Shown here: positions 1 through 64,000 of the stretch, one piece after another
How positions within the stretch are numbered: position 1 is the first letter of the stretch
How the letters are laid out: every line of letters starts with the position of its first letter
Assembly: GCF_026965535.1 (NCBI RefSeq)
Contig: NZ_CP114039.1
Span: forward strand, 8,035,461-8,099,460
DNA length: 64,000 nt
From: Corallococcus sp. NCRR
GTDB lineage: Bacteria; Myxococcota; Myxococcia; Myxococcales; Myxococcaceae
Direction of reading: 5' to 3'
Notes under the pieces: model-generated
Seen by the model: only the letters and a program-made list of their open reading frames with translations
The model's database searches: none
What the model was told of the DNA's origin: nothing
Position numbers and translations under genes: made by a program

Positions 1-1325
1 CCACGCTGCTCAAGGCGCGCATCGACGGCATCTCCGGCCGGAGCGGAGCGCTCACCGGCTACGTGGTGACGTGGACGGACGTCACGGATCAGCAGCGCGC
101 GGACACGGAGCTGGCGCGCCTCAGGGCCATGATGGAGAACGCGCCCACCTGCGTGATGGTGGCCGATCTGGACCTGAAGATCGTCTACCTGAACCCCGCC
201 TCGCGCCGGCTGTTGCAGCGCGTGGAGAAGCACCTGCCCGTCGCCGCGGACCGGGTGCTGGGCTCGCACATCGACGTCTTCCACCGGGACGTGACCTACC
301 AGCGGAAGATCCTGTCCAACGACAAGAACCTGCCGGTGCGCGCGAACATCCCCATTGGCCCGGAGACCGCGGACCTGCTGGTGACGGCGGTGTACGACGG
401 CCAGGGCCGCTACCTGGGCCCCATGGTGACGTGGGAGCTGATCACGGAGAAGCTCGCCGTGCAGCAGCGAGAGAAGGAGCTGGACGCCACCCTGCGCGGG
501 GTCTTCCAGGAGGTGATGCAGCACTCGCAGACGCTCGCCGCGTCGTCGCAGGAGCTGTCCAGCGTCAGCCAGCAGATGGTGAGCAACGCGCAGGAGACCG
601 CGGCGCAAGCCACCCAGGTGTCCGCCGGCGCCGAACAGGTCAGCCGCAACGTGCAGAGCGTCGCGTCCGGCATGGAGGAGGTCAACGCGAACATCCGCGA
701 GGTGGCGCGCAACGCGAGCACCGCCGCCAAGGTGGCCGCGTCCGCGGTGAAGCTCGCGGACTCCACGTCCAGCGTCGTCGGCAAACTGGGCACGAGCAGC
801 CAGGAGATCGGCAAGGTCATCAAGGTCATCACCTCCATCGCGCAGCAGACGAACCTGCTGGCGCTCAACGCGACCATCGAGGCGGCGCGCGCCGGTGAGG
901 CGGGCCGGGGCTTCGCGGTGGTGGCCAACGAGGTGAAGGAACTGGCGCGCGAGACGGCCCGCGCCACGGAGGACATCGGCCAGAAGATCGGCACCATCCA
1001 GGGCGACACCGAGGAGGTGGTCAACGCCATCCTGGAGATCGGCGCCACCATCGGCCGCATCAACGAGCTGCAGACGTCCATCGCCTCCTCCGTGGAGGAG
1101 CAGACGGCCACCGCGGGGGAGATCCTCCGCAACGTGGGCGAGGCCGCCAAGGGCAGCCAGCAGATCTCCGACAACATGGCCGCCGTCGCGGAGGCCGCGC
1201 GCAGCACCACCGAGGGCGCGGGCAGCACGCAGCGCTCGGCGGTGGAGCTGGCCCACATGGCGCAGTCGCTGCAACGGCTGGTCGTGCAGGTGGACACGTC
1301 CGACAAGCCGGCGCGGACGAAGTAG
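1..1325 (+). CDS. Methyl-accepting chemotaxis protein with PAS domain (5' end outside window)
   Basis: Frame open from position 3. The PAS-like N-terminal region is followed by an MCP signalling domain with Ala/Ser/Gln-rich coiled-coil heptads (e.g. [30 protein letters not shown]). Stop at 1323-1325. Confidence 0.85.
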
Positions 1326-1359
1326 CGCGGGCGGCACCAGGCCCTCGGAGCCACGGCAC

Positions 1360-2889
1360 ATGCGAACCGGATTGAAACGCTGGTGGGATCTGGGCCAGGT
1401 GGCCCGTGCCTCCACGCGCCTGAAGCGGGTGTCCCGGCCCCAGGACACGGAGCGCGCGCGGCACGAGCTGGCCCAGCGGTTGTTGGGCCTGCGCGGGCTG
1501 CCCCAGAAGGTGGGCCAGGTGCTCACGCTCGCGGAGCTGGGCGCGGATACGCCGGGGTTCGGTTCGCTCGCGGAGGCGCCCTCCCCGCTCGCTCCGGAGG
1601 CCGCGCTGACGGAGGTGTCGCGCCGGTTGGGCCGTCCGTGGCGGGAGGTGTTCCAGTCGCTGGACGGCGCGGGCATCTCCGCGTCGCTGGGCCAGGTGCA
1701 CCGGGGCGTGCTGCATGACGGGCGCGCCGTGGCCGTGAAGCTGCGGCACCCGGGCATCGCGGAGGCCCTGCGGGATGATCTGCGCGCGCTGGGGTGGCTG
1801 GCCGCGCCGCTGGGGGGCTGGCGCGGGAGGCTGGACCTGTCCGCGTACCGCCATGAGCTGGCCCACATGCTCCAGGGCGAGCTGGACTACCACCACGAGG
1901 CCCAGGCCCTGTGGGACGCGAACACGCGCATGGCGGACGTGCCGGGCGTCGTCGTCCCCGTGCCCGTGGACGCGCACACGCGGGAAGACCTGCTGGTGAT
2001 GACCTGGGTGGAGGGCGCGTCGCTCGCGGAGGGCTGGCGCTGGAGCGAAGCGGACCGCCGCGCGCTGTCCACGACGCTGGTGCGGCTGTTCCTCCACGGG
2101 TGCTTCACCTGGGGCGCGCTCCACGCGGATCCGCACCCGGGCAACTACCGCGTGTCGCGGGGACCAGACGGCAAGCCCGTGCTGGGCGTGCTCGACTTCG
2201 GCTGCGTGAAGCCACTGCCGCCGGAGCTGGCCGTGGGGCTGGGGCGGTTGATTTCGCTCCTCAAGTGCCCGGGCACGCCACCGAGCCCGGAGCAGCTCCT
2301 GTCCGCGTGGGTGATGCTGGGCTTCGCGCCGGAGCTCCTGGAGCCCATGGCGGAGGCGCTGCCCGCGGTCAGCCGCGTGCTGCTGGAGCCCTTCCTGCTG
2401 GACCGTCCCTTCCACGCGAGAAGCTGGCGGCTGGGCGAGCGGCTGACGGAAGCATTGGGGCCGCACCGCTGGAACTTCCGCGCGGCGGGGCCCGCGTCGC
2501 TCCTGTTCGTCCTGCGCGCGTTCCACGGGCTGGTGCGCCACCTGGACGTGCTGGATGCGCCCATCGCCTGGGGACCACTCCTGGACGAGGCCCGCGCCCC
2601 GTCACTGCCGCCTCCGCCGTCATCATCGGAAACGCGGGCGGAGGGCACCGCACGCTACCTGAAGGTCCAGGTGACGGAAGCCGGGCGCACGCGCGTCGCG
2701 CTGACCTTCCGCGCGGACGTGACGGCGCACCTGGAGGACCTGCTGCCGGAGGACCTGCCCGGAAAGCTGGCGGCTCGGGGCGTGGATCCAGCGGCCATTG
2801 GGATCGCGGCGGTCGCGGCGGGGCTGCGGCCATCGGAGCTGTTCCACCTGGATGAGGGCCCCCGGCGTGTCCGGGTCTGGCTCGAATGA
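1360..2889 (+). CDS. UbiB/ABC1 (aarF-domain) atypical protein kinase
   Basis: Motifs KVGQVLT, AVKLRHPGI and HADPHPGNY are characteristic of the ABC1/UbiB kinase family. 509 aa, tightly packed in the che operon. Confidence 0.75.
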   Translation: MRTGLKRWWDLGQVARASTRLKRVSRPQDTERARHELAQRLLGLRGLPQKVGQVLTLAELGADTPGFGSLAEAPSPLAPEAALTEVSRRLGRPWREVFQSLDGAGISASLGQVHRGVLHDGRAVAVKLRHPGIAEALRDDLRALGWLAAPLGGWRGRLDLSAYRHELAHMLQGELDYHHEAQALWDANTRMADVPGVVVPVPVDAHTREDLLVMTWVEGASLAEGWRWSEADRRALSTTLVRLFLHGCFTWGALHADPHPGNYRVSRGPDGKPVLGVLDFGCVKPLPPELAVGLGRLISLLKCPGTPPSPEQLLSAWVMLGFAPELLEPMAEALPAVSRVLLEPFLLDRPFHARSWRLGERLTEALGPHRWNFRAAGPASLLFVLRAFHGLVRHLDVLDAPIAWGPLLDEARAPSLPPPPSSSETRAEGTARYLKVQVTEAGRTRVALTFRADVTAHLEDLLPEDLPGKLAARGVDPAAIGIAAVAAGLRPSELFHLDEGPRRVRVWLE

Positions 2890-2911
2890 ACTGCGGACAA
2901 GGAGGTGACGG

Positions 2912-3247
2912 ATGGTCACCATCGGCATGAATTACGAAGTGCGTGAGGGCAAGGCGGACGCCTTCGAGCGGAAGTTCGCACTCGTGCTGGAGGCGATGCG
3001 CACGCTTCCGGCGCACGTGCACACGGAGCTGTTCAAGAGCGTGGCAGCGCCGGGGCGCTACCTCATCGTCTCCGAGTGGCACAGCCGCGAGGGCTTCGAC
3101 GCCTTCGTCGCGTCCGAGGCCTTCCACCGCGTGACGGACTGGGGCGCCAGCGCCATCCTCGCGAGCCGGCCGCGCCACGAGGTGTATGGCGACAGGGCCT
3201 CCGGTGCACCCATGGGCCGCTGCCCGGTCGCGCACGCGGTGCGGTGA
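2912..3247 (+). CDS. Antibiotic-biosynthesis-monooxygenase (ABM) domain protein
   Basis: ~110 aa, ferredoxin-like ABM pattern (VTIGMNYEVREGKADAFE...SEWHSREGFDAF). Confidence 0.6.
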   Translation: MVTIGMNYEVREGKADAFERKFALVLEAMRTLPAHVHTELFKSVAAPGRYLIVSEWHSREGFDAFVASEAFHRVTDWGASAILASRPRHEVYGDRASGAPMGRCPVAHAVR

Positions 3248-3258
3248 AGCGGGTGCGA

Positions 3259-4335
3259 ATGAACGCCATCCGGGTCCTGGTGGTGGACGACGCGGCCGTG
3301 GTGCGGCGACAGGTGTCGCTGCTGCTGGGCGCGGCGCCGGGCCTGGAGGTCGTCGCCACCGCGCCCAATGGCCGCATCGCCCTGGCGAAGGTGGAGCAGT
3401 TCCAGCCGGACGTCGTGCTGCTGGACCTGGAGATGCCGGAGCTGGACGGGCTGGAGACGCTGAAGCTTTTGCGCCAGCGCGCCCCGGAGCTGCCCGTGGT
3501 GATGTTCAGCGCGCTCACCGAACGCGGGGGCCTGCTGACCCTGGAGGCGCTCGCGCTGGGGGCTCGCGACTACGTGACGAAGCCCACATCCGCGGGCGGG
3601 ATGAACATCACCGTGGAGGCCGTGCGGGATGAGCTGGTGCGCAAGCTCAAGGCGCTGAACGTGCGCATGCCGACCACCACGCCGGCACCGTCACCCGCTC
3701 CGGCTCCGGTGACGCGCGAGCCCCCGTCCCGGCCGCGAACGCCCGCGCGGGTGGAGGCCATCGTCATCGGTGCATCCACGGGAGGCCCGGGCGCGCTGGT
3801 GCGCCTGGTGTCCGCGCTGCCCGCGGACCTGCCGGTGCCGGTGTTCATCGTGCAGCACATGCCGCCCCTCTTCACCCGGCTGCTCGCGGAGCGATTGCAG
3901 GGCGTGACGCCGCTCACCGTGCGCGAGGCGGTGACGGGCGCCTGCGTGCAGGCGGGCGAGGTGTGGGTCGCTCCCGGCGACTTCCATCTGGCCGTGTGCC
4001 GGGACGCGACGGGCGTGCGGCTGCTCACGCACCAGGGGCCGGCGGAGAACGCGTGCCGCCCGGCGGTGGACCTGCTCTTCCGCTCCGCGGCGGAGGTGTA
4101 CGGCGCGGGGGTGCTGGCGGCGGTGCTCACCGGCATGGGCCAGGACGGGCTGCGCGGCTGCCGGCGGGTGATTGAAGCAGGCGGACAGGTGGTGGTGCAG
4201 GACCAGGCCAGCTGCGTCGTCGGCAGCATGCCGGGCTCGGTGGAACAGGCGGGGCTCGCGGATGCCGTGGTGCCCCTGGACGCGCTGGCCCTGGAGCTGG
4301 CGCGGCGCGTGGATGCGCGCGGACGGAGGACCTGA
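3259..4335 (+). CDS. cheB: Chemotaxis response regulator protein-glutamate methylesterase CheB
   Basis: N-terminal receiver domain (VLVVDDAAVVRR...DVVLLDLEMPELDG) and C-terminal methylesterase with GASTGGP motif. The ATG at 3259 is in frame with the 3076 ORF and avoids overlap with the upstream ABM gene. Confidence 0.9.
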   Translation: MNAIRVLVVDDAAVVRRQVSLLLGAAPGLEVVATAPNGRIALAKVEQFQPDVVLLDLEMPELDGLETLKLLRQRAPELPVVMFSALTERGGLLTLEALALGARDYVTKPTSAGGMNITVEAVRDELVRKLKALNVRMPTTTPAPSPAPAPVTREPPSRPRTPARVEAIVIGASTGGPGALVRLVSALPADLPVPVFIVQHMPPLFTRLLAERLQGVTPLTVREAVTGACVQAGEVWVAPGDFHLAVCRDATGVRLLTHQGPAENACRPAVDLLFRSAAEVYGAGVLAAVLTGMGQDGLRGCRRVIEAGGQVVVQDQASCVVGSMPGSVEQAGLADAVVPLDALALELARRVDARGRRT

Positions 4336-4337
4336 GA

Positions 4338-5228
4338 ATGTCCCTGCTTCCCGACGACTTCGCCTACCTGCGGCAGCGCGTGCTGCGCCGCTCCGGGCTC
4401 GTGCTGGAGCCCGACACGTCCGCGCTGGTGGAGACGCGGCTCACGCCCCTCATGCGCGAGGAGCGGCTGCCGGACCTCTCCGCCCTGGTCGCGCGGCTGC
4501 GCTCGCAGCCGGAGGGCAGTCCGCTGCACCAGCGCCTGGCGGAGGCGCTGGCCAACCACGAGACGGCCTTCTTCCGCGACGCGCCCGTCTTCGAGGCCCT
4601 GCGCACCACGGTGCTGCCGGGCCTGCTGGCCAGGCGCGCCCGCACGCGGACGCTGCGCATCTGGTGCGCGGCGTGCGCCTACGGCCAGGAGCCCTACAGC
4701 ATCGCGATGACGCTGGCGGAGGCCGGGCTGCTCATCACCGGATGGACGGTGCGCATCCTCGCCACCGACTTCTCCACCCGCGCCATCGTCCGTGCCTGCG
4801 AGGCCCGCTACGACGCGAAGGAGATCCACCGCGGCCTGACGCCCGAGCTGCGCCAGCGCTACTTCCGCCAGGAGCGCGACGGGTGGCGGCTGAACGAACA
4901 CGTGCGCAGGCCGGTGGAGTTCCGGCCGCTCAACCTGATGGACGACTTCCCGCTGGAAGCGCCCGTGGACCTCGTCTTCCTGCGCAACGTGATGATCTAC
5001 TGGGACGTGCCCACCCGGCGCGCGGTGCTCGCCCGCGTGCGGCGGATGCTCCACGCGGACAGCTACCTGGTGCTGGGCGCCGCGGAGGCCTCGCCCCTGA
5101 TGGAGGACGGCTTCACGCGGCACCTGATGGGACAGACGAGCTGGTACCGCCCCACGCCCGCGTCCCAAGGCGTCGGCGCGGCCGTGGAGGAAGCGCGGCG
5201 CTCGCCCCGCTCCGGCGCTACACCTTGA
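4338..5228 (+). CDS. cheR: Chemotaxis protein methyltransferase CheR
   Basis: TAFFRD and IWCAACAYGQEPYS SAM-methyltransferase motifs. Starts 2 nt after the cheB stop. Confidence 0.9.
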   Translation: MSLLPDDFAYLRQRVLRRSGLVLEPDTSALVETRLTPLMREERLPDLSALVARLRSQPEGSPLHQRLAEALANHETAFFRDAPVFEALRTTVLPGLLARRARTRTLRIWCAACAYGQEPYSIAMTLAEAGLLITGWTVRILATDFSTRAIVRACEARYDAKEIHRGLTPELRQRYFRQERDGWRLNEHVRRPVEFRPLNLMDDFPLEAPVDLVFLRNVMIYWDVPTRRAVLARVRRMLHADSYLVLGAAEASPLMEDGFTRHLMGQTSWYRPTPASQGVGAAVEEARRSPRSGATP

Positions 5229-6138
5229 GGCGGATGGCGCCCGGGAGCAGCGTCATGGTGCAGGGCAGCCGGCCCGGCGTCTCGCCGTCCACGTCCAGGA
5301 ACACGTCGCCCGTCAGCGGCTCCGCGTGGATCGTGCGGCAGCGCAGCCGCCGCGTGCCCTTCCACGTGACGTGATCGCCGTTGTAGACGCCCTTGGACTT
5401 GAGGACGAAGTCGGACAGGCCGTAGTTGGACCAGATGGTGACGTCGAAGAGGCCGTCGTGCGTCACCGCCTCCGGCGCCACGAACATGCCGCTGCCGAAG
5501 TAGCGGCCATTGGCCACGGCCACCGCGGTGACGCTCACCGTCTCCGGCTCGCCGCCGTCCACCGTGAGGCGCACCTGCTGCTCCTGGTACTTGATGAGGC
5601 CCTTCACGGTGCCCCACATGAAGCTCAGGTTGCCGCCCAGCGCCTTGCTGCCCTGGTTCACCTCGCGGGCCACCACCGCGCTCACGCCGAACGAGGCGAT
5701 GTTGGCGAAGAAGCGCGTGGCGGGCTTGCCGTCGTTGTCCGTGAACTCCAGCCGCCCCACGTCGAAGGGCTCCGTCGCCTCCGTGCGCAGGCGCTCCAGC
5801 GCGGACGTCAGCTCCAGGTCCCAGCCGAAGGTGCGGCGGAAGTCGCCGCCCGTGCCTCGGGGCAACAGGCCCAGCGTGGCCCGGGGGTTGATGACCTGTC
5901 CGTCGCGGAAGAAGCCGTTGGTGACCTCGTTGAGGGTGCCGTCGCCGCCCACCGCGACGATGCACTCATAGCCGTCGTCGATGGCCTGCTGCGCCAGACG
6001 CGCCGCATCCATGCCGCCGCTGGTGAAGCCGTACCCGAAGTCACCGAGCACCTTGCCCACCTGCGCGGAGATCTCCACCCATCGCTTCCCCGTCTGCCCG
6101 TTGGCGCTGCGCGGGTTGACCACGAGGAACGTCTTCAT
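5218..6138 (-). CDS. YegS/BmrU-family lipid (diacylglycerol) kinase
   Basis: DAGK catalytic-domain motifs (VNPRSANG, AVGGDGTLNEV, LGLLPRGTGGDF). Convergent with cheR, overlapping it by 11 nt. Confidence 0.8.
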   Translation of the reverse strand: MKTFLVVNPRSANGQTGKRWVEISAQVGKVLGDFGYGFTSGGMDAARLAQQAIDDGYECIVAVGGDGTLNEVTNGFFRDGQVINPRATLGLLPRGTGGDFRRTFGWDLELTSALERLRTEATEPFDVGRLEFTDNDGKPATRFFANIASFGVSAVVAREVNQGSKALGGNLSFMWGTVKGLIKYQEQQVRLTVDGGEPETVSVTAVAVANGRYFGSGMFVAPEAVTHDGLFDVTIWSNYGLSDFVLKSKGVYNGDHVTWKGTRRLRCRTIHAEPLTGDVFLDVDGETPGRLPCTMTLLPGAIRLKV

Positions 6139-6202
6139 TCAGTGCCTTCTCCCTGCTGCCAGAACGGCCTGTTTACGCAATTGTGGGCCCAGGCTCCACT
6201 CC

Positions 6203-6973
6203 ATGACCCACGGGAGGGCCTCCGTGCCCGGGGTGTTTGTCACCCGGCCCCGTCCATGCTGGGCTCTCCGCCCCTGTTTTCGTCCCGGACCCCGAGTGAA
6301 AGCCCCGTCCCCCACCGAGCAGCTCGCGCCCCACCGGGAGGCCACGCGCGCCCTGGACTGGGCGCTGCCCGCGCTCCGGGCGGACCTGGCGGCGGCGGCG
6401 CGGCAGCCCTTCCGGGAGACGGGCGCCCAGGAGGACTTCCTGCACCGGCATGACGCACCGGCCCATGAAGTCCAGGGGCCGGCGCGGACGGAGCGCTTCG
6501 AGCGGGCCCTGGCCCGGGTGCGCCAGCTCGCGGACGCGGGCGAGCCGCTGACCTTCGCCCGGATGGTGGAGGTCCAGTCGGAGCTCCTGGGCGGCCCCAC
6601 GGGCTTCCGCACCGGGGACGCCTTCGCGTGGGGTGGCGCGCACCGCTACGCGCACGAGCCCGGCCTGGAGGCGGCCTTCCGCGACAAGGTGGAAGCGGAC
6701 GCGGGGGAAGCGCGTCACCCGGTGGCACATGCCACGCGGTTGTACCTGGACCTGTGCTTCTTCCACCCCTTCCCGGACGGCAACGCCCGCGCGGCGCGGC
6801 TGTGGCTGGAATACATGCTGCGCCGGGGACAGGTGCCCACGCCTCCGCTGGCGCCCGTGGTGCTGTGGCCCAAGCACCCGGGAGACACGGTGAACTACAC
6901 GCGGCTGGCGAGGCTGCTGGCCCGGACCATCGCGGGGCCGGACGCCCCGTGCCGCAACGAGGTGCCCGAATGA
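6203..6973 (+). CDS. Fic/Doc-family protein (non-canonical motif HPFPDGNARAAR)
   Basis: Fic core motif HPFxDGN-A-RxxR has Ala in place of the second Gly of the canonical HxFx(D/E)GNGRxxR. The start is uncertain: ATG 6203 is the first Met, but the first ~40 aa are R/P-rich and a GTG at 6296 is possible. Confidence 0.7.
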   Translation: MTHGRASVPGVFVTRPRPCWALRPCFRPGPRVKAPSPTEQLAPHREATRALDWALPALRADLAAAARQPFRETGAQEDFLHRHDAPAHEVQGPARTERFERALARVRQLADAGEPLTFARMVEVQSELLGGPTGFRTGDAFAWGGAHRYAHEPGLEAAFRDKVEADAGEARHPVAHATRLYLDLCFFHPFPDGNARAARLWLEYMLRRGQVPTPPLAPVVLWPKHPGDTVNYTRLARLLARTIAGPDAPCRNEVPE

Positions 6974-7635
6974 GCAGCAATGCTTCGGCTTTCACGTGGC
7001 GCCGCATCCGCGACAGCCTGGATGCCTATTCACCGCAATCGCTGGCATCCCGGCTGAGGGAGGCCCTGGCCCCCCTGCGGGCCGGCAGCATCCACGCCAG
7101 CCGGCTCAAGCAGGCGAAGAACGCCGTGCAGGACCTGCTCCAGGCCGAACTGGGGCCCTGGTACATCGAGAGTGGTCTGCCCCTGGGCAATGAAGTGCTG
7201 GGGGGCTATTGCTGGTGCCACTCGTTCTTCAACCAGAACCCGCCGCATCGGACGATGGATGTGGATGAGAACATCCAGCTCATGCTGGACGCGCTGGAGC
7301 GGATCCGTTCGTTCCTGTACGCGCTGGACGGCGTGTATCAGGCCTCGCGCCGTCAGCTTGAAGCGGCCGCTGACGACAGGGCGCTCCGGGCGAAGGCGCT
7401 CGCGGAAGGGCTGGTGCGGACCGTGGACCTGACGGCGGAGACGACGTCCTGCGAGGAGACCTGGTACCAGGTCGCGCAGGACGCCATGACGTGGTGCATC
7501 GAGGCGATGGGACTGCCCTTGTCGGAGGCCACGCAGGAGCAGTTGGACACCGCCTTCGTCTTCACGTCGTGGATCGCGCCTCCTCCGGACGCCCTCCGGG
7601 ACGCGGCGGCGCGGGTGGCGGCGGTGGCCGTATGA
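6970..7635 (+). CDS. Hypothetical protein, Fic-associated paralogue A (GGYCWCH motif)
   Basis: 221 aa. Its ATG overlaps the Fic stop (ATGA). ~40-45% identical to the next gene along its full length. Conserved blocks are W.RIRDSL..Y.P, LGPWY.E.GL.LGNE..GGYCWCH.FF.Q.P, NIQLM.DALER and T.CEE.W. Confidence 0.65.
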   Translation: MSSNASAFTWRRIRDSLDAYSPQSLASRLREALAPLRAGSIHASRLKQAKNAVQDLLQAELGPWYIESGLPLGNEVLGGYCWCHSFFNQNPPHRTMDVDENIQLMLDALERIRSFLYALDGVYQASRRQLEAAADDRALRAKALAEGLVRTVDLTAETTSCEETWYQVAQDAMTWCIEAMGLPLSEATQEQLDTAFVFTSWIAPPPDALRDAAARVAAVAV

Positions 7636-8327
7636 GCCGGTCGGCCCTGGGGCACTGGCCGCGCATCCGCGACAGCCTGGAGGGGTACGAACCGGAGAAG
7701 CTCATCCGGATGCTGCGCGAGTACCTGACGCCGCGCGTGCCTCCGGGGACGCGCAAGCTCACGGACGAGCAGCACGACACGATGGCGAAACACATCCAGC
7801 GGATGCTCAACCAGAACCTGGGGCCCTGGTACACGGAGACAGGGTTGTATCTGGGCAATGAGAGCTTCGGCGGCTACTGCTGGTGCCACCGCTTCTTCCG
7901 GCAGAAGCCCACCCCGAACATGAGCGTGGAATACAACATCCAGCTCATGGTCGACGCGCTGGAGCGGTCCCGCGAATGGCTGTTCAAGCTGGAGGCCCAC
8001 TTCCAGGCGCTGAAGCGGGATTTGCCCTCGGGCCCGGATGACCATGACATCCGGATGCTGGCCCTGGCGGATGGAATCGTCACCACGATGAACCTCACCA
8101 TGGACGCCACGGGCTGCGAGGAGGCCTGGTCCACCTTCGCGGACCAGGCGCTGGCCTGGATGTTCGACGCCATCGGGCTGCGCCCGGGCTATCAGGCCGG
8201 GAAGCTGATGCGGAAGCTGTTCGCCTTCGAGTCCTGGCACTCGCCTTCCGAGCCGGAGCTGCGCGGCTCGGCGGAGAAGGTGGCAGCGGCCGTCGTGGAG
8301 GACGAGGGCCGCCGCCACACGCACTGA
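7632..8327 (+). CDS. Hypothetical protein, Fic-associated paralogue B (GGYCWCH motif)
   Basis: 231 aa. Its ATG overlaps the stop of paralogue A (ATGA). Tandem duplicate of the preceding gene. Confidence 0.65.
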   Translation: MSRSALGHWPRIRDSLEGYEPEKLIRMLREYLTPRVPPGTRKLTDEQHDTMAKHIQRMLNQNLGPWYTETGLYLGNESFGGYCWCHRFFRQKPTPNMSVEYNIQLMVDALERSREWLFKLEAHFQALKRDLPSGPDDHDIRMLALADGIVTTMNLTMDATGCEEAWSTFADQALAWMFDAIGLRPGYQAGKLMRKLFAFESWHSPSEPELRGSAEKVAAAVVEDEGRRHTH

Positions 8328-8342
8328 CGCGAGCGCCCCCCC

Positions 8343-8999
8343 TCAGTGGATGGGCTTCCCGCGCGTCATCCGGCGGGCATGCTCGCCGGAGCCTCCCTTC
8401 ACCTCGATGCGCTTGCCCTGGGGCAGCGCCTCCGGGAGCTTCAGGGAGACCTCCAGGACACCGTTCTCGAAGTTCGCCTGGACCGACTCCGTGTCGATGC
8501 CTTCCGGAAGCGGAATGGCGCGGCGGAACAGCCCGGTGCTGCGCTCCAGGCTCCAGACGCCTTCGGCCTCCTCTTCCTCTTCCCGTTCGAAGGAACGTTC
8601 GCCTTCGATGATGAGCAGGTCCGGCTGCAACTCGACGAGGATGTCCTCCTGCTTCATTCCCGGCAGGTCGGCCTTCACGATGAGGTTTCCGTTCCGCTCC
8701 AGCACGTCCACCTGCGGCGACCAGAGCCCCTCGTCCAGCACGCCGCTGCTCCGGGCGGTGAGGCCCCGGCCTCCCTTGCCGGTGACGAGCTGGTCCATGT
8801 CCTCCAGCATCCGGCGCAACAGTCCGAACGGGCTCAGCGGCGCGATCTCCCGGCCAATGGCGGGTGCGCGGGCGATGCCAGCGCCCGTCCTGGGCTCCTG
8901 TCCCTGCGAGGTGATGCCCTGCGCGTCGGCCTGGGCTTTCTTCACCGCGGGCGAGGAGGGCTCCCCCTGCGCGCCTGGGTTCCTGTTGTCGGTTGCCAT
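8343..8999 (-). CDS. Hsp20/alpha-crystallin family small heat-shock protein
   Basis: C-terminal alpha-crystallin domain (SPQVDVLERNGNLIVKADLPGMKQEDILVEL...GVLEVSLKLP). The internal ATG at 8999 is preceded by a GGGGGAGGATG RBS; the longer 9113 ORF is an unlikely N-extension. Confidence 0.8.
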   Translation of the reverse strand: MATDNRNPGAQGEPSSPAVKKAQADAQGITSQGQEPRTGAGIARAPAIGREIAPLSPFGLLRRMLEDMDQLVTGKGGRGLTARSSGVLDEGLWSPQVDVLERNGNLIVKADLPGMKQEDILVELQPDLLIIEGERSFEREEEEEAEGVWSLERSTGLFRRAIPLPEGIDTESVQANFENGVLEVSLKLPEALPQGKRIEVKGGSGEHARRMTRGKPIH

Positions 9000-9161
9000 G
9001 ACATCCTCCCCCGGTGGAGCCGGCTGGCGCCCGGCCGCCGGACCGCACCGGTCATTGAGCGGGGATGGAATCATCCCAACTCCAAACCTGGAGGTGCGTG
9101 GCGGGACCATCAAGGGTCCGGGAGCGCCGGAGCCCTGGGCCCCTTCTTCGAGGGAACGCCG

Positions 9162-10049
9162 CTACGCGAGCAGCGTGGCGTCCATCACGGTGAGGGCCAC
9201 CCCGCCGACGCGGGCGCGCTCGATGTGGCCTGGCCGGCCGGTGACCTGGATGTCGATGCGGCCCGGCTTGCCGAGCGTGTCGCCCTGCTCGATGCGGCTC
9301 GACACCGTGCCGCCGTGCTCCGGGAGGCGAAGGCTCCCATGCTCGGCGAGCCAGGCCGCGAGCGGTCCCGCGGCGGAGCCCGTCACGGGGTCCTCCAGGA
9401 TGCCGAAGCCTGGGACGAAGTAGCGCGCCTGGGCCACGCTCCCCTCCTCCTTCGCTTCACGGGTGAAGAGGTAGACGCCGCGCAAGCCGTGCGGCATCAG
9501 CAGCGCGTTCATCGCCGCGCCTCGCGGCGTCAGCGCTTCCAGGTCCGCGAGCCGCCGGAGGGGCACGACCAGCCGGTGGCCCTGGCGGATCACCGGCAGC
9601 GACGGGTCCACCTGTGACGCCGTCCCGCCCAGCGTGGCCATCAGCGCGTCCAGCGCCACGGTGTTGGGCTGCACGGGCGGCGGGGGCGTGGTGATCCACA
9701 CGCGCGTCCCCTGCGTGCCCTGGGGCTCCAGCTCGATGTGGAACGTGCCACCGGGGCACTCCAGCGTGTATTGCCCCGGGCTTCGCAGGAGCCCCTTCTC
9801 CGCGAGGAGATGGAAGGTGGCCACCGTGGCGTGGCCGCAGAAGGGAATCTCGTCCACGGGCGTGAAGTAGCGCAGGCGCACGGTGGCGTCGCCGGGCCGG
9901 GACAGCAGGAACGCGGTCTCCGACGCGCTGACGGCCGCGGCGGTCCGCTGCATCGTGGGGACCTCCAGCGCCGAGGCGTCGAGCACCACGCCCGCGCGGT
10001 TTCCTGCACCGGCAGTGCGGGTGAAGGCGTCGATGATGTGAACCTGCAT
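9162..10049 (-). CDS. PhzF-family phenazine-biosynthesis-like isomerase
   Basis: Full-length PhzF fold signature (MQVHIIDAFT...PFCGHATVA...GSAAGPLAAWL). Confidence 0.85.
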   Translation of the reverse strand: MQVHIIDAFTRTAGAGNRAGVVLDASALEVPTMQRTAAAVSASETAFLLSRPGDATVRLRYFTPVDEIPFCGHATVATFHLLAEKGLLRSPGQYTLECPGGTFHIELEPQGTQGTRVWITTPPPPVQPNTVALDALMATLGGTASQVDPSLPVIRQGHRLVVPLRRLADLEALTPRGAAMNALLMPHGLRGVYLFTREAKEEGSVAQARYFVPGFGILEDPVTGSAAGPLAAWLAEHGSLRLPEHGGTVSSRIEQGDTLGKPGRIDIQVTGRPGHIERARVGGVALTVMDATLLA

Positions 10050-10192
10050 GGGCGGACTCCGGAGAGCAGAAGGGCCTGGGAAACAGCGCAGGCATGCTCC
10101 GCTCCACCATTGGCGTCAAGCGCTGGCCGGAACACCGGAGCCCCCAACAACAGGGTTGAACAAGTGCGCCCGAGCAGGCACAGCAAGGAGGC

Positions 10193-10969
10193 ATGAATCT
10201 CGTGAAGTCGGGTGGGTGGGTGGTGCTGGTGGTGTTGCTCCATGCGAGCGGCGCGGCGGCACAAATCGTCAACGTGCAGGCGCTCTTCGACGAGAAGGCG
10301 GAGCCGGGGCCGGCCGCGGCCATCGAGCTGGGAGGCGACTGGCGCACGGGCAGCACCGAGCTGTTCTCCATTCGGGGCTCCCTGGTGGGCCAGCTGCGCT
10401 CCGAGCGCGAGGTCTGGCTGGGCGTCATCCGGGGTGAGTATTCGTTCGCCAGCGGCGAGCGCATCGTCAGCCAGGTGCTGGAGCACGTGCGCTACCGGCG
10501 CAAGTTCACGGACGTGGTGTCGGGCGAGGTCTTCGCGCAGCACGAGTACAACGAGTTCCGCCGGCTCCAGTTCCGGGCCCTGCTGGGCGCGGGGCCGCGC
10601 TTCATCCTGCTCAACGAAGAAAGCCTCGGGATCACCTTCGGGGTGGCGCTGATGATGGAGTACGAGCGGCTGCGCAATGACGGCGAGGCGGACGCGGGAG
10701 ACCGCTACACGGACCCGAGAGTCTCCAGCTACCTGCTGGGGCGGGTGAAGCTGATGGAGAACATCAACCTCGTGGAGACGGTCTACTTCCAGCCGCGAGT
10801 CACCCGCCCCTCCGACCTGCGAGTCCTCAACGAGACGATCTTCGCGATGACGCCCAATCCCCGCGTCACGGTGGGCATCGGCTTCAACCTCACCTACGAC
10901 AGCGCGCCGCCCGCGACGGTCCCGCCCCTCGACACGCAGTTGCGAACCACGGTGGGAGTGAAGTTTTGA
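10193..10969 (+). CDS. DUF481-family outer-membrane beta-barrel protein
   Basis: Signal peptide, alternating beta-strand pattern, C-terminal aromatic residue (…TVGVKF). Confidence 0.6.
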   Translation: MNLVKSGGWVVLVVLLHASGAAAQIVNVQALFDEKAEPGPAAAIELGGDWRTGSTELFSIRGSLVGQLRSEREVWLGVIRGEYSFASGERIVSQVLEHVRYRRKFTDVVSGEVFAQHEYNEFRRLQFRALLGAGPRFILLNEESLGITFGVALMMEYERLRNDGEADAGDRYTDPRVSSYLLGRVKLMENINLVETVYFQPRVTRPSDLRVLNETIFAMTPNPRVTVGIGFNLTYDSAPPATVPPLDTQLRTTVGVKF

Positions 10970-11156
10970 GTGGGTGGCCAGTCGTTCGTTGACGGAAGCA
11001 CGGCTCGGGCGCTGGCGCCCGAACAAGCACCTTCGCATGGGAGCGGACTTCACTCCCAGGTGCTTCGGAACATTCAACGGAAGGCGCTGGACGTGTTCGC
11101 TTGCTCGAAGTGTGGAAACAGGAGGTGCGCTCATCCAGCGCGCCTTCGCCGCCCTT

Positions 11157-12155
11157 TCAAAATGTCTCGAGGAAGGTCTTCATCTCGCGCAGCACCTCGT
11201 CATGGTGGGTGAGCCAGACGTAGTGCCGCGCGTGCTCGAGCTTGATGCCCTTCCAGTTCGGCATGCTCATCACGCTCATCATTTCAGCCTCCCGCTGGAG
11301 CGCCCTGGCGCTCAGGGTCCTCAACTTCTCCTGCACGGGAGGGTCCATTTGGGAGAAGCCTGGGAGGTCCTCCACCCGCCCGAACCGAGGCTGATCCACG
11401 TAGAGGAAGAGCACGGGCGCCGTCACGGCCGCGAAGTCCACCTTCGAGAACCCCTTCATCACCCGCTCCTCCGCGTGCGGCCACTTGCGGTCGCGCAGGT
11501 AGTGCCCCGTCTTCGGATCGAACTCGTTCGCCTCGTCGATCTCGTGCGCGGGAAACGCTCCTCCGACGTCACGCGCGACCGCGGCGGCGAGCGCGGCGCG
11601 TGAGGCCACGTCCTCGGGAGCGGGCTCGCTCGGAGGAGGCATGGGCAGGACCGAAAGGAACTCCGCCAACAGGTCACCGTTGGTCCTCACGTCCAGGTAG
11701 ACCACCTTCTCCACGCGCTCCGGGTGATGGGTTGCCACCCAGGTGAGCTCTGGCCCGGCGACGGAGTGGCCCACGAATGACGCCTTCGCGATTCCCAGCC
11801 CTTCCAGCACCTGGACGACGTCCTCGCCCAGGGTGGCGGTGTCGTAGCCCTGCTCGGGCCAGCTCGACGAGCCAAACCCCCGGCGGGTGACGGCGTAGAC
11901 GTGATGGGCCGCGGTGAACTCCGGCGCGAAGGTGTCGAACACGTGGCCCGTGTTGCGCAGGCCCGACAGGAAGACGAGCGCGGGTCCCTGGCCTCCGAAG
12001 TCGAGCAGCTCCAGCTCGACCCCCTCGGCCACCTTCACCCGCTTCACCTGATGCAACGCGCTGGAGTCGGCAGAAGCCGGGACCGGGACGGACTTCGTCG
12101 TCACACAGGCCAACAGCGGCAAGCAGAGGAGGAGTCTTCGCATGGACTGAATCAA
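11157..12155 (-). CDS. Secreted alpha/beta-hydrolase
   Basis: Signal peptide MRRLLLCLPLLAC and GHSVAG nucleophile-elbow motif. Confidence 0.75.
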   Translation of the reverse strand: MIQSMRRLLLCLPLLACVTTKSVPVPASADSSALHQVKRVKVAEGVELELLDFGGQGPALVFLSGLRNTGHVFDTFAPEFTAAHHVYAVTRRGFGSSSWPEQGYDTATLGEDVVQVLEGLGIAKASFVGHSVAGPELTWVATHHPERVEKVVYLDVRTNGDLLAEFLSVLPMPPPSEPAPEDVASRAALAAAVARDVGGAFPAHEIDEANEFDPKTGHYLRDRKWPHAEERVMKGFSKVDFAAVTAPVLFLYVDQPRFGRVEDLPGFSQMDPPVQEKLRTLSARALQREAEMMSVMSMPNWKGIKLEHARHYVWLTHHDEVLREMKTFLETF

Positions 12156-12254
12156 CTACAGGAATGCGGAGACCACCAGGGAAGCCCATATGTCGCGCAG
12201 CTGCCGCTCCACCAGGTTGTTGTCCAGCGGCACCCATGGATTGGAAGCGAAAAC

Positions 12255-12273
12255 CTGTCCGACTGTCGGACAG
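12255..12273. promoter_or_regulatory. 19-bp perfect palindrome CTGTCCGAC-T-GTCGGACAG in divergent promoter region
   Basis: Read directly from the sequence. It lies between the hydrolase start (12155, minus) and the proC start (12383, plus). Confidence 0.4.
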
Positions 12274-12382
12274 ATTTGGAGAATGCGCTCCCGGGGGGCG
12301 CTTTCTGTCCGTGGCTCCACCTGGAGCGCTGTTGAATGCTGTTGGCGACTTCGCGTGGCCTTCTTGGGGATAGGCTTCAGCG

Positions 12383-13234
12383 ATGGCGTCCCATTCCCTC
12401 TCTGCTCCCGTCGTCCTCCTGGGAGGCGGCAAGATCGCTGAAGCGCTCATCCTCGGGCTGCTGCGCTCCGGCCACGTGCGTCCTTCGGACCTTCGCGTCA
12501 CGGTGCGCCGGCCCGAGCGCGGAGAAGAGCTGCGCTCCCGACACGGCGTGCACGTCCTCATGGACAACGCGCAGGCGGTGCGGGGCGCGGGGGTGATCCT
12601 GCTGGCGGTGCGGCAGGCACAGCTGCGCGAGCTGATGGCGGTCATCTCGCCGGCTCTGGAGCCAGGGCAGACCGTGGTGTCGCTCTCCGCGGACGTTCGG
12701 CTCGCTCAGTTGGAAGCGGCGCTGCCCTCCTGCGTCTCTGTCATCCGCGCCCTGCCCCATACGCCCGTGCGCGTGGGAGCAGGCGTGACGCCCCTGACGG
12801 CCGGAATCCGTGCGACGGAGACCTCGAGACAGACGGCCGAGTCAGTCTTCGCGGCGATGGGACGGCCGATGTGGATGACCGAGGAGGCGCTCACGGTCTG
12901 CACGGGTGTGTGCGGCACGGGCCCCGCGTATGTCTTCCGCTTCGTGGAAGCCCTCGCGCAGGCCGCCATGGCGCACGGGATGGACTCGGAGGAAGCGGCG
13001 GCGCTCGCGAAGGAAACGCTCATTGGCGCGGCGAAGCTGCTGGCCGAGCCCGGCGCCACCACGCCTCGCCTCATCACGGAGATAGCCACCCCGGGCGGCA
13101 TCACCGAAGCGGGACTGATGGCGATGGACGCCCACGGCCTCCCTCGCGCCGTGGGCGAAGCGGTCTCCGTCGCCATCCAGCGCACCCGTGAGCGCGCGGA
13201 CGCGAACGCCACGGCCTACGCCAGACCGAAGTGA
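12383..13234 (+). CDS. proC: Pyrroline-5-carboxylate reductase
   Basis: Rossmann N-terminus (VVLLGGGKIAEAL) and a ProC C-terminal dimerisation domain (GPAYVFRFVEALAQAAMAHGM...TTPGGITEAG). Confidence 0.85.
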   Translation: MASHSLSAPVVLLGGGKIAEALILGLLRSGHVRPSDLRVTVRRPERGEELRSRHGVHVLMDNAQAVRGAGVILLAVRQAQLRELMAVISPALEPGQTVVSLSADVRLAQLEAALPSCVSVIRALPHTPVRVGAGVTPLTAGIRATETSRQTAESVFAAMGRPMWMTEEALTVCTGVCGTGPAYVFRFVEALAQAAMAHGMDSEEAAALAKETLIGAAKLLAEPGATTPRLITEIATPGGITEAGLMAMDAHGLPRAVGEAVSVAIQRTRERADANATAYARPK

Positions 13235-13899
13235 CGCTTGAGCCCCCGCTGTCCTCCAGGCGTGACGATGAGGCCGCGCGAGTCGGGCTGACGCTCCACC
13301 CACCCCAATGAGAACACCCGGGCGGCGAGCACCGCGCCCAGTGCCCCCGCGAGGTGATCGCGCCGCTCGCTCCAGTCCAGGCACCGGTGGGCGAAGTGGC
13401 GCCGCTGCTCGCGCACGGGCGCCAGGTCGACGCCGAAGTCCTGGAACCATGCCTCGCCGCTCGGCGTGAGCGCGAACGCGCGTTTGCGGAGGGAGAGGTG
13501 CCCGGCCCGAAGCAGCGCGTCGGTGATGCCCATGCCCAGTCGGCCCGCCAGATGGTCGTAGCAGTAGCGCGCGGCCCGCAGGGGCTCCGGAGTCGCTGAC
13601 GCACGGGGCGCTCGGACCGCCACGGTCATCAGCGCTTCCACCATCCGCGCCACGGTGGGCGTGGCGATCCGGAACACCTTGTTGCGCCCCTGCCGCGTGG
13701 CGCGGACCAGCCGGGCCTGCTCCAACCGCTGCAGGTGCGCGGTCGCCGTCGCGGGGCTGACGCCCGTGCCGAACGCGAGCTCCTTCGCGACGAGCGCCCG
13801 CCCCTCCATCAGCAGCTCCAACATCCGGATCCGCGTGGCATCCCCCACGGCCGTGGCCAACGTCGTGAGGTCCGGCCCTGCATTCATCGTTCGGTCCAT
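13216..13899 (-). CDS. ArsR/SmtB-family winged-helix transcriptional regulator with C-terminal extension
   Basis: HTH region ATRIRMLELLMEGRALVAKELAFGTGVSPATATAHLQRLEQARLV. Start at internal ATG 13899 (MDRTMNAG...); the 488-aa ORF extension is antisense to the P450 gene. Confidence 0.7.
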   Translation of the reverse strand: MDRTMNAGPDLTTLATAVGDATRIRMLELLMEGRALVAKELAFGTGVSPATATAHLQRLEQARLVRATRQGRNKVFRIATPTVARMVEALMTVAVRAPRASATPEPLRAARYCYDHLAGRLGMGITDALLRAGHLSLRKRAFALTPSGEAWFQDFGVDLAPVREQRRHFAHRCLDWSERRDHLAGALGAVLAARVFSLGWVERQPDSRGLIVTPGGQRGLKRHFGLA

Positions 13900-13962
13900 G
13901 GCGAACCATTTCCTAGCACACGGACGCGCCAACGGCAGCAGAGTGCCTGACCTCGAGGACCG

Positions 13963-15084
13963 ATGACACCGCCCACCGACCCGTATCAGGCCGTCACCCA
14001 TGCCGACCCATACCCCTACTACGCGGAGCTTCGAGCCCGGGGCGGACTGCACCGCGCCCCCGGCTTCGGGCCATGGATCGCCGCGGATGCGGCCACCGTC
14101 CGCGCGGTGCTCACGAGCGAGCACTGCCGGGTCCGGCCACGGTCGGAGCCCGTGCCCGCGCATCTGGTGGGCACCGCCGCCGGAGCCCTCTTCGGACGGC
14201 TGGTGCGGATGAACGACGGTGGCCCCTACCCCGCCGTGAAGCAGACGCTCGCACGCGCGCTGCCGGAGGCGCTGCGGGAGGTCGAAGCGGAGAGCCGCCG
14301 CCAGGCGGCACGGCTGTTCGCGACGCCATCGCGGATACGACTGCCGGACGCCGCCCTCCAACTCCCCGTGTTCGTGCTGGGGTCGCTGCTGGGCTTCCCG
14401 GAGGACACGCTGGAAGCGAGCGTGCGAGACGTGGATGCCTATGTCCGCTCGGTCGCCGGTTCCCCTGGTGACAGCGAGAGCGCGGCGAGGCTGAACGGCC
14501 GCGTGGCCGCCTGTTTCCAGTCCACGGCGAGGACCGCGTTCACGGCCCGGCTCATGGAAGGCCACGGTCCGGAGGACCTGCGCATCCCCAACGCCGTGGG
14601 CCTGCTCACCCAGGCGTATGAAGCGACGGCCGGTCTCCTGGGCGCGACGCTGCGGGCCTTCGCCTGTGTGCCCGGGCTGCATGAACAGCTCTCACAGGGC
14701 GCGTGCACGCTGGATGACGTGGTCCAGGAAGCGGCTCGCCACGATTCCCCGGTCCAGAACACGCGACGCTTCACCCATGCCGCCGCGACCGTCGCGGGTC
14801 AGGCGCTGGAAGCCGGTGAGACCCTCGTCGTCGTGCTGGCCGCCGCGAATCGGGATCCGCTGGCGAATCCGCAGCCCGACGCCTTCCTGCCACGGCGGGC
14901 GGCGCGCCAGACCTTCACCTTCGGCCTGGGCTCGCATGCCTGTCCCGGGCACCTGCTCGCGACGGCGATGACCACCGCGGCGGTGGAGCGCATGCTCGCG
15001 AGCGGTCTGGACCTGTCGCCGCTGTCGGGGCCCGTCACCTGGCGTGCGTCCACCAACACCCGCGTCCTGGGAGGACTGGAATGA
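13963..15084 (+). CDS. Cytochrome P450
   Basis: Haem-binding loop FTFGLGSHACPG and EXXR region. Divergent from the ArsR gene. Confidence 0.85.
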   Translation: MTPPTDPYQAVTHADPYPYYAELRARGGLHRAPGFGPWIAADAATVRAVLTSEHCRVRPRSEPVPAHLVGTAAGALFGRLVRMNDGGPYPAVKQTLARALPEALREVEAESRRQAARLFATPSRIRLPDAALQLPVFVLGSLLGFPEDTLEASVRDVDAYVRSVAGSPGDSESAARLNGRVAACFQSTARTAFTARLMEGHGPEDLRIPNAVGLLTQAYEATAGLLGATLRAFACVPGLHEQLSQGACTLDDVVQEAARHDSPVQNTRRFTHAAATVAGQALEAGETLVVVLAAANRDPLANPQPDAFLPRRAARQTFTFGLGSHACPGHLLATAMTTAAVERMLASGLDLSPLSGPVTWRASTNTRVLGGLE

Positions 15085-15425
15085 TTGCTGTCATCTTCGA
15101 GGTCTGGGCACACGAGTCGCATCGGCAGCGGTACCTGGACCTCGCGGCGGAACTGCGCCCACTGCTGGCGGACATCGACGGCTTCATCTCCATCGAGCGG
15201 TTCCAGAGCCTCACCGAACCGGGGAAGCTCTTGTCCCTGTCCTACTGGCGCGACGAGGCAGCGGTGGCGGAGTGGCGGCGACTGGAGGCCCACCGTGACG
15301 CCCAGCGCGAAGGCCGGGGGGGCGTGTTCAGCGACTACCGCCTGCGGGTGGCGCACGTCGTGCGGGATTACGGCTTGAAGGACCGGGCGGCCGTGCCCGC
15401 TGACAGTCGCACCGTGCACGGTTGA
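15081..15425 (+). CDS. ABM-domain monooxygenase-like protein
   Basis: 114 aa, ABM pattern (IAVIFEVWAHESHRQRYLD...LSYWRDEAAVAEW). Start overlaps the P450 stop (ATGA). Confidence 0.65.
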   Translation: MIAVIFEVWAHESHRQRYLDLAAELRPLLADIDGFISIERFQSLTEPGKLLSLSYWRDEAAVAEWRRLEAHRDAQREGRGGVFSDYRLRVAHVVRDYGLKDRAAVPADSRTVHG

Positions 15426-15508
15426 AGCGGCTGGCGCACGGCGGCTGTCCTCCCGCCCGTCCCTCCCATGCGGGCCATGACTCCCCCACCTTCTGTGGGG
15501 GGTGAACG

Positions 15509-15910
15509 ATGAAGCGAGGCCAATGGAGACGTTGCTGGGGGCTGGCTGCCGCGCTGCTCGGGCTTCCGGCCGCGGCGCAACTGGAAGGCCCTCCCGAGCA
15601 GGAGGCGTCGCAATACTCCTGCTTCGAAGCGGCGCGCGAGGGTAGCGGGGTGAGCGAGAGCGTCGCGGCGCAGCTCTGCCAGGGTGCCCGCTCCGACACC
15701 CCGGCGAAATGTTTCCTCCGGGTGCAGGAGAAAGGCTTCCTCGCCGACCCGCAGGCGCTCCAGCTCTGCCAGTACGCCACGCCCTCGGATGATCCCGCGT
15801 CCTGCTACCTCAAGGCGCGGAACTCCTCGTTCCTGGACGAGACACAGCTCCTGGAGCTCTGCCGCCCGCCCATCGCGCAGATGCTGAAGATGTGTCCCTA
15901 CGGTCCGTGA
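15509..15910 (+). CDS. Small secreted Cys-containing protein with three ~27-aa internal repeats
   Basis: Signal peptide. Repeat consensus is C(F/Y)(E/L)...E/F.....QLCQ, seen as SCFEAAREG..AQLCQ, KCFLRVQEKGFL..LQLCQ and SCYLKARNSSFL..LELCR. Confidence 0.5.
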   Translation: MKRGQWRRCWGLAAALLGLPAAAQLEGPPEQEASQYSCFEAAREGSGVSESVAAQLCQGARSDTPAKCFLRVQEKGFLADPQALQLCQYATPSDDPASCYLKARNSSFLDETQLLELCRPPIAQMLKMCPYGP

Positions 15911-15914
15911 GGGC

Positions 15915-18599
15915 TCACCGGGCGCGGAGGAACGCCTTGACGCTCGGGGACTGGAGCTTCTGGGACTCGATGCACAGCCGGATGGACTCCAGGGCCCGGG
16001 CGAGCGAGCGCGGACCGCCTTCGATCTTGTCCACGCGGGGCGTGAGGAAGGTCTCCACCTGCGTCAGGTGGATGTCATCGCAGAGGCTCCCCGTCTGTCC
16101 AATCAGCCGGCCCAGCTCATCCGAGCGCAGCCGCTGGGTCAGCGCATCGAAGTGCGTCTGGTAGAAGTCCCACGCTAGCGACTGGGACTCCGGCGACATC
16201 AACGCCATCCGGAGGATGACCTGCGAGTCGCGCACGTCGAACTCCGGCGACACCACGAGCCCCAGCGCCCGCCACAGCAGGTCCGGGTTCCGGAAGTATG
16301 AAAGCGACGTCAGCAGCCGGGAACGCTCGGTGCGGTCCTGTTCCTTCTTCGCCGCCTCCAGCAGCGCGTCGAACAGCGCCGCGTCACCGTGCGTCGCCGC
16401 TCGCGGCAGCGCGGCACCGAACGCCTCCGGGTCCACCGACTTGCGGTCCTCAAGCCAGGCGCGCACCAGGGGCAGCGACTCCTTCACCAGCCGGGGGTCA
16501 TCCCCCAGACCGCCCGCCAGACGGAGGAACAGGGAGCGTGAATCCTTCACGGAGTCGTCCTCGCCCGGCTTCGGCACCCAGCCCAGGGCCCGCGCGCGCG
16601 CCGAGTAGAGCGAGGCCACCCACGCGCGAAAGCGCTGGCGCTCCTCGGGCGTGAGCTGATCCAGGCGCACGAGGTCCAGCATCAAGGCCCCGCTCTGCAC
16701 CACGAGCCGGTTCGTCGACTTCGCGGAGGCAGGCACCGCCTTCAGCGCCTCCCCCAGCGGCAGGTCGCCCCGGTTCACCGCCGCATCCACGTCCGCCCAG
16801 AGCGCCACCTGCTCCGCGGGAGTGAAGGCGGCGGGCGGAGTCGCGAGCAGCTTCGTCAACTGCTCGCGGGTGTAACCGCCCCGGTAGTAACCCGTGCCGC
16901 CCGCGTTGAGCAGCACCCACGCCGGGCACTGCTTCGTGGGCAACGCGACCTCTACGGACGGGCCCTGCAACATCGAGCACACCCGCGACGACTGGGTGCC
17001 CGTCCCCACGCGAAGACACACGGGCACCTGCCACTCCTGCCGCGAGTCCGCCTTGGAGCCCACGGGCAGGTACCGCTCCTGCGACAGCTTCACGGACGGA
17101 GCGCCGCCCGCCGGGCAGGACAGCTGCGCGGTGATGCGAGGCGCCCCGCTGCGCTCGATGAAGCCGCCAAAGGATTGCGCCACCTCCGGCCCCGCCGCCT
17201 GGGACAGGTCCGCGAGGAAGTCCTCCAGCGTCGCGACCTTCCACGCGTGCTTGCGGACATAGCCCCGGAGGAAGTCGCGGAAGCGCTCCGGCCCCAGCCA
17301 GGCCTCGTACATGGCGATGACGGACGAGCCCTTGTCATACGTCGTCCCGTTGTCGAACGAGCCCACGATGTCGTCGTTGCTCTCCACGGGCTTGCGCACG
17401 GGCAGCGCCGCCGCCAGCTCATCCGACGCCAGCGCGGAGCGGGTCGCGGACATGGCGCGCTCCTGCTGGAAGTCCCAGGACGGCTCCAGCCGGTCCACGG
17501 TCTGCCGGTCCAGCCACGCGGTGAAGGACTCGTTGAGCCAGATGTCGTTCCACCAGGAGCAGGTGACGACGTCCCCGAACCAGTAGTGGCCCAGCTCATG
17601 GTTGGCGATGACCGCGTACGACTTGCGGCGGGCCAGCGTCTCCTCGCCGGGCGGGATGAGCGTGAGCGGCTGCCCGAGCGCGACGATGCCGGGGTGCTCC
17701 ATGGTGCCCCAGTACCGGGGCACGACCGCCACATCGAGCTTCTCGTACGGATACGGCTGGTCGAAGAAGTCCTCCAGCCCCTTCACGATGCGAGGCGTGA
17801 TGCTCGCGGCGTAGCGCGTCTCCGCGCCCCGGCCCTTGGGGACGATGAAGCGCAGCGGCACGTTCGTGCGCCCCACGGTGCCAGCCTCCACCACGTCGAA
17901 CGGCCCCACCATGAAGGCCACGAGGTAGCTGGGCATCGGCTTGCTCTCCGCGAAGGTGACGCGCTCCAGGCCGTCCGCCAGGGGCTCGCGCGACACGACG
18001 GGATGATTGGCCAGCGCCACGTGTCCGGCCTTCACGGTGAAGCGCAGGCGCCAGGGCACCTTGAAGGTCGGCTCGTCGAAGCAAGGGAAGGCGCGGCGCG
18101 CGTCGATGGGCTCGAAGAACGTGTAGAGGTAGGGCTCACCGCCCTCCTCCACTCCATAGATGCCCTGGCTGCGCTCGCGGTCCACCTTGCCGGTGAAGTC
18201 GAGCACGAGCTGGGCCTGCCCAACGGGCAACTCCTCCGGAAGGAGCAATCCCAGACGTCCCTCGGGCGCGGTGACAGGCTTCGCGTCGAACGTGCGACCG
18301 CCCGCGGTGACGCGAGCCCGCGTCACGTCCACGTCCTGCGCATGCAGCCACACCTGGCGCACGGGCTCGCGGACCTCCACGTCGATGGTGACGCTGCCCG
18401 GGTACGTGTCCTCCGAGGGCACGAGCTTCAGGTCCAGCGCGTAGTGCACGGGCCGCACGGTGTCCGGCAGCCGCAGCGCGGGAGGCAGGGCCTCCGGCCA
18501 CGACACGGCGGGAGGCGCGGAAGCAGTCGGTGCGGCCTCTGGCGCGTGGGCACAGCGGACGGTCAACACCACCAAGGCGAGGAGTGGGAGCAGTCGCAT
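15915..18599 (-). CDS. M1-family aminopeptidase (aminopeptidase N-like), secreted
   Basis: HELGHYWFG zinc motif with WLNESFTAW glutamate 18-20 aa downstream. GTMEH exopeptidase motif. Signal peptide. Confidence 0.85.
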   Translation of the reverse strand: MRLLPLLALVVLTVRCAHAPEAAPTASAPPAVSWPEALPPALRLPDTVRPVHYALDLKLVPSEDTYPGSVTIDVEVREPVRQVWLHAQDVDVTRARVTAGGRTFDAKPVTAPEGRLGLLLPEELPVGQAQLVLDFTGKVDRERSQGIYGVEEGGEPYLYTFFEPIDARRAFPCFDEPTFKVPWRLRFTVKAGHVALANHPVVSREPLADGLERVTFAESKPMPSYLVAFMVGPFDVVEAGTVGRTNVPLRFIVPKGRGAETRYAASITPRIVKGLEDFFDQPYPYEKLDVAVVPRYWGTMEHPGIVALGQPLTLIPPGEETLARRKSYAVIANHELGHYWFGDVVTCSWWNDIWLNESFTAWLDRQTVDRLEPSWDFQQERAMSATRSALASDELAAALPVRKPVESNDDIVGSFDNGTTYDKGSSVIAMYEAWLGPERFRDFLRGYVRKHAWKVATLEDFLADLSQAAGPEVAQSFGGFIERSGAPRITAQLSCPAGGAPSVKLSQERYLPVGSKADSRQEWQVPVCLRVGTGTQSSRVCSMLQGPSVEVALPTKQCPAWVLLNAGGTGYYRGGYTREQLTKLLATPPAAFTPAEQVALWADVDAAVNRGDLPLGEALKAVPASAKSTNRLVVQSGALMLDLVRLDQLTPEERQRFRAWVASLYSARARALGWVPKPGEDDSVKDSRSLFLRLAGGLGDDPRLVKESLPLVRAWLEDRKSVDPEAFGAALPRAATHGDAALFDALLEAAKKEQDRTERSRLLTSLSYFRNPDLLWRALGLVVSPEFDVRDSQVILRMALMSPESQSLAWDFYQTHFDALTQRLRSDELGRLIGQTGSLCDDIHLTQVETFLTPRVDKIEGGPRSLARALESIRLCIESQKLQSPSVKAFLRAR

Positions 18600-18712
18600 G
18601 GGGGCGCAGCGTAGACCACGAGGATGTCTCCCGGTCTGTGAAACAGTGCGTTCAACCCTGGGAGCCGCTACGGTCCGGCTCCCCCCGCATCACCCTCAAG
18701 CCGAGGAAAAAC

Positions 18713-19603
18713 ATGTCTCGTCGCGGCAGCGGTCTCCCCACCCTCTTCGTGTCCCTGCTTCTCGTCGTGGGCTTCGCGTCGTCAGCCAATGCTGACACCT
18801 ACCAGACCTATGTGACGCCCACGGTCAATGGCTATCAGATTGGCACCTACCTGCCCAACCAGCCTACCGGGAACTTCAGCAGCGCCGCCGACACGGCCCG
18901 CCGCTTCTGTCAGGACAAGGGCCACAGCGGCGCGCAAAGCTTCACCACCGCCATCCGGGGCTCCGCGTACACGTACATCATTGGCACGAACGGCGTGGGC
19001 CCCTGGAACACGACCGGCAACTCCAACGTGACGATGATTGAAACCATCATCTGCTTCAACTCCAGCTCGGACGTCACGTACACGACGCCCACCGTCAACG
19101 GCTACCAGGTCGGCACCATCCAGCCCAGCTACCCGACCGGCAACTACAGCACGCCCGCCGACACCGCCCGCCGCTTCTGCGTGGACCAGGGCCACACTGG
19201 CGCTCGCACCTTCACCACAGCCATCCGTGGCTCCGCGTACACGTACATCGTCGGCACGAACGGCGTCGGCAACTGGAACACCACCGGCAACTCCAACGTG
19301 ACCATGCTGGAGACCATCACCTGCTTCAACGCGCCGGTCCTCACCTACGCGGTGCCGAAGGTGAACGGCTACCAGATCGGCACCATCCAGCCCAACTACC
19401 CCACCGGGAACTTCAGCACCCCGGCGGCGACCGCCCGCCGCTTCTGCCTGGACCAGGGCCACGTCGACGTGAGCAGCTTCACCACCGCCATCCGAGGCAC
19501 CGCCTACACGTACATCGTCGGCACGAACGGCGTCGGTAGCTGGAACACCACCGGCAACTCCAACGTGACGATGATCGAAACCGTCACCTGCATCACGCAG
19601 TAA
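18713..19603 (+). CDS. Secreted protein composed of three tandem ~87-aa repeats
   Basis: ATG at 18713 with GAGGAAAAAC RBS. Signal peptide. Repeats begin TPTVNGYQ.GT..P..PTGN.S..A.TARRFC.D.GH and end FTTAIRG.AYTYI.GTNGVG.WNTTGNSNVTM.ET..C. Confidence 0.7.
   Translation: MSRRGSGLPTLFVSLLLVVGFASSANADTYQTYVTPTVNGYQIGTYLPNQPTGNFSSAADTARRFCQDKGHSGAQSFTTAIRGSAYTYIIGTNGVGPWNTTGNSNVTMIETIICFNSSSDVTYTTPTVNGYQVGTIQPSYPTGNYSTPADTARRFCVDQGHTGARTFTTAIRGSAYTYIVGTNGVGNWNTTGNSNVTMLETITCFNAPVLTYAVPKVNGYQIGTIQPNYPTGNFSTPAATARRFCLDQGHVDVSSFTTAIRGTAYTYIVGTNGVGSWNTTGNSNVTMIETVTCITQ
18794..19600 (+). repeat. Three tandem direct repeats (~261 bp each) inside the CDS
   Basis: DNA-level identity is visible across the units, e.g. 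CCGCCCGCCGCTTCTG and GGCACGAACGGCGT(G/C)GG recur three times. Unit boundaries are approximate. Confidence 0.7.
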
Positions 19604-19657
19604 CCGGCCGTCCGGACCGGGGCTCAGCGCGGCCCCGGTCCACGGGATGTCTTCCTG

Positions 19658-20515
19658 ATGCACGCGGCGGTGGAGTGGGCCAGGATGCGGCCCATGTCCA
19701 ACCTCCAAGGCAAGACCCTCTTCATCACCGGCGCCAGCCGCGGCATCGGCAAGGCCATCGCGCTGCGCGCGGCCCGCGACGGCGCCAACATCGTCATCGC
19801 CGCGAAGACGACCGACCCGCACCCCAAGCTGCCCGGCACCATCTACTCGGCGGCGAAGGAGATCGAAGAGGCCGGCGGCAAGGCGCTCCCGTGCGTGGTG
19901 GACATCCGCGACGAGGCGCAGATCCACGCCGCCGTCGCCAAGGCCGTGGAGACCTTCGGCGGCATCGACATCCTGGTGAACAACGCCAGCGCCATCAGCC
20001 TCACCGGCACGCTGGACACGCCGCTCAAGCGCTTCGACCTGATGCACGGCATCAACACGCGCGGCACCTTCGCGTGCTCACAGGCGTGCATCCCGTACCT
20101 CAAGAAGTCCTCCAACCCGCACATCCTCAACAACTCGCCGCCGCTCAACATGGAGCCGCGCTGGTTCGGCCCCCACGTGGCCTACACCATCGCGAAGTAC
20201 GGCATGAGCCTGTGCGCGCTGGGCATGGCGGAGGAGCTCAAGGACGACGGCATCGCCGTCAACACGCTGTGGCCCCGCACCGTCATCGCCACCGCCGCCG
20301 TGCAGAACCTGCTGGGTGGCGACGACACCATCAAGGGCAGCCGCAAGCCGGAGATCATGGCGGACGCCGCGTACGCCATCCTCACCAGGCCCAGCCGCTC
20401 CTTCACCGGCAACTTCTGCATCGACGATGAAGTGCTGCGCGCCGCTGGCGTCACGAACTTCGACAAGTACCAGTCCGTCCCCGGCGCGGAGCTCCTGCCC
20501 GACTTCTTCCTCTAG
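19658..20515 (+). CDS. Short-chain dehydrogenase/reductase (SDR) family oxidoreductase
   Basis: TGASRGIGKA cofactor motif and YTIAKYG catalytic Tyr-x3-Lys. The true start may be the ATG at 19694 (MSNLQGK). Confidence 0.85.
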   Translation: MHAAVEWARMRPMSNLQGKTLFITGASRGIGKAIALRAARDGANIVIAAKTTDPHPKLPGTIYSAAKEIEEAGGKALPCVVDIRDEAQIHAAVAKAVETFGGIDILVNNASAISLTGTLDTPLKRFDLMHGINTRGTFACSQACIPYLKKSSNPHILNNSPPLNMEPRWFGPHVAYTIAKYGMSLCALGMAEELKDDGIAVNTLWPRTVIATAAVQNLLGGDDTIKGSRKPEIMADAAYAILTRPSRSFTGNFCIDDEVLRAAGVTNFDKYQSVPGAELLPDFFL

Positions 20516-20533
20516 TCGCGCGCGCAAAGCCCC

Positions 20534-21454
20534 ATGCCCCCGCGCAAGCTCCAGCGACACCTGGTCTGGCTCGAGTCCTTCACCGCCGCCGTGGAGGCCG
20601 GCAGCATCGACGCCGCCGCGGAGCACCTGGGCGTCGCCCGCTCCGTCGTGAGCGAGCACATCCGCGCCCTGGAGGAAGTGCTCGCGGATGGCGCCGCCCT
20701 GCTGGAGCGGGGGCCGGGCCGGCGCCTGCAACTGTCCGCGCGGGGAGAGCGCCTCTACGCGGGCACCCAGACGCCGCTGCATCAGCTGGACATGAAGCGG
20801 CTGATGGACCTGGCCCGCGTGGAGCCCACCCTGCGCCTGGGCCTCAACCCCACGCTGTCCATGACGCTGTTGGGCGGCATCGCGCAGGACGCCGCCGCCG
20901 CCGACCTCAAGCTGGTGGTGGGCTTCGGCGGCTCGCACGAGCTCATGCGGCAGGTGCAGACGCGGCAGCAGGACCTGGCGCTCGACTTCACCCCGCTGCC
21001 CCCGCACGAAGGCGTGGACACCGAGTCCCTGCTGCGCATGTCCTTCGTCGTCATCGCGGGCCCGGACTCCGCGCTCGCGCGGACGCACGCCTCCCGCCGC
21101 GCCCTGGACGTAAAGGACCTCCAGGATCAGCGCTTCGTGGACTGGCTGCGGGACGACCCCTACGGCGGCGCCAACAGCGCCCGCTTCGCCGCGCACGGCG
21201 TCTCCGTCACGGAGGTGGGCCGCGTGGAGAGCTTCCTCCACCTGTACGAACTGCTGCGCGCCTACAAGGCCTGCACCATCGCCCCGGACGTGCGCCCCAC
21301 CCAGCCGTTTCCCCCCGACCTCCACGTCTGGCCCCTGCGCGAACAGGAGCCCCAGGTCGTGGAGGTGGTGGCCGTCTGGCCCTCCGGAGGCCTCAGCCCC
21401 GCCGTCCAATCCATCCTTGACGGGGTGCGGCGCCGTCTGAATAAACGACGATAA
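20534..21454 (+). CDS. LysR-family transcriptional regulator
   Basis: N-terminal HTH (LESFTAAVEAGSIDAAAEHLGVARSVVSEHIRALE) followed by a substrate-binding domain. Confidence 0.85.
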   Translation: MPPRKLQRHLVWLESFTAAVEAGSIDAAAEHLGVARSVVSEHIRALEEVLADGAALLERGPGRRLQLSARGERLYAGTQTPLHQLDMKRLMDLARVEPTLRLGLNPTLSMTLLGGIAQDAAAADLKLVVGFGGSHELMRQVQTRQQDLALDFTPLPPHEGVDTESLLRMSFVVIAGPDSALARTHASRRALDVKDLQDQRFVDWLRDDPYGGANSARFAAHGVSVTEVGRVESFLHLYELLRAYKACTIAPDVRPTQPFPPDLHVWPLREQEPQVVEVVAVWPSGGLSPAVQSILDGVRRRLNKRR

Positions 21455-21474
21455 TTCGACGAAGACGTCGAATT
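21453..21474. promoter_or_regulatory. Perfect 9-bp inverted repeat AATTCGACG-AAGA-CGTCGAATT in an AT-rich intergenic island
   Basis: Read directly from the sequence. It overlaps the LysR stop codon and lies ~75 bp upstream of the hydroxylase start. Candidate LTTR-type operator. Confidence 0.5.
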
Positions 21475-21547
21475 CTGCCGGATTTCCGTCTTGCAGTGCG
21501 GTGCGTATTCTTCAGGAGTCCTGTTTCTCCTGAAGGAGCCGCTCGCG

Positions 21548-23143
21548 ATGACGCCCACGGAACGGACCATTGCCCGCCTTCCCGCCCACCTGCGCCGCTA
21601 CGTGGTGAGCCAGGACTACGCGGCGTACACGCCCCGCGACCAGGCGGTGTGGCGGCACATCCTGGGGCAGCTGCGCGAGCACCTGAGCGACAAGGCGCAC
21701 CCCGTCTATCTGGAGGGCCTGGAGGCCACGGGCATTGGCGCGGAGGCCATCCCCAGCCTGGACGAGATGAACGAGAAGCTGTCCAAGCTGGGCTGGGCCT
21801 GCGTGGCGGTGCGCGGCTTCATCCCGCCGGCCGTCTTCACGGAGCTGCAGGCGCTGGGCGTGCTGGCCATCGCGGCGGACATCCGCACGCACGAGCACAT
21901 CCAGTACACGCCCGCGCCGGACATCGTCCATGAGAGCGCGGGCCACGCGCCCATCATCGCGAACGCCCGGTATGCCCAGTACCTCAAGTCCGTGGGGCTG
22001 GTGGGCTTCAAGGCCATCGCGAGCGTGGAGGACCAGGCCGTCTTCGAGGCCATCCGCAACCTCTCCGTGGTGAAGGAGGACCCCACCGCGACGGAAGAGG
22101 AGATCGCCCACGCCCAGGCCCGCCTGGAGGCCGCCAACGCCAGCCACCGCTACATCAGCGAGAGCACCCGCGCGAGCCGCCTGTACTGGTGGACCGCGGA
22201 GTACGGCCTCATTGGCGACCTGAAGCACCCGCGCATCTACGGCGCGGGCCTGCTGTCCAGCATCGGCGAGGCAAAGCACTGCCTGACGTCCGCCGTGCAC
22301 AAGCTGCCCCTGGGCGTGGCGTGCGCGGACACGGACTACGACATCACCCGCATGCAGCCGCAGCTCTTCGTGGCGCGCGACTTTGAACACCTCTTCGAAG
22401 TGCTGGCGGAGTTCGAGTCCACGCTCGCGTGGAAGCGCGGCGGGGACCATGGCCTGAACGAGGCGCTGCGCGCGCGCACGGTCAACCACCTGGTGCTCGC
22501 GGACGGCCGCGAGGTGACGGGCAAGGTGGTGGAGCTGCTGCCCGCGGCGAAGGACGTGGTCCCGGGCCTGGCCACCGCGCTGGCCCGGCTGGAGGGCCCC
22601 ATCCTCACGTCCGTGAACGGGCACGCGCTGGACAAGCCGTTCAGCGGCGCGGCGCTGGTGGCCTTTGGCCAGGGCACCCTGCCGGAGCGCGGGAGCTTCC
22701 AGCTCACGCTCGACAGCGGGCTGGTGCTGGAGGGCTTCGCGGTGGGCGGCGGCGAGGTGATTGGCCTGCGCGGCACGCTGGCCGGCCGCGAGCTGACGCT
22801 GCCGTCCATGGCGCGCCTGTACCTGACGGAGCGGCTGCCGTCCGTGGCGGGCGGCCCCGCCGACCCGGGCACGTGGGACGAGTGGTTCGGGGAGATGGAC
22901 GCCTTCACCGCGGGCGACGGCGAGGCCCAGGCGCGCGAGCGCAAGGCACAGGCCCTGCCCCCGTCGCTGGCGGCCCTCTACACGGAGGTGCGCCGCATCC
23001 GCGAGACGGGGCAACTGACCCCGGAGCGGCTGGAGCAGATCGCCCGCGCGTCCACGGACTTCCCGACCGACTGGCTCCTGCGCGCGGAGGTCGCGGAGCT
23101 GCGCGGAGAGGTGCCCTCCCGGCGCGAGGCGGCGCACGCGTAG
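21548..23143 (+). CDS. Aromatic amino acid hydroxylase (biopterin-dependent, PAH-like) catalytic domain with ~250-aa C-terminal extension
   Basis: Iron-ligand motif PDIVHESAGHAPII (H-x4-H) and YWWTAEYGLIG (the Glu ligand), as in the PAH/TyrH/TrpH family. 531 aa versus ~270-300 aa for typical bacterial PhhA. Confidence 0.75.
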   Translation: MTPTERTIARLPAHLRRYVVSQDYAAYTPRDQAVWRHILGQLREHLSDKAHPVYLEGLEATGIGAEAIPSLDEMNEKLSKLGWACVAVRGFIPPAVFTELQALGVLAIAADIRTHEHIQYTPAPDIVHESAGHAPIIANARYAQYLKSVGLVGFKAIASVEDQAVFEAIRNLSVVKEDPTATEEEIAHAQARLEAANASHRYISESTRASRLYWWTAEYGLIGDLKHPRIYGAGLLSSIGEAKHCLTSAVHKLPLGVACADTDYDITRMQPQLFVARDFEHLFEVLAEFESTLAWKRGGDHGLNEALRARTVNHLVLADGREVTGKVVELLPAAKDVVPGLATALARLEGPILTSVNGHALDKPFSGAALVAFGQGTLPERGSFQLTLDSGLVLEGFAVGGGEVIGLRGTLAGRELTLPSMARLYLTERLPSVAGGPADPGTWDEWFGEMDAFTAGDGEAQARERKAQALPPSLAALYTEVRRIRETGQLTPERLEQIARASTDFPTDWLLRAEVAELRGEVPSRREAAHA

Positions 23144-23227
23144 GACCCACTTGCGGGTCCCCGCGCGCTCGCACAGCGGACGCTCCATCAGCAGCTGTCA
23201 GCTCAACGCGGGCATCACGCGGAGCGC

Positions 23228-24205
23228 TCAGCCGGTGATGTCGCAGCGTCCCCGCTTGATGTCGTGGTCCGACTCGGTCGACTGGACCGCCACCACGCCG
23301 CCGGACAGCGTGGCGTTGGCGCAGGTCTGCCGGTTGAAGAACACGTAGTCCAGCTTCGCGTTCCCCTTGGTGGGCTGCATGTCGCGGCAGGCGCCATCCG
23401 GGCAGTACTCCCCGTCCGTCTGGTCCGCCTCCCGGAACTCGCCCAGGCCGGTATGCGATCCGCCCCGCGTCAGCCGGTAGATGTTGTCCATGTGCGCGGA
23501 CGCCGGCCCGATGTTGAAGTCGCCCGTCAGAACCACGATCTTCGACGCGACATGCGGGTCGGTCAGCGCCTTGATGGCCTCGAGCTGCCGCCGCTTCCCG
23601 CTCAGGTCAGGGTCGTTCTCCGCCACGGCCAGGTGCGTGTTGCACGCGCGGACCGTCTTCGTGAAGCCGGCCATCACGAACTCCCCGCACTGGAGGGTGA
23701 AGTGCTTATCGCCGTCCACGAACGGAAGATCCGCGACCTTGTATTGGGTCAGGGTGCCCTTGACCATGAGCACCTGGCCCTGATGGTACGGCTCTTGGCC
23801 CTCGACGGTGCCAAAGGTGCAGGACGGGTGCGGCTTCGCCACTGAGTTCGGGTCGGAGACCGGCCCGGTGCGCCGCAGCGACTCAAACCGCAGACTCCAA
23901 CCCTGCGGTTCGTAGGTCTTCTTCAGGTCGTCGAACTGCTTCCAGCCGACCTCCTGAAGGCCGACCACGTGGGGCTTCCAGGTGTCGATCTGGTTCTTGA
24001 TCGAAGTGAGGAAGGCGGGATCCCCGGCGTGGCCGCCCGGACAGCCTTCGACGTTATGGCTGATGACCCGCATTGGCTGGGTGGCCGCCAACGCGGCCGC
24101 CGCGCGAGCGGTTCGAGGCTCGAACGTTTCGTCATCCGTGGTTCCGCAGGCGGTGAGCGCACACGTCGTCATCATCAGCGACACCTTCAGCGCCTTCATT
24201 GTCAT
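23228..24205 (-). CDS. Endonuclease/exonuclease/phosphatase (EEP) family lipoprotein
   Basis: Lipoprotein signal (MMTTCALTAC), VVGLQEV motif and a C-terminal SDHD motif. Confidence 0.75.
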   Translation of the reverse strand: MTMKALKVSLMMTTCALTACGTTDDETFEPRTARAAAALAATQPMRVISHNVEGCPGGHAGDPAFLTSIKNQIDTWKPHVVGLQEVGWKQFDDLKKTYEPQGWSLRFESLRRTGPVSDPNSVAKPHPSCTFGTVEGQEPYHQGQVLMVKGTLTQYKVADLPFVDGDKHFTLQCGEFVMAGFTKTVRACNTHLAVAENDPDLSGKRRQLEAIKALTDPHVASKIVVLTGDFNIGPASAHMDNIYRLTRGGSHTGLGEFREADQTDGEYCPDGACRDMQPTKGNAKLDYVFFNRQTCANATLSGGVVAVQSTESDHDIKRGRCDITG

Positions 24206-24321
24206 TCTACCTCTTTCGCCGGTTGAACGGCCTGGCGGTAGAGCGACTTTACCCGACTAATCTGACTTCGAAGGGTGGAGGCTCCTGGGGTTGTCCGGCG
24301 GGTTGCCAGACAAGCATGGCG

Positions 24322-25170
24322 TCATCCGTTGATTCGCACCATCGCGACGTCGTAGCGGCGCTCCGTCACACTCCCTGTGGCGGCCTTGCCGGGGCGGGAC
24401 ATCTTCCCGGTCTTCTCATCCACGTAGAAGCGGTTGTTCGGGTTCGTGTCCTTGCCCTTGCTCTCGTGGCTCGTCCCAGGATCGTGGAAGGTGTAATAGG
24501 TGCGGCCCTTCTCGTCGACGCCGCGGCCCGTGATGGTCACGAAGTGGTCTGTCAGGTGATCCACGTTGTAGTTGGAGTCCTTGTGGCTGACGCCCACGAC
24601 CACCGGCTTGCCGGCGCCCAGTTGCTGGTCGATGTACTTGCGGCCCTCGGCGGCCTTCTTCGAATCCACCGTGAGCGCGCCGACACGGTTCTCGCTTCGC
24701 CCCACCTGGATGAGGTGTTTCGAGTCCTGGACGGTCACGCCCTTCGCGCCCGCCATCGCCTTCGCTGCGTCGAAGCACGCCGTGCCACTGGGCGTGTAAC
24801 CGTGGCCGCCCTTGAACTGGCTGTAATACGGCACCTTCACGTGCACCGCCCGGCCTGGTTTGGCGGGGTCCGCGTGAGGCGTGTCCACGGGGGGCCGCGT
24901 CCTGTTGGCCCCTTGCGCCGTGGCGGCGCCTGGATGAAGCCCACGCCCCGCCTGGACAAAGGCATCGACGATGCCCTGTCCGCCCGCCGCGGCCCTACGA
25001 ACATCCTTCGAATCGAAGCCGTCCCCGAGCCGCAGGCGCTGTCCTGCCTGGATCTTGTTCGGGTCCTGGATGTTGTTCGCCTTGGCCAGCGCATCCACCG
25101 TGGTGTGATGCCGCTTCGCAAGGACAGACAGCGAGTCACCCGGACGGACGTGAATCCCAGGAACCTTCAT
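24322..25170 (-). CDS. LysM-domain protein with C-terminal Peptidase_C39_2-like (YvpB/BtrH-like) cysteine-peptidase domain
   Basis: N-terminal LysM (GDSLSVLAKRHHTTVDALAKANNIQDPNKIQAGQRLRL). C-terminal domain VPYYSQF..GHGY...TACF.AA.AMA ... DHFVTITG, with a putative Gln-Cys...His catalytic arrangement. No signal peptide seen. Confidence 0.6.
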   Translation of the reverse strand: MKVPGIHVRPGDSLSVLAKRHHTTVDALAKANNIQDPNKIQAGQRLRLGDGFDSKDVRRAAAGGQGIVDAFVQAGRGLHPGAATAQGANRTRPPVDTPHADPAKPGRAVHVKVPYYSQFKGGHGYTPSGTACFDAAKAMAGAKGVTVQDSKHLIQVGRSENRVGALTVDSKKAAEGRKYIDQQLGAGKPVVVGVSHKDSNYNVDHLTDHFVTITGRGVDEKGRTYYTFHDPGTSHESKGKDTNPNNRFYVDEKTGKMSRPGKAATGSVTERRYDVAMVRING

Positions 25171-25379
25171 GGAGCCTCCCTGCCAGGTCAGTCGCTCAAG
25201 TGGCGAAACCCATCACTGGCTCCCCTTCAACGCGCGTCAGCCCAGCGTGTTTGCGACTCACGGCGCGCTCTGGCCAGACCTGTCGGGAAACGCACTGGGG
25301 ACCAACGCACGACGGCCCGGTCGACCTCTTCACGAGGCCGCCGGGCCGAGCACTTCCGGGGGAACGCTTCCGCCGGGGA

Positions 25380-27014
25380 CTACTTGTTGATGCGCACCAT
25401 GGCCACGTCGTAGTGGCGGTCCGTCACGTAGCCGTTCGCGGCCTTGCCGGGGCGGTACATGTTCCCGGTCTTGTCATCCACGTAGAAGCGGTTGTTCGGG
25501 TTCGTGTCCTTGCCCTTGCTGGCGTTGGTCGTGCCCGGGTCGTGGAACGTGTAGTAGGTGCGGCCCTTGTCGTCGACGCCGCGGCCCGTGATGGTCACGA
25601 AGTGGTCCGTGAGGCCGTCCACGTTGTAGTTCGAGTCCTTGTGGCTGACGCCCACGACCACCGGCTTGCCGGCGTCCAGCTGCTTGTCGATGTAGTTGCG
25701 GCCCTCGGCGGCCTTCTTCGAGTCCACCTTCAGCGCGCCAACCCCGTTCTCGCTCTTGCCCACCTGGATGCGGCGGTCCGGGCCCAGCACCGTGGCGCCA
25801 GAGTCGCGCGCCATCGCCGTCGCTGCCTTGAAGCACGCCGTGTCGCTCGCGGTGTAGCCGTGGCCGTTCTCGAACTGGCTGTAGTACGGCACCTTCACGT
25901 GCACCGCCGGCTTGTCCTTGGCCCCGGCCACCTGCTGCGTGTCCGTGCGGTCCGCCTCCGTGGTGGGCTTGGACGTGTTCGTGCCCTTGCCTTCCGCGCG
26001 GCCCGGCTTCGAGTCGCCGCTCACGGACGGGGGAACCACGCCCGTGTTGCTGTTGGCCGGCTTCGTCGTGGCGCCCGACTTCTCCTGCTTCAGCATCGCG
26101 AGCGCGTCCTTCGCCTCCGACTTGAAGCGGTTGGCCACGCCCTTCTGCACGTCCTTGGAGCTGCCGGAGAAGTGCACCAGGGTGCCGTTCGCGTTGGTGC
26201 GGCCGCGCTCGGCGTAGATGTCCTTGATGAGCTGCTCGTCGCTCACCTTCGCGGGGTCGCGGCCGTTGAGCGCCTTCTTGAAGATGTCATCCGCCTTGCC
26301 CGGGCCGTGCTGCACGGAGGTGGACCAGGCCACGTCCCGCAGCGCCGCGGAGCGCTGATCCAGGTCGATGCCCGTCGCCTTCTTGATGTTGGCGGCGCCC
26401 ACGTCGTAGTGCGTGGCCTTGATGTAGTCGTGCTGCGCCTTGTCGAAGCCCTTGGGGTCCTTGGCCGCCAGCTGCTTCCACGCGGCGGAGAACTCCGCGG
26501 TGCCCGGCTTGCTGCCCGACAGCGCCTTGTGGAACTCCGGGTTCGTCTTCTTCAGCGAGTTGACGAAGGACTGCGCGGAGCCGTTCGCGGAGGCGAACTG
26601 GTAGGAGCCGTAGGACACGCCGCCCTTGTCGCCCTTGCCCGTGGACACGGTGCCGGGGCCGCGCGCCTCGTACTTGCGGCTCAGCCCGCCCAGCTCTCCG
26701 TTCGTCGCGCTGCTGGAGGCCGTGTTCTTCGCGGGCGTCGTCGCCTTCGCGCCGTCCGTGGCCTGCGTGAAGCTGTCACCCGAGGTCTTCGTCCCCACGC
26801 TCGACTTCGAGGTGCCCTTCGTGTCGAAGCCGTCCTGCACCTTCAGCGTCTTGCCGGCCTGGATCTTGTTCGGATCCTGGATGTTGTTCGCCTTGGCCAG
26901 CGCATCGACGGTGGTGTTGTAGCGCTTCGCGAGGCCGGAAAGCGTGTCACCCGACTGGATGCGAACGTTGGAGACGGTCACGGAGAAGACCCCTCTATGT
27001 CTGGCCGCGAACAA
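25380..27014 (-). CDS. LysM-domain protein, longer paralogue with extra ~190-aa central domain and the same C39-like C-terminal domain
   Basis: The C-terminal 190 aa are ~80% identical to the preceding gene, with long identical DNA stretches (e.g. GTAGAAGCGGTTGTTCGGGTTCGTGTCCTTGCCCTTGCT at ~24425 and ~25482). LysM N-terminus. The central domain (GVSYGSYQFASANGS...) is of unknown family. Confidence 0.6.
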   Translation of the reverse strand: MFAARHRGVFSVTVSNVRIQSGDTLSGLAKRYNTTVDALAKANNIQDPNKIQAGKTLKVQDGFDTKGTSKSSVGTKTSGDSFTQATDGAKATTPAKNTASSSATNGELGGLSRKYEARGPGTVSTGKGDKGGVSYGSYQFASANGSAQSFVNSLKKTNPEFHKALSGSKPGTAEFSAAWKQLAAKDPKGFDKAQHDYIKATHYDVGAANIKKATGIDLDQRSAALRDVAWSTSVQHGPGKADDIFKKALNGRDPAKVSDEQLIKDIYAERGRTNANGTLVHFSGSSKDVQKGVANRFKSEAKDALAMLKQEKSGATTKPANSNTGVVPPSVSGDSKPGRAEGKGTNTSKPTTEADRTDTQQVAGAKDKPAVHVKVPYYSQFENGHGYTASDTACFKAATAMARDSGATVLGPDRRIQVGKSENGVGALKVDSKKAAEGRNYIDKQLDAGKPVVVGVSHKDSNYNVDGLTDHFVTITGRGVDDKGRTYYTFHDPGTTNASKGKDTNPNNRFYVDDKTGNMYRPGKAANGYVTDRHYDVAMVRINK

Positions 27015-27113
27015 AGGCCCGCGGACGTGCTTGGATTGCCACGATTATCGAAAGGCAATGCGAGCAGTTTCGCATTCCCAGTCACAATCGCGTGAAACCA
27101 GCGATTCCGGCAA

Positions 27114-27149
27114 CTTCAGTTTCAGCGGATCGATCCGCCGAGACTGAAG
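27114..27149 (+). promoter_or_regulatory. Nested palindromic hairpin in 5' leader (CTTCAGT..GCGGATCGATCCGC..ACTGAAG)
   Basis: Perfect 14-bp palindrome GCGGATCGATCCGC flanked by 7-bp inverted arms. It ends ~10 nt before the AGGAGG RBS of the 27174 gene. Confidence 0.4.
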
Positions 27150-27173
27150 AAGCTGCCCAGGAGGCCCAACCGG

Positions 27174-35431: not shown

Positions 35432-36189
35432 CCACGCGAAAAAGACTCACAGTCATCACCTATGCACCTGCGCTCTCGGGCAAGGACCGCCGCGCTCTGA
35501 GCGTTGTGCATGGAATGGAGAAAGCGTTCCCCGGCTTACGCCTGGAATGGGAGGTTGGCGAAGGTGGACACCCCATCGCATTGTCGCAGCGTGACACCTG
35601 GCTCGTGGAAAAAATTGAAGACGGTGGCTTTCCGGTCGTGTGTAACGGCGACGAGAGTTACCCCGTGACCGTCTGGGGAATGGAGAGTTCAAGACGCTCC
35701 AGCGCTGGCGGCCAAGCCCAATTCGAAGTGCACGCAAAGCTGCCACTGGACGGGCCTGTGATCGCCGCAGCGGCGGCTCTGCTTGAGGCCGTGGCGGAAG
35801 GGGCGCGTTCGTTCTGGGGCCACGCGTCGCCGTATGGATACGGCTCGGAAGTCGCCCAGCAGTTCCGCCGCTCGGCGGATGCCCCCGAGTTTTCGCCCCG
35901 TGGGCTTCCCATGCTCAACCTTCCCGAAAAGTGCCCCAGGCCGGAGACGCCCTCTTTCCTCGGGTGGCTGAACTACTGGTCCGCTGCCGCAGCGGAGGTC
36001 ATCGGGTTCCCAGACCCTGCTCGTGATGCCGAGCTGCTCTCGCGGGCGCGTCGCACGCCGTCAGGCGGCTGGCTCGTGCAGCTCACGGAGACACCGCTCG
36101 ACTACGACAATCCCGTGCACTTGAACGCGCTCAAGCAGGCCTACGAACGTTTTCCAGCCATTGGCGCACGCTCAGCGCCTTTGCCCTGA
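35428..36189 (+). CDS. Putative cognate immunity protein
   Basis: The ATG overlaps the toxin stop (ATGA). 253 aa cytoplasmic-looking protein with no signal peptide and no recognised family. The call rests on gene context only. Confidence 0.4.
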   Translation: MTTRKRLTVITYAPALSGKDRRALSVVHGMEKAFPGLRLEWEVGEGGHPIALSQRDTWLVEKIEDGGFPVVCNGDESYPVTVWGMESSRRSSAGGQAQFEVHAKLPLDGPVIAAAAALLEAVAEGARSFWGHASPYGYGSEVAQQFRRSADAPEFSPRGLPMLNLPEKCPRPETPSFLGWLNYWSAAAAEVIGFPDPARDAELLSRARRTPSGGWLVQLTETPLDYDNPVHLNALKQAYERFPAIGARSAPLP

Positions 36190-36249
36190 AACAGGACAGC
36201 CGCCCGGCACCTCTCCGGCGCGGGCGGCTGCTCCATCCAATTCTCGAAC

Positions 36250-36939
36250 TCAGCCCCGGGCGGAGCGGGCGTCACGGCCCCGGGCGCGGGCGGCCTTGGA
36301 GAGCACGTCGCTCCCCTTCTCCTCACCCTTCATCCACGCCTTCAGCGCGGGCACCACCTGCTTGCTCCAGGCGCGTCCGGCGCGCACGGCCAGGAAGTCC
36401 TGCACCAGCGCGTCCACGATGGCGGAGAGCTGCTCGGTCAGCTCCAGCCGCTCGGAGAGCTGATCATCTTCTTCCTCCGTCATGAGCGCGGGCAGCTTGG
36501 CGGCGCGGATGTCCAGGAACTCGGAATCCAGCGTGACTTCGTACTCGCGCTCACCATGCGAGATGCGCAGCCGCGCCTGGGACACCAGCAGCCCCCGGTC
36601 CAGCGAGTGGCGCACGTTCTCCGAGTACGGCGCCAGCGTGCCCTTGGCGCTCATCTCCGTGACGTCGCCGGCCACGCCGCGCAGCACCACCTTGCCCAGG
36701 TAGAGCACCACCACGCCCGCGCCGTCGTGCTCCACCAGCGAGTCGCCCGACTCCGAGCGCCACAACAGCCAGGTCATGAACTCGCGGCCCAGGTAGGCCC
36801 GGCCGCGCAGCAGCTGTTCGCGCGCCTTGCCCTTTTCGACTTCGGCTTCGTCCTTCTCCTCTTCCGTGGCGACGCCGTCCACGCCGACATCGCCCCGGGC
36901 GAACGCCGCCTCTTCCCTCGCCTGCTCACGCCTCGCCAT
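36250..36939 (-). CDS. RdgC-like protein, C-terminal half (separate frame, 14-nt overlap with N-terminal half)
   Basis: REFMTWLLWRSESG matches RdgC LTEWVRSGSA, and the C-terminal DDQLSERLELTEQLSAIVDALVQDF matches [25 protein letters not shown]. The internal ATG at 36939 follows an acidic N-terminal extension. Confidence 0.4.
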   Translation of the reverse strand: MARREQAREEAAFARGDVGVDGVATEEEKDEAEVEKGKAREQLLRGRAYLGREFMTWLLWRSESGDSLVEHDGAGVVVLYLGKVVLRGVAGDVTEMSAKGTLAPYSENVRHSLDRGLLVSQARLRISHGEREYEVTLDSEFLDIRAAKLPALMTEEEDDQLSERLELTEQLSAIVDALVQDFLAVRAGRAWSKQVVPALKAWMKGEEKGSDVLSKAARARGRDARSARG

Positions 36940-37576
36940 GGGCGTCCTCCACCGAAGCCGTCGCCGGCAGGTCCATGCCAATGAGCTCCGCCGTGGGGCC
37001 CAGGGCCTTCTCGTCGATGCCCGCGCGCTGCGCCATGGACGCGGGCGTGATGCCAATCACCTTCACCGCGAGGGCGCCTTCCAGCGCCACGCAGATTTCA
37101 TCCACCGTCTTGCGCGACGCGGCCCAGACCTGCACCGTGTGCGTCTTCAGGTTCCACGTCACGTCCAGCGTGCTGGTGCGCGGCACCGCGCGCTGACGCA
37201 AGAGCTGCTTGAGCTCCGCGCGCTGCTTGTTCTTCTCCGCGCGCGCGGGCGGCCGGCCGTTCTCCTTGGCGAAGGCGGCGGACCACTTGTCCAGCTCCGA
37301 CTTCATCATCGACGCGGGCACCTTCAGCGTGTCGATGCGGAAGGCGAACAGGGCGTACTCCCCATAGAAGAGGTTGCCGGTGGCGAACTCGGACGACTCC
37401 GGGTTCTCCAGCTCGACAAACCCCGCGGCGCGCTCTTCTTCAGAGCGGCGGTCGATGGGCTCGAACGCATGGGACTTGAGTCCCTTGGTCATCCAGCGCT
37501 TCACGTCGGACGGCGCATCCTTGGCCGGCTCGGTCCGGAAGCGCGAAAAGGTCACGGCACCACGTAGGACAGGCAT
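36926..37576 (-). CDS. RdgC-like recombination-associated protein, N-terminal half
   Basis: Start MPVLRGAVTFSRFRTEP resembles the E. coli RdgC start MLWFKNLMVYRLSREI. Further collinear matches are LKVPASMMKSELDKWSAAFAK to [21 protein letters not shown] and TLDVTWNLKTHTVQVWAASRKTVDE to [23 protein letters not shown]. Homology recalled from memory. Confidence 0.45.
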   Translation of the reverse strand: MPVLRGAVTFSRFRTEPAKDAPSDVKRWMTKGLKSHAFEPIDRRSEEERAAGFVELENPESSEFATGNLFYGEYALFAFRIDTLKVPASMMKSELDKWSAAFAKENGRPPARAEKNKQRAELKQLLRQRAVPRTSTLDVTWNLKTHTVQVWAASRKTVDEICVALEGALAVKVIGITPASMAQRAGIDEKALGPTAELIGMDLPATASVEDAHGEA

Positions 37577-37727
37577 GGGGCGCGGCAGGATGGGGGTCCT
37601 GTGACGCCGCGTCAAGGCACTCGGTGTGGCTGGACGTGAAGCGCCGGGAATAGCCCGCGCCGGAATTCGTTTGCCCGGCCTCCGTCCAACCGTGCACTTC
37701 TTCCGCCCCACCCGCCGGCGGGAATCC

Positions 37728-39254
37728 ATGACACTCCCAGGCACGCGACATACGGTGGCCGCCGCCATGCGCCGCGCTCTCCTCCCCGCCAGCGTCGTAG
37801 CCCTCTTCCTGTCCGCCTGCACCCACACGGCCGCCACGCCAGACGGCGCCCCACGCGACACCCTGCCCGGGGTGACGCACGCCCTGCTGGAGACTCTGGA
37901 AGCGGACGGCGCGCTCGCGGGCGCGTACGTGGTGGACGCGCGCACCGGCGAGCCCCTCTTCACCCACCGCGAGAACGTACGGCTGTTGCCCGCGTCCACC
38001 ATGAAGGTGGTGTCCACGTCCGCCGCGCTGTCCGCGCTGGGGGCGGACTTCCGCTTCACGACGCCGGTGTTCCTGGAGGGCTCGCAGGCGGGAGGCCTGT
38101 TCCTGGGCGACGTGGTGGCGCAGGCGTCCGGAGACCCGTCGCTGGGCTCGTGGCGCTTCCCGGAGACGGCGCTCGCGTGCGACCGCATCGCGGAGGCCTT
38201 CCAGGCGCGAGGCATCCACCAGTGGCGCGGCAACGTGCGCATCTCCGGCACGGACGGCCTGGACGGCGGCATGGGCCCGGGCTGGGCCTGGGATGACGCG
38301 GCCTATGCCTACAGCGCGGCGCCCACGCCCTTCGTCTTCCGCGAGAACGTGGTGGACCTGGCGCTGGCGCGCGCCCCCGGCGCCACCTGCGCGGACGCGC
38401 CCTCCGTCCAGTGGACCCCCACCTTCGCCACGCTGTCCGCGGTGGTGAACGTGGACGTCAACGCCGAGCGCGCGAACCTGGCCTGCGTGCGAGGCGGTGG
38501 CGGCGTGCGCTGCACGTGGCGCTCGCCCACGGGCGGGCCCTGCCCCCAGGCCGCCGCGGTGAAGCTGTCCGTGGACGCGCCGGAGGCCCTCTTCGCCGCG
38601 TGCGTGGACGACGCGCTGGCGCGGCATGGCATCACGCGGCTGCCGCTGTCCCTGGAGGCCCCCACCCCGCCCATGCCCCCCATGCCGTCACCGCTGGTGG
38701 AGTTGATCAGCCCGCCCCTGTCGGAGCTGGTGCGCGTGACGAACAAGGAGAGCCTCAACCTGTACGCGGAGCGGCTGGGCATGCGCTTCGCCCGCGAGCG
38801 CACCGGCCAGGAGGGCTACACCGCCCTGCGCACGGCCCTGGTGGCGGAGCTGGCGCGCCGGGGCGTGCCCACCAAGGACCTGCGTCCCGTGGATGGCAGC
38901 GGCCTGTCCCGCTACAACCTGGCGTCTCCCCGGGGCATGGCGCGCGTGCTGCTCACCAGCCTCCAGGAGCCGTATGGCGCCGCGCTGGTGGACAGCCTGC
39001 CGGTGCTGGGCGTGGACGGGACGTTGGCGGGCCGCAAGACGAAGCCGTCCACCGCGGGCCGCATCCGCGCGAAGACAGGGACGCTCACAGGCCAGAAGTG
39101 CTTCGTGGGCGTGGCGGAGCGGCCCAACGACAAGGAGCACCCGCGCGTCGTCTTCGCGCTGATGCTCGGCAACATGGACGAGGGCACGAAGCCCAACGCC
39201 AACGAGACCTTCGACACCTTCTCCACCGCCCTGGTGGAGCTGCCCCTGCGATGA
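37728..39254 (+). CDS. dacB: D-alanyl-D-alanine carboxypeptidase/endopeptidase (PBP4, peptidase S13)
   Basis: Lipoprotein-type signal (LFLSACTHT), STMK active-site motif and S13 family architecture. Confidence 0.8.
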   Translation: MTLPGTRHTVAAAMRRALLPASVVALFLSACTHTAATPDGAPRDTLPGVTHALLETLEADGALAGAYVVDARTGEPLFTHRENVRLLPASTMKVVSTSAALSALGADFRFTTPVFLEGSQAGGLFLGDVVAQASGDPSLGSWRFPETALACDRIAEAFQARGIHQWRGNVRISGTDGLDGGMGPGWAWDDAAYAYSAAPTPFVFRENVVDLALARAPGATCADAPSVQWTPTFATLSAVVNVDVNAERANLACVRGGGGVRCTWRSPTGGPCPQAAAVKLSVDAPEALFAACVDDALARHGITRLPLSLEAPTPPMPPMPSPLVELISPPLSELVRVTNKESLNLYAERLGMRFARERTGQEGYTALRTALVAELARRGVPTKDLRPVDGSGLSRYNLASPRGMARVLLTSLQEPYGAALVDSLPVLGVDGTLAGRKTKPSTAGRIRAKTGTLTGQKCFVGVAERPNDKEHPRVVFALMLGNMDEGTKPNANETFDTFSTALVELPLR

Positions 39255-39291
39255 GCGTCCCGCAGGGGAACACCCGCATGCGAGGTGAAAC

Positions 39292-41472
39292 ATGAAGTCC
39301 AGAATCGCAGTCACGGCCGCCGCGCTGCTGTTGCCGCTCGTGTCCGGAGCCGCGGGGAAGGCTCCCGCGAAGCCCGCCGCCGCGGAGAAGAAGCCCGTGG
39401 AGACGGCCTACCACGGCACCACCGTGGCGGACCCGTACCAGTGGATGGAGTCCGCGACGGATCCGAAGGTGCAGCAGTGGACCGACGCGCAGAACGCCTT
39501 CACGCGCGCGTACCTGGACAAGCTCCCGGGCCGCGAGCCCCTGCGCCAGCGCATCTCGGAGCTCCTGTCCTGGAAGTCGCCCTCCTACGGCGGCCTGGAC
39601 GAGCGGGGCGGCACGCTGCTGGGGCTGAAGTTCCAGCCGCCCAAGCAGCAGCCCACGCTCATCGTGGTGGGCTCGCTGGACGACACGTCGAAGGAGCGCG
39701 TGCTGGTGGACCCCACGGTCGTGGACACGTCCGGCAAGACGACCATCGACTGGTTCCAGCTGTCGCACGACGGCAAGAAGGTCGCCGTGTCCATGTCCAA
39801 GGGCGGCACGGAGAGCGGTGACGTGAGCGTCTGGGACGTGGCCTCCGCCAAGGCGATGCCCAACGAGCTGGTCCCGCGCGTCAACGGCGGCACGGCGGGC
39901 GGCAGCCTCGCGTGGAACGCGCAGGGCACGGGCTTCTTCTACACGCGCTATCCGCGCGGCGAGGAGCGCCCGCCCGTGGACCGCGAGGTGTACCAGCAGG
40001 TGTACTTCCACACGCTGGGCACGCCCACGGAGAAGGACACGTACGCGCTGGGCAAGGACTTCCCGCGCATCGCGATGACGGACCTGGAGTCCAGCGACGA
40101 CGGCCAGTACACCTTCGCGCGCGTGGCCAACGGCGACGGCGGCGAGTTCGACCTGTACCTGCACGGCCCCAAGGGCACCTGGACGCAGGTGGCGAAGTAC
40201 GCGGACAAGGTGGTGTCGGCGCGCTTCGGCAGCGACGGCGCGGCGTACCTGCTCAGCCGCAAGGACGCGTCGCGCGGCAAGGTGCTGCGCCTGCCGCTGG
40301 CCACGCCCACGCTGGACAAGGCGACCGTGGTCGTCCCCGAGGGCAAGGCGACGGTGCAGGCCGTGGTGCCCACGAAGAGCCGCCTGTACCTGCTGGAGCA
40401 GTTGGGCGGCCCCTCGCAGCTGCGCATGGTGGACCTGACGGGCAAGGAGCTGGGGCTGGTGCCCACGCTGCCGGTGTCGGCGGTGGGCGGCCTGGTCCGC
40501 CAGGGCGCGGACGACCTGCTGGTCGTCAACGGGAGCTTCACCCAGCCGGCCGCGTGGTTCCGCTACTCGGCGGCGGACAACAAGCTCACGAAGACGGCGC
40601 TGGCGCGCACGGCGCCCATCGACATGAGCGACGTGGAGGTGGTGCGCACGGAGGCCACGTCCAAGGACGGCACCAAGGTGCCGCTCACCATCCTGAAGAA
40701 GAAGGGCACGAAGCTGAACGGGAACAACCCCACGTGGCTCACCGGCTACGGCGGCTTCAACGTGTCCATCAACCCGGGCTACAGCCCGCTGACGGGCATG
40801 TGGCTGGAGCAGGGCGGCGTGTTCGCGGTGGCGAACCTGCGCGGCGGCTCGGAGTTCGGCGAGGAGTGGCACAAGGGCGGCTCGCTCACGAACAAGCAGA
40901 ACGTGTTTGACGACTTCTACGCGTGCGCGAAGCTGCTCACGGACCAGAAGTACACGCAGCCCAAGAAGCTGGCCATCCAGGGCGGCAGCAACGGCGGCCT
41001 GCTGATGGGCGCGGCCCTGACGCAGCACCCGGAGCAGTACGGCGCGGTGGTGGCGCGCGTGGGCATCTACGACATGCTGCGCACGGAGCTGACGCCCAAC
41101 GGCCAGTTCAACGTCACGGAGTACGGCTCGGTGAAGGACCCGGAGCAGTTCAAGGCGCTGTATGGCTATTCGCCGGTGCACCGCGTGAAGGACGGGACGA
41201 AGTACCCGCCGGTGCTCTTCACCTCCGGCGCCAATGACCCGCGCGTGGATCCGTTCCACTCGCGCAAGATGGTGGCCCGGATGCAGGCGGCCACGGCGTC
41301 CCCCAAGCCCATCCTGCTGCGCGCCAACGCGGAGACGGGCCACGGCATGGGCACGCCGCTGTCCGCGCGCATCGAGGAGGAGGTGGACGTCTACTCCTTC
41401 GTCTTCAACGAGCTGGGCATGACGTACAAGCCCAACGCGACGAAGAAGGTCTCCGCGCCCGCGCCGCAGTAG
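39292..41472 (+). CDS. Prolyl oligopeptidase (S9A family), secreted
   Basis: Signal peptide, N-terminal beta-propeller, and a C-terminal alpha/beta-hydrolase domain with GGSNGGLL nucleophile motif. Confidence 0.85.
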   Translation: MKSRIAVTAAALLLPLVSGAAGKAPAKPAAAEKKPVETAYHGTTVADPYQWMESATDPKVQQWTDAQNAFTRAYLDKLPGREPLRQRISELLSWKSPSYGGLDERGGTLLGLKFQPPKQQPTLIVVGSLDDTSKERVLVDPTVVDTSGKTTIDWFQLSHDGKKVAVSMSKGGTESGDVSVWDVASAKAMPNELVPRVNGGTAGGSLAWNAQGTGFFYTRYPRGEERPPVDREVYQQVYFHTLGTPTEKDTYALGKDFPRIAMTDLESSDDGQYTFARVANGDGGEFDLYLHGPKGTWTQVAKYADKVVSARFGSDGAAYLLSRKDASRGKVLRLPLATPTLDKATVVVPEGKATVQAVVPTKSRLYLLEQLGGPSQLRMVDLTGKELGLVPTLPVSAVGGLVRQGADDLLVVNGSFTQPAAWFRYSAADNKLTKTALARTAPIDMSDVEVVRTEATSKDGTKVPLTILKKKGTKLNGNNPTWLTGYGGFNVSINPGYSPLTGMWLEQGGVFAVANLRGGSEFGEEWHKGGSLTNKQNVFDDFYACAKLLTDQKYTQPKKLAIQGGSNGGLLMGAALTQHPEQYGAVVARVGIYDMLRTELTPNGQFNVTEYGSVKDPEQFKALYGYSPVHRVKDGTKYPPVLFTSGANDPRVDPFHSRKMVARMQAATASPKPILLRANAETGHGMGTPLSARIEEEVDVYSFVFNELGMTYKPNATKKVSAPAPQ

Positions 41473-41488
41473 CCGTGCTTCTCCCCAC

Positions 41489-41540
41489 GCCCGTCTCCCG
41501 AGCCCCCCAGGCTTGGAGACGGGCGTTTCTTCTTCTGGGT
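41489..41540 (+). terminator. Intrinsic terminator after the prolyl oligopeptidase gene
   Basis: Stem GCCCGTCTCC / GGAGACGGGC with a 16-nt loop, followed by the T-rich tract GTTTCTTCTTCTGGGTTTCG. Confidence 0.5.
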
Positions 41541-41561
41541 TTCGTGGCAGCCTGCCGCCCC

Positions 41562-41984
41562 ATGAGCCCGCTCATCCCCTACTTCGTCCTTTCGCCCATC
41601 GTCGCGGGCGGCCTGGTCTGGTGGTCGCTCACCCGTCTTGGAAAGAAGCGGAACGCACGCGCCAAGGGTTCGCTGGACGCGGTGGTGACCCGGCTGAAGG
41701 GGCAGAAGGTGCTGGGCGCGGTGGACCTCTTCGTCCAGGACGTGTCCTGGTCCGGGGAGACGGAGCTGTCGCCACAGAACTGCCGCATCCGCGTGGTGAT
41801 GGGTGGCCAGGACGCCAGCACCATTCCCCCGCGCTTCGAGGTGGAGAGCGCGCCCGGAGCCCCCCGCCCGCCCGCGGACGTGCTCGCGGCGCTGCGCGTG
41901 CTGGATGGGCAGGCGACGGAAGCGTTGAAGGGCGGCGGCTGGAGCTGGCAGCGGCCCACGGTGAGCTTCGAGCCGGCGACGTAG
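41562..41984 (+). CDS. Hypothetical membrane protein
   Basis: Start moved to ATG 41562 (MSPLIPYF...) because the upstream part of the ORF is occupied by the terminator hairpin. One N-terminal TM helix. Confidence 0.45.
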   Translation: MSPLIPYFVLSPIVAGGLVWWSLTRLGKKRNARAKGSLDAVVTRLKGQKVLGAVDLFVQDVSWSGETELSPQNCRIRVVMGGQDASTIPPRFEVESAPGAPRPPADVLAALRVLDGQATEALKGGGWSWQRPTVSFEPAT

Positions 41985-42040
41985 TCCCGCGAACGCAAGG
42001 CCCGGGATTCGGATGACGGGTCGAGGAGCGCGGTGCCAGC

Positions 42041-43135
42041 ATGCGCCGCATGTCCTCGACCTTCCTCGACTCGCTCGACACGCCCGCGCCCCTCGTGGAC
42101 CTGGACCGCGTGGAGCGGAACCTCCAGCGCGTCGCGGCCTATGCCCGCGAGCATGGCCTGCGCTGGCGCCCCCATACGAAGACGCACAAGACGGCGGAGC
42201 TGGGCGCGATGCAGGTCGCGGCGGGAGCCTCTGGCGTCACGGTGGCCACCGTCCTGGAAGCCGAGGTCATGGCGTCCGTGTCCGACGACGTGCTGCTCGC
42301 GTATCCGCCGGTGGGTGCGCGCAAGCTGGCGCGGCTGATGGCCCTGCCCTCTCGCGTGCGGCTCACCGTGGCGCTCGACTCCCATGAAGTGCTGGAGGGG
42401 CTGGCGCGCGCGGCGCGGGATGCCGGGCGCACCGTGGGCGTGCTCGTGGAGGTGGACCTGGGCATGCGCCGCGTGGGGCTGCGCACTCCGGAGGATGTCG
42501 TGGCCCTGGCTCGCGCGGCGGCGTCCACGGCGGGCGTGGTGTTTCGCGGGCTGACCTTCTACGCGGGCCACATCCGCGTCCCCCAGGCGGAGCTGCCCGC
42601 GGTGATGCAGGCCCAGTCCGACGCGGTCGCCACGTTCGTGGATGCGCTGAAGGGCGCGGGCCTGCCGCCGGAGGTGGTCAGCGGAGGCTCCACGCCGACG
42701 CTCTGGCAATCCCATACCGCGAAGGGCCTCACGGAGATCCGCCCCGGCCTCAACGCGCTCAACGACCGCAACGCCGCCGTCATCGGTGCCTGTGATTGGA
42801 CGGAGTGCGCGTACTCGATCCTGGCCACCGTGGTGAGCGCCGCCGTGCCGGGCCAGGTGGTCATCGACGCAGGGGCCAAGGCGCTGGTGAAGGAGGAGGG
42901 GCTGGCGCCGGGCTATGGCGTCCTGCTGGACCGGCCGGACGTCGTGGTGAAGAACCTGTCGGAGGAGCACGGCCTGCTGGACGTGTCCGGCACGACGTGG
43001 CGCCCGCGCATCGGAGACCGGGTGCGCGTGGTGCCCAACCATGTCTGTGTTTCCGTCCCGCAGCATTCCCGGCTGCACGTCGTGCGGGGCGACGCGCACG
43101 TGGGCACGTGGGAGGTCTCGGCGCGCGGCTGGTGA
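42041..43135 (+). CDS. Alanine-racemase-N-domain PLP enzyme (D-serine dehydratase / D-threonine aldolase-like, DSD1 family)
   Basis: PLP-lysine motif HTKTHKTAELG and a C-terminal beta-domain. Confidence 0.75.
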   Translation: MRRMSSTFLDSLDTPAPLVDLDRVERNLQRVAAYAREHGLRWRPHTKTHKTAELGAMQVAAGASGVTVATVLEAEVMASVSDDVLLAYPPVGARKLARLMALPSRVRLTVALDSHEVLEGLARAARDAGRTVGVLVEVDLGMRRVGLRTPEDVVALARAAASTAGVVFRGLTFYAGHIRVPQAELPAVMQAQSDAVATFVDALKGAGLPPEVVSGGSTPTLWQSHTAKGLTEIRPGLNALNDRNAAVIGACDWTECAYSILATVVSAAVPGQVVIDAGAKALVKEEGLAPGYGVLLDRPDVVVKNLSEEHGLLDVSGTTWRPRIGDRVRVVPNHVCVSVPQHSRLHVVRGDAHVGTWEVSARGW

Positions 43136-43259
43136 CAGCCCGTACCGCCAGGATGTCATCCACTAGTCTGCGCGCTGCCACTTGCAGTCGGGATGCCCCT
43201 GACGGTGCAGTGTCTAGCATTTCGCCGGTCGCCGGAAGGACTTCCGGCGGGGAGGCGAC

Positions 43260-44429
43260 ATGCATAAGGCAAGGGGCTTTTCCGTCACGGCGGCCATCGC
43301 CGCGCTGTTCCTGGGAGCACCCGCGGCCTTCGCGGCGGACAGGGAGTCACTCGACGCCCGGTTCGAGCAAGCGAAGCCGGTCGAAGTCGGCGTCGACTGT
43401 GGCGACGTCATCACCCAGCACACCCGGATCACGCACGACCTCTCCTGCCCGGGGACGGACGAGCCCGCGCTCCGCATCGAGGGGGAGGGCATCGTCCTGG
43501 ACCTGGGCGGACACACCGTGCGCCGCTCGAGTCCGGTCCAGCAAGACACCCTGGGCATCGTGGTCACCGGCACCAGCATGGTTCGCAACGGCACGATTCG
43601 CGGATTCGCCAGAGGTATCCAGACCGAGGGAGTCGACTCCCTGCGGCTGCACCAGCTCACGTTCACCGGCAACGGCACGGCCATCTACAACTCCTTCTCC
43701 ACCACCTCCTTCCTCGTTACGAATTCGCGTTTCATCGGCAATGACGTCGGGCTCGGAAGCGAGATCGACGCGTCCCTCGGCACGTTCGACGTGAGGTCGA
43801 GCCACTTCGAGAACAACCGCCTTGGCATCTACCTGGACACCCATGATGCCGACGTCCTCGATTCGACCTTCATGGGGAATGAGGTCGGCGTCTACTGCTT
43901 CGCCGGCAGTGTCCGCGTCCGTTCGAGCACCTTCGCGCGGAACGAGGCCGTCGCCTCCACGACCGTGCCCATCGGGGGCCGCGACATCTGCAATGTGTTC
44001 CGTTTCGAGGACACGCTCATCGCGGACAACGCGTCGTTTGCCCCCACGGAGACGCCCATCTTGAATGTGATTCAGCTCGACATGATCAACAACTGGATCG
44101 TGGGCAATGACAATGGGCTTACAGCCGGCTCATTCCAGGTCTACATCCAGGGCAACACCTTCTGGGACAATGCGGGCGGACTGACATTGGAAGACACTCC
44201 CATTGTCAGCCTCCCACAGACAGGCATCGTCCGCGCCAACCGGTTCCTGCGGAACGACGGTGACGGCCTCCGCATCCTCCCGGCCAGCACGCCCACCGTG
44301 ATTGGCAACGTTGCCCAGGGCAACACGGGCTGGGGCATCCATGCGCCCACCGCTTTCGACGGCGGCGGCAACGTCGCGCGGGACAACGGCGCGGGCAACT
44401 GCGAGGGCATCACCTGCGCCCCCTACTGA
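43260..44429 (+). CDS. Secreted right-handed parallel beta-helix repeat protein
   Basis: Signal peptide and multiple PbH1-like repeats (…FIGNDVG…, …FMGNEVG…, …IVGNDNG…, …IGNVAQGN…). Confidence 0.7.
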   Translation: MHKARGFSVTAAIAALFLGAPAAFAADRESLDARFEQAKPVEVGVDCGDVITQHTRITHDLSCPGTDEPALRIEGEGIVLDLGGHTVRRSSPVQQDTLGIVVTGTSMVRNGTIRGFARGIQTEGVDSLRLHQLTFTGNGTAIYNSFSTTSFLVTNSRFIGNDVGLGSEIDASLGTFDVRSSHFENNRLGIYLDTHDADVLDSTFMGNEVGVYCFAGSVRVRSSTFARNEAVASTTVPIGGRDICNVFRFEDTLIADNASFAPTETPILNVIQLDMINNWIVGNDNGLTAGSFQVYIQGNTFWDNAGGLTLEDTPIVSLPQTGIVRANRFLRNDGDGLRILPASTPTVIGNVAQGNTGWGIHAPTAFDGGGNVARDNGAGNCEGITCAPY

Positions 44430-44442
44430 CCCCGCGCCCCGC

Positions 44443-45438
44443 TCAGCCGATGCGCTTCAACTCCTGCGTGAGCAGTTCCTCCAGGTGCCGGATGTTCCGG
44501 TAGACGAGGCACCGGTAGCTGGACACGTCGAAGCGCAATTCCTTCACGTCGCGCACCAGCATCAGGGTGGGCTTGCCGCGTCCCCAGGCATAGCCCACCT
44601 CCAGATAGACATTGGGGTTCGCCAGCGACAGGTCCGCGATGACGACCTTCGCGGTGTCGATGCGGTCCCGGATGCGCTGGATGATGGGACCGTCGAAGAC
44701 GGCCTGGTCCACCCGCTCGCACAAGAGCCCCGCAGCCTTCACCGGGTTCAGGATGCCGTAGTGGTAGGTGTCCTCCAGCTCCGGCGCGAAGGGCATCGCC
44801 ACGAAGGCGTGGGGCTTCTCGTGGGAGTTCGCGCCCGCGGAGGCCATGGGCAGCGCCTGCACGAAGCGGGATGTCCGCCGCACGCGGAAACCCGAGGCCC
44901 CCATCAGGGGCTCCACGCCCGGCGTGAGCCCCAGCCCCAGCGCCAATGCCTTGCGCAGCCGCTCCACGCGCTTGGGGTTCAGCTCCACCACCGTGATGCG
45001 CTCCAGGTCGCGAGGGCCACTGCCGCGCTGGAACGCGTCCACGAAGCCGCCCACCAGGGCCAGCACCGCCTCGTCCTCGTCCAGGCCGTAGTTGGGGCCG
45101 TGCACCGTGCACGCGAGGTGACGCACCTCCTGCCGGGACTCCAGCAACTGGAGCGCGCGCACGGAGAACTGGCGGATCTCGTGGTAGCCGAACTGCCGCA
45201 GCCGCACCGTGCCAAGGAAGAGCACCAGCGGGGCGCCCAGGCTCCGGCGCGACTCGATGAAGCGGTGGTCCCCGGGGAGCAGGTCGAAGGTGTCCATGCC
45301 CACGCCCGCCCCCTCCAGCCGGCGCGCCACCGCGCCGTCCGCCCCATGGAAGCCTTGCGCGTACTTCAGCAGCACGGCGTCCGCGGCCGTCTCTCCCACA
45401 TCTCCCAGGTCCACCACGACGTCCAGCGTGTCTCCCAT
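44443..45438 (-). CDS. Two-domain protein with C-terminal nucleoside-2-deoxyribosyltransferase-like / TIR-like nucleotide-binding domain
   Basis: C-terminal ~115 aa read HAFVAMPF...YHYGI...AAGLLCERVDQ...IIQRIRDRIDTAKVVIADLSLANPNVYLEVGYAWGRGKPTLMLV, the hallmark pattern of NDT-like/TIR-like Rossmannoid domains. The N-terminal ~200-aa alpha/beta domain is unassigned. Start taken at the internal ATG (MGDTLDVVV). Confidence 0.5.
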   Translation of the reverse strand: MGDTLDVVVDLGDVGETAADAVLLKYAQGFHGADGAVARRLEGAGVGMDTFDLLPGDHRFIESRRSLGAPLVLFLGTVRLRQFGYHEIRQFSVRALQLLESRQEVRHLACTVHGPNYGLDEDEAVLALVGGFVDAFQRGSGPRDLERITVVELNPKRVERLRKALALGLGLTPGVEPLMGASGFRVRRTSRFVQALPMASAGANSHEKPHAFVAMPFAPELEDTYHYGILNPVKAAGLLCERVDQAVFDGPIIQRIRDRIDTAKVVIADLSLANPNVYLEVGYAWGRGKPTLMLVRDVKELRFDVSSYRCLVYRNIRHLEELLTQELKRIG

Positions 45439-45651
45439 GGGCCCTGGACTGTAGGGCGGGCCGGTCCGCCCACGCCATCCCCGGCGTCCGTCCCGCCGCA
45501 TCAGGTGGGAGAAACACAGACGTCGCGAACGCCCGTCAATCCCTGTTCAATGACGCCTCCTGGCCGCCTGGTTGTCTTTCAGGCCATCTCCACGCCGCCT
45601 GTGAAGCGCTTCACAGTTTCCGCCCGGGCGGGCCGGTAGCATTTGCGCACC

Positions 45652-46551
45652 ATGTCCCTGTTCGCGCGCCTGCAGGCCCTGCTGTCCGCCCACCCGTCCG
45701 CCCCGGCCCCGGCCGCCGGCCAGACGTCCGCGACCTCCGCCGCGCCCTCGACGGCGGCCGGCGCCCCGGCGGAGACGGAAGGTGCTCCCGAGCCGCAGCA
45801 GCCCGTCTGCACACGCTACCTGCCCGCGGGCCAGGTGGTGGTGCGCGAGGGTGACCCGGGACACTCGATGTTCGTGGTGCTGGAGGGCCGCGTCGCGGTG
45901 CTGCGCGGCGGCGAGACCGGCGGCAACACGGAGGTCGGCCGCCTGGGGGCCGGCGAGTTCTTCGGGGAGCTGGCGCTGCTCACCGGCACGCAGCGCACCG
46001 CCACCATCGTGACGGTGGAGGACGCCGTGCTGCTGGAGCTCACCCAGGCCGGCGTCCGGGAGCTGGGCAAGGACTACGGCGTGAAGGGCGAGCAGATGCA
46101 GGTGACTGCCCGGGAGCGCCTGCTCGCGGACGCGCTGCGCAGCAACCCGCTCATCGCCGCCCTGCCCCAGGAGGTGCAGCACGAGCTGGGCGACTCCTTC
46201 GTCCCCTGCACCGTCCCCGCCGGAGAGACGCTGCTCACCCGCGGCCAGCCGGGCGACGCGCTCTACGTCCTCATCCGGGGCCAGTGCGAGGTCTTCCACA
46301 CGCACAACGACGGCCGCCAGTCCGCCTATCCCAAGCTGGAGGAAGGCGCCCTGTTCGGAGAGATCTCCCTGCTGCGCAGCCGGCTGGCCACCGCCACCGT
46401 GCGCACCGTGACGCCCTGCACGCTGCTCAAGCTGGAGCGCGACGTGTTCAAGAAGGCCTTCCTGGGCCAGCCCGACCTGCGCGGCGCCCTGGTGCGACTG
46501 GGCCTGGAGCGGCTCAAGCACACGATGGAAGTCATGGGCGAAGCGAAGTAG
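45652..46551 (+). CDS. Tandem cyclic-nucleotide-binding (cNMP) domain protein
   Basis: Two CAP-family cNMP-binding domains (FGELALLTG.QRTATIV and FGEISLLRS.LATATV). No effector domain. Confidence 0.8.
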   Translation: MSLFARLQALLSAHPSAPAPAAGQTSATSAAPSTAAGAPAETEGAPEPQQPVCTRYLPAGQVVVREGDPGHSMFVVLEGRVAVLRGGETGGNTEVGRLGAGEFFGELALLTGTQRTATIVTVEDAVLLELTQAGVRELGKDYGVKGEQMQVTARERLLADALRSNPLIAALPQEVQHELGDSFVPCTVPAGETLLTRGQPGDALYVLIRGQCEVFHTHNDGRQSAYPKLEEGALFGEISLLRSRLATATVRTVTPCTLLKLERDVFKKAFLGQPDLRGALVRLGLERLKHTMEVMGEAK

Positions 46552-46593
46552 TCCGCCGTCCCGCGCAATCCCAGACAGACTGAAGCCCCGGGT

Positions 46594-47010
46594 CTACCGC
46601 AACGCCTTCCGGGCGCCGGTGGACCACAAGGCCCAGGCCATCAGCACGGGCTGGAAGAAGAGCCGGACCAGGCGCTTGCGGTCCGTGTCCAGACCGAACG
46701 CGGAGAGGCGCTTGTCGTACTGGTGCAGGTTGCCGGGGAAGACCGCCGCGAAGAAGGCCGCCAGTCCCAGCCCCAGGGGGATCCGGTGGCGCTTGTCGAA
46801 GAGCAGCGACAATCCGAGGCCGATCTCGACCACGCCGGAGAGCAGGACGACGAGGTCCTTGTCCATGGGGACCCAGTCCGGCACCTGCGCCTGGAAGGGC
46901 GCTCGCGCGAAGGAGAGATGGCCCGTGCCGGCGCCGACCATGAACGAGCCCAACACTCCGCGTCCCACGTTCTGCCAAGGCGTGGTCCTGGCTTCCTGAA
47001 GCATGGCCAC
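46594..47010 (-). CDS. DoxX-like small membrane protein
   Basis: 138 aa with three to four hydrophobic helices (LVVLLSGVVEIGLGLSLLF, LGLGLAAFFAAVFPGNL). Confidence 0.45.
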   Translation of the reverse strand: MAMLQEARTTPWQNVGRGVLGSFMVGAGTGHLSFARAPFQAQVPDWVPMDKDLVVLLSGVVEIGLGLSLLFDKRHRIPLGLGLAAFFAAVFPGNLHQYDKRLSAFGLDTDRKRLVRLFFQPVLMAWALWSTGARKALR

Positions 47011-47119
47011 CTCCGCTCCCGTTCAATTGCAATCGTTGAAAGGTGCGGTGCCGGAGCGGAGGGTGCAAGACAGGGCCAGGCCCGCCTTCACGCCAAGGGG
47101 GCGAGCGAGTGAGCCCGGT

Positions 47120-47593
47120 TCACCTCCGCCGCGCGGCGTCCTCCAGGTACGCGCGCACCACGGGCATGAGCGGCAGGCGCAGCGCGGTCTCCACGTCGAG
47201 CCACCGGGCCCACACCACCTCGCGCTGGTCGAGCACCAGCGGGGGCTCGGTGTCGAGCTCCAGCTCGACGAAGTGACACAGGTCCCGCTTGAACTCATCC
47301 GTGTGACGCAGATCGCTTACGACGCGCAGACTCGAGGCCGGCACGTGCAGGCCCACCTCTTCGCGCAGCTCCCGCGCGCCTGTCTCTTCCGGGGACTCGC
47401 CGCGATGCCGGCCGCCTCCCGGCAGGGAGAAGGCGTGCTTGTAGGAGTTCTGCAACAACAGCACCTCACGCCCTCGCCACACCCCCACGAGCGTGCCCTC
47501 CGTGTGCGGACGGCGCACGAACCACCACGCGAGCGCGAGGTGATACGCGCCTCGATAGGCCACGCGCATGATGGGATCGATCAGGGTGCTCAT
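47120..47593 (-). CDS. NUDIX hydrolase
   Basis: Nudix box GGGRHRGESPEETGARELREEVGL. The rest of the long 47120..49009 ORF is antisense noise. Confidence 0.8.
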   Translation of the reverse strand: MSTLIDPIMRVAYRGAYHLALAWWFVRRPHTEGTLVGVWRGREVLLLQNSYKHAFSLPGGGRHRGESPEETGARELREEVGLHVPASSLRVVSDLRHTDEFKRDLCHFVELELDTEPPLVLDQREVVWARWLDVETALRLPLMPVVRAYLEDAARRR

Positions 47594-47625
47594 GGGCCTC
47601 AGGGTAGCCATTCGTCGCGACGTGC

Positions 47626-48252
47626 TCAGCCGTGGAGCGTCTCCCCGGCCTCCAGCATCGCGACGAACTTCTCCAGCCGCCGCGCCCGCGTCTCCGGCTT
47701 CTTCGCGTCGTGGAGCCGGAAGAGGATGGCGTAGCGGTTGGCGCTCTTGAGCGTGGTGAAGAACGCCTTCGCCTTCGGGTTCTTCTCCAGCGCGAGCGTC
47801 AGGTCCTCCGGCACCTCGATGGTCTTCGCCCCCGCGTACGCCGCCTCCCAGCGGCCATCCGCGCGCGCGGACTCCACCTCGCGCAGGCCCGCGGGCTTCA
47901 TGCGCCCGGAGGCGACCAGGGCCTCCACCTTGCCGCAGTTGATCTTCGACCACCTGCTGCGCGGCTTGCGCGGCGTGAAGCGCTGGAGCCAGTACTCCGA
48001 GTCGAACGCGTCCTTCTGCCCGTCGATCCAGCCGTAGCAGAGCGCCACCTCCAGCGCCTGCGCATACGTCACGGAGGGGATGCCGGACTCGAGCTTGGCG
48101 AGCTTCACCCAGACGCCCGGCGAGTCGGCGTGATGCTTCTCCAGCCACTTCTCCCACGCCTTCTCCGACGCGAAGGGCACGACGGGGAGCTCCTGCTTCG
48201 CCTTCATGCGGTCCGACACCTTTCCCTGCCCCGCGCCTCGCGCCGGGTTCAT
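47626..48252 (-). CDS. YdeI/OmpD-associated family protein
   Basis: Family pattern (…WEKWLEKHH…GVWVKLAK…YAQALEVALCYGWIDGQK…). Alternative start at ATG 48207 (MKAKQELP). Confidence 0.65.
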   Translation of the reverse strand: MNPARGAGQGKVSDRMKAKQELPVVPFASEKAWEKWLEKHHADSPGVWVKLAKLESGIPSVTYAQALEVALCYGWIDGQKDAFDSEYWLQRFTPRKPRSRWSKINCGKVEALVASGRMKPAGLREVESARADGRWEAAYAGAKTIEVPEDLTLALEKNPKAKAFFTTLKSANRYAILFRLHDAKKPETRARRLEKFVAMLEAGETLHG

Positions 48253-48298
48253 GACACTCCCACTCTACCGGCGGAAGGCAGCCCGCGCGGAAGCGGTT

Positions 48299-49063
48299 AT
48301 GAAACACGCCATGGCCGAAACCACGAACGCCCGCCCGCCGAACGCCGTGCCGCCCTCGCTCGCCCGCGTGGCCTTCCACGCCGTGGCGGCCGGGCTCACC
48401 CCGCTCATCCCCGTGCCCTTCCTGGACGACTACGCCCTGCGCCAGGTGCGCGAGCAGTCCGTGCGCGACCAGCTCAAGGAGAAGGGCCTGAAGGCGCCGG
48501 AGAAGGCCGTGGCGGTGCTCGCCGGCTCGTATGACGAGCGCAGCCTGGGCGGACGGCTGGTGTCCTATCTCAAGGCCGTGGCGCTCTTTCCCGTGCGCAA
48601 GGTGTTCCGCAAGGTCTTCTTCGTCCTCTGGGTGAAGGACTGCGTGGACCTGACGAGCGTGTGCCTGCACCACGGCTACCTGTTGCACCACGCGCTGGAG
48701 CGCGGCGACCTGGACGCGGCCTCGCTCCAGGGGGACGCGCCCCAGAAGGTGCAGGCCGCCATCGTCGCCGCCTGCGCGGAGATGGACTCCCGCCCCATCA
48801 ACCAGGCCTTGCGCCGCATCTTCCGCGGCAGCCGGGTGTTGATGGCCGAGGCCACCCGCGTCTTCCTGGATCCGAAGCGCGGCGGCGTCCGCGTGCCCGA
48901 CCCGAAGACCGAGAACGCGGAGGTGAAGTCGCTCACCGACCGGCTCCTCCAGGAGATGTGGGAGGATCGCGGCTACTTCACCGCGCTGGAGGCCCACTAC
49001 GACAAGCACCTGAGGCGCGATGTCACGCCCCAGGAGCCCCCCCAGGCCGCGACAGGCACCTGA
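48299..49063 (+). CDS. Hypothetical protein
   Basis: Protein-like composition on the plus strand, whereas the overlapping minus-strand ORF is R/G/H-rich. No recognised family. Confidence 0.4.
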   Translation: MKHAMAETTNARPPNAVPPSLARVAFHAVAAGLTPLIPVPFLDDYALRQVREQSVRDQLKEKGLKAPEKAVAVLAGSYDERSLGGRLVSYLKAVALFPVRKVFRKVFFVLWVKDCVDLTSVCLHHGYLLHHALERGDLDAASLQGDAPQKVQAAIVAACAEMDSRPINQALRRIFRGSRVLMAEATRVFLDPKRGGVRVPDPKTENAEVKSLTDRLLQEMWEDRGYFTALEAHYDKHLRRDVTPQEPPQAATGT

Positions 49064-50071
49064 TCAGGGCGCGGGCGCGGCGGCGGTCTCCAGCGGCGCG
49101 CGGATGCGGGCGGAGAAGTCGTCCCGCCCCTGCGCGGCCAGCGCTCGCGCGTTGATGTGGTAGCGCTGGCGGACCTGCTCCAGCGGCACGTCCGTGTCGA
49201 TGATGCCCAGCTCGTACGCGAGCGCGTCCGAGAACGCAGGCATCAGCGTGCGGTGGTCATACGGCACGTCCTTCGTGGCCACCTTCTCGAAGTGGCGCAC
49301 CAGGTTGGTGGTGCAGTTGCTGGTGAGCGTGTCGTAGAACTCCGGCTGCGTGTGCAGCCCGTTCATCCGCTGCACCATGTCCATGAAGAACGCGGTGATG
49401 CGCTCCCTGGACGCGTTCACCGGATACACATACACGTCGTCATGGCGGAAGTTGGAGCGCAGCTGCACCAGGTCCCGCTCGTCGCCCACGACGTAGGTGA
49501 TTTCAAAACGGCGGAACAGGCCGCCCAGCGCGGAGAACGTCTCGCCCTGCTCGCGCCGCACCTCCACGGAGAACACCACGTGGCGGCCGTCCTGGAAGCC
49601 GAAGCTCACCATCGTGTGCGCGGCGCCATAGAAGCCGGAGAACGGCTCCACGATGAACGACGCCTCCGTGAGCGCGTCCGTGTCGTAGGTGGCCGTGTAC
49701 CAGGCGGGGTCCCAGTCCGTGGTGCCGCGGTAGCGGAAGTCGCGCACGTCGTGCAGCGTGACCTTCGTCCCGGCCACGTCCGCCCACGGCGCCCGCGCCA
49801 GGTCCGGCGCCCAGTCCCGCGCGTTGGAGGGCTGGAACGTCCGCACCCACCCGTACACGGACAGGCAGCCCAGCAGCATCACCGCCACGCCCCAGCGCCG
49901 CGACCGCCACCGCCAGGCCACCACCGCCAGGGCCACCAGGGCCCCCGCCACGAGGAGCCGGGCCAGGTGCGGCCCCTCCGGCCCGCTCCCCGTCAGGGCC
50001 AGGGCCAGCGAGGCCCAGATGCCCCCCACGAGGAGCACGAGCCCCGACACGGCGTTCTTCCAGATGCGCAT
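49064..50071 (-). CDS. DUF4105-family membrane-anchored protein
   Basis: Two N-terminal TM helices followed by a conserved alpha/beta domain. The family call is recalled from memory. Confidence 0.5.
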   Translation of the reverse strand: MRIWKNAVSGLVLLVGGIWASLALALTGSGPEGPHLARLLVAGALVALAVVAWRWRSRRWGVAVMLLGCLSVYGWVRTFQPSNARDWAPDLARAPWADVAGTKVTLHDVRDFRYRGTTDWDPAWYTATYDTDALTEASFIVEPFSGFYGAAHTMVSFGFQDGRHVVFSVEVRREQGETFSALGGLFRRFEITYVVGDERDLVQLRSNFRHDDVYVYPVNASRERITAFFMDMVQRMNGLHTQPEFYDTLTSNCTTNLVRHFEKVATKDVPYDHRTLMPAFSDALAYELGIIDTDVPLEQVRQRYHINARALAAQGRDDFSARIRAPLETAAAPAP

Positions 50072-50261
50072 GCGGCCGAGTATCCGCGCCCCACGCCGCT
50101 CGTGTCACGGACGCGGATTCCGGGTGCAGCCCCGGCGGGCGGCCGGGCGCGGATCCGCCCTCCCAGGAAGGGTCCGGATTTGTAGCAACCGCCTACCTTG
50201 ACCGCTTTTCCCCGGGTGTGCGACGAAAGGGGGGTCCCCAGCTTCCAGGAGTCACACCCCG

Positions 50262-50489
50262 ATGAGCGACGAGCGCGAAGACACGACGGTTTACAAGGTC
50301 GTCGTCAACCACGAAGAGCAGTACTCCATCTGGCCCGCGGACCGTGAGAACGCGCTGGGCTGGAAGGACGCCGGCAAGCAGGGCCTGAAGGCCGAGTGCC
50401 TGGAGTACATCAAGGAGGTCTGGACGGACATGCGTCCCCTGAGCCTCCGCAAGAAGATGGAAGAGGACGCGGCCCGCAACAAGAACTGA
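50262..50489 (+). CDS. MbtH-like protein
   Basis: Canonical MbtH signature [50 protein letters not shown], including the three invariant Trp. Confidence 0.9.
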
Positions 50490-50550
50490 AGACCGCGCGC
50501 GCTTCCCACCGCGCCCTCCCCGCTTCAACGGGGAGGGTGGGCCGGCCCCG

Positions 50551-51237
50551 TTAGAGGTCCGGCGGAGGCCTGACGCCCAGGTGGCAGGCGCGCAGGGCAA
50601 GCTGGGTCCGGTTCTCCGCTCCCAGCTTGCGGTAGAGCTGCGTGACGTGTGACTTCACGGTGCGCTCGGCGATTTGCAGGTGCGCGGCGATCTTCAGGTT
50701 GTCCGCCCCGCCCGCCACGTACTGGAGCACCTCGCGCTCGCGCTGCGTGAGCAGCAACAGGACGCTCGCCGTGGGTGACGTCACCGGCGGATGCTCGAAG
50801 TCGTTGCGCAAGAGTTGCACCGGGAAGAGGCGCTCGCCCCGCACCAGCGACTGCACCGCGGAGGACACCGCGTTCACGCCCAACCCCGCGCGGAAGAGAT
50901 ACCCCGAGGCCCCTTCGTCGAAGCATTGGGAGATGACCTCCGGCGTGCTCACCGCGGACAGCAGCAGCATGCGCACTTCCAGCCGGCGCTTGCGGGCCTC
51001 ACGCAAGAGGTTGAGCCCCTCCGTCACGGAGCAACCGATGGCGGCTTCGCCGTCGCTCTCCACGTCGAGGATGGCCACCTGCGGTGGATCCGTGCCGAGC
51101 CCGTCCAGGAAGCCGCGCACGTCGCGCGTCACTGAAGTGGAATGACCCTCACCCCGAAGCCCGTCCGACAAGCCCTGCCAGGCCGCCCACGGTCCTTCGA
51201 GAATCGAAATACGAACTGCCGATTGATTCGCTGCCAT
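50551..51237 (-). CDS. LuxR/FixJ-family response-regulator-like transcription factor
   Basis: C-terminal LuxR HTH (LTQREREVLQYVAGGADNLKIAAHLQIAERTVKSHVTQLYRKLG) and a receiver-like N-terminal domain. Confidence 0.8.
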   Translation of the reverse strand: MAANQSAVRISILEGPWAAWQGLSDGLRGEGHSTSVTRDVRGFLDGLGTDPPQVAILDVESDGEAAIGCSVTEGLNLLREARKRRLEVRMLLLSAVSTPEVISQCFDEGASGYLFRAGLGVNAVSSAVQSLVRGERLFPVQLLRNDFEHPPVTSPTASVLLLLTQREREVLQYVAGGADNLKIAAHLQIAERTVKSHVTQLYRKLGAENRTQLALRACHLGVRPPPDL

Positions 51238-51689
51238 GCGATGGCCCCCCAGCCGTCGTGGCGAATTGCTTTCAATGCTACCTGTCGACTTCTACCTGCC
51301 CCGGAGTCGGTGGAACCGCGGCGGAACTTCCGCCTGTGCTGAGCGTGCGAGAACCGCGCTTCAACTCCATCCGGGGGTCCTGTGACTGCTGCCCTGCGGA
51401 CTGCGCCTGCGACTGCCGAACTGGCCCATTCGGGCCGAACCTCCTTTTTCGTTTCAAGCAAATCCAGCCAACCGAGACCCTAACATCATCCAAGGCCTCT
51501 TGCGAACGGACCCGCGCGAGACTGTCAATTGCGCACGGATCGCATCGAAATCCAGGGCCTCGTCCGTCAGGTCGTGATCGCTGTCGGCCCAGGGACATAC
51601 GTTCCGCGTCCACATTCGGATGCTTTCATGGGTGTTTCGTCCAATGCCCGGGCGAGCGCGCCCGCATGCGCGCGGATGGCGCGCATTGG

Positions 51690-52493
51690 ATGGCAAAGGC
51701 GTATGCTGTGCGTCCCGCGCGCATGACTCCCTCCGCCCCCGCACCCCATGTCGACGTCGCCACGCCCGAGCGGGTGGCCCTGTCCCTGCCCGTGGCCGGC
51801 ATCGGCTACCGCTGCCTCGCGTGGCTGGTGGACGCGAGCCTGCTGTTCTTCTTCTGGGTGGCGCTCTACTTCGTCATCACCCTGCTGGTGTCCGACGTGC
51901 TGGGCGCCTTCCAGGCGCTGTCGGGGCTCACGCAGACACTGCTCGCGGTGGGCCTCTTCGCCACGCAATGGCTGTACTGGACGCTGGCGGAGGTCTTCTT
52001 CCATGGACAGACACCCGGCAAGCGCGCGCTGCGCATCCGCGTGGTGCGCGAGGATGGCTCGCCGGTGGGCTTCTTCGAAAGCGCGGTGAGAAACCTCTGC
52101 CGTGCAGTGGACTTCCTGCCGGTGCTCTACGCCACCGGCTGCATCACCATGCTGCTGGACTCACGCCACCGGCGGTTGGGAGACATGCTCGCCGGCACCG
52201 TGCTGGTGCGTGAGGAGGCCATCGACCTGGACAAGTACACGCAGGCGCCCCCGGCGGACGCTCCGGCCCTGGACGCGGGCGTGCAGCGCCCCCTGAACGC
52301 GGAGGACGTGGAGCTGGTGCTGGCGTTCCTTTCGCGCGCGCCCGGGCTGGAGCCGGAGGTGCGGCGGCGGCTGGGAGCGCGGCTGGTGGACCGAGTGGGC
52401 GCGTCCCTCACGGACGAGGAGCGCGCGCGGGTGCTCCAGTCTCCAGAGGCCACGGAGGCCTTCCTGCGCACGCGCGCGAAGGCGGTGCACTGA
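51690..52493 (+). CDS. RDD-family membrane protein
   Basis: N-terminal RDD domain with TM helices (CLAWLVDASLLFFFWVALYFVI…) and a soluble C-terminal extension. Alternative start at 51723. Confidence 0.65.
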   Translation: MAKAYAVRPARMTPSAPAPHVDVATPERVALSLPVAGIGYRCLAWLVDASLLFFFWVALYFVITLLVSDVLGAFQALSGLTQTLLAVGLFATQWLYWTLAEVFFHGQTPGKRALRIRVVREDGSPVGFFESAVRNLCRAVDFLPVLYATGCITMLLDSRHRRLGDMLAGTVLVREEAIDLDKYTQAPPADAPALDAGVQRPLNAEDVELVLAFLSRAPGLEPEVRRRLGARLVDRVGASLTDEERARVLQSPEATEAFLRTRAKAVH

Positions 52494-52494
52494 C

Positions 52495-53505
52495 ATGGCC
52501 GCGCCCCTGCCCACGTTCGTCACGCGGCGCCGGCCGGACTGGGACGCGCTCCAGTCGCTGCTCACGCGCCAGCGCGCGGGCCGCTTGAGCCTGGCGGAGC
52601 TGCGGAGACTGGACACGCTGTACCGGCGCGCGGCCGCGGACCTGGCGCAGGCGCAGACGTTCTATCCGGGCACGGACGCGCACCGCTTCCTCAACCAGTT
52701 GTGCGCGCAGGCGTATGGCGCCATCTACCAGCCGCCGCGCGAGCGCTGGGCCTCCACGCGCGACTTCTTCCGCCGGGACTTCCCCGCCACCCTGCGCCGC
52801 GAGGCGCGCTTCGTGGGCGTCAGCGCGGGCCTGCTGGTGCTGGGGCTGCTGGTGGGCGCGCTGGTGGTGACGCTGGAGCCGCGCGGCGCGGAGCTGCTGG
52901 TGCCGGAGGGCGTGCGGCGCTACGTGGCCCAGGGGCGCATGTGGACGGATGATCTGCTGTCCGTGGCGCCGCCCAACGCCGTGGCGTCCGGCATCGCGAC
53001 CAACAACCTCACCGTCACGCTGTTCGCGTTCGCGTCCGGCATCCTCCTGGGCGTGGGGCCCATCTTCACGCTGGTGAACAACGGCGTGCTGATTGGAGCG
53101 GTGGGGGCGCTGTGCTTCCGCGAGGGCATGACGGCGGGCTTCCTGGACTTCATCGCCGCGCACGGGCCCGTGGAGCTGTCCATCATCGTCATCGCGGGCG
53201 GCGCGGGGCTGATGGTGGGCCAGGCGCTCATCGACCCCGGCGAGCTGCCGCGCGCGCAGGCGCTCCAGGCGCGCGGGCGTGAAGCCGTGAAGCTGGTGGT
53301 GGGCTGCGCGCCCTTCCTCGCCGGCATCGGCTTCGTGGAGGGCTTCATCTCCCCGGGCCACCTGTTCCCCGCCTGGGCCAAGGTGGGGTTGGGCCTGTCG
53401 CTGGGAGTCCTCTTCTGGTTCTACCTGTTGCGCGCGGGCAGGACGGACGTGGGCGTGGCGCGCGTGGATGTGCCGGACGCCATGGCCTCCAGCCGCTTGC
53501 GCTGA
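52495..53505 (+). CDS. Stage II sporulation protein M-like (DUF95) polytopic membrane protein
   Basis: Multi-pass membrane protein with SpoIIM/DUF95-like topology. Starts 2 nt after the RDD gene. Confidence 0.6.
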   Translation: MAAPLPTFVTRRRPDWDALQSLLTRQRAGRLSLAELRRLDTLYRRAAADLAQAQTFYPGTDAHRFLNQLCAQAYGAIYQPPRERWASTRDFFRRDFPATLRREARFVGVSAGLLVLGLLVGALVVTLEPRGAELLVPEGVRRYVAQGRMWTDDLLSVAPPNAVASGIATNNLTVTLFAFASGILLGVGPIFTLVNNGVLIGAVGALCFREGMTAGFLDFIAAHGPVELSIIVIAGGAGLMVGQALIDPGELPRAQALQARGREAVKLVVGCAPFLAGIGFVEGFISPGHLFPAWAKVGLGLSLGVLFWFYLLRAGRTDVGVARVDVPDAMASSRLR

Positions 53506-53963
53506 CGGTGCTTGAGGATGCGCTCGTAGGCGTCGTTGACCTCGCGCATCTGCTCCGCGGAGCCGCCCCGGTCCGGGTGCCGCTCCAGCGCCAGCGCGTG
53601 GAAGCGCGCGCGAATCACGTCCGGCGTATCCAGCGGCGACACGCCCAGCGTCTGGTACGGGCACTGCTCCTGGACGGCGGAGAGCCACTTGTCCAGCCGG
53701 TCCTTCACCTCCACGAAGCGCGCGTCCGCGTCCGCGGTGTCCTTCACCGGGTGCGTGCGCATCTTCGCGTCCGCGCGGAAGACCTCGCTGTAGGTGCTGG
53801 ACACCCAGCGGTGGCACGAACCGCACCGGTAGTACTTCACCCGGGTTCCGGGCTGGAGTGTCATCATCACGCCGCAGTGGGTGCACTCCACCGTGACGTT
53901 CTCCAGTGTCTGCCAGCTCGCGACCGCCGCACCCATGGTGACTTCGACCTCCGTTCGCAACAC
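53421..53963 (-). CDS. DnaJ (J-domain) protein with N-terminal zinc-ribbon
   Basis: J domain with HPD motif (YQTLGVSPLDTPDVIRARFHALALERHPDRGG). N-terminal CxxC...CxxC (CTHCG...CGSCHRW). Confidence 0.75.
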   Translation of the reverse strand: MLRTEVEVTMGAAVASWQTLENVTVECTHCGVMMTLQPGTRVKYYRCGSCHRWVSSTYSEVFRADAKMRTHPVKDTADADARFVEVKDRLDKWLSAVQEQCPYQTLGVSPLDTPDVIRARFHALALERHPDRGGSAEQMREVNDAYERILKHRQRKRLEAMASGTSTRATPTSVLPARNR

Positions 53964-54082
53964 GCCTGTAGCACCGGCAAACTCCCACAGCGGCGGATCC
54001 CGTCAAGAAAATGTCGCGAACGACCCGGGGGGTCCCTCCGGCGCGCTGCCGGGCTTCCCGGGTTTCGGGTAGAACCAAGCCC

Positions 54083-54652
54083 ATGCGACCGCTCCTCGCC
54101 GCCGCCCTGCTCCTGACCGCCGCCGCGCACGCCCAGGCCCCGTCGGCCCCTCCGGCCGCGGCGCCCAAGGCCGCCCCGAAGCCCGAGAAGGCCCCCGCCG
54201 AGCGCGCCGCCCCCGCCCGTCCCCCGGCGGATGCCGGCGCCTCCGACGCCTCCCTCCTGAAGGGCCTGCTGTGGGCGGCGGAGCCCGCGCCGGAGGAGAT
54301 CCGCACGCTCGCCATCGAGGACCTGGCGCTCCTGGGCGACGCGCGCGCCCTGGACCCGCTGGCCGCGTTCATCTGGGACCCCAACCCGCGCATCCAGCAG
54401 GCCGCGTTGCGCGCGGTGGCGCTCTTCCAGCACCGGCGCGCGGAAGAGATTTTGGGCAACGTCGTGAGACACCCGCGCCTGCCGGACACGCTGAAGATTC
54501 AAGCGCTGGGAGGTCTGCTGTATCAGCGCACCCCCACCGCCCGCCGGGTGGTGCAGGACGTGGCCGCGGACAGCCGCGTGGGCTACGCGGTGCAGAACGC
54601 CGCGCGCTCGGTGGCGTCGCAGTGGGAAGCCGCCCCGGCCGCCGCGCCCTGA
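54083..54652 (+). CDS. Secreted HEAT-repeat protein
   Basis: Signal peptide MRPLLAAALLLTAAAHA, A/P-rich linker and HEAT-like repeats (ALLGDARALDPLAAFIWDPNPRIQQAALRAV). Confidence 0.55.
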   Translation: MRPLLAAALLLTAAAHAQAPSAPPAAAPKAAPKPEKAPAERAAPARPPADAGASDASLLKGLLWAAEPAPEEIRTLAIEDLALLGDARALDPLAAFIWDPNPRIQQAALRAVALFQHRRAEEILGNVVRHPRLPDTLKIQALGGLLYQRTPTARRVVQDVAADSRVGYAVQNAARSVASQWEAAPAAAP

Positions 54653-54747
54653 AACACGCCTGCCTGTCTGCCCTCCAGCCCTGACGACACACGTGCCCGC
54701 CGGGCCGATTCCTGGAGTGCGCGCGTGTATGGGTTAGACTGGGGCGC

Positions 54748-55275
54748 ATGAAGATCACCCCCCTCGACATCCGGCAGAAGCGCTTCGAGACGGTGATGCG
54801 CGGCTTCGCGCGTCCCGAAGTGGGCGCGTACCTGGAGCTGATCGCCGGCGAGTTCGAGGAGGTCGTGAAGGAGAACATCGCGCTCAAGGAGGAGCTGAAG
54901 CGCACGCAGGCGCGGCTCGAGCAGCATCAGGAGCGCGAGCGCACCCTCCAGGAGACGATGGTCACCGCCCAGCGCATCAGCGAGGACCTGAAGGACGCCG
55001 CGAAGAAGGAAGCGGAGATCATCATCGCGGACGCGGAGCACCAGGCGGAGAAGATCGTCCACGGCGCGCACCAGCGGCTGGTGCAGGTGGTGGAGGACAT
55101 CAACGAGCTCAAGCGCCAGCGCACCCAGTTCGAGTCGCAGGTGCGCTCCGTGGTGGAGGCCCACCGCAAGCTGTTGGAGACGTTCGCCGCGCCCACCTTC
55201 GCGGACCGCGACTACGCGCGCGTGGAGGACAACGTCGCGTTCCTGTCCCAGAAGAAGGCCACCTCCAACGACTAG
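54748..55275 (+). CDS. DivIVA-domain protein
   Basis: MKITPLDIRQKRFETVMRGFARPEV N-terminus followed by a coiled coil. Confidence 0.85.
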   Translation: MKITPLDIRQKRFETVMRGFARPEVGAYLELIAGEFEEVVKENIALKEELKRTQARLEQHQERERTLQETMVTAQRISEDLKDAAKKEAEIIIADAEHQAEKIVHGAHQRLVQVVEDINELKRQRTQFESQVRSVVEAHRKLLETFAAPTFADRDYARVEDNVAFLSQKKATSND

Positions 55276-55284
55276 CATCCGCGC

Positions 55285-55584
55285 ATGCCCGCCCCCTGGC
55301 TCAAGGCCGTGCAGACCGGGGTGGAGCTGACGGTGCTCGTCCAGCCGCGCGCGTCCCGCACCCGGGTGATGGGCGAGCATGACGGCCAGCTGAAGATCCA
55401 GCTCGCCGCGCCGCCCGTGGACGGTGAAGCGAATGCGGCCCTGGTGGAATTCATCGCCAAAACGATGGGCGTGCCGCGTCGGCAGGTAACACTCGTGGCG
55501 GGTGACACGTCGCGCCGTAAGCGATTGAGGGTGGAAGGGGTTGATGCGGCGGCGGCCGAGGCTGTTATCTCTGGTGGACCGTGA
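55285..55584 (+). CDS. YggU/DUF167-family protein
   Basis: Family pattern [46 protein letters not shown]. Confidence 0.8.
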
Positions 55585-56882
55585 GGCCACGCATGCTCCG
55601 CCTGTTCGCCTTCCTGATGATGCTGCTGGCCTCGCCGGGCGTGTTCGCACAGGACGAAGGTCCGCGGGGCATCCACGCGACGGAGGCCGTCGTCACGGAC
55701 GCCGCGCTCGTGCCCCACGCCCGCCCCGCCATCGTCGCGGGCGAGCTGAAGACGCAGCGCTTCGTCATCCTGCACACCGCGAAGGCGGCGGGCGCGGCCC
55801 GGGCGCTGGCCGGGCAGATTGAAGGCGTGCGGGACGCCTTCGGCGCGATGCTCGGGCGCGACTGGCCGGGCACCACCGAGATCCGCCTGGGCGTGGGCCG
55901 CCAGGAGTTCGAGGCGCTGGCGCTCCCCGGGGGCAAGCCTCCGGGCTGGGCCGTGGCGCTCGCCTACCCCGGGCATCAGATCATCCTGCTGGACGCGCTC
56001 AGCCTGAGCGACACGGAAGGGCCCACCACGCTGCGGCACGAATTGGCGCACGTGGCGCTGGGCCAGCTGGCGAAGGACTGGCCGCGCTGGTTCCAGGAGG
56101 GCGTGGCGCAGAACCTCACCGACGAGCGCTACTCCGTCGCCCACTACAGCGCCCTCTTCCGCGCGGTGACGCAGGAGCGCGTCTTCCACTTCGAGGACCT
56201 GTCCGACGAATGGCCGGACGTGCCCGCGGACGTGGAGATCGCCTACGCGCAGAGCGCCGCGTTCGTGGCCTTCCTCACCGGCAAGCACGGCGCTCACGCC
56301 ATGGGCCAGCTGGTGGACGGCGTGCGCGCGGGTGAGCCCTTCGAGCAGGCCTTCGGCAAGGCGTTCCGCACGTCGCTGCTCTTGGAGGAGCAGGACTGGC
56401 GCGAGGGGCTCGCGGCCCGCTACGGCTGGCTGCCGCTCACCACCAGCTCCGCGCTGCTGTGGCTCACCGCCTCCATCCTGTGCGTGGCCGCCTTCGTGCG
56501 CCGCATGCGCCAGAAGTCCGAGCGGATGACGGAGCTGGCCGCGGAGGACGCCGCCGAGGACGCCGCGCTGCGCCTGCTCGCCGCCGCCCGCGCCGCGGGG
56601 CCCGTCCCCGTGGACGGCTCCGAGCCGCTGTCCCCCGCCCTCCCCTGGCCGGAGTGGCCCGGCGCCACCCCGCCCGTGGCCCCGCCCAATCCGTCCGCCC
56701 CCAGCCAGCCGGAGGCCCTGGAGGGCGCGCCAGAAGCGCTGGAGTCGGGCGCGGGCCATCCGGAGGGCCCGGACGGTCAGGACATGGACATGGACGACGA
56801 GGAGCCGGAGTCCTCCAGCGGCGAGTACGAGCTGGATGGCGAGGCCCCGTCGGGCCGCCCGCCCAAGCCGACGCTCCACTGA
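55581..56882 (+). CDS. Secreted/membrane-anchored peptidase-MA-like (HExxH) protein with acidic C-terminal tail
   Basis: Signal peptide, [12 protein letters not shown] zinc motif, internal TM segment and a D/E-rich C-terminus. Confidence 0.55.
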
Positions 56883-57049
56883 GGGGCGCGGCGTGCCCAG
56901 GCAGGGAAGGAACTTCCCTTGCTCCCCGCCTTTCAACATCCGCCCCGTAGGATTTACGTCCTCCGGCCGCCCTTCAGGGCACCCCCATTGCCCAAGTGGG
57001 CGGATTCATTGAGAGCCAGCAACCATCTGGCGTTGGCAAAGCCCTTGCT

Positions 57050-57607
57050 ATGTCTTCGTTCGCGATGCGGACGACAACGGACATGGCGGCGGAGCGGGGA
57101 CGGAAGAAGGCCGGGGCGGCCCGGGTCTTCAGCAAGCAGCCGGAGCGCATCGCGGCCCTGTGGCGGCGGATGCGGCTGGCGTCGCACGAGGGCCAGGGCG
57201 TTCCAGGCCCCAGCCTGCTGGACGGACTGGTGGAGCCCTTCGTCCGGGAGCTGGGGCTGACGCTGGAGGGCGTGGAGTCCAGCCCCTGGAGCCGCACCCG
57301 CGCGGTGCTGCGCCTGGCGCCGGAGCGTGGCGCGCGGGCCCTGCACGACGAGTTCGCACTGCTGCGGCGGTGCCTGGTGGACGCCCTGGAGGTGCTGGGC
57401 GGTGGAGACGCGGAGCGCCAGCGCATCAACCGCGCGCTCGACGAGGCCGTGGACAGCGCGGTGGCGCTGCTCCAGCGGATGGCGGACCCGAAGGCGGATG
57501 GGCCCCGGGTGCCGTTCGGCGGTCTGGTGGTGGAGTACTTCGAGCGGCCGTCCCACGCGCGCCGGGCCCCCATGGGCCGCCGCGACGAGCGGTCCGCCAT
57601 GCATTGA
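57050..57607 (+). CDS. Hypothetical protein
   Basis: Plus-strand ORF with protein-like composition; the overlapping minus-strand ORF is R/P/H-rich. Low confidence. Confidence 0.35.
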   Translation: MSSFAMRTTTDMAAERGRKKAGAARVFSKQPERIAALWRRMRLASHEGQGVPGPSLLDGLVEPFVRELGLTLEGVESSPWSRTRAVLRLAPERGARALHDEFALLRRCLVDALEVLGGGDAERQRINRALDEAVDSAVALLQRMADPKADGPRVPFGGLVVEYFERPSHARRAPMGRRDERSAMH

Positions 57608-57876
57608 ACGGCGCGCAGGAGGCGCCAGGGTTTTGTTGCAAGGGTTTGCCGATCCGTCCGGCTTGACACTCCTCACTGAGGAAGGGTCCGGGGGCTGGCG
57701 GGAGGGAGCGCTGTCATGGATGGGGGTCCGTGACGCGCCTTGAGGGTGCGAGTTCCTGCTCGGGGGAGCGGTGAGCCGCACACAGTCGAACGCCGGAACG
57801 CGTGGATGGGGGTCCGCGCGCTCCGCCGGTCGGACGGATCGGCATGTTTTGTCGGGGGGATTGGGGATGGGGCAGC

Positions 57877-57920
57877 GGGAGGGCGCCTACGGGGGTGGGC
57901 GCTCTCCCGCATTTTTTTTG
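57877..57920 (+). terminator. Rho-independent terminator on the plus strand, abutting the polA stop codon
   Basis: Stem GGGAGGGCGCC / GGCGCTCTCCC (one mismatch) with a 10-nt loop, followed by GCATTTTTTTTG. This is the only T8 run in the window. Confidence 0.6.
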
Positions 57921-57921
57921 C

Positions 57922-60627
57922 TCAGTGCGCGTCCGCCCAGCTCTTCCCCGCGCCCACGTCCACCTTGAGCGGCACCTTCAGCTCGGCGACGGAGGCCATG
58001 CTCTTCACGGCCAGGGCCTTCACGGCCTCCACCTCCGCGTCCGGCGCCTCGAAGAGCAGTTCGTCGTGCACCTGGAGGAGCACGCGCGTCTTCAGCTTCT
58101 GCTCCCGGAGCGCGGCGTCCACGGCCAGCATGGCCTTCTTCATCAGGTCCGCGGCGGTGCCCTGGATGGGCATGTTGATGGCGGCGCGCTCGGCGGCCTG
58201 GGCCACCGCGCGGTTCTTGGAGAGCAGGTCCCCCATCAGGCGGCGGCGGCCGTAGAGCGTCTCCACGTAGCCCACCTTGCGCGCCTTCTCCACGGTGTCC
58301 TCCAGGTACTGGCGGATGCCGGCGTACCGGATGAAGAACTTCTCGATGACGTCGCGCGCGTTCTCCTGGGAGATGCCCAGGCGCGTGGACAGGCCGTGCG
58401 CGGACAGGCCGTACGCGATGCCGAAGTTCACCATCTTCGCCACGCGGCGCTGCTCGCGGTCCACGTCCTTGGGGTCCACGCCGAAGACTTCCGCCGCCGT
58501 GCGGCTGTGGATGTCCTCGTCGTTGCGGAACGCGTCGATGAGGACCGGGTCCTCCGCGATGTGCGCCAGGAGCCGCAGCTCGATCTGCGAGTAGTCCGCG
58601 CTCACCAGCTGGTGCCCCGCGTCCGCCACGAAGGCGCGGCGGATCTCCCGCCCCAGCTCCGTGCGGACCGGGATGTTCTGCAGGTTCGGGTCGGACGAGG
58701 ACAGCCGGCCGGTGGCGGTGGCCGCCTGGTGGTACGTGGTGTGGATGCGCCCGTCCTTCGCCACCAGCGTCGGCAGCGTGTCCAGGTAGGTGCTCTTGAG
58801 CTTGGACAGGCCCCGGTATTCGATCAGCGCGCGCGCGAGCACGCTGTTGTGCTCCTCCGCCAGCTTCTCCAGCACCTCCTGGTCCGTGGACGGGCCCGTC
58901 TTGCCGCGCTTGAGGATGGGCAGCTTCTGCTCCTCGTAGAGCACCTGCGCCAGCTGCGGGTTGGAGCCCAGGTTGAAGACATGGCCCGCGGCCTGGTGGC
59001 ACTCGGCCTCCTTCGCCTTCACCTCCACGTCCACGCGCTCGGACGTGCGGCCCAGCTCCGCCACGTCCAGCTTCACGCCCTCGCGCTCCATGCGCGCGAG
59101 CACGGGCAACAGCGGCAGCTCCAGCGTGCGCGCCAGCTCCGCGAGCCCGCCCAGCTCCAGCTCCTTCCACAGCTCCGGCGCCATCCTGCGCGCCGCGTCC
59201 GCGCGCACCGCGTAGGCCGCGGCCACCTCGTCCGGCCCGTGGTCCGCCAGCGGCCGGCCCTTCTTGCCCTCCACCGACGCGGGCAGCGCGGGCAGCTCCG
59301 AGCGCAGCCGCTCGCGCGCCAGGTCCGCCAGCGCGTGCTCCCGGCGCGACGGGTTGAGCAGGTAGCTCAGGAGCTCCACGTCGTCGTGCGCGCCCTCCAG
59401 CGTCAGGCCTTCATGGGCCAGCACCAGCGTGAGCGCCTTGAGGTCGTGGCCGCCCTTCTTCACCGCCGGATCCGAAATCACGTCCTTCATCGCCGCGGTG
59501 AAGGCCGCCACCGGCACCTGCGTGGCGCCCAGCTGCTGGTGCCTCAGCGGCACGTAGCGCGTGGAGCCGTCCGGCAGCGCCACGCCCAGGCCCACCAGCG
59601 GCGCCGCGAAGGGCATGCCTTCGTAGGCGGGCACCAGAGAGAGAGCCCCGGCCTCCTTCGCCGCGTCCGCCAGCGCCTTCAACTCCGCCTCGGTGGTGAC
59701 CAGCGTGGTGGTGGTGACGAGCGGCGCCACGTCCGGCCGGGCCGGAGCCTCCTCCGCGGGCAGGTCGCGCAGGAGCGCGAAGAACTCCAGCTCCGTGAAC
59801 AAATCCCGCGCGCGCGTGGCGTCCGGCGCGCGGCGGACCAGGTCGTCCAGCTTCACGCCCAGGGCCAGCCCGGTGTTGAAGGTGACCAACTGCTTGGCGC
59901 GCGTCAGGCTCTCGCGGTGGGACTCCAGCGCCGCGCGGATCTTCGGCTTCTTCACCTCTTCCACGCGCGCGAGCAGCGTCTCCACGTCGCCGAACTGGTG
60001 GAGCAGCTCCACCGCCGTCTTGTCGCCCACGCCGGGCACCTTGGCGACGTTGTCCACCGCGTCGCCCACCAGGGCCAGGAAGTCGCGCACCTGCTTCGGC
60101 AGGATGCCCATCTTCTCCTGCACGTCCGCGATGCCGATGCGCTTGTTCTTCGCGGGGTCGAAGAGGGTGATGTCCTCGTCGACGATCTGCATGAAGTCCT
60201 TGTCGCTGGTGACGACCAGGACCTGGAAGCCCTCCGCCTTCGCCTGCAGCGCCAGCGTGCCGATGACGTCGTCCGCCTCCCAGCCCTCCGCGTCCAGCGA
60301 AGCCAGGTTCAGCACGTCACCCACCTTGCGGATGAGCGGGAACTGGGGCGTCAGGTCTTCCGGCGGCGCCTTGCGGTTCGCCTTGTACGTGGGGTCGATC
60401 TTCTGACGCTCCACGCGGCCGGACTTGTCGAACGCCAACGCCACGTGCGTGGGCTTCAGCTCCTGCAAGGCCTTGAGCACCATGCGGGTGAAGCCCAGCA
60501 CCGCGTTGGTGGGCACCCCCTTGCTCGTCGTGAGCGGGGGGATGGCGTGGTAGGCGCGGAAGATGAAGCCAGAGGCGTCGAAGAGCGCCAGGCGGCGCTC
60601 GGAGCGCGGGGGGCTGGTGTCGGCCAT
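57922..60627 (-). CDS. polA: DNA polymerase I
   Basis: 5'-3' exonuclease domain (LFDASGFIFRAYHAIP), 3'-5' exonuclease domain and polymerase domain with the RRVAKMVNFGIAYG and VLLQVHDELLFE motifs. Confidence 0.95.
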   Translation of the reverse strand: MADTSPPRSERRLALFDASGFIFRAYHAIPPLTTSKGVPTNAVLGFTRMVLKALQELKPTHVALAFDKSGRVERQKIDPTYKANRKAPPEDLTPQFPLIRKVGDVLNLASLDAEGWEADDVIGTLALQAKAEGFQVLVVTSDKDFMQIVDEDITLFDPAKNKRIGIADVQEKMGILPKQVRDFLALVGDAVDNVAKVPGVGDKTAVELLHQFGDVETLLARVEEVKKPKIRAALESHRESLTRAKQLVTFNTGLALGVKLDDLVRRAPDATRARDLFTELEFFALLRDLPAEEAPARPDVAPLVTTTTLVTTEAELKALADAAKEAGALSLVPAYEGMPFAAPLVGLGVALPDGSTRYVPLRHQQLGATQVPVAAFTAAMKDVISDPAVKKGGHDLKALTLVLAHEGLTLEGAHDDVELLSYLLNPSRREHALADLARERLRSELPALPASVEGKKGRPLADHGPDEVAAAYAVRADAARRMAPELWKELELGGLAELARTLELPLLPVLARMEREGVKLDVAELGRTSERVDVEVKAKEAECHQAAGHVFNLGSNPQLAQVLYEEQKLPILKRGKTGPSTDQEVLEKLAEEHNSVLARALIEYRGLSKLKSTYLDTLPTLVAKDGRIHTTYHQAATATGRLSSSDPNLQNIPVRTELGREIRRAFVADAGHQLVSADYSQIELRLLAHIAEDPVLIDAFRNDEDIHSRTAAEVFGVDPKDVDREQRRVAKMVNFGIAYGLSAHGLSTRLGISQENARDVIEKFFIRYAGIRQYLEDTVEKARKVGYVETLYGRRRLMGDLLSKNRAVAQAAERAAINMPIQGTAADLMKKAMLAVDAALREQKLKTRVLLQVHDELLFEAPDAEVEAVKALAVKSMASVAELKVPLKVDVGAGKSWADAH

Positions 60628-60686
60628 CCCCCGTCCCTAGCGCGCCTACCGCGGTCTGTCCACGAAGCCCCGCACCGGAGCGCCGC

Positions 60687-62906
60687 TCAGCGGCACTTCA
60701 TCTCGGCCTTCTTCGAGGCCATCTGCTCGGCGATGCCGTCACCCGGCACGGCGTAGTCCTCCACCGCCTGGAAGTCCGAGCAGCCGCCCACGTTGTTCAA
60801 CGCGTTCTGCGCCTGCGTGGAGCAGAAGGCCACCACGCGGTTCAGGTTCGTGTTGCCCTTGTAGAAGTCGAAGCCCATCTTCCAGATGCGGCAGCCACGG
60901 CGGCGGTCCTCGCGGTCGGCGAAGTGCTTGCCGCGCTGGTAGGCGGAGGCCGCCAGGTCCTGGAACATGTTCTTCCGGTAGAAGGACAGGTGCGACTCCG
61001 CCAGCTCCGCCATGATGCGCTTGTCCGTGGCCAGCGCGTCCTTGAACGGCGCCACCGCGCGCTCGGGGTCGTCGTTGCTGAGCGAGCTCTCACCCGTCTT
61101 GAAGAGCTGATCCACGTTGGACACGTCGCGGATGAGATCGTCCGCCAACTGGTGGAACTGCGCCTGGTCCTCCTTCGAGCGCAGCTTCTGCAGCGTCGCC
61201 ATCGCCTCGCTGCCGCGGCCGGCCCAGTAGTCCATCATCGCCGCCTGGACGAGCTTCGGGGCGTAGCGCTTGGCGAACATGGCGCGCACCTCGCTGGCCT
61301 GATCCACGCCCAGCCCGTCCTCCTGGAGGATGTCGGACACGGGGCAGGTCCACGGCTGGGCGTTGCGGTCCACGCGGTTGCGGGCCACCAGGAACTTCAC
61401 GAACATGGCGTCCTTGGGGCGCCACTCGTTCCTGCGCAGGTGGCCCTCCAGGCGGAGCGTCTGACCGATGGGCGGCTCCAGGTCCTCCTTGCTCTGCTTC
61501 TGGCACCACACTTCCATGTACTGCTGGCAGCGCTGGACGGCCGGGCCCCACTGCGAGTTGTTCAGGTAGCGGTTGCAGTCGAACTTCGCGCGGTCCACGA
61601 ACTGCTCGGCCGTCTCCTTCGCCTTGGAGCGGGCGCGGCGGAAGTACTCGCTCTCCTTCGGAATCTTGCGCAGGAACTCCAGCGCGTCCTTCTCGCGGTT
61701 GAGCTCGATGGCCTTCTTCGCGGCCTCGAAGTTGTCGAAGGCCTCCTTCTCCAGCTTGATGCGCCGCACGAGGGTGTTCGCCTCGGCGTTGATGGGGTCC
61801 ATGTCCAGCGCCTGCTCACACGCCTTCTCGGCGCGGCCCCAGTCGGGAGCCCCCATCTCATTGGAGGAGTAGGAGCGGCACTCGCTGAGGAACTCCTGCA
61901 CCTGCTGCGCGGGATCCAGCGGCGCGGCCGGCCCCGTCTTCTGCGCCTTCTGGGGCGCCCCGATGGAGGTCTTCACCACCGCCGCCACCGCCAGCAGCGC
62001 CATCACGCCGCCCGCGACCACCAGCAGCTTGCGCTTCTTGTCGGCCTCGGGCGCGGCCCTGCCGCCACGACGGGCCGGCGCCGCGCCCGTGCCCGGACGG
62101 CGCGAGGGCGTGTCCGCGGCCTCGTAGGTCATCTCCACCACGCCGAACTGGAGGACGTCCCCAGGCTGCAGGTCGACGAACTCCTCGCCCAGCAGCTCGC
62201 CGTTGAGCAGCGTGCCGTTGGCGCTGCCCAGGTCGCGCGCGAGCACGGCGGAGCCCTCGCGCTTCACCTCCGCGTGCTTCCGGCTCACAGAGTCGTCATC
62301 CAGGATGACCGCCGCCGGAGGCGCCCGGCCCACCAGCACCGTGCCGTTGATGGGATAGGACTTGCCCGCCCACGGGCCCGTCATTCCCTTGAGCATCGGA
62401 CCGGAGCTCGCGCCCGCCGCCGCGTCACCCGCGCCCGCCCGCGAGGGCGTGGAGCGCGCGGGCCGCTTCGCCAGCGCGCCCTCGGGCTTCGCGGCCCCGT
62501 TCTGCGTAGCCTTGGCGCGGATGCTGGGCATGGCGCGCGTGCCCTTCACGGGCGCGTCCGAGAGCGTCGCCGGGTCGCCGGGAGGAGGCGTCGCCGCGCG
62601 GCGGCCGCTGGTGCTCCGGGCGCTGCCCTTGAGCTTCAGCTCATAGTCGCCCAAGAGCACCTGCGAGGCCGGCGTCAGCGCCGTGGGCCCCTCGATGCGC
62701 TCGCCGTCCACGAAGGTGCCGTTCTGGCTGCCCCCGTCCTCGACGTAGACCGTGCCGCCCTCCACGTAGATGCGCGCGTGCTGCCGCGACACGCCACCTT
62801 CCGTGAGGACCAGGTCATTGCCCTGCTGGCGGCCAATCTTCAGCTCGCCCGCGATCTCGTGCTCGTGCTCAGTGCCGTCAGGGTGACGGACGACCAGGGT
62901 AGGCAT
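60687..62906 (-). CDS. Double FHA-domain protein with TM segment and large C-terminal domain
   Basis: Two FHA domains (…IGRQQGNDLVLTEGGVSRQHARIY…, …VGRAPPAAVILDDDSVSRKHAEVK…), a TM helix (LLVVAGGVMALLAVAAVV) and a ~430-aa C-terminal domain. Confidence 0.8.
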   Translation of the reverse strand: MPTLVVRHPDGTEHEHEIAGELKIGRQQGNDLVLTEGGVSRQHARIYVEGGTVYVEDGGSQNGTFVDGERIEGPTALTPASQVLLGDYELKLKGSARSTSGRRAATPPPGDPATLSDAPVKGTRAMPSIRAKATQNGAAKPEGALAKRPARSTPSRAGAGDAAAGASSGPMLKGMTGPWAGKSYPINGTVLVGRAPPAAVILDDDSVSRKHAEVKREGSAVLARDLGSANGTLLNGELLGEEFVDLQPGDVLQFGVVEMTYEAADTPSRRPGTGAAPARRGGRAAPEADKKRKLLVVAGGVMALLAVAAVVKTSIGAPQKAQKTGPAAPLDPAQQVQEFLSECRSYSSNEMGAPDWGRAEKACEQALDMDPINAEANTLVRRIKLEKEAFDNFEAAKKAIELNREKDALEFLRKIPKESEYFRRARSKAKETAEQFVDRAKFDCNRYLNNSQWGPAVQRCQQYMEVWCQKQSKEDLEPPIGQTLRLEGHLRRNEWRPKDAMFVKFLVARNRVDRNAQPWTCPVSDILQEDGLGVDQASEVRAMFAKRYAPKLVQAAMMDYWAGRGSEAMATLQKLRSKEDQAQFHQLADDLIRDVSNVDQLFKTGESSLSNDDPERAVAPFKDALATDKRIMAELAESHLSFYRKNMFQDLAASAYQRGKHFADREDRRRGCRIWKMGFDFYKGNTNLNRVVAFCSTQAQNALNNVGGCSDFQAVEDYAVPGDGIAEQMASKKAEMKCR

Positions 62907-62913
62907 GGGCGCG

Positions 62914-64000
62914 TCAGTCCTCGCGGAAGATGCTCATGTTCACGGGGATGCCCTTGCGCTGGAGCTCGTCGTAGAACTTCGGGACGAAGCCCGACGCCAC
63001 GTAGCGACCGCGCACCTTGTGGTCCTCCGTGAAGCCGTCCTGCTTGTAATAGAAGATGTCCTGCAGGGTCACGATGTCGACCTCCATGCCGGACACCTCC
63101 GTGATGAAGCAGATCTTGCGGGAGCCGTCGGAGAAGCGCGTCTGCTGCACGATGAGGTGCACGGCGCTGGCGATCTGCTCGCGGATGGCCTTCACCGGCA
63201 GCTCCATGCCGGACATGAGCACCATCGTCTCCAGGCGGGCAATCGCGTCGCGCGGCGTGTTCGCGTGCAGCGTGGTGAGCGAGCCGTCGTGGCCGGTGTT
63301 CATGGCCTGGAGCATGTCCAGCGTCTCACCGGAGCGGCACTCGCCCACCACGATGCGGTCCGGCCGCATGCGCAGGCAGTTCTTCACCAGCTCGCGGATG
63401 GTGATGGCGCCCTTGCCTTCCAGGTTGGGCGGGCGGCTCTCCAGTTGCACCCAGTGGTCCTGCGGCAGCTGAAGCTCCGCCGCGTCCTCCACCGTGATGA
63501 TGCGCTCACCCTCCGGGATGAACGAGCTGATGATGTTCAGCGTCGTCGTCTTCCCGGAGCCCGTGCCGCCGGAGATGACGATGTTGCGCCGGGCCGTGAC
63601 GCACATCTCCAGGAACTCCGCCATCTGCGCGGTGACGGTCTTGTATTTGATGAGGTCCTGGATCTTCAGCGCGTCCTTCTTGAACTTGCGGATGGTGATG
63701 CAGGGACCCTTGAGCGCCAGCGGCGGGATGATGGCGTTCACGCGGCTGCCGTCCTTGAGGCGCGCGTCCACCAGCGGGCTGGATTCGTCGATGCGGCGGC
63801 CAATGGGCGCCACGATGCGCTCGATGACGCCGAGCACCGCCTGGTTGGAGGAGAACGTCTTCTCCGACAGGGTCAGCTTGCCCTTGCGCTCGATGTAGAT
63901 CTGGTTGGCGTGGTTCACCATGATCTCGCTGATCTCTTCCGACGCGAGGAACGCCTCCAGGGGCCCCAGGCCCAGCGCCTCGTTGATGACGTCGGTGAGC
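62914..64000 (-). CDS. CpaF/TadA-family secretion ATPase (5' end outside window)
   Basis: Walker A GGTGSGKTT, and the conserved ending LHANTPRDAIARLETMVLM…FYDELQRKGIPVNMSIFRED. The ORF runs off the window end. Confidence 0.85.
   Translation of the reverse strand, partial: LTDVINEALGLGPLEAFLASEEISEIMVNHANQIYIERKGKLTLSEKTFSSNQAVLGVIERIVAPIGRRIDESSPLVDARLKDGSRVNAIIPPLALKGPCITIRKFKKDALKIQDLIKYKTVTAQMAEFLEMCVTARRNIVISGGTGSGKTTTLNIISSFIPEGERIITVEDAAELQLPQDHWVQLESRPPNLEGKGAITIRELVKNCLRMRPDRIVVGECRSGETLDMLQAMNTGHDGSLTTLHANTPRDAIARLETMVLMSGMELPVKAIREQIASAVHLIVQQTRFSDGSRKICFITEVSGMEVDIVTLQDIFYYKQDGFTEDHKVRGRYVASGFVPKFYDELQRKGIPVNMSIFRED

What the first reader, a model, noticed from the sequence alone, without database searches (positions are those of the whole stretch)
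6203..8327. Fic protein translationally coupled to two tandem paralogues of an uncharacterised GGYCWCH-motif protein
Three genes are chained by ATGA start/stop overlaps (6970-6973 and 7632-7635). The Fic protein carries a non-canonical active-site motif, HPFPDGNARAAR (Ala instead of the second Gly of HxFx(D/E)GNGRxxR). Such deviations often signal a non-AMPylating chemistry. The two downstream ~225-aa proteins are clear paralogues over their full length, sharing W.RIRDSL..Y.P, LGPWY.E.GL.LGNE..GGYCWCH.FF.Q.P, NIQLM.DALER and T.CEE.W with three conserved Cys and one His. I recognise no known family and I see no (S/T)xxxE(G/N) inhibitory motif typical of FicA/VbhA antitoxins. They are also far larger than class I antitoxins, which are usually encoded upstream of the toxin. 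This looks like an undescribed Fic-partner module. The partners could be an immunity/antitoxin, a substrate mimic or a metal-binding cofactor, and one copy was recently duplicated.
Basis: partly seen in the sequence, partly recalled or inferred. Interest (0 to 1): 0.7.

Follow-up and report, generated by a model that had tools for sequence, protein, structure and literature searches.

The report
Fic enzyme with new dedicated partner
A Corallococcus operon encodes an unusual Fic protein-modifying enzyme plus two copies of an uncharacterised helical protein that in every other bacterium checked sits next to, or is fused to, the same kind of Fic enzyme, so the two form a previously undescribed functional pair whose biochemistry is still unknown.

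Summary
Three + strand genes are chained by ATGA overlaps: Fic (most likely GTG 6296-6973, not ATG 6203), P1 (6970-7635) and P2 (7632-8327). The Fic motif is HPFPDGNARAAR. P1 and P2 are 44% identical full-length paralogues, so the duplication is old, not recent. P1/P2 match no Pfam, NCBIfam, PADLOC or PDB family, and a confident AF2 model (pLDDT 85.6, all-alpha) has no structural neighbour.

- The P gene abuts a Fic gene in 11/11 Myxococcaceae loci and 12/12 further contexts.
- Those contexts include Hyalangium, Amycolatopsis, Micromonospora, Allokutzneria, Streptomyces plasmids and metagenomes. Most have the order P->Fic.
- 40 of the 196 P-domain proteins aligned are natural P-Fic fusions (hhalign 99.2%, E 2.6e-19). 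The fusion modelled folds as one rigid unit (pTM 0.88).
- GNAR marks the whole Fic clade (61/64 homologues). The clade lacks the canonical inhibitory motif.

The CWCH cysteines occur in only about two thirds of the family. The universal signature is Trp-rich: W, G.W, TxxxD/E-A-W-Y, F.SW..P.

Function is inferred. The partner is most likely a cis/trans regulatory, antitoxin-like subunit. This is a new variant of a known kind.

The parts
6139..6295 (.). Divergent intergenic region between the DAG-kinase-like gene (- strand) and Fic. It holds three non-coding blocks that are invariant or nearly so in 10 Corallococcus genomes: 6167-6185, 6231-6245 (GGGTG-N5-CACCC palindrome) and 6254-6265. This is the presumed promoter/operator region.
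   Evidence: The alignment of 10 genomes shows the ATG at 6203 is not conserved and that frame-breaking indels occur here, so the region is non-coding. No sigma-70 consensus was found.
6296..6973 (+). Fic-domain protein of 225 aa with a GTG start. It belongs to the 'GNAR' clade.
6764..6799 (+). Fic active-site motif HPFPDGNARAAR. H, D, N, R and the final R are retained; the second Gly is replaced by Ala.
   Evidence: Sequence. 61 of 64 homologues have GNAR and 3 have GNGR.
6970..7635 (+). P1, 221 aa. This is the lineage-specific extra copy of the Fic-partner domain. Its start overlaps the Fic stop (ATGA).
   Evidence: AF2 model pLDDT 85.6, all-alpha. No PDB neighbour. It is absent in L009/L010 and truncated in L006. 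dN/dS 0.26-0.53.
7204..7221 (+). P1 GYCWCH motif (G79-H84).
   Evidence: Invariant in the myxobacterial alignment A1. Across 196 family members C81 is 65%, C83 70% and H84 60% conserved.
7444..7467 (+). P1 T159-S-C-E-E-T-W-Y166. This is the most conserved polar motif of the superfamily, T-x-x-x-(D/E)-(A/S/T)-W-Y.
   Evidence: T 83%, acidic 91%, W 98%, Y 86% over 196 sequences.
7632..8327 (+). P2, 231 aa. This is the ancestral-type copy of the Fic-partner domain. Its start overlaps the P1 stop (ATGA). The GYCWCH motif lies at 7872-7889.
   Evidence: It is the only copy type in L009, L010 and L011. dN/dS 0.17-0.44.

Best explanation
The operon encodes a two-component module. One component is a Fic-fold enzyme of a distinct clade (HPFxDGNAR(A/S)A) that lacks the canonical inhibitory helix motif. 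The other is its dedicated partner, a roughly 220-aa all-alpha, Trp-rich domain of a previously undescribed family, present here in two diverged copies.

Shown:
- The partner domain is genetically locked to this Fic clade across distant lineages.
- It occurs upstream, downstream, or fused N-terminally to Fic. The separate genes overlap by 4 or 14 nt in most contexts and abut within about 50 nt in the rest.

Inferred:
- The partner binds the Fic domain as one structural unit.
- It acts as a regulatory, most likely autoinhibitory or antitoxin-like, subunit. It would gate the nucleotidyl-transferase site in place of the small FicA/VbhA-type helix.
- The candidate contact element is the conserved T-x-x-x-(D/E)-A-W-Y motif.
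- The Cys-x-Cys-His cluster may be an accessory metal or redox site.
- In Corallococcus, translational coupling (ATGA) would tie P1 and P2 synthesis to Fic synthesis. P2 is the ancestral partner and P1 a faster-evolving, dispensable extra copy.

My confidence that this is a functional Fic-partner unit is about 0.9. My confidence that the partner's role is inhibitory or regulatory is about 0.4-0.5. The single confidence figure given for this explanation (0.55) is for the whole statement, including the inferred regulatory role.
For: Linkage:
- All 11 genome loci with a P gene have Fic immediately upstream.
- Twelve further independent contexts all have Fic and P adjacent. They are L012, L013/14 Amycolatopsis, L015 Micromonospora, L016 Hyalangium, L017 Allokutzneria, L018/19, L021, L022 Streptomyces plasmid, L024, L025/26 and two JGI contigs.

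Fusions:
- 20 of 64 Fic homologues are 404-448-aa proteins whose N-terminal half is homologous to P1/P2 (hhalign prob 99.2%, E 2.6e-19).
- 40 of the 196 aligned family members are fusions, and L023 is a plasmid-borne fusion.
- The AF2 model of fusion P0065 has pLDDT 89.4 and pTM 0.88, which implies a fixed inter-domain arrangement.

Fic clade:
- It lacks (S/T)xxxE(G/N), with only 2 of 64 matches, judged fortuitous (one lies in the P-domain half of a fusion).
- It keeps all catalytic residues except the G->A change.

Other:
- There is precedent for non-canonical Fic antitoxins unrelated to FicA (Fti3, PMC5651007).
- Mobile or accessory settings elsewhere fit a TA or defence-like module: Tn7-like tnsABC, a restriction endonuclease and a HEPN/MNT pair nearby, and 23 actinomycete plasmids.
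- All three genes are under purifying selection.
Against: - No experiment or inter-chain contact map shows that the partner touches the active site.
- The conserved acidic residue is mostly Asp followed by Ala, not the Glu-Gly/Asn of the known inhibitory motif.
- The myxobacterial Fic proteins carry a near-match, TGAQED. It lies in the helix that, by order in the fusion model, corresponds to the class II inhibitory helix. They might therefore self-inhibit, leaving the partner another role.
- In Corallococcus, Pyxidicoccus and Hyalangium the module sits in a stable, syntenic, housekeeping-looking neighbourhood (che genes, lipid kinase, Hsp20, PhzF). That is atypical for TA or defence cargo.
- Covalent toxin-antitoxin fusions are uncommon.
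Confidence: 0.55

Rival explanations
1. The partner domain is not an inhibitor. It is a substrate-recruiting or specificity adaptor, or is itself the modified substrate. In that case Fic would NMPylate the conserved Thr159 or Tyr166 of P, in cis in the fusions.
For: T159 (83%) and Y166 (86%) are hydroxyl residues within the best-conserved motif. Fic enzymes modify Thr/Tyr/Ser hydroxyls and often auto-modify (established knowledge; NmFic oligomer regulation is cited in PMC5651007). The myxobacterial Fic may carry its own degenerate inhibitory helix, TGAQED. The P-domain also occurs with extra domains: TIGR02996 at the N-terminus and a 300-aa unknown C-terminal extension.
Against: No data show modification. 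A dedicated 1:1 encoded substrate is unusual. The conservation is dominated by buried aromatics (W, F), which is typical of a structural scaffold.
Confidence: 0.2
2. The partner is an independent metal-binding or redox or catalytic protein, using the Cys-x-Cys-His (+Cys161) cluster, that works in a pathway with Fic. One example would be a redox sensor that switches Fic on.
For: C81, C83 and H84 are invariant in the myxobacterial family. A Cys pair is present in about two thirds of the superfamily and co-occurs with C161 (odds ratio 3.3, p 3e-4, not phylogeny-corrected).
Against: The motif varies (CxCH, WCC, CCxH). Some fusions aligned have no Cys at this site, and about a third of members lack C81 or C83. 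A universally required catalytic or metal site is therefore unlikely. No fold match to any metalloprotein or thiol enzyme was found.
Confidence: 0.1
3. This is a classical class I FicTA module. The partner supplies the canonical (S/T)xxxE(G/N) inhibitory helix in trans, as VbhA/FicA does.
For: The Fic protein lacks an intrinsic canonical motif, is translationally coupled to its partner, and in most lineages the partner is encoded upstream.
Against: The canonical motif is absent from P1, P2 and the wider family. The partner is about 220 aa and unrelated in sequence and fold to FicA/VbhA. In the window the order is toxin first.
Confidence: 0.05
4. The adjacency is coincidental. P1/P2 are unrelated housekeeping genes that merely share an operon with Fic in one genus.
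For: Within Myxococcaceae the linkage could reflect simple synteny.
Against: Linkage recurs in unrelated genomic contexts and phyla, in both gene orders and as gene fusions.
Confidence: 0.01

Closest known systems
Class I Fic toxin-antitoxin modules (VbhT/VbhA, FicT/FicA; Engel et al. 2012, as summarised in PMC5651007)
   Same: The Fic enzyme has no intrinsic inhibitory motif. It is encoded in a translationally coupled pair with a dedicated partner. In most lineages of this family the partner is upstream.
   Different: The partner is about 220 aa rather than about 60-70 aa. It is unrelated in sequence and fold and lacks (S/T)xxxE(G/N). It is often covalently fused to Fic. The Fic motif is GNAR, not GNGR. 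Toxicity is untested.
Class II Fic proteins (SoFic 3zcn, FICD 4u04, M. marinum Fic 7cb8)
   Different: At most 206 of 426 residues align, so the P-domain has no counterpart in them. The canonical inhibitory Glu motif is absent, with only the near-match TGAQED in the myxobacterial subclade.
C. fetus Fic2/Fic3 with the non-canonical antitoxin Fti3 (PMC5651007)
   Same: This is a precedent for Fic proteins with a substituted second Gly (G->T in Fic2). It is also a precedent for a Fic-neutralising partner unrelated to FicA.
   Different: The substitution differs, and Fic2 has also lost the final Arg. Fti3 is a 78-aa protein with no homology to P1/P2.
Fused toxin-antitoxin defence proteins such as CapRel-SJ46 (PMC9712102)
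   Same: The logic matches: an enzymatic toxin domain is covalently joined to an autoinhibitory domain that could double as a sensor. Related two-gene versions exist.
   Different: The enzyme fold is entirely different (RelA/SpoT versus Fic). There is no evidence here for phage sensing or defence. There were no phage-genome hits and no PADLOC hit for P.

Membership tests
Fic/Fido superfamily (Pfam PF02661) | Profile match above the Pfam gathering score | tested here: met
   33.8 bits against a cut-off of 24, E 6.5e-8.
Fic/Fido superfamily (Pfam PF02661) | Fic fold: helical core with a beta-hairpin flap before the motif helices | tested here: met
Canonical AMPylating Fic, motif HxFx(D/E)GNGRxxR | All motif residues present, including the second Gly | tested here: not met
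   The motif is HPFPDGNARAAR. H, F, D, G, N, R and the final R are present, and the second Gly is Ala. This is clade-wide.
Canonical AMPylating Fic, motif HxFx(D/E)GNGRxxR | AMP transfer to a target hydroxyl | not testable with these tools
   Needs a biochemical assay.
Doc kinases, motif HxFx(D/N)(A/G)NKR | Lys in place of the second Gly; no final Arg | tested here: not met
   The residue is Ala, not Lys, and the final Arg is present.
Class I FicTA | Fic lacks an intrinsic (S/T)xxxE(G/N) motif | tested here: met
   Regex finds no match in the window Fic and 2 of 64 matches in the clade, judged fortuitous.
Class I FicTA | Small partner carrying (S/T)xxxE(G/N) | tested here: not met
   P1 and P2 have no such motif. 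They are 221 and 231 aa.
Class I FicTA | Partner neutralises Fic toxicity | not testable with these tools
   Needs expression assays.
Class II / III Fic | Intrinsic N- or C-terminal (S/T)xxxE(G/N) helix | tested here: not met
   There is no canonical match. The near-match TGAQED occurs at residues 42-47, only in the Corallococcus orthologues and in P0035. The other myxobacterial homologues carry T-x-A-Q-E plus a variable residue, and the position is D-A-H-x-x-Y in fusions.
XopAC/AvrAC effectors (NCBIfam NF041381) | Score above the family cut-off | tested here: not met
   32.2 bits against a cut-off of 450. This is Fic-domain similarity only.
Known anti-phage defence families (PADLOC: SoFic, PDC-S04, PDC-S24) | Full-length profile match of the components | tested here: inconclusive
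   Fic gives weak, partial, domain-level hits (E 3e-7 to 4e-3). P1 and P2 give none.
Any described family for P1/P2 (Pfam, NCBIfam, PDB sequences and folds) | Significant sequence or fold match | tested here: not met

The most novel reading that the evidence does not exclude
The P-domain is a new type of Fic regulator and sensor that replaces the universal inhibitory-glutamate helix. It clamps a GNAR-type Fic active site through its T-x-x-x-D/E-A-W-Y element and releases it in response to a signal. That signal could be redox or metal state read by the Cys-x-Cys-His cluster, or an invader protein. On this reading the P-Fic pairs and fusions of actinomycetes, myxobacteria and other soil bacteria would be an undescribed fused or split toxin-antitoxin or defence system. 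The GNAR change may also indicate a chemistry other than AMPylation.
Probability: 0.2. Interest if true: 0.8.

Novelty: new variant of a known kind. Interest (0 to 1): 0.58.

Why it matters
Fic enzymes are thought to be controlled almost universally by an inhibitory glutamate helix, which defines classes I-III. This clade breaks that pattern in several ways:
- It spans at least two phyla (Myxococcota and Actinomycetota) and lacks that motif. The exhaustive search found 214 partner-domain clusters at 50% identity.
- It carries a clade-specific GNAR active-site loop.
- It is tied to a new 220-aa domain with no known relatives.

Working out what the partner does would extend the rules of Fic regulation. 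It would also give a function to proteins now annotated only as 'hypothetical protein' or 'Fic family protein' in the named genomes, which are Streptomyces and other actinomycetes and myxobacteria. Finally, it would show whether the G->A change alters nucleotide or substrate chemistry. The natural split, inverted and fused versions make convenient genetic controls.

Tried and rejected
- **Family libraries for P1/P2.** Pfam, NCBIfam and PADLOC scans gave nothing significant.
- **Locating the inhibitory helix by sequence.** A profile search of the Fic clade against PDB sequences aligned only the motif region, so the attempt failed.
- **C-terminal extension of the ~510-aa P-domain proteins.** The 300-aa extension has no Pfam hit and no relation to Fic or P.
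- **Cluster names.** The look-up for fusions and distant members returned no names.
- **Literature.** A search for a described GNAR Fic motif found nothing. One 'anywhere' search on 'GNAR' was uninformative. Khater & Mohanty 2015 list five motif groups, none of them GNAR.
- **Promoter/terminator scan.** No sigma-70 promoter turned up, and terminator-like sites were at chance level.
- **Mobility of the module.** tblastn of P2 against plasmids and of the fusion against phages gave no match.
- **Rejected ideas.** Recent duplication, the ATG 6203 start, and CWCH as the universal functional core.
Full report
**1. Observation**

The + strand carries three consecutive ORFs. The first ends at 6973.

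The first protein matches Pfam Fic/DOC above threshold (33.8 bits against 24). It carries HPFPDGNARAAR at nt 6764-6799.

The two downstream proteins (221 and 231 aa) align end to end at 44% identity, E 4e-62.

The genes are real:
- GC3 is 0.87-0.88 in the ORFs that contain Fic and P2.
- Pairwise dN/dS against orthologues in ten other genomes is 0.24-0.39 for Fic, 0.26-0.53 for P1 and 0.17-0.44 for P2. The neighbouring lipid-kinase gene gives a similar 0.13-0.33.
- The long antisense ORFs are the usual high-GC artefacts.

One coordinate needs correcting: the Fic start.
- Most annotated Corallococcus orthologues are 225 aa.
- In an alignment of the upstream region from ten Corallococcus genomes, the GTG at 6296 is invariant.
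- The ATG at 6203 is GCG or GTG in some genomes. Indels that are not multiples of three lie between the two codons.
- Fic is therefore most likely 6296-6973.

**2. What the paralogues are**

P1 and P2 hit nothing in Pfam, NCBIfam or PADLOC.

A word-indexed search of 5.8 billion proteins found only 24 clusters. All are 'hypothetical' and all come from Corallococcus, Pyxidicoccus or Myxococcaceae MAGs.

An AF2 model of P1 built from 16 sequences is confident (pLDDT 85.6, pTM 0.85) and entirely alpha-helical.
- Foldseek against PDB gives no hit with E<1.

An exhaustive profile search of 1.84 billion cluster representatives found 214 clusters at E<=1e-3. Most are stand-alone proteins of about 220-240 aa. 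Many others are proteins of about 410-450 aa.

**3. The decisive evidence: linkage and fusion**

*Within Myxococcaceae.* In all 11 genome loci recovered with the family motif, a Fic gene lies immediately upstream of the P gene(s). Wherever the contig extends far enough, the synteny is the same: CheR, lipid kinase (-), Fic, P, Hsp20 (-), PhzF (-).

*Outside that synteny.* Twelve independent contexts again all show Fic and P adjacent. Separation ranges from a 14-nt overlap to a gap of about 50 nt (Pyxidicoccus, within the genome set above):

| Context | Order |
|---|---|
| Metagenomic contig L012 | Fic->P |
| Hyalangium L016 | Fic->P |
| Amycolatopsis L013/14 | P->Fic |
| Micromonospora L015 | P->Fic |
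| Allokutzneria L017 | apparently split P, then Fic |
| MAG L018/19 | P->Fic |
| L021: cut Fic with HPFCDGNARAAR, then a 529-aa P-domain protein | Fic->P |
| Streptomyces megaplasmid L022 | P->Fic |
| L024 | P->Fic |
| L025/26 | P->Fic |
| Two JGI contigs | P->Fic |

HMM searches confirmed the identity of both partners in every locus for which DNA was available.

*Natural fusions.*
- Twenty of the 64 Fic homologues found are 404-448-aa proteins. Their C-terminal half is the GNAR Fic domain. Their N-terminal half is homologous to P1/P2 (hhalign probability 99.2%, E 2.6e-19 over 209 columns).
- Forty of 196 aligned family members are such fusions.
- One fusion lies on a Streptomyces plasmid (L023).
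- An AF2 model of fusion P0065 has pLDDT 89.4 and pTM 0.88. That implies a fixed arrangement of the two domains.

Its stated refutation criterion (homologues never Fic-adjacent elsewhere) is clearly not met.

**4. The Fic clade**

GNAR is not a private deviation. Sixty-one of 64 homologues have HPFxDGNAR(A/S)A and three have GNGR.

The catalytic His, the Asp, the Asn and both Arg residues are retained. Nucleotidyl or phosphoryl transfer is therefore plausible. Whether the Gly-to-Ala change alters the chemistry cannot be decided from sequence.

The five motif groups catalogued by Khater & Mohanty (GNKR, NANKR, GNGR, GNTR, Q...NKR; PMC4454073) do not include GNAR.

The canonical inhibitory motif (S/T)xxxE(G/N) is absent from the window Fic, P1 and P2. 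In the Fic clade it occurs only twice in 64 proteins, which I judge fortuitous.

The myxobacterial subclade has a near-match, TGAQED, at residues 42-47. It lies in the helix that, by order in the fusion model, corresponds to the class II inhibitory helix. In the fusions and actinomycete proteins this position is D-A-H-x-x-Y with no conserved Glu. A profile search against PDB sequences aligned only the motif region, so this correspondence stays an inference.

**5. Anatomy of the partner family**

Conservation across 196 sequences:

| Position (P1 numbering) | Conservation |
|---|---|
| W10 | 97% |
| G62 | 94% |
| W64 | 97% |
| T159 | 83% |
| Acidic residue at 163 | 91% (D 66%, E 25%) |
| Small residue at 164 | A 62% |
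| W165 | 98% |
| Y166 | 86% |
| W175 | 91% |
| F198 | 95% |
| S200 | 96% |
| W201 | 95% |
| P204 | 94% |
| C81 / C83 / H84 | 65% / 70% / 60% |

Variants include WCC and CCxH, and some fusions have no cysteine at all there.

The Cys pair co-occurs with C161 (odds ratio 3.3, p 3e-4, not corrected for phylogeny). An accessory metal or redox site in part of the family is possible. A universal catalytic role is unlikely.

The motif T-x-x-x-(D/E)-(A/S)-W-Y has the shape of the known inhibitory motif but differs in detail. I flag it as the prime candidate contact element. I could not test this because model coordinates are not exposed.

The P profile is unrelated to the Fic profile (hhalign 0.3%).

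**6. History of the two copies**

- Pyxidicoccus and Hyalangium each have a single copy. Two Corallococcus genomes (L009, L010) have a single copy of the P2 type.
- Divergent Corallococcus and Myxococcaceae lineages (L007, L008) already have both copies.
- C. coralloides KYC2213 (L006) has a truncated P1.
- P1 orthologues diverge faster than P2: 56-58% against 70-72% identity in the same genome pairs, with higher dN/dS.

P2 is therefore the ancestral partner. P1 is an old extra copy that is less constrained and can be lost. It is not a recent duplicate.

**7. Context**

In the window the operon sits among ordinary chromosomal genes: MCP, ABC1 kinase, CheB, CheR, a YegS/DAGK-type lipid kinase, Hsp20, PhzF, DUF481, a hydrolase and ProC. 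No mobile elements are present, and there is no second copy of either family in the 64 kb.

Elsewhere the module appears in accessory settings:
- 23 Streptomyces, Kitasatospora and Embleya plasmids
- next to Tn7-like tnsA/B/C genes
- near a restriction endonuclease
- next to a HEPN/MNT pair

There were no phage-genome hits.

The patchy distribution across phyla, combined with stable synteny within Myxococcaceae, fits an accessory module that became fixed in that lineage.

**8. Mechanism**

Shown: a strict genetic coupling between the GNAR Fic clade and the P-domain, seen as split, inverted and fused genes.

Inferred:
- The two form one structural unit. This rests on the fusions, the pTM of 0.88 and the translational coupling.
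- The clade lacks the canonical inhibitory helix, so the P-domain most likely supplies regulation of the active site, in cis or in trans. That would make it a non-canonical, antitoxin-like or sensor subunit. There is precedent for Fic antitoxins unrelated to FicA (PMC5651007).

I put about 0.9 on the statement that this is a functional Fic-partner unit. I put about 0.4-0.5 on an inhibitory or regulatory role.

Rivals:
- P is a substrate or a specificity adaptor, based on the conserved T159 and Y166 (about 0.2).
- P is a metal or redox protein (about 0.1).
- This is a canonical class I FicTA (about 0.05; contradicted on the motif).
- The adjacency is chance (refuted).

**9. Comparison and novelty**

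The module works most like a class I FicTA pair, or like a class II Fic with a cis regulatory N-terminus. It fails the defining motif tests of classes I-III, of Doc, and of the strict GNGR signature. The partner belongs to no described family or fold.

I found no description of it in the family libraries, in genome annotations (which say 'hypothetical protein | Fic family protein') or in the searchable literature.

I rate it a new variant of a known kind. It is of moderate to good interest and has clear, cheap experiments.

Noticed in passing
window 6167-6185, 6231-6245, 6254-6265: Three non-coding blocks in the lipid-kinase/Fic divergent intergenic region are invariant or nearly so across 10 Corallococcus genomes. 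One is GGGTG-N5-CACCC, a short palindrome that could be an operator. No sigma-70 consensus was detected.
   Followed up: partly
window 63-5228: A chemotaxis-type cluster lies upstream: MCP (63-1325), ABC1 atypical kinase (1360-2889), CheB (about 3262-4335) and CheR (4338-5228). The CheR 3' end overlaps the convergent YegS/DAGK-like lipid-kinase gene (5218-6138, - strand) by 11 nt.
   Followed up: partly
window 8343-9113 (- strand): An Hsp20-family protein has an unusually long N-terminal extension of about 135 aa. It is convergent with P2, and the two stop codons are only 15 nt apart with no terminator-like structure between them.
   Followed up: no
L006 6001-6534; L009; L010: The P1 copy is truncated in C. 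coralloides KYC2213 and overlaps P2 there. It is absent in Corallococcus sp. RDP092CA and C. praedator, so presence of P1 varies within the genus.
   Followed up: partly
P0128, P0130, P0138, P0145; L021 424-2013: Proteins of about 510 aa consist of a P-domain with the same GNESFGGCWCHSP motif plus a conserved C-terminal domain of about 300 aa. That domain has no Pfam hit and no relation to Fic or P. In L021 the protein follows a GNAR Fic gene and precedes a HEPN/MNT pair.
   Followed up: partly
JGI contig of P0120 (no DNA available): A P-domain fused to an N-terminal TIGR02996-type segment (328 aa) precedes Fic (218 aa). A further 229-aa gene with no Pfam hit follows and might be a second P copy, which would give a P-Fic-P arrangement.
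   Followed up: no
L022 (Streptomyces sp. NBC_01243 plasmid) 6110-11057: The P->Fic pair lies beside Tn7-like genes: a TnsA-like endonuclease, a Mu-transposase C-terminal domain protein and an ATP-binding protein. This suggests carriage as transposon cargo.
   Followed up: no
L017 3384-4004 (Allokutzneria): The P gene appears split into two short ORFs of 95 and 104 aa upstream of Fic. Only the second matches the C-terminal half of the P profile. This may be a frameshift or a pseudogene.
   Followed up: no

Follow-up and report, generated by a model that had tools for sequence, protein, structure and literature searches.

The effector BtaeB (Bfe7) and its immunity protein BtaiB form a type VI secretion system (T6SS) pair of Bacteroides fragilis GA3 (PDB 9JDD, 9JG8/9JG9). 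BtaeB, a protein of 617 aa, is encoded inside a T6SS locus and is loaded onto an adaptor/VgrG complex through its large N-terminal region. A second pair consists of the C-terminal domain of Vibrio cholerae VgrG3 and TsiV3. The T6SS cargo effector Tae17 of Acinetobacter baumannii strings together an Ig-like domain, a LysM, a lytic transglycosylase and a Cys/His amidase (bioRxiv 10.1101/2024.06.29.601107); like Tse4, it represents modular, bifunctional peptidoglycan-hydrolase cargo. We found related domains at a locus of Corallococcus sp. NCRR, within a stretch of 64,000 nucleotides (the window). With moderate confidence, we read its long gene as encoding a bifunctional peptidoglycan-hydrolase antibacterial effector that is accompanied by a periplasmic immunity protein and by a diverged, truncated paralogue. 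The long protein shares its functional layout with Tae17 and Tse4, having a LysM at the N-terminal side, a glycan-cleaving domain next and a Cys/His papain-like amidase or peptidase domain last, and Tae17 is likewise leaderless and acts in the periplasm, as we propose for the long protein. Tae17 differs in its catalytic families (lytic transglycosylase, Tae3-like amidase), in its Ig-like VgrG-binding domain and in the position of its gene beside its vgrG.

The ORF listing places the two genes next to each other on the minus strand. The long gene (25380..26981) combines a LysM, a VgrG3-like_C muramidase domain and a BtaeB-like papain-fold domain in 533 aa when read from the GTG at 26981; its maximal ORF (25380-27014, 544 aa) reaches a TTG at 27014. 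The LysM (26838..26963; aa 18-59 in TTG numbering; PF01476, E 4.5e-15) is followed by the muramidase domain (26115..26693; aa 108-300; PF21277) and by the C-terminal papain-fold domain (25383..25907; aa 370-544) with its triad of Cys394 (25833-25835), His471 (25602-25604) and Asp492 (25539-25541). The short paralogue (24322..25170, minus strand, 282 aa) consists of a LysM (25027-25152; Pfam E 2.6e-14) and a BtaeB-like papain-fold domain (24325-24849; Cys132 at 24775-24777, His209 at 24544-24546, Asp230 at 24481-24483), without the muramidase domain. BLASTP and Pfam agree with the original prediction that both copies share the N-terminal LysM and the C-terminal domain: the two proteins share 72% identity across a C-terminal stretch of 207 residues (E 2e-100) and 55% across the 77 residues at the N-terminus (E 8e-24), and their LysM scores of 53.3 and 55.8 bits lie above the PF01476 gathering threshold of 20.9. 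The described PYYSQ, TACF and TDHFVTITG motifs occur in the long and the short copy alike.

Both copies had also been described as lacking a signal peptide, and indeed there is no room for one, as the LysM begins too close to the N-terminus (at residue 7 in the short protein and residue 18 in the long maximal ORF) and neither ORF can be extended upstream. The GTG at 26981, which yields a protein opening with MTVSN, is the most likely start of the long gene because of an RBS-like GAGGGG upstream and the N-termini of the orthologues, which open with MTVSN or MTVSS in at least nine species. Signal peptides are absent family-wide, with an N-terminal hydrophobic stretch in only 3 of 161 family members. 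This bears on an improbable alternative, in which the proteins would be endogenous autolysins of myxospore formation, germination or division, exported by an undefined route, and the neighbouring gene product would be their periplasmic regulator or inhibitor. LysM-hydrolase layouts are common among autolysins, we obtained weak LysM-only NCBIfam matches to DipM, ActS and MltD, and the long gene is surrounded by housekeeping genes. Housekeeping periplasmic autolysins, however, normally carry the Sec/Tat signals that are missing throughout this family, and both catalytic domains have their closest characterised relatives among interbacterial toxins. Further points against autolysins are the use of the papain-fold domain as the tip of RHS toxins in Bacteroidota, the high dN/dS among long-gene orthologues (0.43-0.55) and the strain-variable presence of the paralogue.

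The domain at the centre of the long protein, originally thought to be of unknown family, turned out to be a lysozyme-like muramidase domain of the PF21277 family (T6SS_VgrG3-like_C), matching at E 1.7e-53 with 181.8 bits against a gathering cut-off of 27 and across model positions 1-182 of 183. It also matches the structures of the VgrG3 C-terminal domain (PDB 4NOO/4NSO; E about 1e-30, 2e-30) and is a clear family member with the Glu and Asp of the KYE...GD motif conserved. Glu116 (26667-26669) and Asp129 (26628-26630), which we take from the VgrG3 literature to be the putative catalytic pair, are kept in 22/22 orthologues. Unlike in VgrG3, the domain has no VgrG spike attached and sits between a LysM and a second hydrolase domain; Pfam detected no VgrG, gp27 or gp5 domain in the long protein, whose N-terminus is a LysM. 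For the central region of Myxococcus-type proteins, a homology to this VgrG3 domain was considered and not detected (hhalign probability 0.6%).

The LysM - VgrG3-like_C - papain-fold architecture is preserved across 21 loci (L001-L021). A leaderless protein with peptidoglycan-binding, muramidase and peptidase parts has the classic layout of an endolysin, and holin-released enzymes of a prophage or tailocin would need no leader. Such an origin is nevertheless exceedingly improbable here, given that phage, holin and tail genes were found neither in the window nor in the related loci and that the gene, together with its secreted partner, stays at a stable, syntenic place in the chromosome from genus to genus. 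With the domain as tblastn query, none of 50,697 phage genomes gave a match, and a pattern scan of IMG/VR viral contigs yielded none that was confirmed.

The C-terminal domain has the same three-dimensional fold as the C-terminal domain of BtaeB (9JDD). In phmmer comparisons it matched BtaeB over ~142 residues (E 2.3e-20 for 9jdd_A, 4e-19 for 9jg8_C), with its Cys and His aligned to the C and H of BtaeB. The Cys and His that had been proposed as catalytic occupy canonical papain-fold positions and are invariant in 46/46 aligned copies, the Cys lying at the N-terminal end of the core helix (25-34) and the His starting a beta-strand (102-111); the third triad residue is Asp in 45/46 copies and Glu in 1/46. 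The suggested likeness to Peptidase_C39_2 (YvpB/BtrH-like) enzymes stands for the papain-fold class, clan CA, and for the Cys-His order, and fails for formal Pfam membership, which stays below threshold: the Pfam scan gave no PF13529 match for either protein, BtrH_N (PF14399) reached 15.2 and 13.2 bits where the cut-off is 29.7, and few family members reach either model (PF13529 in only 3/104 relatives). Judged from these comparisons, the BtaeB-like domain is a large separate branch that is not covered by Pfam and is used as a toxin module. At 50% identity, ~1,750 representatives of the family were found, and loci of Flavobacterium and other Bacteroidota encode RHS-repeat proteins with this domain as their C-terminal tip. 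Among 104 family representatives it is fused most often to PG_binding_1 (33), LysM (11), PG_binding_3 (9) and VgrG3-like_C (8) domains; further partners are SLT, Hydrolase_2, M15_4, Amidase_2, VanY and SH3_3. The cell-wall-hydrolase and possibly antibacterial role envisaged in the original prediction fits these family-wide fusions to peptidoglycan-binding and -hydrolase domains, and both leaderless Corallococcus proteins most likely degrade the bacterial cell wall. Relatives of the papain-fold domain also occur in metagenome-assembled genomes of Actinomycetota, which lack T6SS, so that no single secretion system can account for the domain; a T7SS-like context for the actinomycetotal homologues was not supported.

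Divergently from the long gene runs a gene (27174..28208, plus strand, c1) for a protein of 344 aa with a hydrophobic N-terminus, a signal peptide with an ...ASAQ/G site and about 8 conserved cysteines. Of its three beta-rich domains, the one at the C-terminus is probably BtaiB-like. This secreted neighbour looks like a periplasmic immunity protein for the long-gene product. The signals follow the pattern of effector-immunity pairs with a periplasmic target, the effectors being leaderless and the neighbour bearing a signal peptide, and the long gene is paired with this neighbour in five genera (Corallococcus, Myxococcus, Pyxidicoccus, Cystobacter and Archangium); orphan copies of the neighbour protein exist in other species. 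Compared with BtaiB, the candidate is ~3 times larger, multi-domain and divergently transcribed, an orientation that is atypical for effector-immunity pairs. At the sequence level, it matched neither BtaiB nor TsiV3 nor any PDB chain, and no TsiV3-like protein was detected for the Corallococcus pair. Locus L069 is the only example found in which the neighbour's C-terminal domain adjoins a C39L-only gene.

Differing from BtaeB, the Corallococcus proteins have only a LysM, with or without the muramidase domain, in front of the papain-fold domain, and they lie outside any T6SS locus. No T6SS loading domain was recognisable in the long protein, the N-terminus of which is only LysM. The adjacency to T6SS or other secretion-system genes that had been suggested as a check was absent from 68 related loci (clustering and Pfam scans) and from the scanned genes of the window, and no vgrG, hcp, PAAR, adaptor or other secretion gene was present within ~8 kb in the 21 three-domain loci. 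Since orphan T6SS effectors are known, this missing linkage remains compatible with T6SS delivery.

The same chemistry could instead serve predation, with delivery to prey by the contact-dependent killing apparatus of myxobacteria (the Tad-like Kil system or the needle-less T3SS*) or release by vesicles or lysis, and with a neighbour that guards the wall of the producer. We consider this unlikely, yet several observations suit it: the family is leaderless, conserved in predatory Cystobacterineae and unlinked to T6SS genes; in two loci (L010 and L015) a second leaderless protein, SLT-LysM-Peptidase_C39_2, is encoded immediately downstream; and genes for an FHA protein and a CpaF-like ATPase occur at 60.7-64 kb of the window. 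These last genes are about 34 kb away, however, and the locus is not linked to kil or T3SS genes. T6SS precedents exist for both catalytic domains, and a dedicated periplasmic immunity protein with orphan copies fits antagonism against kin or competitors better than killing of prey alone. According to Seef et al. 2021 (PMC8460266), prey peptidoglycan is locally degraded at contact sites and the cell-wall hydrolase toxin responsible is still to be discovered, which leaves room for a predation weapon of this kind. A more specific version, quite unlikely in our view, would make both the LysM-muramidase-peptidase and the SLT-LysM-C39_2 proteins the long-sought cell-wall-degrading cargo of contact-dependent prey killing in myxobacteria by the Kil/Tad-like system or T3SS*, and would make the multi-domain neighbour a dual self-protection whose modules match those of the effector.

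The short paralogue, which had been regarded as recently duplicated, is not young: dS between the copies is 0.35, above the values of long-gene orthologues across Corallococcus and a Myxococcus sp. (0.08-0.30). The long stretches of identical DNA that had been pointed out do exist, the longest runs measuring 47, 42 and 38 nt, and are not unusual, because long-gene orthologues at like divergence, with the same strong codon bias at GC3, share identical runs of 41-80 nt. Across the C-terminal domain of 175 aa, the copies are 80.5% identical in amino acids and 85.6% in nucleotides; dN/dS of short versus long copy is 0.34, GC3 is 0.84 in the short gene versus 0.97 in the long one, and a neighbour-joining tree places the short copy on a long branch within the Corallococcus clade. 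On nucleotide and codon identity, identical runs, dN/dS, the tree and synteny, we reject a recent duplication or gene conversion. We regard the short gene as an older, faster-evolving and diverged paralogue that appears to have lost the muramidase domain. It lies with an EEP-family lipoprotein gene (23228-24205, minus strand; PF03372, E 1e-13) in a ~2.2-kb insertion (23144..25310), which is absent from six syntenic Corallococcus loci of five named species (L001-L006); homology to these loci ends at about 25310 and picks up again at 23143, and in them a hydroxylase-like gene comes directly after the long gene. The short paralogue is present or absent depending on the strain, and its product is identical to an NCBI protein annotated 'MULTISPECIES LysM ... 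[unclassified Corallococcus]' (P0002). No immunity candidate adjoins it. A GC-rich hairpin directly 3' of the long gene (25307..25353, minus strand; RNA fold -46.9 kcal/mol, z -3.4), whose sequence is 94% conserved behind the L001 orthologue, is likely to end the transcript, in which case the short gene would be transcribed as a unit of its own.

The enzymatic activities, the immunity function and the secretion route that we infer for the favoured bifunctional effector could be combined as follows. The LysM would anchor the long protein to murein, the VgrG3-like domain would cut the glycan backbone, and the BtaeB-like domain with Cys394, His471 and Asp492 would cleave an amide or peptide bond in the stem peptides. 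Because there is no Sec signal, the protein would have to be exported non-classically and probably in a contact-dependent manner; delivery as T6SS cargo is the leading candidate since T6SS effectors provide precedents for each of the two catalytic domains; its site of action would be the periplasm of target cells. The product of 27174-28208 may confer immunity in the periplasm, its probably BtaiB-like C-terminal domain blocking the peptidase domain. With its triad kept, the short protein is probably a second, peptidase-only effector, which may share the same immunity protein.

Myxobacteria lyse prey and rival kin upon contact, and to our knowledge the enzymes that breach the wall of the target cell in this contact killing are largely unidentified. 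The locus offers a concrete candidate, a conserved, leaderless two-enzyme peptidoglycan hydrolase with an apparent periplasmic immunity protein. If it were in fact cargo of the Kil system or T3SS*, it would leave the cell by a mechanism for which peptidoglycan hydrolases were not known as cargo before. Our data furthermore show that the recently solved BtaeB fold extends to a big family outside Pfam, mostly fused to peptidoglycan-binding modules, and that RHS toxins and proteins of myxobacteria have reused the BtaeB-like domain. Should the modules of the neighbour track those of the effector, the pair would provide a tidy case of co-modular effector and immunity evolution.

The original prediction of two adjacent same-strand genes with a shared LysM and a shared C-terminal domain is confirmed by open reading frames, BLASTP and Pfam. 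Within a window of ~70% G+C, the product of the short gene (24322-25170, (-), 282 aa) has an exact match in NCBI, listed there under unclassified Corallococcus (P0002), and the long gene (25380-27014, (-)) encodes 544 aa at most. Identity between the two proteins is 72% (E 2e-100) across the final 207 residues and 55% (E 8e-24) across the first 77, and LysM is present in each (Pfam, E about 1e-14). The probable start of the long gene is a GTG at 26981, downstream of a GAGGGG ribosome-binding motif; MTVSN or MTVSS is the N-terminus of its orthologues in at least nine species. Whichever start is used, LysM begins within the first 7-18 residues, and neither frame can be extended upstream. Both proteins thus lack a Sec or lipoprotein signal, as had been proposed.

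In the long protein, the 190-aa insert previously regarded as a central domain of unknown family matches T6SS_VgrG3-like_C (PF21277) over the full model length (E 1.7e-53, 181.8 bits vs a cut-off of 27), and also the Vibrio cholerae VgrG3 C-terminal domain structures 4NOO/4NSO (E about 1e-30). Glu and Asp of its KYE...GD motif, which from the VgrG3 literature we take to be the catalytic pair of VgrG3, are kept in 22/22 long-gene orthologues. By homology, the central domain is a predicted lysozyme-like muramidase module.

The C-terminal domain had been described as a C39-like cysteine peptidase, a reading that survives its own refuting conditions as far as the fold and the conserved residues go, but not for formal Pfam membership, where only sub-threshold BtrH_N matches were obtained. 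A PDB sequence search retrieved 9JDD/9JG8/9JG9 ("Peptidase C39-like domain-containing protein", E 2e-20), the first of which is titled as a type VI secretion system (T6SS) effector-immunity complex, BtaeB CTD-BtaiB of Bacteroides fragilis. According to PMC13402684 (which refers to Li et al. 2025, Cell Host Microbe 33:1901), the GA3 T6SS effector BtaeB (Bfe7) is loaded jointly with BtpeA through the adaptor BtapC. A very confident AlphaFold2 model (pLDDT 95; built on 19 homologues) predicts a papain fold, with an invariant Cys at the N-terminus of the core helix, an invariant His opening a beta-strand and an invariant Asp after the next strand, as is canonical for papain. All 46 domain copies compared across related loci have the Cys and the His, and the acidic residue is Asp in 45 and Glu in one.

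When 1.84 billion representatives were searched with a profile of this BtaeB-CTD-like family (C39L), 1,758 proteins matched at E<=1e-3, of which 1,104 reached E<=1e-10. The domain mostly sits at the C-terminus, preceded by N-terminal parts that vary, and its fusion partners among 104 representatives are overwhelmingly cell-wall related: PG_binding_1 (33), LysM (11), PG_binding_3 (9), VgrG3-like_C (8), PG_binding_2 (3) and, once each, SLT, Hydrolase_2, Peptidase_M15_4, Amidase_2, VanY, SH3_3, SLH and eCIS_core. Only 3/161 members have a signal-peptide-like N-terminus in a crude hydrophobicity test, in which the secreted neighbour of the long gene was clearly positive and a lipoprotein control intermediate. 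In Flavobacterium and other Bacteroidota, the domain forms the C-terminal tip of RHS-repeat proteins. Neither 50,697 phage genomes nor IMG/VR gave a match. Wall-domain fusions, leaderless members, RHS tips and the missing phage matches together point to a peptidoglycan-targeting toxin module with Sec-independent export rather than to an endolysin; that the two Corallococcus proteins serve as endolysins or as housekeeping autolysins is less likely.

A one-genome-per-species scan recovered 68 loci, of which L001-L021 (Corallococcus, a Myxococcus sp., Pyxidicoccus, Cystobacter and Archangium) keep the LysM-VgrG3C-C39L architecture. Directly upstream, in divergent orientation, 20 of these 21 loci carry a gene of ~340 aa (here 27174-28208, (+)), which persists even where all remaining flanking genes differ. 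On a metagenomic contig (L069), the C39L-only protein P0005 has a divergent neighbour matching solely the C-terminal domain of this partner (profile positions 193-343, E 1.4e-34), and the full three-domain partner was found only with effectors that also have the muramidase domain. Homologues of its N-terminal domain alone are orphans in Hyalangium and metagenomes; immunity genes often occur as orphans. Judged from sequence, the locus probably encodes a bifunctional peptidoglycan-hydrolase effector together with a candidate cognate immunity protein.

Myxococcus-type relatives (L022-L039, e.g. L034:6034-7653 in M. xanthus strain AM003) combine LysM and the same peptidase domain with a ~310-aa central region that has no Pfam match and no detectable similarity to VgrG3C. 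The divergent partner is absent from these loci, some of which have a small lipoprotein gene (cluster c24) upstream.

The two genes had been considered recently duplicated, which is not borne out. Six Corallococcus loci that are syntenic with the window (five named species) have a hydroxylase-like gene directly after the long gene; homology to these loci runs ~70 bp past the long-gene stop, breaks at ~25310 and resumes at 23143. The intervening 2.2 kb holds the short gene and a co-inserted EEP (endonuclease/exonuclease/phosphatase)-family lipoprotein gene (23228-24205, (-)), which is missing here in other Corallococcus loci and has no homologue among the 68 loci; no immunity-like gene adjoins the short gene. 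A GC-rich hairpin just past the long-gene stop (25307-25353, (-); 15-bp stem, no U tract, -46.9 kcal/mol, z -3.4) is also conserved elsewhere in Corallococcus and probably marks the end of a transcript. The C-terminal domains of the two copies share 80.5% aa and 85.6% nt identity, about as much as the long gene shares with its orthologues in the C. sicarius group (82-83% aa, 86-87% nt), and the longest identical runs are of similar length, at 47, 42 and 38 nt between the copies vs 41-80 nt between long-gene orthologues. Between the copies, dS is 0.35 in the C-terminal domain and 0.72 in LysM, whereas long-gene orthologues give 0.08-0.10 within the C. coralloides/exercitus group and, at their most distant, 0.25-0.30. 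A neighbour-joining tree places the short copy on a long branch within the Corallococcus clade, and its GC3 is 0.84 (0.73-0.89 by region) vs 0.97 in the long gene. The short gene fits best as an older paralogue, or as one acquired from another Corallococcus lineage, that lost the muramidase module, and is probably still functional because dN/dS is 0.34 and its triad is intact.

Elsewhere in the window, 30863-33139 (-) encodes a 758-aa protein homologous to eukaryotic Major Vault Protein, with Pfam MVP_shoulder (3e-45) and Vault repeat domains; about 10 related myxobacterial loci also have this gene (cluster c3) close to the effector locus. An ORF at 18530-19603 (357 aa) contains a tandem repeat (18814-19595, (+); 267-bp or 89-aa unit, 2.9 copies, 83% matches). 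The window is peptidase-rich (37626-39251 (+), 39292-41469 (+), 15915-18599 (-), 55581-56879 (+)), with S13 D-Ala-D-Ala carboxypeptidase, S9 prolyl oligopeptidase, M1 aminopeptidase and MA-clan types. About 34 kb from the long and short genes, a 739-aa protein that has two FHA domains and also matches Yop-YscD_cpl (60690-62906, (-)) is followed by a T2SSE/CpaF-type secretion ATPase cut by the window end (62917-63999, (-)); together they resemble Kil cluster 1 of M. xanthus, which is FHA-rich and Tad-like.

Given the homology of the domains and their conserved residues, we infer that LysM would hold the enzyme on the wall while the muramidase domain cleaves glycan and the C39L domain cleaves stem-peptide amide or peptide bonds. 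Acinetobacter baumannii Tae17 follows the same logic, with a LysM-containing N-terminus, a lytic transglycosylase and a Cys/His amidase, and is delivered as T6SS cargo via VgrG (bioRxiv 10.1101/2024.06.29.601107). Since both catalytic domains have T6SS pedigrees, delivery as T6SS cargo would be the leading route; the adjacency check, covering about 8 kb in each related locus and the window genes scanned, found no vgrG, hcp, PAAR or adaptor gene, and Actinomycetota have relatives too. The chief competing route is delivery when predatory cells kill on contact. For the Kil system, local degradation of prey peptidoglycan has been reported, with the hydrolase described as undiscovered (PMC8460266), and in the Myxococcus sp. 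and Pyxidicoccus (L010:8720-10162, (+), and its counterpart in L015) a leaderless 481-aa SLT lytic transglycosylase-LysM-Peptidase_C39_2 protein, a second and independently assembled glycosidase-plus-peptidase protein, lies directly downstream of the orthologue. Apart from the recent duplication and the unknown central domain, the original interpretation of leaderless, wall-targeting proteins with a peptidase fold and a probable antibacterial role stands. The locus is of moderate interest, which would grow should the contact-killing apparatus of myxobacteria prove to deliver these proteins.
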